Below, in pieces: positions 1 to 45,423 of a DNA stretch of 45,423 bases (the stretch's first letter is position 1; every line of letters starts with the position of its first letter). The stretch covers positions 1-45,423 of IMG/VR virus record IMGVR_UViG_3300030106_005823; one strand, given 5' to 3'. Both the position numbers and the translations under genes were made by a program. The DNA comes from a virus (taxonomy: Duplodnaviria > Caudoviricetes). The notes beneath the pieces were generated by a model that saw only the letters and a program-made list of their open reading frames with translations, was not told where the DNA came from and made no database searches.

Positions 1-172
1 ACATGAGGAGATTAGTAATGCGAATAGATGTTCTTGACCACGGCTACATTAGCCTAGAGCACCACCTTGGCGGGGACCACGCAGTAGTCGCTGCAGCGCG
101 CGTCAGCTACAACAGCAACCGTAATCAAAGGCGCGAAGTTGACGCTGACACCAAGTTATTGCAATACCTGTG
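1..172. repeat. Terminal direct repeat / circular overlap (copy 1; copy 2 at 45252-45423)
   Basis: 1-172 aligns ungapped with 45252-45423, with substitutions at positions 78, 79, 156, 158 and 159. Confidence 0.95.
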
Positions 173-707
173 GCGGCATTCTCACACGTCGCCTTTTGAG
201 CACGTCGTGCTTACCTTTGAAGTGCGCGCACCAATTTTCGTAATTCGGCAATGGCAGCGCCACCGCACTCAGTCGTATAACGAAGAGAGCGCTAGGTATT
301 CCGAAATGGAGCCGTTAGCTTATGTTCCCAGCGAGGATAAAATTGGCCTTCAGTCGGCTGATAACAAACAGGCACGCGATGTGCTGGATACGCCCAACCC
401 GCATGCGCGGGACATTGCCAAGATTATTGAAACCCAAAACAAAGTTGCATATCAGGCGTACAAGCAGCTGCTTAGTTTGGGTACCCCTCGCGAACTTGCT
501 CGTTCCGTGCTGCCGTTTAACTTGTACAGCTCTATGGTGGTAACCGTAAATCTGTTGAACCTGTTTAAGTTTCTGAAATTGCGGCTGCACACTGACTCGC
601 AATACGAAATAAGGGTGTACGCTGAGGCGATGTTAGAGCTAACAAGAGCGGTCGCACCCCGTTGTTGCGCAGCGTTTATTGAATCCTTGGGGTCTGACGG
701 GCTCTGA
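18..707 (+). CDS. thyX: Flavin-dependent thymidylate synthase ThyX
   Basis: AARVSY, H-SPFEH, the ThyX signature RQWQRHRTQSYNEESARY, ARSVLP and SQYEIR motifs; GAGGAG RBS before ATG 18. Confidence 0.95.
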   Translation: MRIDVLDHGYISLEHHLGGDHAVVAAARVSYNSNRNQRREVDADTKLLQYLWRHSHTSPFEHVVLTFEVRAPIFVIRQWQRHRTQSYNEESARYSEMEPLAYVPSEDKIGLQSADNKQARDVLDTPNPHARDIAKIIETQNKVAYQAYKQLLSLGTPRELARSVLPFNLYSSMVVTVNLLNLFKFLKLRLHTDSQYEIRVYAEAMLELTRAVAPRCCAAFIESLGSDGL

Positions 708-802
708 GGCGGGACTTCTCAGTTGAGCAATGCCTTGGTATAGCTCGATAGAGAACGCGGCTCACACAGCCTACAATTTACACTGACTAGTCGGAGGTTC
801 TT

Positions 803-1018
803 ATGTCCCACGTCTGCGGAGACTGTAAATACTTTGTGTTCCCAGAAAAAGACGTTACGCCGGGAACGTGCCACCTGAACCCCCCTACCGTTTTGTTAGT
901 ACCTCCGGGCGGCGGCATTATTAATGGGGAGCGCGACACTGGCCTCACTGAAAGTTTCCGCCCCATGGTTCGGTCAAGTGACGTTGCTTGTTATAGGTGG
1001 CAGCCATACAGAGGTTGA
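803..1018 (+). CDS. Small Cys-rich hypothetical protein
   Basis: GGAGG RBS; CxxCxYF...GTCHLNPP...RP.V...DVAC pattern seen in small phage Zn-binding proteins. Confidence 0.7.
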   Translation: MSHVCGDCKYFVFPEKDVTPGTCHLNPPTVLLVPPGGGIINGERDTGLTESFRPMVRSSDVACYRWQPYRG

Positions 1019-1043
1019 GATTAGTCAGTCACTGACTTATTAT
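1015..1043 (+). promoter_or_regulatory. Sigma70-type promoter with palindromic operator in the spacer
   Basis: TTGAGA-17 bp-TATTAT; spacer contains the palindrome AGTCAGT-C-ACTGACT. Confidence 0.65.
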
Positions 1044-1072
1044 TGTGCCTCTTAACTGAGGAGGCCCTTACT

Positions 1073-1537
1073 ATGACCGGACAACTAACTACCGCTTCTG
1101 ATGCCGCGGCCTACATTACGGCTGGCAAGGCTACTGTTACTTTGGTGTCAAAGAAGACTGGCACCCGGTTTACTTACGAAATAAAGCACGGCAGCCAGCG
1201 GACTGATGCGGGCGGGTTTAAGATGGACACCAGCACACCCTTGTTTGTGAAAGTGCTGGCCGGTCCTCAAAACACCGACGACTACATGTACCTTGGGTTT
1301 ATACCTAACAACAACCACGGCACATTGGTTGCCGGCCGTAAGGGCCGGCCCGACGCGCCGTCATTCAAGGCGCTGTCATGGGTGCTGCAGGCGTTGGAAC
1401 GCGACCTGTTGCCCGAACAATTGGAAGTCTGGCACGAGGGCGCGTGCGGTCGTTGCGGTCGCAAGCTTACAGTGCCGAAATCTATTGAGAACGGCATCGG
1501 TCCCGAATGCGCGCGCAAAGTTCACACACACATATAG
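1073..1537 (+). CDS. DUF6011-like Zn-finger protein
   Basis: C-terminal CGRCGRKLTVPKSIENGIGPEC motif; GAGGAGG RBS before ATG 1073. Confidence 0.8.
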   Translation: MTGQLTTASDAAAYITAGKATVTLVSKKTGTRFTYEIKHGSQRTDAGGFKMDTSTPLFVKVLAGPQNTDDYMYLGFIPNNNHGTLVAGRKGRPDAPSFKALSWVLQALERDLLPEQLEVWHEGACGRCGRKLTVPKSIENGIGPECARKVHTHI

Positions 1538-1547
1538 GAGTAATCAC

Positions 1548-1724
1548 ATGCCAAAGACGCACGCTCAAAACCAGAAAGCTTATGAGCAGCGCCGTATTCA
1601 AAAGGGGTGGAAACGCCGCGGTGTCTGGGTGCCGCCCGATTGTTCAGATTATTTCGATCGGATGGTGCGGCGGCTGCAGTCAAATAAAGACTACAAAGAA
1701 GCGGTTGAAGAACTGCAGTCGTAG
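1548..1724 (+). CDS. Small basic DNA-binding protein (ribbon-helix-helix/MazE-like), candidate repressor
   Basis: AGGAG RBS; MPKTHAQNQKAYEQRRIQKGWKRRGVWVP fits the 'Q..Y..R....G......WVP' small regulator pattern. Confidence 0.6.
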   Translation: MPKTHAQNQKAYEQRRIQKGWKRRGVWVPPDCSDYFDRMVRRLQSNKDYKEAVEELQS

Positions 1725-1736
1725 CGCATACCCAAC

Positions 1737-1760
1737 GGCCCCGGCACAGCTGCCGGGGCC
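1737..1760. terminator. Hairpin between convergent transcription units
   Basis: GGCCCCGGCA-CAGC-TGCCGGGGCC perfect 10-bp stem where the + and - gene blocks meet; no clear U-tract. Confidence 0.6.
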
Positions 1761-1772
1761 TGCTGCCAATAG

Positions 1773-1820
1773 CTATCTAGGCTTGGGCTTAGGCTTAGGC
1801 TTAGGCTTGTACTTTTTCAT
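1773..1820 (-). CDS. 15-aa cationic Lys-Pro peptide MKKYKPKPKPKPKPR
   Basis: GGAGG RBS 7 nt before ATG; last ORF of the late operon, directly after the endolysin. Confidence 0.55.
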   Translation of the reverse strand: MKKYKPKPKPKPKPR

Positions 1821-1859
1821 CTAAAGACCTCCGTAGTTAGCAGTCAGAACATAGGTTGC

Positions 1860-2456
1860 TTAAGGCAATATCCTCGGAAGGTACCGCAGCCCAAGCAGAC
1901 GTTGGGCATCAAACCGCCGCAAGTTAAACGCGTTGCTTTGGTTGCCCCCCAGCCCCACCAAGAACGTCGCGTCCTGGTCTATTTGAACGTCAGTCATCAG
2001 AAACACATGCCCTCGATATTGCAGCACTTCTGGGCCTGGGTCTGACATGCTTTGGCGGATGACCGCGACAGTGTTGTACCGCACCTCTTGCACAGACTCT
2101 AACCATGCGTTGACGGTGATGGGTACACCGACTGCTAGCCACGACCGAGCGGCCGCGCTTGCAGGGTTAATGCGGTCGGCCAGTCGAGCGATGGCGCACA
2201 TAGCTGAGCTGCACCACGGCACCGAGTCGTGCTTAAACCACGGCGAACGCGCACCATACTTATGCATGGCTACCACCAGCGGGTCATCGCCGGCTCCGGG
2301 TACTTCACGTAAACCGACTAGTCGCTCGGCCAGAAACGCCATGTCAGGCGCTCTAGCAGGCTCAGTGGTAGTAGGGGTAGGGTCTTCCTCGTTCGTCGCT
2401 TCAGCGGCCAGCAGGGCGGCTTCACGCTCATCTTTTGATAGCAGGTGGTCTTGCAT
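1860..2456 (-). CDS. TIGR02594-like NlpC/P60-CHAP peptidoglycan hydrolase (endolysin)
   Basis: D.VPWCSS (catalytic Cys), ARSWL.VG, GHV (His) and LGGNQSN motifs; start placed at GAGAAGG-ATG 2456. Confidence 0.8.
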   Translation of the reverse strand: MQDHLLSKDEREAALLAAEATNEEDPTPTTTEPARAPDMAFLAERLVGLREVPGAGDDPLVVAMHKYGARSPWFKHDSVPWCSSAMCAIARLADRINPASAAARSWLAVGVPITVNAWLESVQEVRYNTVAVIRQSMSDPGPEVLQYRGHVFLMTDVQIDQDATFLVGLGGNQSNAFNLRRFDAQRLLGLRYLPRILP

Positions 2457-2476
2457 TACTGCCTTCTCGATTATTG

Positions 2477-2923
2477 TTAGGGCAAAAGTACGGTCTTGAA
2501 GTTGGGCAGCAATGGGTGACAATCGTGGTAGGCGTCCATGTACCACCGCTCTGGCTGTAGAGTTGAGCCCACCAAAATAGTGATTCGGTTGAGCCCAGTC
2601 GGCCTACTAAGATCCGACGGGCGGGCGCTGTCATCTAAAGCCTTCCACGGGATTCGGGTCTTAAACCCATCCTTGTCCACCCAGTAAATACGCATAGCTA
2701 CCCACCTGCACTCATGATGCTTCTTGAAGTCAAAGGTGACACGGGTCCACCCACCAGCCCCAGTGCCGCCCCCAGGCACTCGCTCAACTTTAATGTTGGT
2801 GGCCTTGGTAGTAACTGGAAATAGGTAGCCCAGCCAATCGCCGTAGCGCGGAAATAGCGAAACAATCACGACCACCATAATAAGAGAGGGTATGCACAAC
2901 AATCGCCGCTTCCACTTTTGCAT
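2477..2923 (-). CDS. Membrane-anchored hypothetical protein (lysis cluster)
   Basis: Basic N-terminus plus TM segment (LLCIPSLIMVVVIVSLF); TGATG coupling to the upstream gene. Confidence 0.6.
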   Translation of the reverse strand: MQKWKRRLLCIPSLIMVVVIVSLFPRYGDWLGYLFPVTTKATNIKVERVPGGGTGAGGWTRVTFDFKKHHECRWVAMRIYWVDKDGFKTRIPWKALDDSARPSDLSRPTGLNRITILVGSTLQPERWYMDAYHDCHPLLPNFKTVLLP

Positions 2924-3132
2924 CAGATCACCCCCGTCTCTTTGAGCACGGCGAGTACCACGGCGCTCAACACGACAGTCGCCAATTTCTGAAACCATGA
3001 CCGGGCTTCTGTAGCTCTGTCCAACGCTAATTGCGCCAAGGCCCGGACTTCTTGGTCGGTCACTTTTGTGTCCGACCGAAGCTCCGTCAGCTCTTGCTTC
3101 AGCTCGTAATATCGGGAGTCGTCTTGCGTCAT
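2923..3132 (-). CDS. Holin-like small membrane protein
   Basis: N-terminal coiled coil plus C-terminal TM helix (LATVVLSAVVLAVL); lies in the lysis cluster. Confidence 0.5.
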   Translation of the reverse strand: MTQDDSRYYELKQELTELRSDTKVTDQEVRALAQLALDRATEARSWFQKLATVVLSAVVLAVLKETGVI

Positions 3133-3155
3133 CCATCATCCCTCAATCACCTTTG

Positions 3156-3593
3156 CTAGGTCAGGTCTGTGCGTTCCCATTTTGGCCCACCTAATCGCAC
3201 TGCCCAATACATCTCCTGAATATCCATAAACCCGTCGTCGTTAACATGGTACCGCTCGCACAGCCGGCGAAAATGACGCGCGGCGTGCACACTGTCGATA
3301 CCTAAAGCAGCGACGTGGTCTCGGTGATCGCACAGCCAATCGTGCTCCAAACTTGGCACCACCAGTTTCCAATGGCAGGACGGTAGTACAAAGATGGCGG
3401 AGTTGTGTAACGGTTTGCTCGCACCGTCCCACTCGTAGCCCGCTTCAACGGTAAACCATACTGCAAGTTGTGACTGTTCTTTATCGGGCTTGACCTTAAA
3501 TTGCCACTGCTCTACCAGCCGCCATTTGTTGGCTTCAGGAACAGAGCGCATGACTGGCGTGGGTAGCACTCTAGGTCGCTTTACTTCGGACAC
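3156..3593 (-). CDS. DUF1353-like protein
   Basis: TVEAGYEWDGAS...HDWLC...MYWAVRLGG motifs. Confidence 0.75.
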   Translation of the reverse strand: MSEVKRPRVLPTPVMRSVPEANKWRLVEQWQFKVKPDKEQSQLAVWFTVEAGYEWDGASKPLHNSAIFVLPSCHWKLVVPSLEHDWLCDHRDHVAALGIDSVHAARHFRRLCERYHVNDDGFMDIQEMYWAVRLGGPKWERTDLT

Positions 3594-3805
3594 AGCTCTG
3601 GGGCCTTATCCCCAAACGTTTGCACCACATCGCGATAGGATGAGCTGCATATTTGCTCGCGCAATTGTGCAACTGTTTTCTTCGGTGCTAGCTGCTTACG
3701 GATCTGAGATAGCTCGGCGATGGTGCCGACTGGGCCGGCGCTTATGCAGCCGGACAGAACAAGTGCCGCGGCTACTACAGCCAAATAGATCAGCAACGAC
3801 TTCAT
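3581..3805 (-). CDS. Lipoprotein (possible o-spanin)
   Basis: Signal peptide with lipobox LSGC. Confidence 0.6.
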   Translation of the reverse strand: MKSLLIYLAVVAAALVLSGCISAGPVGTIAELSQIRKQLAPKKTVAQLREQICSSSYRDVVQTFGDKAPELCPK

Positions 3806-4452
3806 TCAGGCCACCCGCTATTGACGTCGATGGCTCTCAGCGCAGTCAGGTCTGTAGCTGCGTCCACTGCCGTTATTAGCGCGTCAGCGTTATCGCTAAT
3901 TGCTTGGTCTTGCGCGGCAATAGCAGCAGTCAGCGCTTGAAAGTTGTCCGCATTCACGTCAACGTATCGCCAGCGGGATTGCTCAATGTTGTAAGCCCGT
4001 AGTCGCCTATTGGTGTACGTGTTACCAGCTGCTAGTGAAGTGCCGATAGACCCAAGCAACGCCCGGTAGTTCGCATCGAAATAGAACAGGTGACCAAGCA
4101 GTTCGATGGGCGCGTCGTACGCCTGAACCTCTCTGGTTTCAATGTTAACTATGGCTATCGCTTGCGCGTCTGCCAGTTCTACATCTACAAAGCCCCATTG
4201 AATTTCAGCCACGTCACCCACGGGTAACACTTCACCTCGCACGGTGTACTGATAGAGCGGCGGCGCAGGCTCAGTGGCATTGACCAGTTTACGAATACCC
4301 CACTTGTGCAGCGTAATCGTGCCCTCATCGCTGCGACCAAGATGGGCCAAAGCCGCTGAGCTAACTGCCTTACCGTTTTGAGCTGACGCGTGAACGACAG
4401 CAGCGTTAGGTGACGCCGCTGTCCACGTACCTGAATTGTAAATCGCATACAT
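3802..4452 (-). CDS. Tail fibre assembly-associated protein (DUF4376-like C-terminus)
   Basis: Follows the tail fibre; C-terminal 'AATDLTALRAIDVNSGWP' typical of this family. Confidence 0.6.
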   Translation of the reverse strand: MYAIYNSGTWTAASPNAAVVHASAQNGKAVSSAALAHLGRSDEGTITLHKWGIRKLVNATEPAPPLYQYTVRGEVLPVGDVAEIQWGFVDVELADAQAIAIVNIETREVQAYDAPIELLGHLFYFDANYRALLGSIGTSLAAGNTYTNRRLRAYNIEQSRWRYVDVNADNFQALTAAIAAQDQAISDNADALITAVDAATDLTALRAIDVNSGWPE

Positions 4453-4454
4453 AA

Positions 4455-6833
4455 TTATCTCCCTGGGATGGGTGGCAACCCAGTGCCAGTGGCGACGTCA
4501 GCAATGGCGACATAGAAATAGCTTGTGCCACTGCTATTAAGGGTTGCTGTGTTATCGCGGATCTTGAAACCATTGGAGAGCAGGTCCAGGTCCTTGTGGT
4601 CAGTGCCCTCAGCGCCGTCGTTGTCTGGCTCCAAATACACCGGTGAGTCATCGTTTGTGGGATTGCGAGCAGTGTCGTAGATCTCCCACTCCTGACCGGA
4701 CGTGTCTCCTTTGATTAGCAAAAAGCGCGGCTGGAATCCTGTCAAAACCAATGGCCCGTCCGCGTCCCCATTGCCCACATATTTTCCAGCTTGCAGCAGT
4801 CCTGGCACGCTGCGGAAGCAGTACATCACGTAGGTGCCGCTTCCGAAGTTGGTGCCCCCATTGACCACTGTCGATGTGGGCAAAGCTGTATACACAGCGG
4901 AGTTTGTGGCGACGGCGTCAGTTGTATCCAGCGACAAATATTGTGTGCCGCCCATACCTGACATCCAGGTGTACCATGCGTCTGTGCCGTTGCGTCGCTT
5001 AATGGTCACAAAATCCGGAGCACCTGACAGCCCGTGACCGTAGGTGGCAGCCGATCCAGTAGCGGTCAGCGTAGCTATGGAGAGGTGCCCCTCGGACGCG
5101 ACTTGCACCACTGTGTCTATGGAACCATTTTCATTCGTTGCGGTTGTCCCGTTGTTGACCTTCCAGCACCATGCGGCGTAGTTGGCACCGCTGTCGTTTG
5201 TGTTGTTGGCGTTGTCAACGCGAATACCGTCGGACTGAAAACTGTCTAGTCCAGCTTCGGTTGTTTCGGCACTGTTAACATCTGAGGCGACTACTTTTGT
5301 TACGCCTCTGGTTGAATCAATCAGCTTGTGGCTTTGCGATCCGTTGCGGCGTTTATGCCACAGGAAGTCTGGCTTAAACCCTGCGCCGGTAATATCACGA
5401 TTGTCAGCCGCGTTGCCCGTGTACAAGAGCGTCTGGAATACATCAGCACCCTGCGTCTCCGGCTCTGCAAGATTGCTATATTGCGGCGGCGTATAACCTG
5501 TCGTAGGCGTGCGCGTCATGGCTGCGACTTCCGCGATAATGCTAGCGTCTGCGCTGTTGTAAGCATCGATGGCGAAAAATACCGGCGCTTCCAGACCTGC
5601 CGAACTCGTCGTCGCTTGCAGAGAATCGCCCTTGTACCAGCGGATAACGTTGCTATCTAAGTCGACTTCAATCGCTATGTGGTCATTGGTCGTGAATGAT
5701 GCAGGTCCACTATCGATGTTTGATCCTTCATGTTGAATTACCCCGCTCGGGTCATATGCATAACTGCCCGGTGTGGCCGCGGCACCTAACTCGTGCGACC
5801 CGGACGTTGCATGCACCGAGTCGTCGCGCATGGTCGCCGCGTCTACTAATCCAACTTTAGGGTAGCCGGATGCGTTGTTGGTAATGTCGAATTCAAGTAT
5901 ATGTTTTCCCGAGTAAAACCCTGGCGTGACCACTAGCAAGTTGGCTTCGGACCCGTCTGCCGAGCCACCAACGGCTCCGCCCTGCTCGAAATAGACATTG
6001 CCGCCGCCGCGCAACAGCGGATTAAAAATAGGCAACGGACTTGTTGGCGTGTCGTTACTGCCGTTTGCCGCATCAGACATGCTGCTCGCGGTAAAATTGT
6101 TGCCTTTGCTGCTGTCGTCTGTACCGTCACCAATATCGCTGCACAGGAAAAAACTCGCAGTTCCGCCAGCATTGGCTAGCGCAGTTAGGGCGGACTCGGA
6201 CTTAGGGTAGTAGACGGTTCCGTTGGTTCCGACGGTGTCGCTTGACCACACGTCGCTTGGCGTGAGCACCGTGTTATCCGCGTGCAAGAAAGCCGCAAAT
6301 GAGCCTTCCCAATAATTTTGCAGCGAACTATAGCTTTGCACGCCGATGTGCTGGCTCGTGCCGTTGTTCCACGACGTGTCGTAGTTCAAGCTCGGATTTG
6401 TACGGCTTGTTGATTGCTCAACAGAGTTAACATACAGCCGCCAGCGATGCGCGGCAGTCGAATTTGCGGTATCGCAAACACACAAAAATGTGTACCACCC
6501 AGTATCACGGAGCCGACCGTCGCTATAAACGACAGCATTGACTGCTCCGCCGCTATAATCGAAGAATTGCAGATCCTGTTCTGTGCGCAACAAAAGAGCG
6601 GTTTGGGACGAAGTGCCGCTTGCGCACTCAAAAATGTAGCGACTACGTGCGCTAAAATCAGTGATCCGAAAAGCGCCAAAAATAGACCATTTGCGAGTGC
6701 TGGCACCCGTGACGCTACTGCGCGATAGGTAATCGGCACTGCCATCAAGCCACGCAGCACGGGTGATGTTGTTGGCCCCAGACCAACCGCTACCGCTTTG
6801 TGCACCTAGTAGGGGGTTACCCAATCTAACCAT
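4455..6833 (-). CDS. Tail fibre / receptor-binding protein with ConA/LamG and SPRY-like domains
   Basis: LDGSADYLSR, LRDTGWY..WRLYVN (LamG-like), SGKHILE..IAIEVDLD (SPRY-like), repeated YTGN..G.GF.P.FL.IK units. Confidence 0.75.
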   Translation of the reverse strand: MVRLGNPLLGAQSGSGWSGANNITRAAWLDGSADYLSRSSVTGASTRKWSIFGAFRITDFSARSRYIFECASGTSSQTALLLRTEQDLQFFDYSGGAVNAVVYSDGRLRDTGWYTFLCVCDTANSTAAHRWRLYVNSVEQSTSRTNPSLNYDTSWNNGTSQHIGVQSYSSLQNYWEGSFAAFLHADNTVLTPSDVWSSDTVGTNGTVYYPKSESALTALANAGGTASFFLCSDIGDGTDDSSKGNNFTASSMSDAANGSNDTPTSPLPIFNPLLRGGGNVYFEQGGAVGGSADGSEANLLVVTPGFYSGKHILEFDITNNASGYPKVGLVDAATMRDDSVHATSGSHELGAAATPGSYAYDPSGVIQHEGSNIDSGPASFTTNDHIAIEVDLDSNVIRWYKGDSLQATTSSAGLEAPVFFAIDAYNSADASIIAEVAAMTRTPTTGYTPPQYSNLAEPETQGADVFQTLLYTGNAADNRDITGAGFKPDFLWHKRRNGSQSHKLIDSTRGVTKVVASDVNSAETTEAGLDSFQSDGIRVDNANNTNDSGANYAAWCWKVNNGTTATNENGSIDTVVQVASEGHLSIATLTATGSAATYGHGLSGAPDFVTIKRRNGTDAWYTWMSGMGGTQYLSLDTTDAVATNSAVYTALPTSTVVNGGTNFGSGTYVMYCFRSVPGLLQAGKYVGNGDADGPLVLTGFQPRFLLIKGDTSGQEWEIYDTARNPTNDDSPVYLEPDNDGAEGTDHKDLDLLSNGFKIRDNTATLNSSGTSYFYVAIADVATGTGLPPIPGR

Positions 6834-7894
6834 TACCGCAGGTCCTGCGCGACGGTAACCATGTAAGCGACACTGCCGTCATAGTAGATAGCAAACAAAT
6901 CCACAGCCGAAGCTGTAGTGCTAATGGTGGGCGCGGTTTGAGCGGCGAAGTCTACGTTGCTGTCGTATCCAGTCACCGTATAGGGGCCACCGCTAGCGTG
7001 CTGTTTAATGCGCAACATTACCCAACCGTTAGTAGGTAGGTTGGTGAAATTTATATCGGTGATGTTCTCCGACAACGTGACGGTGCAATCGCCGCCCGCA
7101 AAGTCGCACGTTACTGCATTAGAGCTTGACGAGTCCGTTTGTAGCGTCATGGACATGTGAGCAGTCAGCGTGTCCGCGGTGTCCGCTTTCAAAGTGTCCG
7201 CGTCGTAAGCTTGCACCGTAGACCCAATATTGCTTGTGTTTAGCAAGGTGGATACGGCTACGCTGTTAAGGTTTGCTACGCCTGCAATGTTAGCGCTGTC
7301 GTCAATTGTAACCCCGCTGTTTTGCAGTGTTAGCCCACCGGTACCTGACCAGCGCACCACCGCGTTATCGGTGCTAGAACCTGGGACTTGGATTGCCCCA
7401 AGAGAACCCAGCGTCACAGCTTCGAGTGCTGTGAGCCCGCTGTTCCACTTAAGATAACCGTCTGCCAATTCAGGCAGCGTGATGTCGCTGAGCGCACTGG
7501 TGGTTGCCAGTGTGATGGTGCGGCCCGTGACAACCGTAATGTCCTGCACAATCTGGGTCGCTTTATCGAGGGCGTCCTCAATAACCTCTGGCTGCAGAGT
7601 GCGCAGGTTCTTTAAGTTGGTTGTCTGCGAACGCGGCACAGACCTAGTAATTGTCCACTTAACAGTGCTAGGTACGACAGACACCGGCACAACGGTGCCG
7701 CCCCCGTCCGTACCCACCCCAGTTACGGTGTAGTGAGTCGTGATGCTTAGCACCGTATCGACTCCGGTCGCTATGACTGTTTGAGTTACGACGATGTGAG
7801 ATGCGTCAGTTACCTTGAAGTCATAGTCGAGGGGACTGGTCGACCCGTCTCCGGTGTAAGGACCAGACCGAGCAGTTTCGACGTTTATAGTCAT
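6833..7894 (-). CDS. Proximal tail fibre protein (T7 gp17 N-terminal-like)
   Basis: N-terminal YTGDGST..DYDFKV, ITRSVP and EDALDKAT..VQ adaptor-docking motif. Confidence 0.8.
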   Translation of the reverse strand: MTINVETARSGPYTGDGSTSPLDYDFKVTDASHIVVTQTVIATGVDTVLSITTHYTVTGVGTDGGGTVVPVSVVPSTVKWTITRSVPRSQTTNLKNLRTLQPEVIEDALDKATQIVQDITVVTGRTITLATTSALSDITLPELADGYLKWNSGLTALEAVTLGSLGAIQVPGSSTDNAVVRWSGTGGLTLQNSGVTIDDSANIAGVANLNSVAVSTLLNTSNIGSTVQAYDADTLKADTADTLTAHMSMTLQTDSSSSNAVTCDFAGGDCTVTLSENITDINFTNLPTNGWVMLRIKQHASGGPYTVTGYDSNVDFAAQTAPTISTTASAVDLFAIYYDGSVAYMVTVAQDLR

Positions 7895-7895
7895 A

Positions 7896-10800
7896 TCAGT
7901 TCTCCGTTCCGTCGCGTCCGGTCAAAACGCCTTGCAAGATGTCCAGGGCATTTTCAGGCGCAGCCTTACCCTCTTGGACCTTAATTCCATAGGTAAGTGG
8001 CTTAGTCAGCCAATTGGCAGGTATTCCTGCATAGAGCGCGATACCTGTCAAAGCGCCGCGTGCAATTTTGTCGGGCTTCTGTACTTCGCCTTCGACAGTG
8101 CTTTGAATTATTGCAGATACACCCGCGCCAACTTGCTCGACAGGCCCAATGACTGGGGACACACTAAGTTTGTCGTCCCAGGTTTGGCTAGTCGTCGCAC
8201 CCTGAAGCATTCCGATGACAGCGCTGCCCCCTGGCACTGCGCCGGCAATAAATTTGAGCTGAGAGAAAACCAGCAGATTTGCAAGTTTAGCCGCTAATTC
8301 GAGGGGCTCATCGTCCTCAAGGTCGTCGAAGTCTCCGCGCGCAGCCATTGACATGGCCTCAGCAATTACAGCCGGCAGCATAATACCAACGGCGTACAAG
8401 TACATCAGCTTGTGAGGGCGAGAAAACCCGTGCACCTCTTTCTCAACTCCAAACGCCGTTAGGTTTAAGTTGTACATCGCGTTGAAGTACGTGATGAACT
8501 TGGTGGCTACTCGCCACAATGGATTGCCCACTTCCATAGCTGCAACATCCGAAGCATCCATTGCAGCTTGAGTCTGACGCACTACTCCATCTGCCCATTC
8601 TGCAGCGGCTGTGTCGGCTGCGATGCTGGCATCCTCTTCAGTTTTGCCAAGCGCTACCGCGGCATCGTATGCGAGGCGCCATTGCCCGTTGTTGTAAAAC
8701 ACACGTTCAGCCGAACTCCACACTGCAATGTCCATCCAGTTCTGAAGACCTTGCTGCATGATATAAGCGTGTTTATCGCCAAATGCCCGCGACCTTTCTA
8801 TTGGGGTAGGGTCTAAAAGAAAGTCGCGAACAGTACGCGCGGCCTCATCAATACTATTGTCCAGGCGGACAGCCATATAGGGGGAGCGGCCTTGGATGTA
8901 TTCAAACAGGTTATTGCGATCAGTTATGGCGCGGAATACTCCCTGCAGTACCTCACCAGGAGGCAGCTGCACCATGGAGCTGAGGAAACCCGTTACCTGC
9001 TGTGCGACGTTTATGATGTTCGCAAACATGTAGTGCTTGCCGACCGCGCGGTTTAGGTTGTTAATGCGGCGGTCCCAGTCCTTACCCATATCGCTAGTCT
9101 TTACGGTTTGCTGACGCGCAACCCGCTCTAACCACGGCACCAACATATACCGCACAGCATCAGGTGCTGTGCGATGGTGCATCTTTGTAAAGCGCTTGTT
9201 CATCACCAGCCGCCCGACGTTTCGTACAGTCGGCGCAAAGTGAGTGAACTTTAATACGGTGTCGAAATGCACCGGCAAGAGCGTCAGGTCCAGCAGCAGG
9301 GGCTCGTTATAACTTTCGATGCGCTGGTTGGTGAACCCTTTTTCTGCACCCGGCAAAGCGTTTGCGCCGCCCCTCTCAACCAACCCATCCAAGTCAGCGT
9401 TGAAGCCGGCGTCCGGATTCATCATTGCATCGCTAATGGCCGGAACGTAGCCGCCCCTGTAGCTACCGAACGGCGTCTGCAGTTCTGTTGGTTCAATCTC
9501 CGGAAAGTACCGACCAAACGCCCGCTTGTGCGCTTCTTGAGCTGCAGGCTTCATTTGCTCGGCCATATCCCACAACTTCTGCACAAGGTCCATGTCAGAC
9601 TTTGTCAGTACCTCTTCGCGGAACATGCGGTCCAAGAAGCTGCGCCACTGGGTGTCATCCACCGTACCGTCTTTGCGTTGGCTGCCCCACGGCCTCGCTA
9701 CTGCCTCGTCGGCGTCCATTTGTCCGCCAAGCAAAAGCTTCCGCAAGTTCGACTCGTTACCAGAGTGCAGTACAGCGTGCAGCAGCTCAGCCTTGTTCTT
9801 AAACTCCCAACCAATTTCTGGAGCAGCTATAGGCTTCCACTGCATCCACACTTCAGCGTGCTCACTTAACGTCTGCATTAGTTGCTTGATGGTGACGCTC
9901 TGCGCTGTCTTATACGCCGTCACCGCCCGCGTTATCGGGCGCACTATGTATTGGGTGTACGGCCCCTCCGGGTTGCCGTTATCCATGCGTACAGCCCAAC
10001 TTTCGACACGACGCATTTGCATGCTGAAAGAATGATGCAGCGCGCGGCGCTCTCGTTCTTTGCGGTCGATGCTGCTGCCCAACTCTGAGTCGGTGCTACC
10101 TTGGGGCAATCGTGAAGCGTTTAGGCCGTCCATCTCGTCATACACTTCGTTGAAGTGAATGCGCCGCCCATCGATAAGCATGCCTGCAGCGTCGCGGGCT
10201 TCAGCTAACGTCTCATCTACTATCTCGATAATTTCAGAAAGCTCAGAGTACGTGAGCAGTTCCCAAGTGGAAGCCTCTTTGCGTGGAGCACTAGTCCTGG
10301 CCTCAGCCGTAGACAAGAGTGCTTCAGCTGTCCGTTCACGGAAAGCTAGTGCTGCAGAGGTATCACCTCTAAGGCGGTCAGCCTGCTCCACCGGCACGGC
10401 TGCCTTGGACTGCCCGATGTCCATGCGCCCCAAGATGAAGCGTACGGTGTTGAAGATGTCCAGCTCGTAGCGCGTGGCAAGCCGCTTGTCGCTGGATCGG
10501 TTTAACCGCTTAAACCGGGCAATAGTTTTCTCGCTACGTTCTTGGGCCGCTTGGACAGCACGCGCCAGTTCGATGTGAACCAACTGCTGCTCCATTGCCT
10601 GAATGGCTGCGTCCACGTCGCGCTTAGCAAGGGCGCTTTGAGCGCGCTTGGCGTAGCGCAGCGCAGCGGCCCTGTACTTCTGAGGGGTCAACTCTAGTAC
10701 CCGCATACTGCCAACTTGCTGGGCCGCGGCGTCGCGCGCCGCCTGGACGTCGAGCTGTCGTACCAGCTCCCTGTACTTTTTGCCTGCCGCAACTTGCGCG

Positions 10801-13800
10801 CGCCGCTGCGGGCGGTTGCCAGCTTGGATGGCTTCGGCAGCTAAGGCCTCGCCTTGACCTGCAGGTGTGTCTAAATCGGCCTGTGCGGCCTCTGTGGCGG
10901 CTTTATCTTCTGAGGCAGTGGTAGGTACACCCTCTTGCTCTGCGCGCCTCTGAGCGGCGTTTTCGAGCGACTGACTAGTCAGTGAGCGTAGAATGCGCAG
11001 ACGCAGCGCAACAAGGTCGGCCTCTGCATCTGCATCAACAGACTCCATCGCGGCCTCCTGCAACGTAGCAGGGTCCATTTTGGTGCCAAACTCAGCTTGG
11101 AGCCGCTGCTCCACCCGATTGCGCACTATTTGCGCTTCGGAGAAATGAGGGTTGGTCAGGTCGTCAATCATCGCCGCGCCGCTTTGGTACCCAGTAATAG
11201 CGGCTATAGCATCAATACTGTATTCGCCCTGCTCACCTTTCTTAGTGAGTGTCTTGCTAAGCATCCGCCTAACTGCATCTTTACCGTACAGAGATTCCAT
11301 CTCGGCCCGGTCTATTTTTGCGTACTGCTCGGTGCCGTCCGGTGCGATACCTTCGCGCAGCCAACGGCGGACTACATAAAGCGGCTCATCTGCAAGGGCT
11401 GCAGTTTCTTCCTCGGTGTACTTTTCCCTGGCAGCTTTGTACTCGGCAGTCAGCCGCTGCTTTGACGCTTCTGCTTGTTTTTCGATAAGTTGGCTGCGAG
11501 CTTCGACGTCGGCGTCAGCCGCGGCCTGCTTCAGCGCTTCACGCTGGGTTGGGTTCAAGTACGGGTCCAGCGTTGCGCTGATGCCGGCATCCTCTGCCGC
11601 CCGTGCTTCGGCAATGGCTTCCTGCGTAGCAAGCAGCTGGTCCATAACGTCGCGCACTTCAGGCGTCAGGTTTACGTTCAGTCGGGATAGACTGGAATAA
11701 ATTCTGCCCATCCAGCTAGCAAAGTTAAGAAACGCCCGCTTGAGCCCTTTACTCGGCGAGCGCCCTTCCCCCAGGTACTGCTCAAATCCGCGCGCCCATT
11801 GCTCATGGAACCCGATCTCAAGGACTGCGCCCCACTCCACTGAGCCGTCCATAAATCCGTCGGCCACCTGCTCCATGTAGGCGACCCCGCCGTTAGCCTC
11901 CGCGTGGTCGATGGCCGTCTTCATCAGGTCAGCACGCTCGGTGTTACCCGCCTTGCGAGCGGCGCGCTCCATCTTTTTCATGTCGGCAAGTGCTGACTTG
12001 GCGTTCTTCTTGAACCAACCCTGCACCCCGGCCATCTGCTCAGCGACGCGCTTGGCACCGTCTTCACTCAAGCGCGGGTCACTTTGCATCGCGTGCAGCT
12101 CATGCAGGAAGAAGTGACCTGACTCGTGCAGGAAGGTCGACAGGTTAGCGTCCTCAGAAAGTTCGATGATGTTGCTGATGTCGCCGTAGTAGTTGCGCTC
12201 GCGCAAGTAAGCGCCGCGCGCCGACCTTTGCTCTGGGCCAGCGGGCTGGAAGTAAATGTCAGCGTTGTTTGGGTCGAAAGTGCGGTTGCTACCGTCGGCA
12301 ACCTTAAGCTGCGTCGGCTCGAACACGGCTAAGTTTTTCGCGCCGCCCTCGGTTACCTGGATCGAGTCGTACCCCAGCTCCTTGATACGTTCAATAACGT
12401 TGTCTGCTTCGATTAATTCCCAGTTGCTGCTGCCCCTCAGTACGTCATCGAGTAAGTCCTCACGGTCGACGTTGGGGTTATTGGCCTGCAGTAGGTCGAT
12501 AATCTGCTCAACTTGCGCTGCAGACGTAGAGTCAAACGGTTGCTCCGCCTTGACGTACAGAGGCAGAATTTTGTGCTGACTCGTGTCGTCAGGAAAGCGC
12601 GCCTGATAATTGGCGAAATACTGCGCGCCTTCTTCTGTAGGAGAGATGAAGTACAGCGGGTTCTTAGCGTTGGATCTGAACTGCCGGAACTCGGCATCAG
12701 TGCCGTGGTACATAACCTTGGGCCGGCCAAAGACGTCTTTTGCCTTCGACCGGCCAAACCACTTAGTGAACGCTGCGCGCGTCTCCCGCTCGTACGGGGA
12801 CGCCAGTGCGGGGAGCTGCTCTAGCGCCAGGGCTCCGGTAGGTCTTGAACCTGATCTTCCACGGGCGGGTTGTCGTACGCCACCATCAGGTAGTTTTCTT
12901 TCGTAAGAGGTACGCCCGAGATGTGCAGCCGCTCCAGTATCGGATACTGGCGTAGGAGATCCGGGGTCGGCTGGAGCGTAGTCGAGGATTCTCTTACGCG
13001 CTTGCGCTGGGCTGATGGTGCCATTGTCTACCTCTCGCCAGATGGCTTCGACGTCTTCCAGAGCCTCCGTGCTCTTCCATTCCCTGGGGAACATTTCGCG
13101 CACCGCTTCCCACGTAACGCTCTGAAGCTCACGGGGCAGGATGCCAAGGTCTGCAGCGGCTTTGCGATAAGCCTCTGCGTATACATTATACAGGCCGATG
13201 AAGCCCGTGTGTGCGTTGGCCGGTGTACCAAAGTTGGCCTCTACTTGAGGGGAGCTGATGCTCAGCGGCATAAGGAACGCAGCGGCAATAGCGTGCGTGT
13301 CCATGGTGACATCACCAGCATCGCTGTCAGGGGCAATGATGTTGTTGTAGAACGAACGCACCTTGTGGTTCGCCCCGAGCGCTGAGCTGATGTTCGACCG
13401 GTCGGACGCTTGGGTAATCACCTGCAGGGCTTTGATGATGTTGGCGACGCTTTGCACCTTAAACTTGGCCGGTGCCCCATTTTTCTTCCGCACCCAATCG
13501 GTGAAGTTTCCGGTGGGCGACAGAGATCGAAACTTCAGGTCCTGCATACCTTCGATGTATGCGCGTACCCACAAGGCCTGCATATACACGTCACCGTCGA
13601 AGTCACGCAGCGTTTTACCGCGCAGCAACTTCTTGTCTCTGCGCTGCTGTGAGTTGGCCTTGTTCCACCATGCGATGGTGTTGGTGGCCTTGTCCATTTC
13701 GGAAGACCATACGGTGTCCTGGTGCTGCGTCCAAATGTCGAGCAGCCGCTCTGCGTGACTGACGTTCTGGAACCAATCAGTGCCTGGAGACAGCACGGCA

Positions 13801-16800
13801 ATGACCGCCGTCGATTGCTCTTCGCTAAAGTTGTAGCGCGTTGCGAACGATCTCGAAACACGCTTTGCACCGTTGTACCAGCGCCGTGTCTTGGCGCGGT
13901 GCGACTCGGGCACGCTGTTGTAGAGCCACTTCAGGTTGTCAGACGTACGCCGAATTACCGCGCTGAGCGCGGCATTGGTGGTCATGCCCGGCCGCGCCCC
14001 CGAACCTGGATGAACATCAGACATCAGCAGCTCAGCTGCCTTGTCCTTCCACTCATCAACGATTCTCCTCAGCCCCTTAGTTGGTACTGATTTGAACCCC
14101 GCATTGAGCTGCGGGTAGCCGAGCGCGTCCTCCATCTCAAAGCCTTTGGCAGAAGGCACGCGTGTAGACACCCGTGCACGCTCAGCTTGAGCTTTCCCGC
14201 GGAGCAGCGCCGGGGACTGCTCTAGTGGTATAATTACGTCCTGACTGGAGGACTCATCTATGACCCCTGAAGAGCTGATTGCGTCGGCATCCGAGCTGAT
14301 GTCTGTCGAGGGCATCCCTGTAGCGGTGCTGTCTCCTGGCGTCGCCTGGAGATTGGATACTGCCCCGCCTGAACCGTACAGCTGGGCAGACGCTATGAGA
14401 AACGGCGGCATTGTGTCGAGAGACATGTTCTCGAACTTAGTAACCAACCCACTTAGCACAGGCTCGGAAGCCGCGATCGAAATGGCGTTGCCCTTCACTA
14501 ATTCGCTGAGAGCGCTCAAGTCCTGAGAATCAGGGTCTACGTCCGCTAGACCCTCATACAATTTCTCCTGTGCTGCTTTCGCTGCTTTGGCAGCCTCCAC
14601 TGGCGTGTCGGTGTGCCGCTCTATTTCGTAGAAGGCATGCCCGAACTCTTTACCCACCAGCAGCGACGGAATGTTGATTTGAATCTCAGCGGCAATGCCG
14701 TTGAAGTCAATGACCGCCTTGATGTCCCGGTAGCCTGGGCCGTCTTCTAGCAGCGAAGTGCGGACGGTTTCCGGATACACGGTGTACAGTTCGTTTAAGG
14801 TATTCCATGCATCCTGAGCATCTTCAATAGTGCGCACCACAATGGTCGAGCGCAGCATGTCCTTGAGCTTGGCGGGGTCACCTTTGTAGTCAGCGGCAAT
14901 CTTCTCGGTTGCACGCTTGCGCCCTTTCAGACCGGCAACCCCAGCGACGCCTTCCACGGCAGCAGCCAGCTGCTCGATAGCGTCCTTGTAGGCGTCATAG
15001 TTCAGAACAGACAGAAGATACATCGCGTCTAGACGCCGCTCCTGTTCCGGCTCTAGCTTGACCTCAGAACGCTCGAACGCAGGCTTAGCTAGTTTGGCAA
15101 GCCGTGTGCGCTCAGCTTCTGGGAGCACGTCAAACGCGTTGTCGACCATATCCAACGCCGCTTGCAGGATGCCGTCTGGTCGCACCACAGCGTCGAGGTT
15201 TAACACTCGCACCGTACCATCGGGAGCGCGGAGCCCAACCGCTTCCGCGTCCCTCAGATACTCCTGCACCGCGGGGTCTTGTAGCACTGCATTGATGTCG
15301 GCCGTGCCCTCTTCACCGAAGAGTTCGGTGAACACGTTTTCCAACTCAGCAAAATCCAGCAACCGCCCCCTGACCATTACGGGTAGCTTCCCGTCCTCTA
15401 CCTCTGCTACTGGGGTAAGCACTCCAGGGGTGTCCTGAAGGAACTGCGCGACCGCACCTTCGGCATCGCGAACCAGCGTGTCGAGCGTGCGCTCAATTTC
15501 AGATGGCAGGCGTACAGGCGCGTCAATACCGCCGCTGCGCAATGTGAGGTTCTGCTCGAAGAACAGCTGCTCCGCGGTGACATTGTCCTCGTACAGCTCG
15601 GCCATCGCGTTGTAGCGACTTTCATACAGCTCAGCCTGACTAGCGGCCTGGGACCGGGTCTGCCCCGCGTCCATCAGTGCTTGGCTGACTGCGTCGAAAA
15701 TGGGCCGCGCTTCAGGGTCTGCTTCAACAGCGGCTTCAGCTTGAGAGACGCGTTCTGCGATAATGCTTTCGTTTTCTTCTATAAGCGCTCTGGCCTCGGT
15801 GCTTGTGTAGTCTCCGACGGCCAATCGTATGTGGTCTGCGAGGCCGGTAAAGTCGGCCTTTTCCAACATAAGCAGCCCACTCATCTGCACTTGCACGTCA
15901 GCACCAGGGCTTATAGATTCAAGGTCGACGCCCAACTGCTGCAGCACCTCAATCCCTTCTTGGCCTTGCGACAGTAACTCTTGCACGCCTTCGCTGCTGA
16001 GCAATACATCATCGTCTTGATTCAGCTCAGACAATAACTCACGCATTGTCTCGGGTGACCGCTCAGTCAACTTAGCAGCGGCGACCTGTTCTTGCGCCTT
16101 TGCCAATCTTTTAGCGCTACGCAACCCATCAAGCGCCTGCTGCATCTGATTGCGCTGCCACGCAAGGGGAGACATTAGCGTCGACATTTGAGTGCCGGCG
16201 ATACCCCCTACAACACTCGCGTCCGCAATGGAACGAAAGAACTGCCCCCCAGTCATTTCTTGGTCGGCAACGCCAATCATGTAGGCGTTGTCTATAGTTT
16301 GCAGTAGGCCTTCTTGTATCGACTCAGCGCCAAAAGATTTTAATATGCTTTTAAGCGCGCCCCCTTTCGGGTCGGTCAAGATGCCCAGCGGTATTTTTTC
16401 AGTAAGCACTTCTAGCAAACCAAATAGAGTTGCCTCTCCCAACGCCTGCTTTTCAGAAAACCCGCGTGCTCTAGCGTCGTAATAGCGAGAACCGGTGGCT
16501 TGAGCCCCCATGACAGAACTTCCCAGCCACGGGTTACGCGTTAACAAACCGACTAGGACGCCCGGCGTCATTTGGGCGACGGCAATAGTGGCGTCAGCGA
16601 CGTAACGCGCGAAAGTGTCCGGGTCCATTTGTGACTGCAACTGTTTCAGTTCGCGGTCAACGATATCGGCTTGAAACGCTATTTCCTTTAGCCTAGACGC
16701 CTTTGCTTCTTTCAGCTCTTTGTCAATAGCAGCAGAAAGATATTCTCTTTGAGCCGCGGCGTTAGGAAGTGAGTCGTACTCGAATTGCTCATCCCTTGAT

Positions 16801-17483
16801 AGCGTTTTGCGTAAGGCTGTTCTGTTAGGCTCAGAAGCTAAGATGCTGATATGAGGGCCGCCACCAAAGCCCCCCACCCCCATCTGCAGGTTTGCTAGCT
16901 CGTCAGTTGATGAAGGTAAGAAGTTCTCAGTTATTAGCTGCTTGGTACCTTGAAGAGTTTTAGTCACCGACCCGCTGATAAAGTCAGAAATAAACTCTAG
17001 GTCGTAATCTCCAAAGCCGCGGCGTATTTCACTTTGACGCGCAGCCTGCAAGAGATTGCTTAACTCAGATATAGACTCCAGGTCATCGTATGTAAGGGCC
17101 GCGTTTTCCGGGTTAGAAAGAAACTCAATCAGCTGAGGGCGTCTCTTCAAAAACTCTTGAGTGCGCTCAAATAGATCGCGCGACCGAGCCATAGTTGGGT
17201 CGGCCATAATTTGCTGCACCGGTTCACGCAGTGAATTAGCAAGCTTCTTGTAACTTGCCAACGTATCCGGCTGCACTTTGTTCATGGGGCCTTGGCTAAC
17301 GTTAAGGCTAGCAGGAACCGCAGACTCGAACTGCATTTGACTAATCGCCCTGCCAAGCGGGTCGTCGCGTTTTGTCCGTGCTGGGGGCGACCCGCGCGGT
17401 GTCATGGCCTGTGAAGTGGGCGCAACCGCATCGCGCACATCTTCATCGGACATGCGGCTCATAGCTAGTTCAAGTGGCGTCAC
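7896..17483 (-). CDS. Giant internal virion (ejection) polyvalent protein: RelA/SpoT-like, HhH-glycosylase-like, ADP-ribosyltransferase-like and HExxH zincin domains
   Basis: Position after the internal virion genes; KxxxRxxEK..D.LR..GYRD..EIQI..H..YE (RelA/SpoT); WY..AVLSP..KVRSFYNN..DTH..Y..AA..Q..TW (HhH-like); YHGT..P.YVK..GYDSI..AVFEPTQLK (ART); STFLHESGHFF (zincin). Confidence 0.85.
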   Translation of the reverse strand: MTPLELAMSRMSDEDVRDAVAPTSQAMTPRGSPPARTKRDDPLGRAISQMQFESAVPASLNVSQGPMNKVQPDTLASYKKLANSLREPVQQIMADPTMARSRDLFERTQEFLKRRPQLIEFLSNPENAALTYDDLESISELSNLLQAARQSEIRRGFGDYDLEFISDFISGSVTKTLQGTKQLITENFLPSSTDELANLQMGVGGFGGGPHISILASEPNRTALRKTLSRDEQFEYDSLPNAAAQREYLSAAIDKELKEAKASRLKEIAFQADIVDRELKQLQSQMDPDTFARYVADATIAVAQMTPGVLVGLLTRNPWLGSSVMGAQATGSRYYDARARGFSEKQALGEATLFGLLEVLTEKIPLGILTDPKGGALKSILKSFGAESIQEGLLQTIDNAYMIGVADQEMTGGQFFRSIADASVVGGIAGTQMSTLMSPLAWQRNQMQQALDGLRSAKRLAKAQEQVAAAKLTERSPETMRELLSELNQDDDVLLSSEGVQELLSQGQEGIEVLQQLGVDLESISPGADVQVQMSGLLMLEKADFTGLADHIRLAVGDYTSTEARALIEENESIIAERVSQAEAAVEADPEARPIFDAVSQALMDAGQTRSQAASQAELYESRYNAMAELYEDNVTAEQLFFEQNLTLRSGGIDAPVRLPSEIERTLDTLVRDAEGAVAQFLQDTPGVLTPVAEVEDGKLPVMVRGRLLDFAELENVFTELFGEEGTADINAVLQDPAVQEYLRDAEAVGLRAPDGTVRVLNLDAVVRPDGILQAALDMVDNAFDVLPEAERTRLAKLAKPAFERSEVKLEPEQERRLDAMYLLSVLNYDAYKDAIEQLAAAVEGVAGVAGLKGRKRATEKIAADYKGDPAKLKDMLRSTIVVRTIEDAQDAWNTLNELYTVYPETVRTSLLEDGPGYRDIKAVIDFNGIAAEIQINIPSLLVGKEFGHAFYEIERHTDTPVEAAKAAKAAQEKLYEGLADVDPDSQDLSALSELVKGNAISIAASEPVLSGLVTKFENMSLDTMPPFLIASAQLYGSGGAVSNLQATPGDSTATGMPSTDISSDADAISSSGVIDESSSQDVIIPLEQSPALLRGKAQAERARVSTRVPSAKGFEMEDALGYPQLNAGFKSVPTKGLRRIVDEWKDKAAELLMSDVHPGSGARPGMTTNAALSAVIRRTSDNLKWLYNSVPESHRAKTRRWYNGAKRVSRSFATRYNFSEEQSTAVIAVLSPGTDWFQNVSHAERLLDIWTQHQDTVWSSEMDKATNTIAWWNKANSQQRRDKKLLRGKTLRDFDGDVYMQALWVRAYIEGMQDLKFRSLSPTGNFTDWVRKKNGAPAKFKVQSVANIIKALQVITQASDRSNISSALGANHKVRSFYNNIIAPDSDAGDVTMDTHAIAAAFLMPLSISSPQVEANFGTPANAHTGFIGLYNVYAEAYRKAAADLGILPRELQSVTWEAVREMFPREWKSTEALEDVEAIWREVDNGTISPAQARKRILDYAPADPGSPTPVSDTGAAAHLGRTSYERKLPDGGVRQPARGRSGSRPTGALALEQLPALASPYERETRAAFTKWFGRSKAKDVFGRPKVMYHGTDAEFRQFRSNAKNPLYFISPTEEGAQYFANYQARFPDDTSQHKILPLYVKAEQPFDSTSAAQVEQIIDLLQANNPNVDREDLLDDVLRGSSNWELIEADNVIERIKELGYDSIQVTEGGAKNLAVFEPTQLKVADGSNRTFDPNNADIYFQPAGPEQRSARGAYLRERNYYGDISNIIELSEDANLSTFLHESGHFFLHELHAMQSDPRLSEDGAKRVAEQMAGVQGWFKKNAKSALADMKKMERAARKAGNTERADLMKTAIDHAEANGGVAYMEQVADGFMDGSVEWGAVLEIGFHEQWARGFEQYLGEGRSPSKGLKRAFLNFASWMGRIYSSLSRLNVNLTPEVRDVMDQLLATQEAIAEARAAEDAGISATLDPYLNPTQREALKQAAADADVEARSQLIEKQAEASKQRLTAEYKAAREKYTEEETAALADEPLYVVRRWLREGIAPDGTEQYAKIDRAEMESLYGKDAVRRMLSKTLTKKGEQGEYSIDAIAAITGYQSGAAMIDDLTNPHFSEAQIVRNRVEQRLQAEFGTKMDPATLQEAAMESVDADAEADLVALRLRILRSLTSQSLENAAQRRAEQEGVPTTASEDKAATEAAQADLDTPAGQGEALAAEAIQAGNRPQRRAQVAAGKKYRELVRQLDVQAARDAAAQQVGSMRVLELTPQKYRAAALRYAKRAQSALAKRDVDAAIQAMEQQLVHIELARAVQAAQERSEKTIARFKRLNRSSDKRLATRYELDIFNTVRFILGRMDIGQSKAAVPVEQADRLRGDTSAALAFRERTAEALLSTAEARTSAPRKEASTWELLTYSELSEIIEIVDETLAEARDAAGMLIDGRRIHFNEVYDEMDGLNASRLPQGSTDSELGSSIDRKERERRALHHSFSMQMRRVESWAVRMDNGNPEGPYTQYIVRPITRAVTAYKTAQSVTIKQLMQTLSEHAEVWMQWKPIAAPEIGWEFKNKAELLHAVLHSGNESNLRKLLLGGQMDADEAVARPWGSQRKDGTVDDTQWRSFLDRMFREEVLTKSDMDLVQKLWDMAEQMKPAAQEAHKRAFGRYFPEIEPTELQTPFGSYRGGYVPAISDAMMNPDAGFNADLDGLVERGGANALPGAEKGFTNQRIESYNEPLLLDLTLLPVHFDTVLKFTHFAPTVRNVGRLVMNKRFTKMHHRTAPDAVRYMLVPWLERVARQQTVKTSDMGKDWDRRINNLNRAVGKHYMFANIINVAQQVTGFLSSMVQLPPGEVLQGVFRAITDRNNLFEYIQGRSPYMAVRLDNSIDEAARTVRDFLLDPTPIERSRAFGDKHAYIMQQGLQNWMDIAVWSSAERVFYNNGQWRLAYDAAVALGKTEEDASIAADTAAAEWADGVVRQTQAAMDASDVAAMEVGNPLWRVATKFITYFNAMYNLNLTAFGVEKEVHGFSRPHKLMYLYAVGIMLPAVIAEAMSMAARGDFDDLEDDEPLELAAKLANLLVFSQLKFIAGAVPGGSAVIGMLQGATTSQTWDDKLSVSPVIGPVEQVGAGVSAIIQSTVEGEVQKPDKIARGALTGIALYAGIPANWLTKPLTYGIKVQEGKAAPENALDILQGVLTGRDGTEN
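12821..13024 (-). CDS. Nested out-of-frame small gene (candidate inhibitor of the HhH-like domain)
   Basis: GAGAGG RBS 6 nt before ATG; protein-like C-half PILERLHISGVPLTKENYLMVAYDNPP..QDLPEPWR, while the host frame here is a disordered linker. Confidence 0.55.
   Translation of the reverse strand: MAPSAQRKRVRESSTTLQPTPDLLRQYPILERLHISGVPLTKENYLMVAYDNPPVEDQVQDLPEPWR
14226..14234 (+). promoter_or_regulatory. Extended -10 promoter for the nested antisense gene
   Basis: TGG-TATAAT (TGnTATAAT) ending 25 nt upstream of ATG 14260, with GGAGGA between. Confidence 0.6.
14260..14526 (+). CDS. Nested antisense small gene (candidate antitoxin of the RelA/SpoT-like domain)
   Basis: GGAGGA RBS and extended -10; 88-aa globular-looking product; exactly spans the Ser-rich linker after the RelA/SpoT domain. 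Confidence 0.65.
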   Translation: MTPEELIASASELMSVEGIPVAVLSPGVAWRLDTAPPEPYSWADAMRNGGIVSRDMFSNLVTNPLSTGSEAAIEMALPFTNSLRALKS

Positions 17484-17516
17484 AAAAATAACCTCACCAG
17501 GGGCTTTTAAGCCGTC

Positions 17517-19691
17517 CTAGTTCTGACGGGGAAGTCCCGTTCTTTCCTGATAATCCTCAAGAGTTTCCCCTGGATTAATGCCTGCAGCGGCTTCAGCAGT
17601 AGTATCGGGCCGCACTACTCTGCCTGTCATCGGTACTTTCGGTTTTAGCCAGTTCAAAAAGAGCCTGGGGTCGTAAGCCTTGAAGAGCATTTTTGTGTAA
17701 TAGCGTCGAATTTGATCGGCAGTAACCGTTGTCGCGCCCGTTACTCTTATAATCTCTCGTGCAATTCTGTCTGACTCCTCACCTTCGGGCACCGGCGTCG
17801 TGGTCATCTTGCTCATCATCTCGTTAAGCTTGAAAGGGTCGTATTCCCCAACCTTTCCTTCTGGATCAGCGAAGTAGTCTTGATACATGTCCAGCGTAAT
17901 TCCGGGAGTCATCTCTGGGTTCGCATTGCTCCACACTCGATATGTTTTCGTTAGCGGTGAATCAGCTGACGTGCCAGTTAGCTCCGCAAAGCGAGAACTT
18001 AAACTCCTAGCTAGGTCTGTTGGGTTATCAGCTATCTCACCGGGCTTAGATACTGATTGGATGGCACTAGAAACAATCTGGCGCATTTCATCTTGACTCA
18101 TAAAGTTTATGGCATCCGCCGTGGTCGCCGCCTTATTTAATCTTTGATAGTGCTCTACCCTCTTATTCACAGCGGCTTGAGCAGCCAGAGTTGCAGCGGC
18201 AAAAAGCTTTTTCCCAGATCCTTTTATATAGGTACGCTGACCAATAAGGTCTTTGACTGTTTCTTTGACAGTGTTGTAAACAGCGTCGTTCGCCTGTTCC
18301 GCTTCTGTGCGGACTTTATCAAGAGCTGAGGCGGCATCTACTGCAGCTTGGTCACCCGCGCGTTGCGCTTCCTCTGCGCCTACCTTCACTCTGGCATAAA
18401 CAGTTTGCTGCGTTTCTGCAGTAAGCCCTGTAATTATTGATTCCCATTCCAGAGTAGCGTCCGGGTCACCATCGCTAAACTTTTTCCATAGGGTGTAAGC
18501 TTCCCTATCTGTCATAGCAACAATCTTGCCCATGGAGAAAGGGCTGTCGACCATCATTGGGGACATCTGCCGTAGTAGTCTATTGCGCTGAATCCGACGG
18601 ATCTCGTCTTGTCCAGCGGCGCTTAGAGACCTCATTTGTGTTGGTGTAATCTCTTGGCCTGCAGCGGCCATCTGTCCCAACCGCCGCCGGTTTTCGGCGC
18701 GCCATTCTCTTCGGTCAGCACGCGCTCCGCTTATTATTCTGCGAGCGACTTGTAATGCTTTTGCGCGAAGACTCGGCGTCAAGTCCCTACCTTTAGCTGC
18801 ACGCTCTGCAGCTGTGTGACTGCCAGTTCGGGCAAGCTCTGCGCCTATGTCTTCGGCCTTGAAGTCTTCTTCGGCCTCGTCGATAGCGTTTGTTAAGTCG
18901 ATAACCTTGTCGGCAAGCATATCTACATCGCCGACACCCGGTACCTTAATGGTGGTGTGCGCGGCTAGAAACGCGCGGGCGAGATCGGGCTTTTTCGCAT
19001 CGATAAGGTTTTCAGTAGTCAACTGAATGGCAGTGGTGAACTCACCCTGGATATTAGCTTCCAGTACGGCGGGGTCATCTAGACCTTGTGCGTTCAACTG
19101 TTGCGCAATGTAGCTTGCCAGCTGCTGAAATTTTGGACCAGTCTGGGTCGGGTTTTTCGCTATATCATCGCGCAACAACGTTTTGTTGGCTTCAATTTCA
19201 ACTAGTACAGCGCTTTGCTGCTGCTCCAAACGATGAGCTTGCAATCCACGGCGATAACTAAGCGCCTTAGTTTGCGCGTACTCTCGTACAGCCATCTGAC
19301 CAACGCCATCTAGCTCGCCAAATCGAGGGTCAGAAAATAGCTGTGAAGTGAACTTGTTGTAGTCCTTTGAAGCTTTATCAACCCAGTTTGCGTTTGCGTC
19401 GCGGCCAAGGGTGCCCTTGCGTGGGTCTTTGTACGCAGCCTCAGTGTCAATAAGCCATTGCCCCAAGCGACGTTGGGTTTCTAGAAGCAGTGCAGTATTA
19501 GTGGTCTTCTGGGCTTCTGCTTCCATCTTTGCCATTTCATCGGCAAATGCAGAAAGCCCCCTAGCAATATTGGCAGAACTAGCGCTGCTAGCGTCCGGTA
19601 CAGTGAACTGCTGCCGAGGCGTAGCAGCAGGCGTCAGCCTTACCGTAGGTAAGCCGGACCCGCCCTGGATGGTGGTTTGTACTCGCGCCAT
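17517..19691 (-). CDS. Internal virion protein
   Basis: Helical Ala/Gln-rich 724-aa ORF between the small internal protein and the giant protein; GAGG-type RBS of the next gene follows. Confidence 0.7.
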   Translation of the reverse strand: MARVQTTIQGGSGLPTVRLTPAATPRQQFTVPDASSASSANIARGLSAFADEMAKMEAEAQKTTNTALLLETQRRLGQWLIDTEAAYKDPRKGTLGRDANANWVDKASKDYNKFTSQLFSDPRFGELDGVGQMAVREYAQTKALSYRRGLQAHRLEQQQSAVLVEIEANKTLLRDDIAKNPTQTGPKFQQLASYIAQQLNAQGLDDPAVLEANIQGEFTTAIQLTTENLIDAKKPDLARAFLAAHTTIKVPGVGDVDMLADKVIDLTNAIDEAEEDFKAEDIGAELARTGSHTAAERAAKGRDLTPSLRAKALQVARRIISGARADRREWRAENRRRLGQMAAAGQEITPTQMRSLSAAGQDEIRRIQRNRLLRQMSPMMVDSPFSMGKIVAMTDREAYTLWKKFSDGDPDATLEWESIITGLTAETQQTVYARVKVGAEEAQRAGDQAAVDAASALDKVRTEAEQANDAVYNTVKETVKDLIGQRTYIKGSGKKLFAAATLAAQAAVNKRVEHYQRLNKAATTADAINFMSQDEMRQIVSSAIQSVSKPGEIADNPTDLARSLSSRFAELTGTSADSPLTKTYRVWSNANPEMTPGITLDMYQDYFADPEGKVGEYDPFKLNEMMSKMTTTPVPEGEESDRIAREIIRVTGATTVTADQIRRYYTKMLFKAYDPRLFLNWLKPKVPMTGRVVRPDTTAEAAAGINPGETLEDYQERTGLPRQN

Positions 19692-19695
19692 AACA

Positions 19696-20385
19696 TCAGC
19701 TCATAAGGTAAGGCGTCGTCAGGCTAGCGCTGCCTTTCGACTTTTTCAGTAACGGCGCAGCAATTGCACCTGCGCTAGATAAAAGCGAAACGGCTGGACT
19801 AATGCTACTCGCTTGCTGTCTAAACAGATTTGATTGCGTGAGCGCGTTGTCCGATTCAATCTGAAACCTGCGCTGCTCACGCTCACCTGCAGCGGCAATG
19901 CGCTGTATATCCAGCTCCCCCGCTTCGGTTATGTCAGCCAATAACGCAGCGCTAGTGGAGTCTGGCCCTTCATCGACTAGCAAGCCATTGGCTGCCATGA
20001 CCACTTTTGCTGCGCCTCTGGTCTGGTTCAGCCTACGCCGCTGTTCCTCTTGATTAGCTTGGCTAATAAGCCTTGCGTCTTCTTTGTCCTGAAGTGCAAT
20101 TATGGAGTTATTCCGCGCAACAGCGGCTTGGTAGTTCAGCCGTTCTTGCTCTGCCTTAGCGGCAGAATACGACATCATCGCCTCACCGATGCCGCTAACG
20201 GCTTGAAATATAGTGCCTAGACTAAAAGTCGAAGCAGCGGCAGTGCTAGCTCCAAACGCACCTATCGTAGACGCGCCAGAAAAGAATGCACCGCCGGTCA
20301 TTGCACCGGCTCCTGCAAACCCTACTGCGGCTGAAGTTCCAAGCGCACTTGCGCCACCTGCACCTAAGAGAAGGGTTAAGCACAT
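19696..20385 (-). CDS. Small internal virion protein (T7 gp14/P22 gp7-like)
   Basis: MC start, Gly/Ala-rich N-terminus, Q..VA.NN and G..K..MAANGL motifs; RBS AGAGG. Confidence 0.7.
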   Translation of the reverse strand: MCLTLLLGAGGASALGTSAAVGFAGAGAMTGGAFFSGASTIGAFGASTAAASTFSLGTIFQAVSGIGEAMMSYSAAKAEQERLNYQAAVARNNSIIALQDKEDARLISQANQEEQRRRLNQTRGAAKVVMAANGLLVDEGPDSTSAALLADITEAGELDIQRIAAAGEREQRRFQIESDNALTQSNLFRQQASSISPAVSLLSSAGAIAAPLLKKSKGSASLTTPYLMS

Positions 20386-20386
20386 A

Positions 20387-20842
20387 TCATGCCTCTTTGA
20401 TGTAAGCGCCGCCGGCCGGCTGGTAACCCAGGCGCTGGTACAATTCACCGACCCGGTCGTTGTCGATGCCTGCCTTAACTTCCATCTGAATGTACTCCGC
20501 ACCTTTGCTCTTGCACCACTTTTCAAATTGGCGAATGAGCTTTAGGCCTGCTGGTCCTCCACGGGCCTCTGGAGCAACGTACCAGATGATGTCTACCCCT
20601 ACCCGTGCCTGGGTCCACATCTCCGGTTGTACAGCGCCCAGCATAACACCGACTAGTCGGTGGTCACTGATTGACCCCTGACTGAAGAACTCAGGAGACT
20701 CCAGCATTAGGGTAAGTACATTGATAATGTGCGACGGGTCGAGCTTGTGATTTCCGTAAAGAGTAGCTTCCTGACGCATATTCATCGCAATACGGTACAG
20801 GTCGCCAAAGTGGTCAGATGTTAGGTCGACGAGCTTGGTCAT
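20387..20842 (-). CDS. GNAT-family acetyltransferase (virion assembly associated)
   Basis: WYVAPEARGG..G.KL...F.KWC..KGA and LYQRLGY acetyl-CoA-binding motifs. Confidence 0.85.
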   Translation of the reverse strand: MTKLVDLTSDHFGDLYRIAMNMRQEATLYGNHKLDPSHIINVLTLMLESPEFFSQGSISDHRLVGVMLGAVQPEMWTQARVGVDIIWYVAPEARGGPAGLKLIRQFEKWCKSKGAEYIQMEVKAGIDNDRVGELYQRLGYQPAGGAYIKEA

Positions 20843-23637
20843 AGCTCCCCCAGTTCATAGTCAGGTACAAGCGCGATAATGGTGCATGGCAATGGGTCGC
20901 GCTGCTCAAGATACATGCGGCCATGGTTGTTCCAGTCGGGGCTTACCGTCATCGACACTTCATCAGTGATCAGTGCCTTCGGCTGACCCCAAACATCGTT
21001 TGCCCTAAACTTGGCCTCGGACATGTGGTCAAGGTCAGGCCCATGCCATAGACCAAGTGTGTCCTCAACTCGCACCCCAAGCTTGTGCACTCGCCGCTTT
21101 CGGCCTTGGCTCGTAGCTTGATTGCGTTGCGGCACGTTAGGCCGCAACGTACGCAGACGGCAGGTGTACGGCAGCCCGACGTGTACCCGGCTTGCAGCGG
21201 TAGTCAAAGTAATAGCGCCGCCGCTGACGGTCTGCGCGGGCAGTGCACTGCCATTTGCCAATATACCTACGCTGTGCCCTTCAAGATGCCACAGCCCAGT
21301 AACTGTGGTTACAGCTTTGCGCACAACGCCGCCGGAGCTGTAGGCAGCAAAAGTAGAGCCGTTGACGGTGCCGTCGACATCTTTTAACTGGAACGTCGTG
21401 GAACTACCGACAGTACCGACAATGTAACCATTGCCAACAATTTCATCGCTTAGTTCTTCGCCCGTCGTCTCAGTGGTGTCGCTGCTAACCTTCTTGATGC
21501 CGGTGATGTCGATCACGTCATTTTCAGTCAACCCGTGCGCGTTGGCGGTGGTAATGACTACAGGGTTCGCAGTGGTATAGCCAGAAATGGTGATAGGACT
21601 ATCCAGCGACAGCATCGAATCCAAGCACTTTGCATCTTGAACGTCGTCAAAGTCGCGATCTACATGGCGCTCTATAAAGCGGCGTGTAGTTCCGTTAATG
21701 GTGCGGTTAACTAAGAAGTACGGGACGTCCCGGTCACCCTCCCGAATAACCGCAACACATTCGTAGTCGCCTTGTGTGGAGTGCTGACTCCACCCGTAAA
21801 CTTCCTGCTCGCGCAGGTAAGTCAAACACAGTAGTCGGCCATCGCTGCGTACGCACCAGAGGTTACCGTGAGGAGCACCAGAAAAGTCCCAAGCGTCAAT
21901 GGTGTACCCCTCAAAAAGGTGACGGGCCAACACGCTAATATCATTACCTGAGTAAGCATCGGTCTCAAACTTGTACCCAATGTCGCGGACAATATCGCCC
22001 GGTTGCATGTAGATAACGACGTCGCCCACAAGGATGGGGGGCAGGTCAGTTGCGCCGTAATACGTCTGAGGCTCTTGCTTTACCGTAGCCGGTGCAAAGC
22101 CTGCATCACCGCTCTGCGTGATAAGCCATTCCCCACCCGAAGTTAGAACGATAAGGTCTTTCAGTGGAATCATTGAAAGAATTGCGTTCACTTTGCGCGC
22201 AGTAAGGCGCATGGTGATAGCGTCGTCATCGTTTGCCGGTTGCGAAGTCGATAAGTTGTAGTGATTGCCAGTCTGTGTGAAGTACATTGTCTGCGGCTTA
22301 GTTACAGTATTCGCAAACACACGCCGCTGCTGGTGGTAGGAGACGGTACTTGGATAGGTGTTGGTGTCCTTAAACGGCTCGCGCAGCGTAGGCGGCGTGT
22401 CGGCAAGGTCTGGCTCGATGTTGTCATCTTCAAACGTGGTGCCGATAGCGCGCCCGATAAAACCGAACACACCATCTTTTTCGCGAAAGATGTCGTAGCT
22501 GCCAGCGTCGACCGCAGCTGTCCAAGTGACGGTGTTATCGCGGGTCGTATTTGAGTTAGTTACCTTGCGAAATGTACCGGCACTAGTCCCGCCTGATGTG
22601 TAAGTGGTGAATGCCGTGCTGTTAACGTTGACGCGGTCAAGCCCTTGCAACTTGTAGTCATTGGTTCCCGAACCGGTAACGAAGTAATAGTTGTCGTTCA
22701 ACTCAGTCATACCGACAACGCCACTGATGTAAATCAAGTCCCCGTCATCGTAAGGGTGCCCGGTGTCAGTGATGACAATTGGGTTAGCTTTGGTTGCCGC
22801 GCTGATCGTTGACGTTGCCCCAAGGCCGCGCAAACTGCGCTCCGCGGTCTCCGCGTTCACCGCACACACTGCATACCTGTCCGTCACTGAGGCGGCGCTG
22901 TTGACCGTTACAGAAATGCCAGTAGGTGCTGCTTGCTCTGGGCGGAAGCTGATGGTCGTTAGAGTCCATGCGTCATGGTCCGTCCTAGTTAGCTCACGCG
23001 GCGCATAGCCGGGGTGGCAAATAGTCATCACGTCGTTTGACTGCACGTATTTGAGTTCGTACAAATCAGCTTCGACGTAGGGTGTAGATATTTCGTACAC
23101 CCGCTCTGAGGTGCCACCGCTCGAATAGTTGGTGTACCCACTGCCGTTGATGTTGGTGCTGCCGTCATTGTCTTGGAGTGAAAAGGTTGTAGCCGACAGC
23201 ACGGTAATTTTGAAATTGCGGCCGTTCAACTCAGTCATTCCAACGACGCCAGATATAAACACCTCGTCGCCGGTCGAGTAGCTGTGCGTAGCGGTCGTTA
23301 CCACAACCGGGTTGGCTTTGGTTGCGCCGCTTATGTTGACAGCGCTCTCAACTACGGGGGCACCGTCTTTTATCACCCGCATATTCTGGTTAGTAAATTC
23401 CAGAATGTAGGTCTGCTCGGTGTTGTACTCAAAAGAAATGATTCGACCCGTACGGGCCGAGTCTTTGATTTCAGCAACAAACTCTTGCCCAGGCCTAGAT
23501 TGCACACCGCCAAACGGTAGCACCACAAAGTTCAAAAGCAGCTCTAGGCTGCTTGAATATTTATTGAGATCGACGCGTGCGCCGATGGCGGGCGAAACTT
23601 CACCGCCCGCTAAGGACGGCAGATACAGCTTCGGCAT
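20839..23637 (-). CDS. Tail tubular protein B / nozzle with three inserted beta-repeat modules
   Basis: GGEVSP..R.DL..Y, YPS.VSYHQQR, QEVYGWSQH and GL.HLEG motifs; three 'IS..T.ANP.V.T' repeats. Confidence 0.85.
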   Translation of the reverse strand: MPKLYLPSLAGGEVSPAIGARVDLNKYSSSLELLLNFVVLPFGGVQSRPGQEFVAEIKDSARTGRIISFEYNTEQTYILEFTNQNMRVIKDGAPVVESAVNISGATKANPVVVTTATHSYSTGDEVFISGVVGMTELNGRNFKITVLSATTFSLQDNDGSTNINGSGYTNYSSGGTSERVYEISTPYVEADLYELKYVQSNDVMTICHPGYAPRELTRTDHDAWTLTTISFRPEQAAPTGISVTVNSAASVTDRYAVCAVNAETAERSLRGLGATSTISAATKANPIVITDTGHPYDDGDLIYISGVVGMTELNDNYYFVTGSGTNDYKLQGLDRVNVNSTAFTTYTSGGTSAGTFRKVTNSNTTRDNTVTWTAAVDAGSYDIFREKDGVFGFIGRAIGTTFEDDNIEPDLADTPPTLREPFKDTNTYPSTVSYHQQRRVFANTVTKPQTMYFTQTGNHYNLSTSQPANDDDAITMRLTARKVNAILSMIPLKDLIVLTSGGEWLITQSGDAGFAPATVKQEPQTYYGATDLPPILVGDVVIYMQPGDIVRDIGYKFETDAYSGNDISVLARHLFEGYTIDAWDFSGAPHGNLWCVRSDGRLLCLTYLREQEVYGWSQHSTQGDYECVAVIREGDRDVPYFLVNRTINGTTRRFIERHVDRDFDDVQDAKCLDSMLSLDSPITISGYTTANPVVITTANAHGLTENDVIDITGIKKVSSDTTETTGEELSDEIVGNGYIVGTVGSSTTFQLKDVDGTVNGSTFAAYSSGGVVRKAVTTVTGLWHLEGHSVGILANGSALPAQTVSGGAITLTTAASRVHVGLPYTCRLRTLRPNVPQRNQATSQGRKRRVHKLGVRVEDTLGLWHGPDLDHMSEAKFRANDVWGQPKALITDEVSMTVSPDWNNHGRMYLEQRDPLPCTIIALVPDYELGEL

Positions 23638-23640
23638 GGA

Positions 23641-24234
23641 TTACCTCGCGTCTATCCAGGTCGCCTCGGGTAGGGTGGGCTCTACTGTTTCAGCGCTGTC
23701 CTCACTTTCAGCGGTCGTGACTTCAGCAAACGCCATTTTCCACATTTCACTTGCCAATTCTTTGTCGCCAGTAAGCGGAATGGCAATTCGAGATGCGACG
23801 GCGTAACTGAGCGCCATGTAGAAACTAGAGTCAAATAAGCCGGGGTTGGTCACAGCTTTGGTGTACACAATGACCGGCTCCGCCTCGTCACAAAGAATGA
23901 CCTTCTTGTCCTCGTCGTTTAACGAGACCTCAAATTCAACCGGGTTGTGCAGGTGCTTTCCGGTTGCTTTGTTAACGTAACGGATCTTCAAGCAGTCAGT
24001 CGGGTACGTGAACATGTATTCCCAAATACCCGGCTCTTCGCCATCAAGCGCAACCAGCGTGCGGTACTTCTTGGCAAACCCCCAAGTGTGACCACGCAGC
24101 ATCATGTCACGAGTCGGCTCATACACAAGGTTGCAAATTTCAGCCTCGGTACTGTTTTCAGTCAGCGATGCAATGTCGTACTGGTCCCCGATGTGGGCCA
24201 ATGCGAGCTGACATATTTCCGTTTCGCTTGCCAT
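23641..24234 (-). CDS. Tail tubular protein A / head-tail adaptor
   Basis: ICQLALAHIG, H.WGFA, YP.DCL and FD..F..AL...VA motifs. Confidence 0.85.
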   Translation of the reverse strand: MASETEICQLALAHIGDQYDIASLTENSTEAEICNLVYEPTRDMMLRGHTWGFAKKYRTLVALDGEEPGIWEYMFTYPTDCLKIRYVNKATGKHLHNPVEFEVSLNDEDKKVILCDEAEPVIVYTKAVTNPGLFDSSFYMALSYAVASRIAIPLTGDKELASEMWKMAFAEVTTAESEDSAETVEPTLPEATWIDAR

Positions 24235-24251
24235 GATGCTGCGCTCTTAGG

Positions 24252-24668
24252 TCAGACGACGGCGCGCTTTCCACGACTGGCCCGCTTAGTGGCAGACGTC
24301 GCAGTGGATAACGGCTCATCCAGGTTGGCGTCGTCGCTTGCCGGCGGCGACAGGTTAGCAGTGGCCGCGGCCACCGCTTCGTTAACCATCTCGTTCACAC
24401 CTGCAGCCGCAGCCGCGGTTGCTGCAGAGATGGCAGCGTCAAGCTGTGCCTGAGTGTACACAGCTCCAGGCGCTGCGCTTTGCGCAGGCTCGCCCAGTTT
24501 GACGCGCCTAAGCTTTTCCTGAAATGCAGCATGCTGCTCAGGAAACAGCTCAGCGTAGTCGCGCACGCTGGAGTGAAGCTGATGAATCTGCTCTTCAGGC
24601 AAATCAATAGTCCCTTCTTTTAAGCCTACATGGGCTATGAAACAGGGCTTGTCCAAAAATACTTCCAT
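24252..24668 (-). CDS. Hypothetical protein
   Basis: GAGG RBS; ORF fills the gap in the structural operon. Confidence 0.65.
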   Translation of the reverse strand: MEVFLDKPCFIAHVGLKEGTIDLPEEQIHQLHSSVRDYAELFPEQHAAFQEKLRRVKLGEPAQSAAPGAVYTQAQLDAAISAATAAAAAGVNEMVNEAVAAATANLSPPASDDANLDEPLSTATSATKRASRGKRAVV

Positions 24669-24682
24669 GGTCTTGTACCTCT

Positions 24683-24711
24683 AAAAGGGACCGGGGGATG
24701 ACCCCCCGGTC
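24683..24711 (-). terminator. Rho-independent terminator after the capsid/cement genes
   Basis: GACCGGGGG stem followed by CCTTTT on the minus strand. Confidence 0.7.
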
Positions 24712-24757
24712 AAGGAGGAAGCAACAGTGCTTTAAGAAGGAGGGAGCAACAGTGCTT
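24712..24757. repeat. Two 21-bp direct repeats carrying anti-SD motifs
   Basis: AAGGAGG(A/G)AGCAACAGTGCTT at 24712-24732 and 24737-24757. Confidence 0.8.
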
Positions 24758-24770
24758 CAGGAGGCGGTAT

Positions 24771-25211
24771 TTAGTTGATACCGCTATCGGGCTCAGCGTT
24801 CCAGCGGCTCGGCTCGAAGGTCAAGAACGCGTCGACTGCGCCCGCGGTCATGTTGCCGACCGTAGTCGCCAACAAACCCAGGTAGCGTTCGTACGCTTGC
24901 CCTTCATTTGGAACCACCAGTGCCAGAGAGAAGCCGGCTGCCGCAGTGGCAGTCGGGATCGCGCCGGTGCTGACGTGTTCCGATGCAGAGCCGTCGGTCG
25001 CAACAGCGGCGGCGGCGTCAGAGGCCAAAGTGAAGTTCACCGAAGTGCCGCCCGCAAAGGCGGTGGTAACAACAATGACAAGGTAAAGCGGCTGACCTTG
25101 ACCGAAGTCACGGGCCGATTCCGTGTCTATCACGTTCTCGGACAGCACAGTGCTGGCATTCGAGTACATGTCGTCCGTGTTACCGAACTCCAAACGAGAA
25201 TCGAGAATCAT
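24771..25211 (-). CDS. Capsid cement/decoration protein (BPP-1 Bbp16-like)
   Basis: MILD..LEF, SENVID, G.GQPLYL.I.VTTAF and RYL motifs; directly after the MCP. Confidence 0.8.
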   Translation of the reverse strand: MILDSRLEFGNTDDMYSNASTVLSENVIDTESARDFGQGQPLYLVIVVTTAFAGGTSVNFTLASDAAAAVATDGSASEHVSTGAIPTATAAAGFSLALVVPNEGQAYERYLGLLATTVGNMTAGAVDAFLTFEPSRWNAEPDSGIN

Positions 25212-25263
25212 TTTCTCTCTCCTTTTGCGAAACGTTAGTCAGTTGCTAAGGCTAGGCCTTGGC

Positions 25264-26259
25264 TTAACTGACAGCGGTCTCGTCTGCGTCGAGAGCATCG
25301 ACGCGGCGGATGGGAATGCCATGCCATTCGGTCTGCATAGTGCCGCCAACTTCACGCGTGGTAAGCGTAGAGCTAGAGACTGCAGCCGCGGTTTGGCGGC
25401 GGAGGAACGACACCATCTCACGCGTCATGTAGAACGCACAGCGCCCAATTTGCGGCGATGGAATGAGCCCGTAAGCCCGATGCATCAAGTCGTTCAGGTC
25501 TGGACCACTTGCAGCGTTCTTAACGAGAGCGGTGCGGTCGATGTTGGCAATACGCACGGCGTAGCGCCAGTCGCGGACGGTAAGGCCCACATCCCAGCGG
25601 TAGTGCGTGCGGTACGCCTGCATGCGGCCACCCGAGCCATCAACGTCTTCGATAGTCACTTCACCCAGGTCACGTTGCTGGATACCGGCGGTGCTGCCTT
25701 TCGGCACAATGCCGTGGCAAGTCATCGGTGACCAGCAGATGAGCCAGATAGAGCGCAAGTTAGACGAGTCGCCCTCGTTGATGATGTTGCGCGCGTTGTC
25801 GCCGGATAGGTCCGCATAACGCGGTGCCAGCCCAGTGAACTCTTCAGGCGCAGAAGTCTCATCACCGTAGAACAGCGTAGCTGCCACCTCTTGGTTCATG
25901 CCCTCGATATGAGCGCGGTCTTCCATGAGGCGGAACTTCGCAGGGTCACCGGCCATATCAACCAGAGCTTTATCCTGCTCAGCGTACGCTTCGAGCATGC
26001 CGCAGTTGTCAGTCACTTGGACCGTGCGGCTCTTGTTCGGCTGGACTCCGCCGTAGAGTTTGCGCCACGTCGGCGCGGGGATACCAGAGCGAATCGTGGT
26101 TCGATGACCCGTAGTGAGGTTGCCCTCCATCCAAGTCATGTCCGCCAAGATTTCGTTGGTCTCGTTCAGAATTTCGACCACATCCGCGATGCTGCCATCT
26201 GGGTCCGTCATGCGAACCAAGTCGGCCAGCGTCGGGTTGGTCACTGCGAGAGTTGCCAT
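25264..26259 (-). CDS. Major capsid protein (BPP-1 Bbp17-like)
   Basis: PTLAD, L..TNEIL.D, TWRKLYGGVQP.KS, F.GL.PRY, GLTVRDWRY.VRIANID and GIPIRRVDAL motifs. Confidence 0.92.
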   Translation of the reverse strand: MATLAVTNPTLADLVRMTDPDGSIADVVEILNETNEILADMTWMEGNLTTGHRTTIRSGIPAPTWRKLYGGVQPNKSRTVQVTDNCGMLEAYAEQDKALVDMAGDPAKFRLMEDRAHIEGMNQEVAATLFYGDETSAPEEFTGLAPRYADLSGDNARNIINEGDSSNLRSIWLICWSPMTCHGIVPKGSTAGIQQRDLGEVTIEDVDGSGGRMQAYRTHYRWDVGLTVRDWRYAVRIANIDRTALVKNAASGPDLNDLMHRAYGLIPSPQIGRCAFYMTREMVSFLRRQTAAAVSSSTLTTREVGGTMQTEWHGIPIRRVDALDADETAVS

Positions 26260-26278
26260 TGGCTACAGTTTCCTTTCG

Positions 26279-26947
26279 TTACTGGTTCATAGTTGGGAAC
26301 ATCCGCTTCTCAGGAGCATCCTGAGTCACGGCATCACCACCGATGACAAATCTATGGTCCCCAATAGCCTGACCTATCCGATAAAACAGGCGAATAACTT
26401 CGGGGTGGTTCCCCAAAGCAAGCCCGTTCGGATTCTCAGCCGTTGGAAACTCAAGCAAAGATTTCAGCTCATCAGTAGCAAGTGCGTCCCGCGCTTGTTT
26501 CGCGACGGACAGAATCTCGGGCATTGAATCGCCACCAAGTTCCGTGTCCGCACGTACGGCGTCAGCCCAGCTATCGACTCGTTCCTCATAGGCCGTAGTC
26601 ATCTGCTGTACTGAATCCGCTCCCCTCTTAATGTCGAAGTCCAGCAGTTGCTGGAACTGGTCCTGAGTCAGGCCCATATCCTTCGCCATGACCTTGAAGC
26701 TTTCGAGCTGAGCAGTGTGCTCAGGTTGAAGCTCCACGCCATCGGGCGGTTGCCAGGAGAGTTCAGCATCGCCCTCACCATCACCCTTCGACTCGTCATC
26801 CGACAGCAGCGTTTTGGGTGCAGGATCGTCATCGCTGGCCTTTAGCGAATCATCCGGCGCGTCAGCCGGCGAATCCACAGATGGGTCAGCGGGTGTGTCG
26901 GCCGGCGGGTCAGCCGGCGCGTCCAAGTTGGGGTCTTCCTCAGCCAT
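26279..26947 (-). CDS. Capsid scaffolding protein
   Basis: Acidic Pro-rich N-terminus, AK..GLTQDQ.Q.L, D.ELGG and GNHPEVIRLF..IG motifs. Confidence 0.8.
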   Translation of the reverse strand: MAEEDPNLDAPADPPADTPADPSVDSPADAPDDSLKASDDDPAPKTLLSDDESKGDGEGDAELSWQPPDGVELQPEHTAQLESFKVMAKDMGLTQDQFQQLLDFDIKRGADSVQQMTTAYEERVDSWADAVRADTELGGDSMPEILSVAKQARDALATDELKSLLEFPTAENPNGLALGNHPEVIRLFYRIGQAIGDHRFVIGGDAVTQDAPEKRMFPTMNQ

Positions 26948-27236
26948 TAGGTATGTTCTCCATCAACATTTGCCGGTAAGTATCGGCGCTACGGTTTAGC
27001 AGCTGTTGCCTCACAGCAAGGCCGACAGCGCGTGCACCTTCGTTAGACGCAGTGAAAACAGGGTCACTGGTCAAACTGTTTTGCATTAAGTGACAAGTCT
27101 CGTGCAAAAGGTTGTACATCCACCGCCGCCCGCGCACGCTAGACACCACCCAGTCCAGGTCGCGAAGTTTGTCGTCTTCAAGTTCTTCGGCCTTGGCTAC
27201 GTGCTGCGGGTTGCTGGGGTCATGCTCAGGCATCAC
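26940..27236 (-). CDS. Bbp19-like small protein
   Basis: DL.WV.S...GRRW...LL and NEG.R.VGL motifs; located between portal and scaffold. Confidence 0.75.
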   Translation of the reverse strand: MMPEHDPSNPQHVAKAEELEDDKLRDLDWVVSSVRGRRWMYNLLHETCHLMQNSLTSDPVFTASNEGARAVGLAVRQQLLNRSADTYRQMLMENIPNG

Positions 27237-28959
27237 GGCCCCCCAGCAAATCAGTTAACGCGTTCGGGCTACGGGAATCAGTTTCGCTAAGGACTTTTGC
27301 GCCTTGCGCCATGTTACCCAGCTGCTCAGCCTGCGCAGCCTGGGCCATCGCTTGCTGACGGGCTTGGCGGCGCTCAGCTACATCGCTCTCATCGCGCAGC
27401 ATGTCAGTCGGCGCACCCACGACTCGACGGTATTCACGCAACGTGCGGTCCGGGTCTACGATGTCAGAGACGTCTTCACCAAACAGCCCGGCCATGTTGC
27501 CGGCAAACCCAAGCGTGCGCTCAATAGAGCTGGCTGACGCAGCTTCTTGTGCCTGCGCCAACAGCGATGTGTATCTGGGCCGCACCTGCATGTCTTCAAT
27601 TTCAGGGGGAGCCGGCGGCATCATGCCAGCGTCTTGAATCCAAGTGATAAGGTCATCGTGCAGTGGGTCAAGGAACTCAGTGTTCATCCGATTCAACATC
27701 GGCCCAAGAAGCACCAGCTTTTCCTCGTGCCTCTCAACCACCTCGGTAGCGGTGATTTGACGGCGGTTGCTCTCAATCATCATCGCAAACAAGTCAGCAA
27801 AGAAGCCCGTCTTGATGCGCTCTTGCACGTCTTGGATGTCGAGCATCATCTCCTGAAGCCGAGGCTGCACAAGGTAGGTGGGCGCAAACCCCTGCGTTCC
27901 TTGCTGAGGGTCGACATAAGTAACGCCGCCCGGCAGCACGCTGGACGGCTTGCCGCGCATTGAAGTCGGCGCAGTCAGGGGCGGGTTCACCATCTTGTCG
28001 ATGGCCTGGGCTTTGCGCTTTTGCTCGTGCTGGAGCTGCTTTACATCACCAAGTGTGTCCATGCCAGGGCTGCGGCCGTACACATCGCCATGTAGCACCC
28101 ACCATCGTGGAACGTACACGGGAAACTTCTCATGCCCACCTTCAAAGGCAAACTCGTCGTCGTTTGCGCCTTCTTCCATGTAGCAACTGCGAAACGGCAT
28201 GGATAGCGGCCCAAAGGCCCGTCGGTCAGGTTTACGCCGCGGCTGCACCATGTGGACTATGGGCACCAGCTGATCGTACTCACCTGCGCTCCAAAGCTTT
28301 TTCGTTGCAGCACTGACGCCGCGCCAGTCCATGCGCTGAGTCATTTTGTCTACGACAAACTTCTCGACCACCTGAGAGACAGTCATTGTGAAGTAGCGCC
28401 CGACAGTGTCTATCTGCCCGAACTCGTTCTCGGCAATGACGTACTCGCCTGCAGTCAGCGGCCGGTAGTAAACTAGCTTGTCAAAATTCTTCTCTCGGTA
28501 AAGAGGCCCAGTACCGAACAGCCCCAGCTCGTCATACACAGTCGAGCAGCTGTTGTAGAAAGTAGAGCCGTTCAGCACCAGACGTGCCACCCAGGCTAGG
28601 CGGTCAAACCACTCCATGACTGGCCGGTATTCGTTCAGCTCGTCATCTTCGACGCCGTACTTGAACCAGGGGCTAGCGGGGTTAGTTATGCCAGACATGA
28701 GCCCGGCGTTTAGTATCCGCAACGCGTAAGTGCCGGTGCCGTCGACAATCTTAGTGGTGCGTTTGCGCCCACGATTTGACTGGTAAGTGTCGAGCAGAAA
28801 CCTGCCGCGACGCGGCAAGATGTAATCGCTCAACTCCATCCAATGCGTGCGCCAAGAAGAGCGGTCGTCTTCAAGCCGCTTGTACCGACGCCAGACTCGG
28901 TCTCGCTTCGAGTTAAGCGGAGCGTCCGGAATGTTGTCGACAGTTACCGTAGTCGCCAT
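27226..28959 (-). CDS. Portal (head-tail connector) protein
   Basis: W.ELSDYILP.RGRF, GLMSG.T.P..PWF, YGRSPGM..LGD.KQLQ and TATEV.ER.EEKL..LGP motifs. Confidence 0.93.
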   Translation of the reverse strand: MATTVTVDNIPDAPLNSKRDRVWRRYKRLEDDRSSWRTHWMELSDYILPRRGRFLLDTYQSNRGRKRTTKIVDGTGTYALRILNAGLMSGITNPASPWFKYGVEDDELNEYRPVMEWFDRLAWVARLVLNGSTFYNSCSTVYDELGLFGTGPLYREKNFDKLVYYRPLTAGEYVIAENEFGQIDTVGRYFTMTVSQVVEKFVVDKMTQRMDWRGVSAATKKLWSAGEYDQLVPIVHMVQPRRKPDRRAFGPLSMPFRSCYMEEGANDDEFAFEGGHEKFPVYVPRWWVLHGDVYGRSPGMDTLGDVKQLQHEQKRKAQAIDKMVNPPLTAPTSMRGKPSSVLPGGVTYVDPQQGTQGFAPTYLVQPRLQEMMLDIQDVQERIKTGFFADLFAMMIESNRRQITATEVVERHEEKLVLLGPMLNRMNTEFLDPLHDDLITWIQDAGMMPPAPPEIEDMQVRPRYTSLLAQAQEAASASSIERTLGFAGNMAGLFGEDVSDIVDPDRTLREYRRVVGAPTDMLRDESDVAERRQARQQAMAQAAQAEQLGNMAQGAKVLSETDSRSPNALTDLLGGRDA

Positions 28960-28962
28960 GGA

Positions 28963-29214
28963 CTAATCACCATACTCGATAGGTTCAGAGGGATCTCCAC
29001 CAAGCAACGTGCGTTTGCCAGTGTTTGCCCGATTGCTGGGGTCGTTGACGCTTGGGCCGCTGCGGTCGGTGCCGCCCTGCCCCATCCTCATGTTTGCGCG
29101 TCGACGCTCGTCATCCCTTGCTGCCACCACTTCTTGAGACACGCGTGTTGGAGGCTTAGGTGCCGGCTTAGGCGGCGGCGGAGGCGCTGGAGTTTTTGGC
29201 CCACTTAAACACAT
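28963..29214 (-). CDS. Small virion assembly protein preceding the portal
   Basis: MC...P-rich N-terminus and KRTLLG C-terminus, typical of the gene upstream of podovirus portals. Confidence 0.7.
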   Translation of the reverse strand: MCLSGPKTPAPPPPPKPAPKPPTRVSQEVVAARDDERRRANMRMGQGGTDRSGPSVNDPSNRANTGKRTLLGGDPSEPIEYGD

Positions 29215-29217
29215 GGT

Positions 29218-29703
29218 TCAGGCTCCTTGGAATTGATAGCGCTGGAACGTGGTGCCCGCAGCGTCGTAAGTGTCGATGGGCTCAAACCCAATGCGCTTTG
29301 CCCAGGCGTTGGTGAAGTACCCTTGCGCAATGTCGTCGACGTCTGCCCAACAACACTTCCCCCACCCCATGGCTTGGCCGGCCGGGCTGCGCGCGTAGCG
29401 AATAAGCGACTTGGTCAGGGTTACTTTGAACCGGTCTAGGTCACGATGAAGCAAGGTGGAAAAGTAACCATTTGAAACGCAAAACATATAGAGCATCACG
29501 TCATCTCGCTCTGGGTGCTGCACGCCACAGAACACCTCCGCGGTGGCAAACATCGCTAGCGATTCTTGCGGCGTCATCTCTAAATGCTTGGCTGCAAAGT
29601 CCAGGTCTTCAATTGTGCCTTGGTGCGGCTCAGCCATTAGCGCCGTAATGTGTGCTTCTCGCTCGGCTTTATCGAGCGCTGAGAAGTCTATAACTCCACG
29701 CAT
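29218..29703 (-). CDS. Hypothetical protein, possibly GNAT-fold
   Basis: ORF in operon; C-terminal WAKRIGFEP resembles the GNAT motif B end. Confidence 0.55.
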   Translation of the reverse strand: MRGVIDFSALDKAEREAHITALMAEPHQGTIEDLDFAAKHLEMTPQESLAMFATAEVFCGVQHPERDDVMLYMFCVSNGYFSTLLHRDLDRFKVTLTKSLIRYARSPAGQAMGWGKCCWADVDDIAQGYFTNAWAKRIGFEPIDTYDAAGTTFQRYQFQGA

Positions 29704-29773
29704 ACCCTAACCCCTTGACAGGTCATGGTCGCGGAGTGTACCGCCATCCTCGGGCAGTGACTAGTCAGTGGTT

Positions 29774-31273
29774 TCAGTAGGGGTCGTACTCTGAGATTGG
29801 AATGCCCGCGCCCTGGTCCCCTTGATAGCCAGGGCGCGACGGATAAACGGGCATGCAAAAGCTCAGCGCCAACGCGTCGCCATCGTCCGGAGAATCAAGC
29901 CCCCGCTTGCGCATGTCGTCCTTTGATTCAAGCACCAGACGTTGCTGGTTGTCGTATTTGTATTCAGGCGCTGTTAGGTCGGTGCGAAGGTCCGGGTCGT
30001 CCTCAATAAGAATCCCATCAATCATCGCTTGCTTAAGGTTGTCCCACATTTCTGCCCGCATGTTCACGTACCTAAGCGGGTTGATGGCTTTGCTGCCAAA
30101 GTTGACCTCGATGACTTCCAGGCCAAGCTGCCGGCATCGGTCGACTACCCCGCCACCCACGCCGCCGCCATCAATAAAAACCGCGTCGGAACGGTGCTTG
30201 CGGGCAATCTCCACGATACGTGCGGCCACCTGCATGGTGTCGATACCGCGAAGAATAAGCTTGTCGACAGTGCAATCACGGCCGCGTCGCACCCGAATTA
30301 CAGTGCGGTCTGAGCCGAAGCGCGCAATGTCTGCACTGACAACTACTGGGTCCGTCGGAGTGTTGGCGACGTCACCAAAGTCCACGCACTGTTCAACAAG
30401 GTCGGTGCCAATCAATTGCATGTTGCCTGCCCTCGGGAACTCGCCCTTAACGCGGACTCGAACAAAGTCGCTGTCTTCGCCGTACTGCTTAACCCACCGC
30501 TTAATAAGCGACTTGTTAGTGATGGCAACCGACCGGCTGTCGATAAACCTGCGGCGGTAGCTCGAACGGTACCGGCCTACCATGTTTTCGTAGAACCTGC
30601 CCTGGTTACGGGTTGGGTTGCCAAAGTCAAACGTCATTGGCTCACCGTCAGTTAGTCCACCCTCGCGCACCTCGAAGATTTTGTCCGGTATGGCCGAAGC
30701 CTCGTCAAAAATAAAGAACGGCGTAGAGCCGGCAGCGTGCAGCCCAGCAAACGCCTCAGAGTTCCGCTCCTCACACGTTTGAGCATCGCATCGCCACGTT
30801 TCAGGGTGAGCAAGGTGGTAGATGTTCAGCGACCCGCCGCCGCCGCTGTTGAGGCGGTACCAATGCTGTGTAATTGACATGCGGTGCCACTTCGCCAGTT
30901 CTGCCCAGGTCTTTGTCCTGAGCTGCTCGGCTGTGTTCGCGGTCACCACACCTTTTGCATCGGGCCGGGTGTCGAGTATCCACTTAATCAGCCACGCAAC
31001 AATGGCGCTCTTACCGATGCCGTGCCCACTTGCAGTGCTGTGCTGCTGCGGGTCGACAGCGGCAACGCCGTCAAAACACCGCCGCTTCACCTGCTCGCCG
31101 ACGTCGTTCAGAAACTCAACCTGCCAATCGTCAGGCCCAGTGAACCCAGCAAGCGGGGTGCCCTCGACTCCCCACGGGTAGGAGCCAAGCACATGGAGTA
31201 GAGGGTCGGCGTAGCATTCCGCTACAAAATGGGCAAGCTGCTCATCAATGGATTGAACGGTAACCGCACTCAC
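29774..31273 (-). CDS. terL: Terminase large subunit
   Basis: Walker A SGHGIGKS, Walker B IFDEAS, GNPTRN, nuclease DIARFGSD and SPDDGDALAL motifs. Confidence 0.95.
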   Translation of the reverse strand: MSAVTVQSIDEQLAHFVAECYADPLLHVLGSYPWGVEGTPLAGFTGPDDWQVEFLNDVGEQVKRRCFDGVAAVDPQQHSTASGHGIGKSAIVAWLIKWILDTRPDAKGVVTANTAEQLRTKTWAELAKWHRMSITQHWYRLNSGGGGSLNIYHLAHPETWRCDAQTCEERNSEAFAGLHAAGSTPFFIFDEASAIPDKIFEVREGGLTDGEPMTFDFGNPTRNQGRFYENMVGRYRSSYRRRFIDSRSVAITNKSLIKRWVKQYGEDSDFVRVRVKGEFPRAGNMQLIGTDLVEQCVDFGDVANTPTDPVVVSADIARFGSDRTVIRVRRGRDCTVDKLILRGIDTMQVAARIVEIARKHRSDAVFIDGGGVGGGVVDRCRQLGLEVIEVNFGSKAINPLRYVNMRAEMWDNLKQAMIDGILIEDDPDLRTDLTAPEYKYDNQQRLVLESKDDMRKRGLDSPDDGDALALSFCMPVYPSRPGYQGDQGAGIPISEYDPY

Positions 31274-31494
31274 GGCAGCGGGTCGTAGTCAGATACGTGG
31301 TAGTGGCCGTCTGGTGTCGCTATGCCGCCTGGGCACGGCGAATGCTCCGACGCAATAGTCCGCCGCGCCCCGCAGTTTTGACAGACTCCAAGCCCGCCAG
31401 CACCGGGTGGGGGCTTAGTCCAAACGTGAGGAAGCTGCCGTGATTGCCCTGCTAAATTTTGCGGCATTAGTGAGTGCTCTTCGGGTGGTTGCAA
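31270..31494 (-). CDS. Hypothetical protein with CxxC
   Basis: Overlap-coupled to terL; ends in SDYDPL, echoing the terL C-terminus SEYDPY. Confidence 0.5.
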   Translation of the reverse strand: MQPPEEHSLMPQNLAGQSRQLPHVWTKPPPGAGGLGVCQNCGARRTIASEHSPCPGGIATPDGHYHVSDYDPLP

Positions 31495-31682
31495 TGTAAA
31501 AACTTAGGCCGCGGGTCTGGGCTTAATGGGTCCACCACATAAAACAAGTCAGCTTCAGTTTGAACTAGCAAGAAGCTGCCAAACTCGCCAACGTAATAAA
31601 TAGAATCCGACTCTGCCAATTCCAACTCCATGGTGCAGACGGTTTCCCAATTATCACCCCAATCATTCCTCGTCAGACTCAT
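31467..31682 (-). CDS. Hypothetical protein
   Basis: ORF overlapping the ends of its neighbours; start uncertain. Confidence 0.45.
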   Translation of the reverse strand: MSLTRNDWGDNWETVCTMELELAESDSIYYVGEFGSFLLVQTEADLFYVVDPLSPDPRPKFLHCNHPKSTH

Positions 31683-32124
31683 GTGAGACCACCCCTTCAA
31701 TAACGCCTTTGAGTTGCGATGTGCTAGCAGGCGCAATATCGCGAAGAGCAACTAGGCGCTGCCTGCCTGCGCCAATTCTGTCGATGATGTCACCTACAGT
31801 GTGCCGCACCTCAGCTTCAATCGTTGTCGGCATAAGCCGTACAACGAGCCGAATAAACAACTCAGGATGCTCCCGCCCAAGCTTTTCTAGATACTGCACG
31901 CCGCCCAGGTTAGAAAACGCCTCGCGCACATGCTGCTGCATGTCGACAGTCATAGCGTTTTGGCTGCCCTTTGGCCTACCCAACTTGTGTTGAGCCGCGT
32001 TGTACTTCGCCCACTGGTTGCCTTTTTGATTAGGCTTTAGCGTCAGATCATATTCCACGCCGTCGACCACCCTAATGTCACGGGGCGTATTTTCAGTGCT
32101 TTGTTTAGTCGGGTTCTTGCTCAT
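31663..32124 (-). CDS. terS: Terminase small subunit
   Basis: GRPKGSQN, GG.QYL..L....P..F..L..RL.P motifs; upstream of terL. Confidence 0.75.
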   Translation of the reverse strand: MSKNPTKQSTENTPRDIRVVDGVEYDLTLKPNQKGNQWAKYNAAQHKLGRPKGSQNAMTVDMQQHVREAFSNLGGVQYLEKLGREHPELFIRLVVRLMPTTIEAEVRHTVGDIIDRIGAGRQRLVALRDIAPASTSQLKGVIEGVVSHESDEE

Positions 32125-32437
32125 CTCGTGATGATAGCGTAAGGCCAAGGAAATCCTCCAGTGACAAAGTGACTAGCCACTGCGTGTGGTTGCTTCTGTG
32201 AACGACGACCGCGACCTCTTCACTAGTAGCTGCAGCCTTGCACTGTTCGTACGCTGAGCGAAGGTTTAGCCGCTCCTGGCGCTTAATTTCAATGCATAGA
32301 GGGGGAGTGTTAACAAGGTCACGCCCGCCGTCCCGAGATTGAGCGAGGTTGCGTGCGACGTCGGGCCACACAGATTGCACAATCTTGACGACCTCTCGCT
32401 CTGCGGCCGCTCCCTTAGTTCTCTGCATTTTTCCCAT
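32105..32437 (-). CDS. Holliday junction resolvase (PD-(D/E)xK, Hjc-like)
   Basis: R.KGAAAEREV, GG.DL, IEIKRQE and W.V...LEDF motifs. Confidence 0.85.
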   Translation of the reverse strand: MGKMQRTKGAAAEREVVKIVQSVWPDVARNLAQSRDGGRDLVNTPPLCIEIKRQERLNLRSAYEQCKAAATSEEVAVVVHRSNHTQWLVTLSLEDFLGLTLSSRDEQEPD

Positions 32438-32528
32438 CTGGGGTCATCTCCTAGATAATGGTTGGAACCTGACAGCCGGACGCTCCTCGGTCTACAAAGG
32501 CTGTGAGGCCAGCAAGCTGGGTAGCTGG

Positions 32529-32828
32529 TCACTGCCCAGCTTGCGCATTTATCCTCTGACAAACTGGCTTAATGGTCGCGTCCACCCAAGCTGCAAGCTC
32601 TTCGCCGCCCGCCGCGCACATCGCACCGCGCTCACTTTGCCTGTTCAGCCGGCACTCTTGCACGTACACAGCTATTAAGAATGACCGCCTGCGCCCCCGC
32701 TGCCGCGGTAACTTATGGTTGAACACCTTTGCGTACACCGCATTGCGCACCTGTTTCATCCACACCTGCCAACCATCATCGCGCTCTGCAATAAACTCGC
32801 CGCCCTCATATCCAATATTCAATCGCAT
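32529..32828 (-). CDS. Hypothetical protein
   Basis: GAGGAG RBS; 99-aa ORF. Confidence 0.6.
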   Translation of the reverse strand: MRLNIGYEGGEFIAERDDGWQVWMKQVRNAVYAKVFNHKLPRQRGRRRSFLIAVYVQECRLNRQSERGAMCAAGGEELAAWVDATIKPVCQRINAQAGQ

Positions 32829-32867
32829 GGTCTAGCTCCTCGAAATTAGCTGATAGCACCCAGTTAC

Positions 32868-32968
32868 CCATTAACCCCCCAGGGTGGGGGATAGGTACTG
32901 GGGCGCTTCAGCGTTAGAAATTTTGCCGGGTGGTCAGGACCATAGCCCCCACCCTGGGGGGTTAATGG
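32868..32968. repeat. 23-bp perfect inverted repeat (candidate origin or packaging site)
   Basis: CCATTAACCCCCCAGGGTGGGGG at 32868-32890 and its exact reverse complement at 32946-32968. Confidence 0.85.
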
Positions 32969-32993
32969 CCTTCCCACCCCACCCTCCGCCTCC

Positions 32994-34928
32994 CTAGTCG
33001 TTTTTTGCCACTAACGCCTCTGCAATCACCCTGCCCTCCAGGTCTTCATACACAGACTCTGCCTCGCTCACGCTCGACAGCCTTACCGCCCCAATGTCGC
33101 CACCTTCGGGTAGCTCCACACTGACCATGCGCAACATCGTCGCCGGCAGTCGCCTGCCCTCGCGCACCTTTGCGCTGTCCAGCCAGATAAAACTGGTCAC
33201 CTCGTCGGGGAATCGCTCCATCACCTGATCGAACCTGCGCCGAGCATTGCGCGCTGCTTCTGTGTTTCCGCCCGGCAACTTCGGAACCCACGGTGCAAGG
33301 GTGAACCCCATATCAAGTGCGGTGTAGATGACAGAAGACCCACGCCACGCTGAAAGGTCACGGCGGTACCAGTCTGCCTGCGCGCTCTTCTCGCCCTTCG
33401 GCGCGTGATGAATATGAATGAGGGTGCATTCAGTCGACACCGCAATTCTCTGCAGCACGTCGTTTAGATGGTTCGACCCGGCCGCGTTGTTTTCATCCAG
33501 GCCCAAGCTCAGCGTGACGTATGGGTCAAACACCACCACCTTAATGTCGTGCCGTCGGATTAACTCAATAATCCAGTCGATATTTTCCTGGTTCTCAACC
33601 GTCTGGCCGTACTCATCCACCTCCACCAATCGAAGCGCCCCGCCGTCTTTGCCGCGCAGATAGATGCGGTTAGCCCTGGAGCTAAGCCCGTGTTCTCGCA
33701 CCGCTGCGCGCACCCGCCGCTTGATGTCGTCGGCACGGTCTTCGTTGGCAAACCACAGCACGTTCATAGGTTCACAGGTCTCAAACCCTAGTAGCTCCGT
33801 AGCCCCCGCGGCTAAGCAGACCACCATCGCCGCCATAAACCGCGTCTTGCCCACCGCTGAGTTGCCGGTAAACGACACCACCGACGATTGCGGGAGCACT
33901 CCCCGCAGCCACCACACAATGGGCTTGAGGTGCACATCGTGTATCTCGTCCAGCTCAATAACGTGCATCTCACTATAATCACGCGCTATGCCCGCCCTTG
34001 GCTTTCTAACAGGCTCTGAAGCCGAAAAGTCGACGCCGCTGAACGATAGCTCTGCAAGGCCGCTTACATCTATGTTCAACAGCGGGTCGCCAAACTTCTT
34101 GACCGCGCCATCGACCATCCGCTCGATGCCCTCAATCCGCGCTAACCAATCTTCATGCCGCGGGTGGTTCGAGGACCGCGCCACCGAATCATTCATAACG
34201 GCCGTCAGCTGCCGCACAACGTCATCTGGCTCTTGCCCATGGGTGATTGCACGAGCGCTTAACGTTCGCAGGCTGTCGTGGAAGTCCTGGGCACTGACTA
34301 GTCGCTGCACCAGAGTGGCCGTGTCGTCGCCGCTACCGGTGAACCCCGACATACCACTACCCCCCACCTCGACGTCGTCCAGCAACGCCATTGGGAACTC
34401 AGCAGCGGGGCAGGGTTCACCAGTATTGGTGTGTCGATCGTCGGGAGTTGAGTCAACATACCCGGCGCTTGGCGGCCATAAGACGTAGCCCCCCTCACCT
34501 TTAACGTCGACCCCCTCGTCTAGCTGCTGTGGCAGCCGGCAATCGGGCATCTGAAACAGATAGTGGAACCCGCCGTTTTGCGTAGTGTGAGTGCGGGTCT
34601 GCCTCAGCAAATGGTCGTTGGAGGTAAGCCACTGCAGCGCTCTACCTCCCTTGTAGGCGTCGACGTCTATGCACACGAGTCCGGTGGCGGTGCCCATCGG
34701 CACTGCTACCGAAACACCGTCGCCGGCCTCCTCAAACATCAGCTTGATTTTCTTAGCGTCAAGCGACGCAGCTTTGAATCCGCCTTGCCCCCGTCCGATC
34801 TTTTCGCCAAACAATCTCTCCAACGCTTTGTTAGACAGCGCCGGGCGTTTGGTTTTTGCATTGACGGGAAAGACAGGCACCCCGTCGCGGCGCGCGATTT
34901 GCACCGCGGTAATCGTGCTCTTAAACAT
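32994..34928 (-). CDS. Bifunctional primase-polymerase (Prim-Pol) fused to an AAA_25/RepA-like helicase
   Basis: PVFPV..K.P, GFKAAS, IDVD, T.NGG.HY.F and DVKGEGGYV motifs; Walker A GNSAVGKT, VVFDP and IHHAPK; AGGAG RBS. Confidence 0.9.
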   Translation of the reverse strand: MFKSTITAVQIARRDGVPVFPVNAKTKRPALSNKALERLFGEKIGRGQGGFKAASLDAKKIKLMFEEAGDGVSVAVPMGTATGLVCIDVDAYKGGRALQWLTSNDHLLRQTRTHTTQNGGFHYLFQMPDCRLPQQLDEGVDVKGEGGYVLWPPSAGYVDSTPDDRHTNTGEPCPAAEFPMALLDDVEVGGSGMSGFTGSGDDTATLVQRLVSAQDFHDSLRTLSARAITHGQEPDDVVRQLTAVMNDSVARSSNHPRHEDWLARIEGIERMVDGAVKKFGDPLLNIDVSGLAELSFSGVDFSASEPVRKPRAGIARDYSEMHVIELDEIHDVHLKPIVWWLRGVLPQSSVVSFTGNSAVGKTRFMAAMVVCLAAGATELLGFETCEPMNVLWFANEDRADDIKRRVRAAVREHGLSSRANRIYLRGKDGGALRLVEVDEYGQTVENQENIDWIIELIRRHDIKVVVFDPYVTLSLGLDENNAAGSNHLNDVLQRIAVSTECTLIHIHHAPKGEKSAQADWYRRDLSAWRGSSVIYTALDMGFTLAPWVPKLPGGNTEAARNARRRFDQVMERFPDEVTSFIWLDSAKVREGRRLPATMLRMVSVELPEGGDIGAVRLSSVSEAESVYEDLEGRVIAEALVAKND

Positions 34929-35004
34929 CTAGTTCTCCTGGTTAGGAGTCCGCACATTACCCCCCACCGGTAGGTTGCTGCAACTCAGTCGCTGATATAA
35001 CGTT

Positions 35005-35043
35005 GTTCCAATCGTTCTGGAACGTTCCAGCACAATTTGGAAC
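35005..35043. repeat. Nested palindrome in the divergent control region
   Basis: CTGGAACGTTCCAG (35017-35030) perfect palindrome flanked by GTTCCAA / TTGGAAC. Confidence 0.7.
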
Positions 35044-35085
35044 CCTGAACGCCAGCTAGCCACCGGTCGGACATCGAGACAGACT

Positions 35086-35322
35086 ATGCGCAGTTATTAC
35101 GTGAAGCTCAGTTACCCAAGTGTCAGTCGTAACTGGCAACGTGCTGAGCGAAGGGCAGACAAAAAGCGCGAGCGCCAAGCTGCCCGCCGGATTATTCAAG
35201 AAAACGACGGTGACCGGGAAGCGTCGTTTGACAAAGCTGCCCGCCGGATTATTCAAGAAAACGACGGTGACCGGGAAGCGTCGTTTGACAAAGAGGAAAA
35301 TATTTGTGCCCACACAGAATGA
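35086..35322 (+). CDS. Hypothetical early protein with internal 19-aa duplication
   Basis: GAGA RBS; AARRIIQENDGDREASFDK occurs twice. Confidence 0.5.
   Translation: MRSYYVKLSYPSVSRNWQRAERRADKKRERQAARRIIQENDGDREASFDKAARRIIQENDGDREASFDKEENICAHTE
35177..35293. repeat. Exact 57-bp tandem duplication
   Basis: 35177-35233 is identical to 35234-35290, plus a 3-bp partial copy. Confidence 0.95.
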
Positions 35323-35548
35323 TTTGTTGCGATTCTTTGATGAGCTAGGCGGCAGTACCGTCACTTGGGAGGTAAATAACGAAACTCAGTTGCATATGAG
35401 GATCACCAGCCCTGACGGCACGCGGCGAATTACCCGCGTACTTAACTTGGCAACGCTGATTGCTGATGGCACCAGCATTACTGCTCAACTAATGCTGCAA
35501 CTTAAAACTGCGCAGCGCGTGTTTGCCACATTAGAGGACGAACTGTGA
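35306..35548 (+). CDS. Hypothetical protein
   Basis: GAGG RBS before GTG 35306 (MPTQNDLLRFFDELGG). Confidence 0.55.
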   Translation: MPTQNDLLRFFDELGGSTVTWEVNNETQLHMRITSPDGTRRITRVLNLATLIADGTSITAQLMLQLKTAQRVFATLEDEL

Positions 35549-35796
35549 ACTCATCTGATTGTTGTTGGGAGGTTATCGAGCGTGGCATGGCAGAGGGCAC
35601 CGCATACATGATTACCCGTTGCAATTATTGCCACTACGAGACTGCGTTTAGAAACGCGCTATTCACTGCGGAGGTTAACGGCCGCTGTGTGCTCGGCGCT
35701 GAGCATCGTTGGCAATCGCAATCTGTTAATGATTTGGAGCACGATGATGATGAAATATCTGATGTTGATTGCACTACTGATTCCGTTCCCGGCTGA
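35545..35796 (+). CDS. Hypothetical Cys/His-rich protein
   Basis: GAGG RBS, GTGA overlap, CxxC motif. Confidence 0.5.
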   Translation: MNSSDCCWEVIERGMAEGTAYMITRCNYCHYETAFRNALFTAEVNGRCVLGAEHRWQSQSVNDLEHDDDEISDVDCTTDSVPG

Positions 35797-36160
35797 GGGT
35801 AAGCGGCTCAAGCATGAGGATGCGTACAACCGAGAATGGTGCGCATCAGTTGGCGGCAAGGCAGAAGTCGTAAACCCTGACAAGAGCCGCACAGATTGCC
35901 TGACTCTCGGGTATGCAATAGAAACTGATTTTGTCGACAAATTCTACGAAGCTATAGGCCAGTCTGTGCATTATTCGCGGATGCAGGAACGGCTTCCCGG
36001 CATCTACTTAGTGCTTGAAACAGAAGCCGATTGCGAGCGCCTTGTTAATGCAATGATTACGATTTGGAGGATAGGGGTGAAATTTGGCGCAGTGGGAGTT
36101 GTTCCAATCCGCGTTTGGTCAAACACCAACGACGTATGCAACAGTGGCACTAAAATGTAA
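35747..36160 (+). CDS. Exported protein with PD-(D/E)xK-like motifs
   Basis: Signal peptide MKYLMLIALLIPFPAEG; E..Y...WC...GG.AE..R.DCLT..AIE.DF..K.YEAIGQS..Y. Confidence 0.7.
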   Translation: MMKYLMLIALLIPFPAEGKRLKHEDAYNREWCASVGGKAEVVNPDKSRTDCLTLGYAIETDFVDKFYEAIGQSVHYSRMQERLPGIYLVLETEADCERLVNAMITIWRIGVKFGAVGVVPIRVWSNTNDVCNSGTKM

Positions 36161-36186
36161 TTTTTACTTAATCAGTGCCTGAGTTG

Positions 36187-36215
36187 TTGACATCAGGCAC
36201 TGACTAGTCGATACT
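36187..36215 (+). promoter_or_regulatory. Sigma70 promoter with paired operators
   Basis: TTGACA-17-GATACT; TCAGTGCCTGA (36172-36182) and TCAGGCACTGA (36193-36203) flank the -35. Confidence 0.75.
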
Positions 36216-36261
36216 TGCCTCGTAGCCGGCACCACCTGCACGGCCCAAGAGGACGACCGAC

Positions 36262-36621
36262 ATGCCCAACACCAACCACGACGGCCTTGAACTCCGTATC
36301 TGCCCTGAGTGTGGCGAGCATTTTGCAACGTCTCACCATTCCAAGCTGCATTGTTCTACCAAATGCCGCAAGGCTTGGAACAATCGCCGCATGACCCGCG
36401 GTGCTGAGCTGTACGACGCTTTCATGGCGCTCCGCTACGACCGTGGATGGGCGAAGACCGTTGGCCTGTGGCAGCTAATATGCCGGCTTGTTGCTGAGTG
36501 GCGGGCAGAAGACAACGAGAAAGGTCGCGAGTCCTACATTCGCCCTGACCGTTGGTACGAAGAGAACCGCGCATGGCTGCGCAGCGCCAACCTCGGCAAC
36601 GTCAACTGCGGGAGAAAATAA
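36262..36621 (+). CDS. Zn-finger hypothetical protein
   Basis: CPECG..F...CS.KCR..WNNRR..RGAELYD motif; GAGGA RBS. Confidence 0.75.
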   Translation: MPNTNHDGLELRICPECGEHFATSHHSKLHCSTKCRKAWNNRRMTRGAELYDAFMALRYDRGWAKTVGLWQLICRLVAEWRAEDNEKGRESYIRPDRWYEENRAWLRSANLGNVNCGRK

Positions 36622-36670
36622 TGAGTTTGGTAATGGTAAGCGTCTACATAGATACGTTCACATTCACTGA

Positions 36671-36913
36671 TTGACGACGATAAAAATGAATTTACACATC
36701 CAATGGGTATATGGTGGCGACAACGGCTACTGGCGCAGTGCAGAAGGACGCTTCGAGATTTCGCCCATTTTCATCGGACGTACAACTCCGCAGATGTACA
36801 GGGTTGAGGACAACCTGCTCAAAACCTCGACTTCGATGGATCTCTGTAGTCAGGCTAAGAAATGGGCACTCCGAACAGTGGAGAAGGAAGCGCAAGAATT
36901 CGCAGGAAAATAG
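36671..36913 (+). CDS. Hypothetical protein
   Basis: ORF in the early cluster; start uncertain. Confidence 0.5.
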   Translation: MTTIKMNLHIQWVYGGDNGYWRSAEGRFEISPIFIGRTTPQMYRVEDNLLKTSTSMDLCSQAKKWALRTVEKEAQEFAGK

Positions 36914-36951
36914 GTACACACAAACTGACCATTACCTAAGGAACTAGCAAC

Positions 36952-37212
36952 ATGAGCAAACAAGCAACATTCAGCAACGGTCAAACCGTCGTGTACAGAG
37001 GCAAGCGCCCGGTGACGGCGGCGTGGATGCTTACTGTGTCGGGTGAAGGCCGCGTCAACGAAGTCGTCACGACGGGGTTTAGCCGCGACTTGCAAGCGGC
37101 CACAAAAACAGCAACCAGTACCTCAAATTGGGAAAAACGTTGCTGGAGTGCTAATTCAAAGCGTTCTAATGGACAACGATTCATTTATCGAATTGAAACG
37201 GTAGCCATCTGA
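36952..37212 (+). CDS. Hypothetical protein
   Basis: AAGGA RBS; ATFSNGQ..YRGKRPVTAAW. Confidence 0.65.
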   Translation: MSKQATFSNGQTVVYRGKRPVTAAWMLTVSGEGRVNEVVTTGFSRDLQAATKTATSTSNWEKRCWSANSKRSNGQRFIYRIETVAI

Positions 37213-37283
37213 AATTCACCTTAACACCACACCAAAGCCCCGCTAGCCGGGGCTGAGCCAGTAGAAGCACAGGAGAACGCACC

Positions 37284-37478
37284 ATGCCAAAACGATGCCC
37301 CGCCAGCAACACCGTTTTGTGGGATATGACCTCCCACGAAGTCAGCCGCAGGCTGAACCGCCAGGAGCGGAAATGGGAGTGCAGGTGCGGGCGCACCGTG
37401 GGTCTGCAGAAGACGCCGAAATCAGGTGCAGACCTGAACGACTACATGGTTGCACGTCACAACCTCCCGAAAGACTAA
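37284..37478 (+). CDS. Hypothetical Zn-ribbon protein
   Basis: AGGAG RBS; C..S...CRCGR...H pattern. Confidence 0.6.
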   Translation: MPKRCPASNTVLWDMTSHEVSRRLNRQERKWECRCGRTVGLQKTPKSGADLNDYMVARHNLPKD

Positions 37479-37498
37479 AGCACACCAGGAGCAAAAAC

Positions 37499-37699
37499 AT
37501 GAAGAACGTATTTGGCTGGGCATACCCGGCAGGCGCGCAAAACGACCCCAACGCACCGTACAACCAGGGCGACTGCCCGTCAGATTACTGCGACGCATGT
37601 GATAGTTACGGCCATGACGACATTCAAATATACGTGCCGGTGCGGTTCGCAGAGCAGTGGTGCAAGGCTTGCATCGAAGACCACGAGAGCTATGAATAG
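37499..37699 (+). CDS. Hypothetical protein
   Basis: AGGAG RBS; YPAGA.NDPNAPYNQ motif plus two CxxC. Confidence 0.65.
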   Translation: MKNVFGWAYPAGAQNDPNAPYNQGDCPSDYCDACDSYGHDDIQIYVPVRFAEQWCKACIEDHESYE

Positions 37700-37914
37700 T
37701 GAAAAAGTTACGAGTGACGGTCGAGTACACCGACGGTACGCCCAGCAAGATGGGCAAGGACCTGGACCCGGAGCAGGTAGCTGCTGGCATTAGGTCGCTG
37801 CTCATGAAACTGTGCATGACCAAAAGTATGGCGGCCATTTACATCACCCGTGCAGATTGCCTGCAGTTTCTGTCCCGTGACGCCACCAGCAATTTGGAGG
37901 TTTCGCTCGAATAA
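37699..37914 (+). CDS. Hypothetical protein
   Basis: TAGTG coupling to the upstream ORF. Confidence 0.55.
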   Translation: MKKLRVTVEYTDGTPSKMGKDLDPEQVAAGIRSLLMKLCMTKSMAAIYITRADCLQFLSRDATSNLEVSLE

Positions 37915-37915
37915 C

Positions 37916-37944
37916 TTGCATCAGTCACTGATATATCTCATACT
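37916..37944 (+). promoter_or_regulatory. Sigma70 promoter with operator upstream of ardC
   Basis: TTGCAT-17-CATACT with TCAGTCACTGA at 37921-37931. Confidence 0.7.
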
Positions 37945-37991
37945 TGCACTTCAGCGGGCCACCTTGGCCCGCACTGAGGAGACCGACCACC

Positions 37992-38888
37992 ATGAAATTC
38001 GACATCTACCAGCATGTCACCGACACCATCATCGAGCTGCTTGAGTCCGGCACCGCACCTTGGCGTAAGCCTTGGGTTGGCGGGGGCTCCGCCTGCGAGA
38101 TGCCGCGCAACGCCACTACCGGGCGGCATTATTCTGGCGTCAATGTGCTGCTGCTGTGGGCACGCGCAGCCCGCGCCGGCTACACCACTAGCCAGTGGGC
38201 TACTTACAAACAGGCTTCTGTGGCCGGTGGTCAGGTGCGCAAAGGTGAGAAGGGCACGACTGTTGTGTTCTTCAAGTTTATTGAGGACAAGAAAGACCCG
38301 AAGAAGCGTATTCCGATGGCGCGCTCGTTCACGGTATTTAATCTGGACCAGATTGACAACCTCGACCACCTGCGCGAGCAGCCGGTTACGCCGGTTGAGC
38401 CCTCCGACTTTGCGCGCATCGCCGAAGTCGACCACTGGGTTCTGAGTCAGGGCGCAGCCATCAAGGTTAGCGACTTGGACCGCGCCTTCTATCAGCCCGG
38501 CAAAGACTTTATCCACATTCCGCGCACTGAGCAGTTCGCTTCTCAGCATGGATATTACGGCACGCTGCTGCACGAGCTGGTGCATTGGACCGGTCACGAG
38601 TCGCGCACTGACCGTCGCGACGGCATGGCGGGACGCTTCGGCGACGAGGCCTACGCGATGGAAGAGCTGGTCGCTGAGCTGGGCGCGGCGTTCCTCGGTG
38701 CGCAATTTGGCATCGACCCAAACAACACTCGCGACGGCATCGAGCAGCACGCCAGCTACATCAAAAGCTGGGTCAAGAAATTGCGCGAGGACAAGAAAGC
38801 TATTTTCACGGCGTCTAGCAAGGCGCAAGCAGCGGTTGAATGGCTACATACCAATGCCGCTGCAAACGTCGACCAGATGGCGGCCTAG
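37992..38888 (+). CDS. ardC: ArdC-like antirestriction protein (ssDNA-binding plus zincin)
   Basis: YQ.VTD.II..LE.G..PWRKPW, Y.G.N.L.L, W.TYKQ..GG.VRKGEKG, LHEL.HWTGH..R..R and YA.EELVAE.GAAFL motifs; GAGGAG RBS. Confidence 0.93.
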   Translation: MKFDIYQHVTDTIIELLESGTAPWRKPWVGGGSACEMPRNATTGRHYSGVNVLLLWARAARAGYTTSQWATYKQASVAGGQVRKGEKGTTVVFFKFIEDKKDPKKRIPMARSFTVFNLDQIDNLDHLREQPVTPVEPSDFARIAEVDHWVLSQGAAIKVSDLDRAFYQPGKDFIHIPRTEQFASQHGYYGTLLHELVHWTGHESRTDRRDGMAGRFGDEAYAMEELVAELGAAFLGAQFGIDPNNTRDGIEQHASYIKSWVKKLREDKKAIFTASSKAQAAVEWLHTNAAANVDQMAA

Positions 38889-38952
38889 AGCCACCGTCTA
38901 GTCGGTAACTGTTGCCGCCCGTCTGGGCGGCGTAATCACTCGGAGCACTACT

Positions 38953-39338
38953 ATGCAACAGCACGGACATCGACTGAACATGACACTTACTCGCAAGCAA
39001 TACCGCAAACTTGAGGACTGGCTTGAGCGCGCAAACAACAGCGTTGCGCATTACGACCTCAGGAAATTGCAGAAGAGGCCACCAATGCAATGGGGTTTCC
39101 GGTGAGCATCTCGAACATCGAAACTGCAGGTCACACGATGGGTATCCAGACAGGGTTTCAACGCGCGGGGGCTGACGGCACTACATCTGTCGGCAAATCA
39201 AACTTAACTCACAGGGTGGCTAAACTTGAGGCGCGTCTTGACCATCTAATAGCTTTGCTGGAAAAGCACGGCTACAGCCCTGGTGGTGATGAAGCTGAGG
39301 CTGCGGGTAACAATGGGGCTGACACGTTTGTCATTTGA
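38953..39338 (+). pseudogene. Probable frameshifted HTH-like gene (one-base indel near 39027-39060)
   Basis: GGAG-ATG 38953 ORF (..LTRKQYRKLEDWLER) appears to continue in the -1 frame as PQEIAEEATNAMGFPVSISNI, ending at 39338. Confidence 0.5.
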
Positions 39339-39343
39339 AAAAT

Positions 39344-39504
39344 GGATGATGCCCGCCATTATTGGGTTGCTCGTTCTTGCCAACATCGTGCAAGACCGCG
39401 TCCGGTCAAACACTGAAATGGATTTATCGATTGCCCGCGCCAATTTGGCGGAACAAAGCGCGGCGCTAGATTATTGCGAGAGGAGATTGCAGCAATATCA
39501 GTAG
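39344..39504 (+). CDS. Small membrane protein
   Basis: TM segment MMPAIIGLLVLANIV plus coiled coil; start approximate. Confidence 0.45.
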
Positions 39505-39568
39505 CTGACCTATAATACAACTCCCCGGCGTCATGCCGGGGCGCACAACACACGAGACACAAGACAAA

Positions 39569-40900
39569 ATGCTGACCCCTCTCCCCCATCAAGTTGAAGA
39601 CGCGCGCTACATGGCGTCGCGCACCGGCACCACCGGAAATTTCTCAGGCATGGGCACTGGCAAAACTGTGACCACGCTTGAGGCTTTGCGCATTGCCCGA
39701 GACACTCAGCCAGCTGTGCAGTCGCTTATCATCGCGCCGCCTATTGCGCTGCAGATGTGGGCCGACAGCGTCGAGGCTCAACTCGGCGTCACCTCCCAGA
39801 TTCTGAAGACCGGCAAGACCCGCATAGACGAGTCCGTTGCCGTCGTGGTCGTCAGTTACGCCATCGCCGCGAAGCGCCTCGACCTGCATCGCAAGTGGTT
39901 GGCCGTCATCGCCGACGAGAGCCACGCGCTCAAATCTGTCGAGTCTAAGCGTACCCGCGCAATCATTGGCAGCCGCGGCATCATCCGCGGTGCGACCTAC
40001 TTTTGGCCGTTGACCGGTACGCCCATCGTGCGTCACGCCGACGACCTGTACCCCTTTTTGGTCAACGCCGACAAGGACGGCATGCGCACGCGGTGTGGCT
40101 CGCTCGACAAAGCGCGCTTTGACCTTCAGTTCTGCATCACCCAGACCAAGCAGTACCACCCGCGGCAGAAGCCAAAGCGCGTGGTCGTCGGCTCGCGCCG
40201 CGGTGACGAGCTTCGCGACTGGGTCTACGGTACCGGCCTTGCAGTGCGCCGCACGCTGGCCGACGTCTGGGACAAAATGCCGCCGCTCAACAAGTCGACG
40301 CTGCGATGCCCGCTGACTATGACGCCAGAGCTGCGCGTCGCGCTGAAGGCTCTGGAAGGTATGCCGCTGTCGCAGGTCGAAAAGGCGCTGCAAGACGGCG
40401 ACCCGAACATGGCCGCCACGCGTCGCCTCATCGGCGAATCCAAGGTCAAGGCCGCGGCCGACTTCCTCATCGAAGAGATTGAAGCCGGCACCGGACCTAT
40501 CCTTGTCGGCCTGTGGCACCGCTCGGTCAGCAGCGCTCTGCGCGACCTGCTCACCGACAAGGGCATCAAGGTCCAGGTGCTAGACGGCTCGACCTCACTT
40601 GCTCGCAAGGGCCAGCTGCAGGACGACTTCAACGCCGGCCGCCTCGACGTGCTGCTCGGTCAAATCAGCTCGATGGGTGTCAGCCTGAACCTGCAGGCGG
40701 GCGGCAACCGTATCGTCACCGTCGAGGAAGACTGGAGTCCGACCATCATGGACCAGTTCTTTGCGCGCTTGCACCGCATGGGTCAAGAAAAGGCGGTGTT
40801 TGTGCAGCGCCTTGTCGCGGACAACAAGATTGATGCTGCCGTTGGCCGGGTCTCTGCTCGCAAGGCTCGTTTTGCTGCTGCAGTTAGCCAAGGCATGTGA
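39569..40900 (+). CDS. SNF2-family helicase
   Basis: PLPHQ, GMGTGKT, ADESH.LK, LTGTPI, G.SLNLQ and Q...RLHRMGQ motifs. Confidence 0.92.
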   Translation: MLTPLPHQVEDARYMASRTGTTGNFSGMGTGKTVTTLEALRIARDTQPAVQSLIIAPPIALQMWADSVEAQLGVTSQILKTGKTRIDESVAVVVVSYAIAAKRLDLHRKWLAVIADESHALKSVESKRTRAIIGSRGIIRGATYFWPLTGTPIVRHADDLYPFLVNADKDGMRTRCGSLDKARFDLQFCITQTKQYHPRQKPKRVVVGSRRGDELRDWVYGTGLAVRRTLADVWDKMPPLNKSTLRCPLTMTPELRVALKALEGMPLSQVEKALQDGDPNMAATRRLIGESKVKAAADFLIEEIEAGTGPILVGLWHRSVSSALRDLLTDKGIKVQVLDGSTSLARKGQLQDDFNAGRLDVLLGQISSMGVSLNLQAGGNRIVTVEEDWSPTIMDQFFARLHRMGQEKAVFVQRLVADNKIDAAVGRVSARKARFAAAVSQGM

Positions 40901-40911
40901 GGTTATCCAGT

Positions 40912-41883
40912 ATGAAAATCGACAAATTTCTAGAGCATTACGAAGACGGCCGCAGCCGGGTAGATGTAACTGTGTTTGCCACTGACCGGTCGAAGTACGT
41001 CGGCGGTAGTGAGATAGGGCAGTGCATCCGCAAGACTTGGTACGCAAAGCACCAGCCAGTGCCCGATAAAACTAACGGGTTTGCTGCGCGCGGCAAGTGG
41101 ATGGAGGGCTACGTGGTACGCACGTTGTTGGCCGCGGGTTTACCGTTGCGCAGCGCGCAAGGTGAGCAGATGGAGTTGACTGAGGGGCCATTGATGGCGA
41201 CGCCCGACGGGTACCTGGAGTTCAACGACGGTTGTCAGGTGGTCGAAATTAAGAGCGTGGACCCACGCACAAATTTTGACAACTTGCCGAAGTCTAATCA
41301 CATCAGCCAGCTTAAGCAGAGCATGACTCTGATGGCACGCAGCGGCAAAGCTGATTGCAAGAAGCACGGCGGAATTTTGCTGTACGTCGACGCCTCCGAT
41401 TACAGCCGTGTGGTTGCCAGCCCTGTCCCCTACGAAGATGTTTTTGACGCCCACAGCAAACGCGCGAATAGAATCCTGCGCGCTCGCACGCCCGCCAGAC
41501 TGGACCGCGAAGGTAGGGTGGGGGGAGAGTGCAGGGTGTGCCCCTATCGAAGCCCTTGCGGGGTGCTAGACGCACAGACTAGTCAGTCAGACCAGAAGCG
41601 CGCTAACCGCGGAAGCGTTCTTGACCGATACGTTCATGAGTACGCGAAGATTCAGACTGCTGAGAAAGCGCAAAAGGAACGCAAAGCGGAGTTAAAGAAC
41701 AGCATTCAGATGGAAATGCAGAACCGCAACTCTACGTCGCTTGTAGTCAACGGAGTGCCCGTCACGCTACAGCAGCGTAACGGCAGCAAGACTATTGACC
41801 GGAAGGCTGCGGCAGCAGCCGGCGTTGACCTTAGCCCATTTGAAAAAGTGGGCGCACCTTCAACGGTGTTAAAGGTCGGCTAA
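40912..41883 (+). CDS. Cas4-like PD-(D/E)xK exonuclease
   Basis: GGSEIGQC.RK.WY, ATPDG, VEIKS and C..CPY...C (Fe-S) motifs. Confidence 0.8.
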   Translation: MKIDKFLEHYEDGRSRVDVTVFATDRSKYVGGSEIGQCIRKTWYAKHQPVPDKTNGFAARGKWMEGYVVRTLLAAGLPLRSAQGEQMELTEGPLMATPDGYLEFNDGCQVVEIKSVDPRTNFDNLPKSNHISQLKQSMTLMARSGKADCKKHGGILLYVDASDYSRVVASPVPYEDVFDAHSKRANRILRARTPARLDREGRVGGECRVCPYRSPCGVLDAQTSQSDQKRANRGSVLDRYVHEYAKIQTAEKAQKERKAELKNSIQMEMQNRNSTSLVVNGVPVTLQQRNGSKTIDRKAAAAAGVDLSPFEKVGAPSTVLKVG

Positions 41884-41931
41884 TATCCCGCCGCCCGGCC
41901 GGTTAAGCCGGGCATCATTAGACACAACGAG

Positions 41932-42639
41932 ATGAATATTATGAAAGACCTTACTGCATACCTTGCGTCCACCGAAATTGCAGCGGTGGATAATGAAGCG
42001 CTTGCCAACGCCATTGTCGAGACGGTGGAGGACACCGAGTCTGGCACTGGCAGCAATTTTGATTTTATGTCGTTTAGCGGGAAGCGCTCAGTTTGGGAAT
42101 TAGGCCGCGACAAAGAGCAGCCCGAGGAAGATGAGTATTTTATCGTCGAGCCAAGTACATTCTCGAAAGGGTGGACGTGCTGGAAATCAAATCAGGTTGT
42201 GGGGCGGCACGAGTGGTTGGCGACAGAGCCCGAAAAAGCTGTCGCGCGTGATGACCTTGCCGACCACAACATCACTCGTGACGGTGATGGATGGAAAGAA
42301 ACTTTGTTGTTTGGATTAGTGCGCGTTGACAACTTGCGTGCAGTTAAATTCTCGACAACCAGTGTGTCGGGTCGCAACAGCGTGAAGGACTTGTTCATGA
42401 AAGTGGCGGACCGCATGCGTTTGAAAGAGCCGGCAATGCCGGTGGTGCAGTTAACCAAAGAAGAATTTACTGCGCAGGAGCAGAAAAACTGGAAGCCGAT
42501 ATTTGACGTCGCTGGCTGGCTAGAACCGCAGGACGCCAAGGCGTTTTTGCTTGGCGATATTGATTTGGATCAGGCCATGGACGGTGAGGAACCGAAGAGA
42601 GGCCGTAGGGCTTCAAAGAAACGCGCCGCGCGTAGGTAG
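41932..42639 (+). CDS. Putative ssDNA-binding / recombination protein
   Basis: Between exonuclease and polymerase; F..F.GK..W..G, GW.CWK, F.TTS.SG and PVV.L..P.F...GW motifs. Confidence 0.6.
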   Translation: MNIMKDLTAYLASTEIAAVDNEALANAIVETVEDTESGTGSNFDFMSFSGKRSVWELGRDKEQPEEDEYFIVEPSTFSKGWTCWKSNQVVGRHEWLATEPEKAVARDDLADHNITRDGDGWKETLLFGLVRVDNLRAVKFSTTSVSGRNSVKDLFMKVADRMRLKEPAMPVVQLTKEEFTAQEQKNWKPIFDVAGWLEPQDAKAFLLGDIDLDQAMDGEEPKRGRRASKKRAARR

Positions 42640-42651
42640 CTTACAAAGAAT

Positions 42652-42688
42652 TAGGCCCCGGCCGGTTGCCCGGTCGAGGCCTAGTTCT
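42652..42688 (+). terminator. Putative terminator after the SSB gene
   Basis: TAGGCC..GGCCGG / CCGGTCGAGGCCTA long stem followed by GTTCT. Confidence 0.5.
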
Positions 42689-42741
42689 CGATATATGTGT
42701 GTTAAACGTGCCGTGTTGTGCTTTGGTACCAGGAGACCATC

Positions 42742-44556
42742 GTGAGTGATGGAGATGACATTGTATCTAACTACCTCGGTAAGGGGTACAAGCTAGTCAC
42801 TAGTAAGGGGGCTCTTAGCTATGTCATTAAAGCTATGGCGAAGTCGTCTGGGGGCACAGCCCTAGATTTTGAGACCACAAGTTTGGAGCCTAGCGAGGGG
42901 CGGGTGCGTCTTGTATCCCTATGCAACCGCGGCGTTCGCGCGCTGGTTGACTTTGATTGCATCAAAGGCGGGTTTGAGGGGTGCGCCCGCATGTTTGACC
43001 TGGGCGGCAAATACATCGTATTCAACACCTTCTTTGAATCGAAGTGGTTTAATCATTACGGTGCCCGGCCTGAAATCATTGACGCATGGTGGCTGCGCTG
43101 CGCCACCCTTGGCGGCGGCCGTACATCCCTAGCTAGGTGGGTAGGCTTCGAGTTTGACTACAACATGGACAAGAGCCAACAGGTCAGCGACTGGTCAGCT
43201 GCTGAGTTGACTCAGGAGCAGCTTGACTACGCGTTTCTTGACGCCGCTTTTACGTGGGAATTGTGGGTGCGGTACGCAGAGCAGATGGACCAGGGACAGT
43301 GGGACGCTGCGCACCTCTTTAATGCATTGGTGCCCCCTGTTACGGAGATGCAGGAGACCGGCCTATTGCTCGACATAAAGAAGCACAAGCGCCTCACCAA
43401 ACGATGGAGGCGCGAGCAGCTTAATCATGAGCGGCGCGTGCGCGCGTTGGTGCCTGAGTCTGAGGTTAAACTCATTAACAGCAACGCCCAGTGGTCGGAC
43501 TACTTTGGTCGGGTAATGCCCGAGAGCTGGCTTAATAAGTGGCCGCGCACCGGAAAGTCTGGTCACTTGTCGATGCAGGGTGCGACATTGAAAGCGCTGG
43601 CTGCCAGCGCTCCAGTCGACAGCCCTTTGCGCGAGTGCTTTGAAGCGCTGGTTGAGTACAACCATGTCAGCAAGTACGTGTCCAGCTTTGGCGATGCGTT
43701 GACCACCGCTGCAACGATGCATTCCGACCATCGCATCCGGGCGCGCTACAACATTGCCGCGGCCAAAACTTGCCGCTTTAGTTCGAGCGCCCCCAATGTG
43801 CAGCAGGTGCCGCGAGGCGAGGACGTACGCATGTCGTTTGTTTCGCCGCCCGGCCGGGTCATTGTGTCGTTGGACTATAGCGCGATTGAGTTGCGCGTAC
43901 TGGCACTGCTCACCGAAGACGACCAGCTGCTTGAAGACGTTGTCTATGGCGATGTGCACAGCGAGGTTGCCGCGGTTGTCGCGGGGGCTCCTATTGACAA
44001 GACGACGCCCGAAGGAAAGGCCGCGCGAACAGCGGCGAAGGGGATATCTTTTGGCATTATTTATGGCAGCGGTGCCGGCGGCATTGCATACAGCATGCAC
44101 ACCAGCATCGAACGCGCGCAGTCGTTTATCGACTATTGGGCAGACCGGTATCCGCGCGCTTTTGATTTGCGCAACCAGATGATGGAAGAAGCGCGCAAGA
44201 CTGGCCGCATTCGCGTGGTTGATGGGGGCACCATTTGGATGACGCGCAAACCTGAGCTGCCAAAGTGCGCAAACTATCCTGTTCAGCGAGCCGCGTTATC
44301 AGTTATGGCGCGAGCTATCATTCGACATCACGCTGCGCTTATCGACCTGCGCAAGGACCGTGCGTACGCCAGCGTCAGGATGGCGGCCACTATTCACGAC
44401 GCCTTGATGGATGAGGCACCAAAGCGTTGCGCCAAGACGGTGCTGAATTTGATGGAGCGAGACATGACCGCCGGCTACCTAGACGTGTTTCCAGGCGCGC
44501 CGACTGAGGGGCTTGTCGAAGGCGGGATTGGCAAAAGCTGGGGGGCGCTGCAGTAG
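42742..44556 (+). CDS. polA: Family A DNA polymerase with 3'-5' exonuclease
   Basis: DFET (ExoI), YAFLDA (ExoIII), RFSSSAPNVQQ, motif A DYSAIELRVLA, motif B KGISFGIIYG, motif C IHDA; AGGAG RBS before GTG 42742. Confidence 0.95.
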   Translation: MSDGDDIVSNYLGKGYKLVTSKGALSYVIKAMAKSSGGTALDFETTSLEPSEGRVRLVSLCNRGVRALVDFDCIKGGFEGCARMFDLGGKYIVFNTFFESKWFNHYGARPEIIDAWWLRCATLGGGRTSLARWVGFEFDYNMDKSQQVSDWSAAELTQEQLDYAFLDAAFTWELWVRYAEQMDQGQWDAAHLFNALVPPVTEMQETGLLLDIKKHKRLTKRWRREQLNHERRVRALVPESEVKLINSNAQWSDYFGRVMPESWLNKWPRTGKSGHLSMQGATLKALAASAPVDSPLRECFEALVEYNHVSKYVSSFGDALTTAATMHSDHRIRARYNIAAAKTCRFSSSAPNVQQVPRGEDVRMSFVSPPGRVIVSLDYSAIELRVLALLTEDDQLLEDVVYGDVHSEVAAVVAGAPIDKTTPEGKAARTAAKGISFGIIYGSGAGGIAYSMHTSIERAQSFIDYWADRYPRAFDLRNQMMEEARKTGRIRVVDGGTIWMTRKPELPKCANYPVQRAALSVMARAIIRHHAALIDLRKDRAYASVRMAATIHDALMDEAPKRCAKTVLNLMERDMTAGYLDVFPGAPTEGLVEGGIGKSWGALQ

Positions 44557-44557
44557 C

Positions 44558-44585
44558 TTGCGTCAGGTACCGACCAGTGTATGAT
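44558..44585 (+). promoter_or_regulatory. Sigma70-like promoter with operator variant
   Basis: TTGCGT-16-TATGAT; TCAGGTACCGA overlaps the spacer. Confidence 0.5.
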
Positions 44586-44620
44586 TTTTGTTGGCTAATA
44601 AACCTCTGAGGAGACTGACT

Positions 44621-44941
44621 ATGCCCAAGGCTGAAGTGCCATTGGCGGAGCTGCTTATCCGCCGCAACGATCTGAAAGATAAGCTAGAGCGGGTGAAGCC
44701 GCTGACCAACCGAGACTTGTACGGCCAAAAGGTGCAGCGAATTTCTGTGTCTGATTCAGTAGACGAGGTTACGGTGCAAGTTCCTCGGCTGAGCTACGAT
44801 GAAATTGACGGCAATTGGAACCACATCTCACGTCAGTTACGCAAAGTAGACGCTTTAATTCAGCGCACTAATTGGGAGACTCAGGTCGCTATAGACCCAG
44901 AACTCCTACAAGATTATCGTGCGCCCGCATTGGAAAATTGA
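44621..44941 (+). CDS. DUF6847/DIP1984-like coiled-coil protein
   Basis: LAELL.RR.DL..KL N-terminus and LR.VD..IQ.TNWET.V C-terminus; GAGGAG RBS. Confidence 0.75.
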   Translation: MPKAEVPLAELLIRRNDLKDKLERVKPLTNRDLYGQKVQRISVSDSVDEVTVQVPRLSYDEIDGNWNHISRQLRKVDALIQRTNWETQVAIDPELLQDYRAPALEN

Positions 44942-44949
44942 ACGCGCAC

Positions 44950-44985
44950 AAGGGGCGGCACTAAATTGCCGCCCCTTACTTTTTC
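44950..44985 (+). terminator. Terminator-like hairpin after the DUF6847-like gene
   Basis: AAGGGGCGGCA-CTAAAT-TGCCGCCCCTT followed by ACTTTTTC. Confidence 0.6.
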
Positions 44986-45250
44986 AGGTGGCACCTTGCG
45001 CTGCGGCTCAGGGTTCCACCTGAAAAGGTGAGGATGTGTGGAGGTACGGGTTTGCCGGGTGTCCCGTAAACACCCGAAGCGATGGCCGTCGCTGTTGCCC
45101 GTAAGTTCTGGTAGGCCAGAATTGTGTAGTTACGCTGTTACTCCAAAGTCCCTGACTCCGAAGGCCCCTATTCCCGTAGCCCGTAGCTCCGAGTTCCCTA
45201 ACAACTCTTGTCCGTTTTCCGAAGGCACCGACCTCCAGGCCTCACTTTTT
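44978..45250 (+). ncRNA. Candidate structured non-coding RNA with a periodic C-tract loop
   Basis: Long-range pairing 45023-45045 with 45231-45250, a multi-stem junction at 45045-45121, and a TGTTA/TAACA stem enclosing eight C-tracts. Confidence 0.6.
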
Positions 45251-45251
45251 C

Positions 45252-45423
45252 ACATGAGGAGATTAGTAATGCGAATAGATGTTCTTGACCACGGCTACAT
45301 TAGCCTAGAGCACCACCTTGGCGGGGACTGCGCAGTAGTCGCTGCAGCGCGCGTCAGCTACAACAGCAACCGTAATCAAAGGCGCGAAGTTGACGCTGAC
45401 ACCAAGCTGCTGCAATACCTGTG
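45252..45423. repeat. Terminal direct repeat / circular overlap (copy 2; 5' end of thyX)
   Basis: Matches 1-172 with 5 transitions. Confidence 0.95.

Follow-up and report, generated by a model that had tools for sequence, protein, structure and literature searches.

The phage genome analyzed here carries a small DUF6847-like gene and directly behind it a structured non-coding RNA with a periodic array. This raises the question whether gene and RNA form one ribonucleoprotein system and which partner the array serves. The window, i.e. the whole stretch of DNA that was analyzed, is a complete virus record of 45,423 nt from a tailed phage; its genes include those for head, terminase, tail and primase. 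DNA polymerase A lies on one side of the locus and thyX on the other. Since thyX runs on across the ends of the record, the latter is circularly permuted. An initial annotation, made from the letters of the window, had proposed that the array is a multivalent binding track for an oligomer of the adjacent protein. The features of the locus are:

44559..44586, + strand: promoter candidate, TTGCGT, 16 nt, TATGAT, recognized by eye
44621..44941, + strand: DUF6847 gene, 106 aa, short phage form, with Pfam match and a predicted fold and homo-oligomer
44950..44984, + strand: terminator-like hairpin separating gene and RNA, its U tract interrupted
44974..45033, + strand: alternative hairpin of 28 bp, in competition with the closing stem for its 5' strand
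45021..45252, + strand: non-coding RNA of about 230 nt, from folding, homologues and RNA contigs at 45022-45210
45046..45076, + strand: H-type pseudoknot (45046-50 with 45063-67; 45056-62 with 45070-76), from covariation in homologues
45078..45093, + strand: hairpin, its loop the palindrome GGCC (45084-87); RNA-RNA dimerization is predicted here
45094..45098, + strand: conserved GUWGC motif, its GC likely pairing with GC at 45054-55
45104..45141, + strand: short variable middle with one hairpin, no tRNA-like module in the window copy
45142..45230, + strand: 12-unit periodic array, family register 8,7,7,8,8,8,8,7,8,7,8, last unit shifted by 1 nt
45269..45423, + strand: start of thyX, outside the gene-RNA system; rest of the gene at 3-707

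The gene product matched DUF6847 (PF20935) with an E-value of 1.1e-6 and 29.1 bits, above the cut-off of 27, over model positions 65-140 of 141, i.e. the C-terminal half. The DIP1984 subfamily model (NF038048) was likewise matched in the C-terminal half only and reached 28.5 bits against a cut-off of 70. The previous designation as DUF6847/DIP1984-like holds at the level of the Pfam family but not of the NCBIfam subfamily. With DIP1984 the phage protein shares the C-terminal QRxNW motif, and its fold weakly matches the solved member PDB 3KDQ (Foldseek probability 0.90, TM 0.52, E 0.71). DIP1984 comprises about 150 aa, whereas the phage protein falls into clusters of about 100 aa that are mostly viral. 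An identical protein is encoded by the metagenome contig L100.

The monomer was predicted as strand-helix-hairpin-helix-strand (pLDDT 77, pTM 0.61). Its helix-hairpin-helix topology resembles the prefoldin beta subunit, but there is no sequence likeness and the fold match is not significant (TM about 0.5, E 0.67). No RNA-binding fold was recognized in the fold searches (nothing reached E ≤ 0.001; the best Z was 7.4), where the absence of a family proves nothing. A model of four copies scored 0.54 against 0.01 for the best control, a pass that may come from likeness because the solved relative 3KDQ exists. Of the benchmark structures, 20 of 30 solved pairs came up to the score mark, as did 1 of 23 single chains. 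The four-copy runs shared at least 65% of contacts with a pLDDT of at least 64. Self-association of the short protein is thus a prediction from modeling. The confident contacts join residues 1-14 with 83-96, describing a dimer and not a ring, and the predicted interface takes in the conserved residues L8, A9, N84 and W85. Conserved basic residues are R15, R40 and R74, of which R15 and R40, outside the named interface, would be candidate RNA contacts. In a profile search 145 relatives were found, and over twenty of them are tandem two-domain proteins of 200-300 aa, which is consistent with a dimeric unit. P0003, P0008, P0013, P0015 and P0021 belong to these tandem forms, the genomic loci of which were sought and not found.

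A single-protein search of viral contigs returned no relative and a word-index protein search returned one. By tblastn of annotated phages we obtained 13 records of Vibrio phages (36% identity) besides six weak Salmonella rows; two Vibrio regions were fetched and both had a gap of 300-370 nt with repeated CCGA motifs behind the gene. A blastn search with the RNA against phages gave chance matches only. Loci were then fetched by profile scans in sets of 16, 80 (of 106), 80 (of 311) and 28, and after removal of duplicates and of loci with less than 420 nt downstream 109 non-redundant short-form loci were kept. Here, CCGA was found 542 times on the gene strand and 123 times on the other. In one Vibrio phage a second structured intergenic stretch lies upstream of the gene (L002:3845-3985), at a place where L001 has a short ORF.

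Conserved structure and a periodic array were present beside the homologues. A covariance model of the 5' domain of the RNA matched 90 of 100 non-redundant gene-first loci from phages and metagenomes, 83 of them at E ≤ 0.01 and all on the gene strand, and it also matched 18 of 27 loci outside the training alignment. The gene precedes the RNA in 88 of 91 matches, and 83 of the 91 start within 120 nt of the stop codon. After rebuilding the model without the window, 45041-45100 was the only significant match in the genome (E 1.6e-5); further short-form loci were matched in 17 of 17 cases and long-form loci in 0 of 27.

The linkage was found from the side of the RNA as well. An exact array pattern used with no protein reference matched 22 viral contigs. 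In 20 of 20 matches with enough DNA, five of them on contigs outside the previous locus sets, the gene was located upstream on the same strand, two others being cut by contig ends; as the pattern derives from gene-linked copies, divergent solo copies would be missed. The linkage is kept despite rearrangement (RNA upstream in L008, L022 and L180) and with other genes between the DUF6847 gene and the RNA (L025, L027 and L060). In L185 (3312-4375) the gene in between is SPFH-like as judged by eye, and a similar insertion is present in L060. A third recurring gene was not found, the largest true neighbor cluster covering 14 of the 109 loci.

Extensive folding behind the gene was confirmed, as none of 200 shuffles folds as well as the region 45015-45260 (z -2.8). 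Both closing stems (45021-33/45240-52 and 45039-45/45231-37) have pair probabilities of 0.8-1.0, and the hairpin 45106-45121 of about 1.0. Two other helices of the initial annotation have to be given up. The putative junction stem 45045-50/45098-103 has a probability of about 0.2, and 45046-50 pairs with 45063-67 in homologues; the stem 45136-40/45199-203, thought to close the loop of the array, has a probability of about 0 and would split the conserved array. The terminator-like hairpin that separates gene and RNA had been overlooked; in a scan for such hairpins one was found against 1.2 in shuffles, which is not beyond chance alone. The gene's own promoter candidate, noted before, is visible by eye but stays below the threshold of a consensus scan.

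A structure descriptor (H-type pseudoknot, hairpin and GUWGC) was found in 56 of the 109 loci at the threshold used. We aligned 80 copies by sequence alone (54 descriptor and 26 profile matches; L035 and L043 were dropped), and found 81% of the cells paired. Shuffles reached 60% and slid controls 32-48%; double changes numbered 341 as against 115. The covariance model was run because selection by the descriptor favors this pairing result. The closing stem is conserved and the H-type pseudoknot covaries in homologues, whereas the GUWGC-GC helix (helix 2) is paired in 95.6% with little covariation. A second small pseudoknot just 5' of the array scores in 55 of 95 copies and in 9.5% of shuffles. 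No gathering-level Rfam match except tRNA was obtained in the window or in 15 related loci; weak matches at E ≤ 10 reflected hairpin or terminator likeness and nothing meaningful.

The hairpin loop of the 5' domain is palindromic in 48 of 56 copies and occurs as nine different 4-mers. Mutual information revealed two inner loop pairs that are absent from the model (z 7.0 and 6.3), the second of them between adjacent bases. Since neighbors cannot pair within one molecule, this covariation is a dimer signature. Intermolecular bridges in OLE and GOLLD have been supported by the same reasoning (10.1101/2024.12.08.627333).

The array is an unpaired part of this structured RNA with fixed length and register. 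The C periodicity of the window is far beyond chance, as it was reached by 0 of 8960 other genome windows and 0 of 5000 shuffles, but instead of eight C-tracts in a 58-nt loop there are twelve units, and the conserved unit is YCCGAHY-like and not a plain C-tract. A 3' anchor was located in 95 of the 109 loci, the window being among the 14 missed because its end diverges. CCGA is found at distances of 10, 17, 25, 32, 40, 48, 56, 64, 71, 78 and 86 before the anchor, and 55 of 71 measurable arrays (out of 95) are 90-91 nt long. The period is about 7.6-7.7. Lag 15 is enriched and the commonest lag is 38, which suggests an array in two halves. Among the 47 copies in canonical register, YCCGAHY-like or GAAC/TAAC-ending units occupy the twelve slots and differ among slots in a position-specific manner. 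The window copy (45142-45230) matches the family spacing without gaps, and with a weight matrix from the other loci position 45137 ranks first in the genome. No Watson-Crick covariation was found within the array in 46 rows, and in 75% of 60 copies it folds less than shuffles.

In sampled bacterial genomes of three phyla DUF6847 was present in 8 of 151, 8 of 301 (5 over the cut-off) and 3 of 121. From early CCGA counts the long forms seemed to have no RNA, which was wrong: 17 loci showed a conserved RNA of another kind downstream of the long DIP1984 genes, with a periodic array and no Rfam match. Autocorrelation in 22 rows, one of them mis-anchored, gave a z of 8.5 at lag 7 and 5.3 at lag 14; four loci had no anchor. 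These RNAs have common end motifs and keep a period with a changed unit. Two distinct RNAs with a periodic array beside one protein family are the strongest argument that the array serves the protein. The short-form profile matches both ends of the long proteins, suggesting an internal duplication.

Three marine metatranscriptome runs from two studies each contained one contig identical to the window (45022-45210, 45038-45192 and 45022-45169; depth 3-4) and nothing else within 42500-45423. These three low-depth contigs are in agreement with a transcript, although such contigs give neither strand nor true ends and DNA carry-over is possible. Two of them, both from one study, start at the base of the closing stem. 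Only two RNA contigs of 151 nt, in X2, fell into 24000-43999, and missing cover there and over the gene is no proof of low expression. No promoter was seen before 45022, which points to processing of the RNA from read-through of the terminator-like hairpin. The competing hairpin 44974-45033, whose 5' arm is a 13-nt direct repeat of the RNA's 3' end, may serve this processing. Additional hairpins upstream of the RNA are also present in L001, L016 and L042.

We consider it probable (about 0.68) that the small DUF6847 protein assembles on the 12-unit array into a defined RNA-protein particle that dimerizes via the palindromic hairpin. Gene and RNA are a conserved two-part unit, and the RNA would be cut out of a joint transcript. 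The protein likely dimerizes, and the dimers would assemble into a ring or short helix with a predicted stoichiometry of about one subunit per array unit; the particle would stabilize the RNA. The core of the earlier proposal, a multivalent track for an oligomer of the neighboring protein, agrees with conservation, two-way co-occurrence, covariation, the lack of an Rfam match, the RNA contigs and the predicted self-association, while its junction stem, loop stem and eight tracts do not.

The proposed geometry is like that of TRAP, where one short repeat is bound per subunit of the oligomer (11 subunits and 11 (G/U)AG repeats; PMC4027176). However, there is no likeness in sequence or fold, and TRAP acts on mRNA leaders, whereas here we find a dedicated structured RNA with a period of 7.6. 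With respect to a TRAP-type ring, the modeling covered four copies, and the contacts predicted there are those of a dimer.

The middle of the RNA varies from about 50 to over 200 nt among homologues and often holds a tRNA or tRNA halves. Among 95 copies a T-arm was found in 53 and a D-arm in 38, the T-arm preceding the D-arm in 11; with the patterns used a D- or T-arm is missing from roughly 40%. ARAGORN called 34 tRNAs, most often Ile GAU, Gln UUG and Asn GUU, and the anticodon-loop tally was 109 versus 14.7 in shuffles, including 34 T-loops counted in error. A T-arm before a D-arm is the layout of YrlA, which is also a non-coding RNA beside its protein (Ro60). The pseudoknot and the array are not known as parts of Y RNAs; no Ro60/TROVE gene was among the recurring neighbors and no Y RNA was matched in Rfam. 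Provided that the particle exists, it might expose the tRNA-like middle, either as a decoy or reservoir against host defenses that cut tRNAs or to engage tRNA-binding machinery during infection; to this role we give somewhat less than even odds. The decoy idea follows from phage tRNAs that can counter such defenses (PMC11555353) and is weakened because the tRNA-like part is absent from the window copy and many others.

Alternatively, the RNA might fold and multimerize alone like OLE, ROOL and GOLLD, the array consisting of T-loop-like modules in a compact fold that grips tRNA elbows and the protein being an accessory bound elsewhere on the RNA. The commonest array unit resembles the heptamer consensus of the tRNA T-loop, and the slot-specific differences could reflect a tertiary fold of the RNA instead of identical protein sites. 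The palindrome switching would fit as well, and the DUF6847 RNA is like these large RNAs in phage location, tRNAs inside the RNA (GOLLD linker) and a palindrome-switching loop. We nevertheless judge this explanation unlikely: units spaced at 7-8 nt leave no room for closing pairs, the array lacks covarying pairs, and the bacterial versions keep the period and change the unit. The DUF6847 RNA is also smaller than these RNAs and differs from them by its periodic array and by the gene that constantly adjoins it; their Rfam models had no match in the window or the 15 related loci, none being near at E ≤ 10.

A type III-like toxin-antitoxin system, in which the RNA neutralizes a toxic DUF6847 oligomer, is clearly less plausible still. 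Type III antitoxins have pseudoknots and repeats, and in ToxIN, CptIN and TenpIN a terminator lies between the pseudoknotted RNA and the protein gene. Strict pairing of gene and RNA would be expected here too. Additionally, the long forms are patchy in bacteria, and one is named as hypothetical protein DIP1984 on an Acinetobacter plasmid (PMC10889530). However, antitoxin repeats upstream of the terminator and toxin gene were not found; the order is reversed to gene, terminator and RNA. The array units of 7-8 nt are not repeated pseudoknots, no nuclease or toxin family was among the family-model matches of the protein, and no endoribonuclease toxin fold was recognized in the fold searches, in which an absence proves nothing. 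The RNA antitoxin, one option of the initial annotation, therefore fares poorly.

That the array is a sponge soaking up Rho or another host protein, with the phage protein as a helper, is very unlikely in our opinion. About 90 nt are unpaired with an excess of C over G (2166 vs 1484) and a strong 15-nt lag, but the commonest base is A and the register, exact to the single nucleotide, is stricter than rut sites need and the same across hosts of very different GC content. We give hardly any credence to a DNA-level role of the element, as origin iterons or as an operator array, or to an array serving as tmRNA-like frame or template, for although the repeats adjoin replication genes here and 90 nt is divisible by three, the covariation of the 5' domain is G-U-tolerant on one strand, contigs come from RNA libraries, a period of 7.6 is off the DNA helix pitch, stops interrupt 95, 86 and 78 of the 95 arrays, depending on the frame, so that no frame or tag is open, no tmRNA was called, and no reverse transcriptase as in retrons or DRT systems recurs in the 109 loci, the window's neighbors being DNA polymerase A and ThyX.

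For the assembly of the protein on the array this leaves the question of novelty. No function or RNA partner was found in the literature searched on DUF6847, DIP1984, PF20935, NF038048 and 3KDQ. In line with the initial annotation, no paper or Rfam family on the gene-RNA pair was found, and the supplementary files searched of PMC10690425 and PMC8632094 held no motif or family match; an unnamed candidate in large motif surveys is possible. The conserved gene-RNA system is thus apparently undescribed so far. More tentatively, DUF6847 may stand for an RNP class of phages and bacteria whose RNA arrays are matched to the ring size of the protein (twelve units in phages, about eight in long bacterial forms), with phage versions that dimerize and carry swappable tRNA modules as an anti-defense payload; this wider view we hold as possible rather than probable.

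The pair offers an RNA partner for a family that has a solved structure but no assigned function, and it adds two non-coding RNA families missing from Rfam. An array that is nucleotide-exact in length and register yet loose in sequence is unusual. With two small parts in about 550 nt a sharp and cheap test is feasible. If the middle is a swappable payload, this would bear on why phages carry tRNA-like sequences and would represent a natural modular RNA scaffold.

Some further observations were made. The bacterial long-form RNAs (L189-L207, L230-L243 and L248) are about 200 nt long with a 7-nt array and sometimes a T-arm. In L231/L239 and in L232/L238, one genome has two DIP1984 gene-RNA units at a distance of about 2 kb, the second RNA being without the G-rich 3' motif. 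The structured downstream regions of L187, L193 and L191, myxococcal and one other long or atypical form, fit neither RNA type. Elsewhere in the window, an ArdC-like anti-restriction protein is encoded in the early region (37944-38888) and a very long ORF of 3195 aa lies on the minus strand amid the virion genes (7896-17483).
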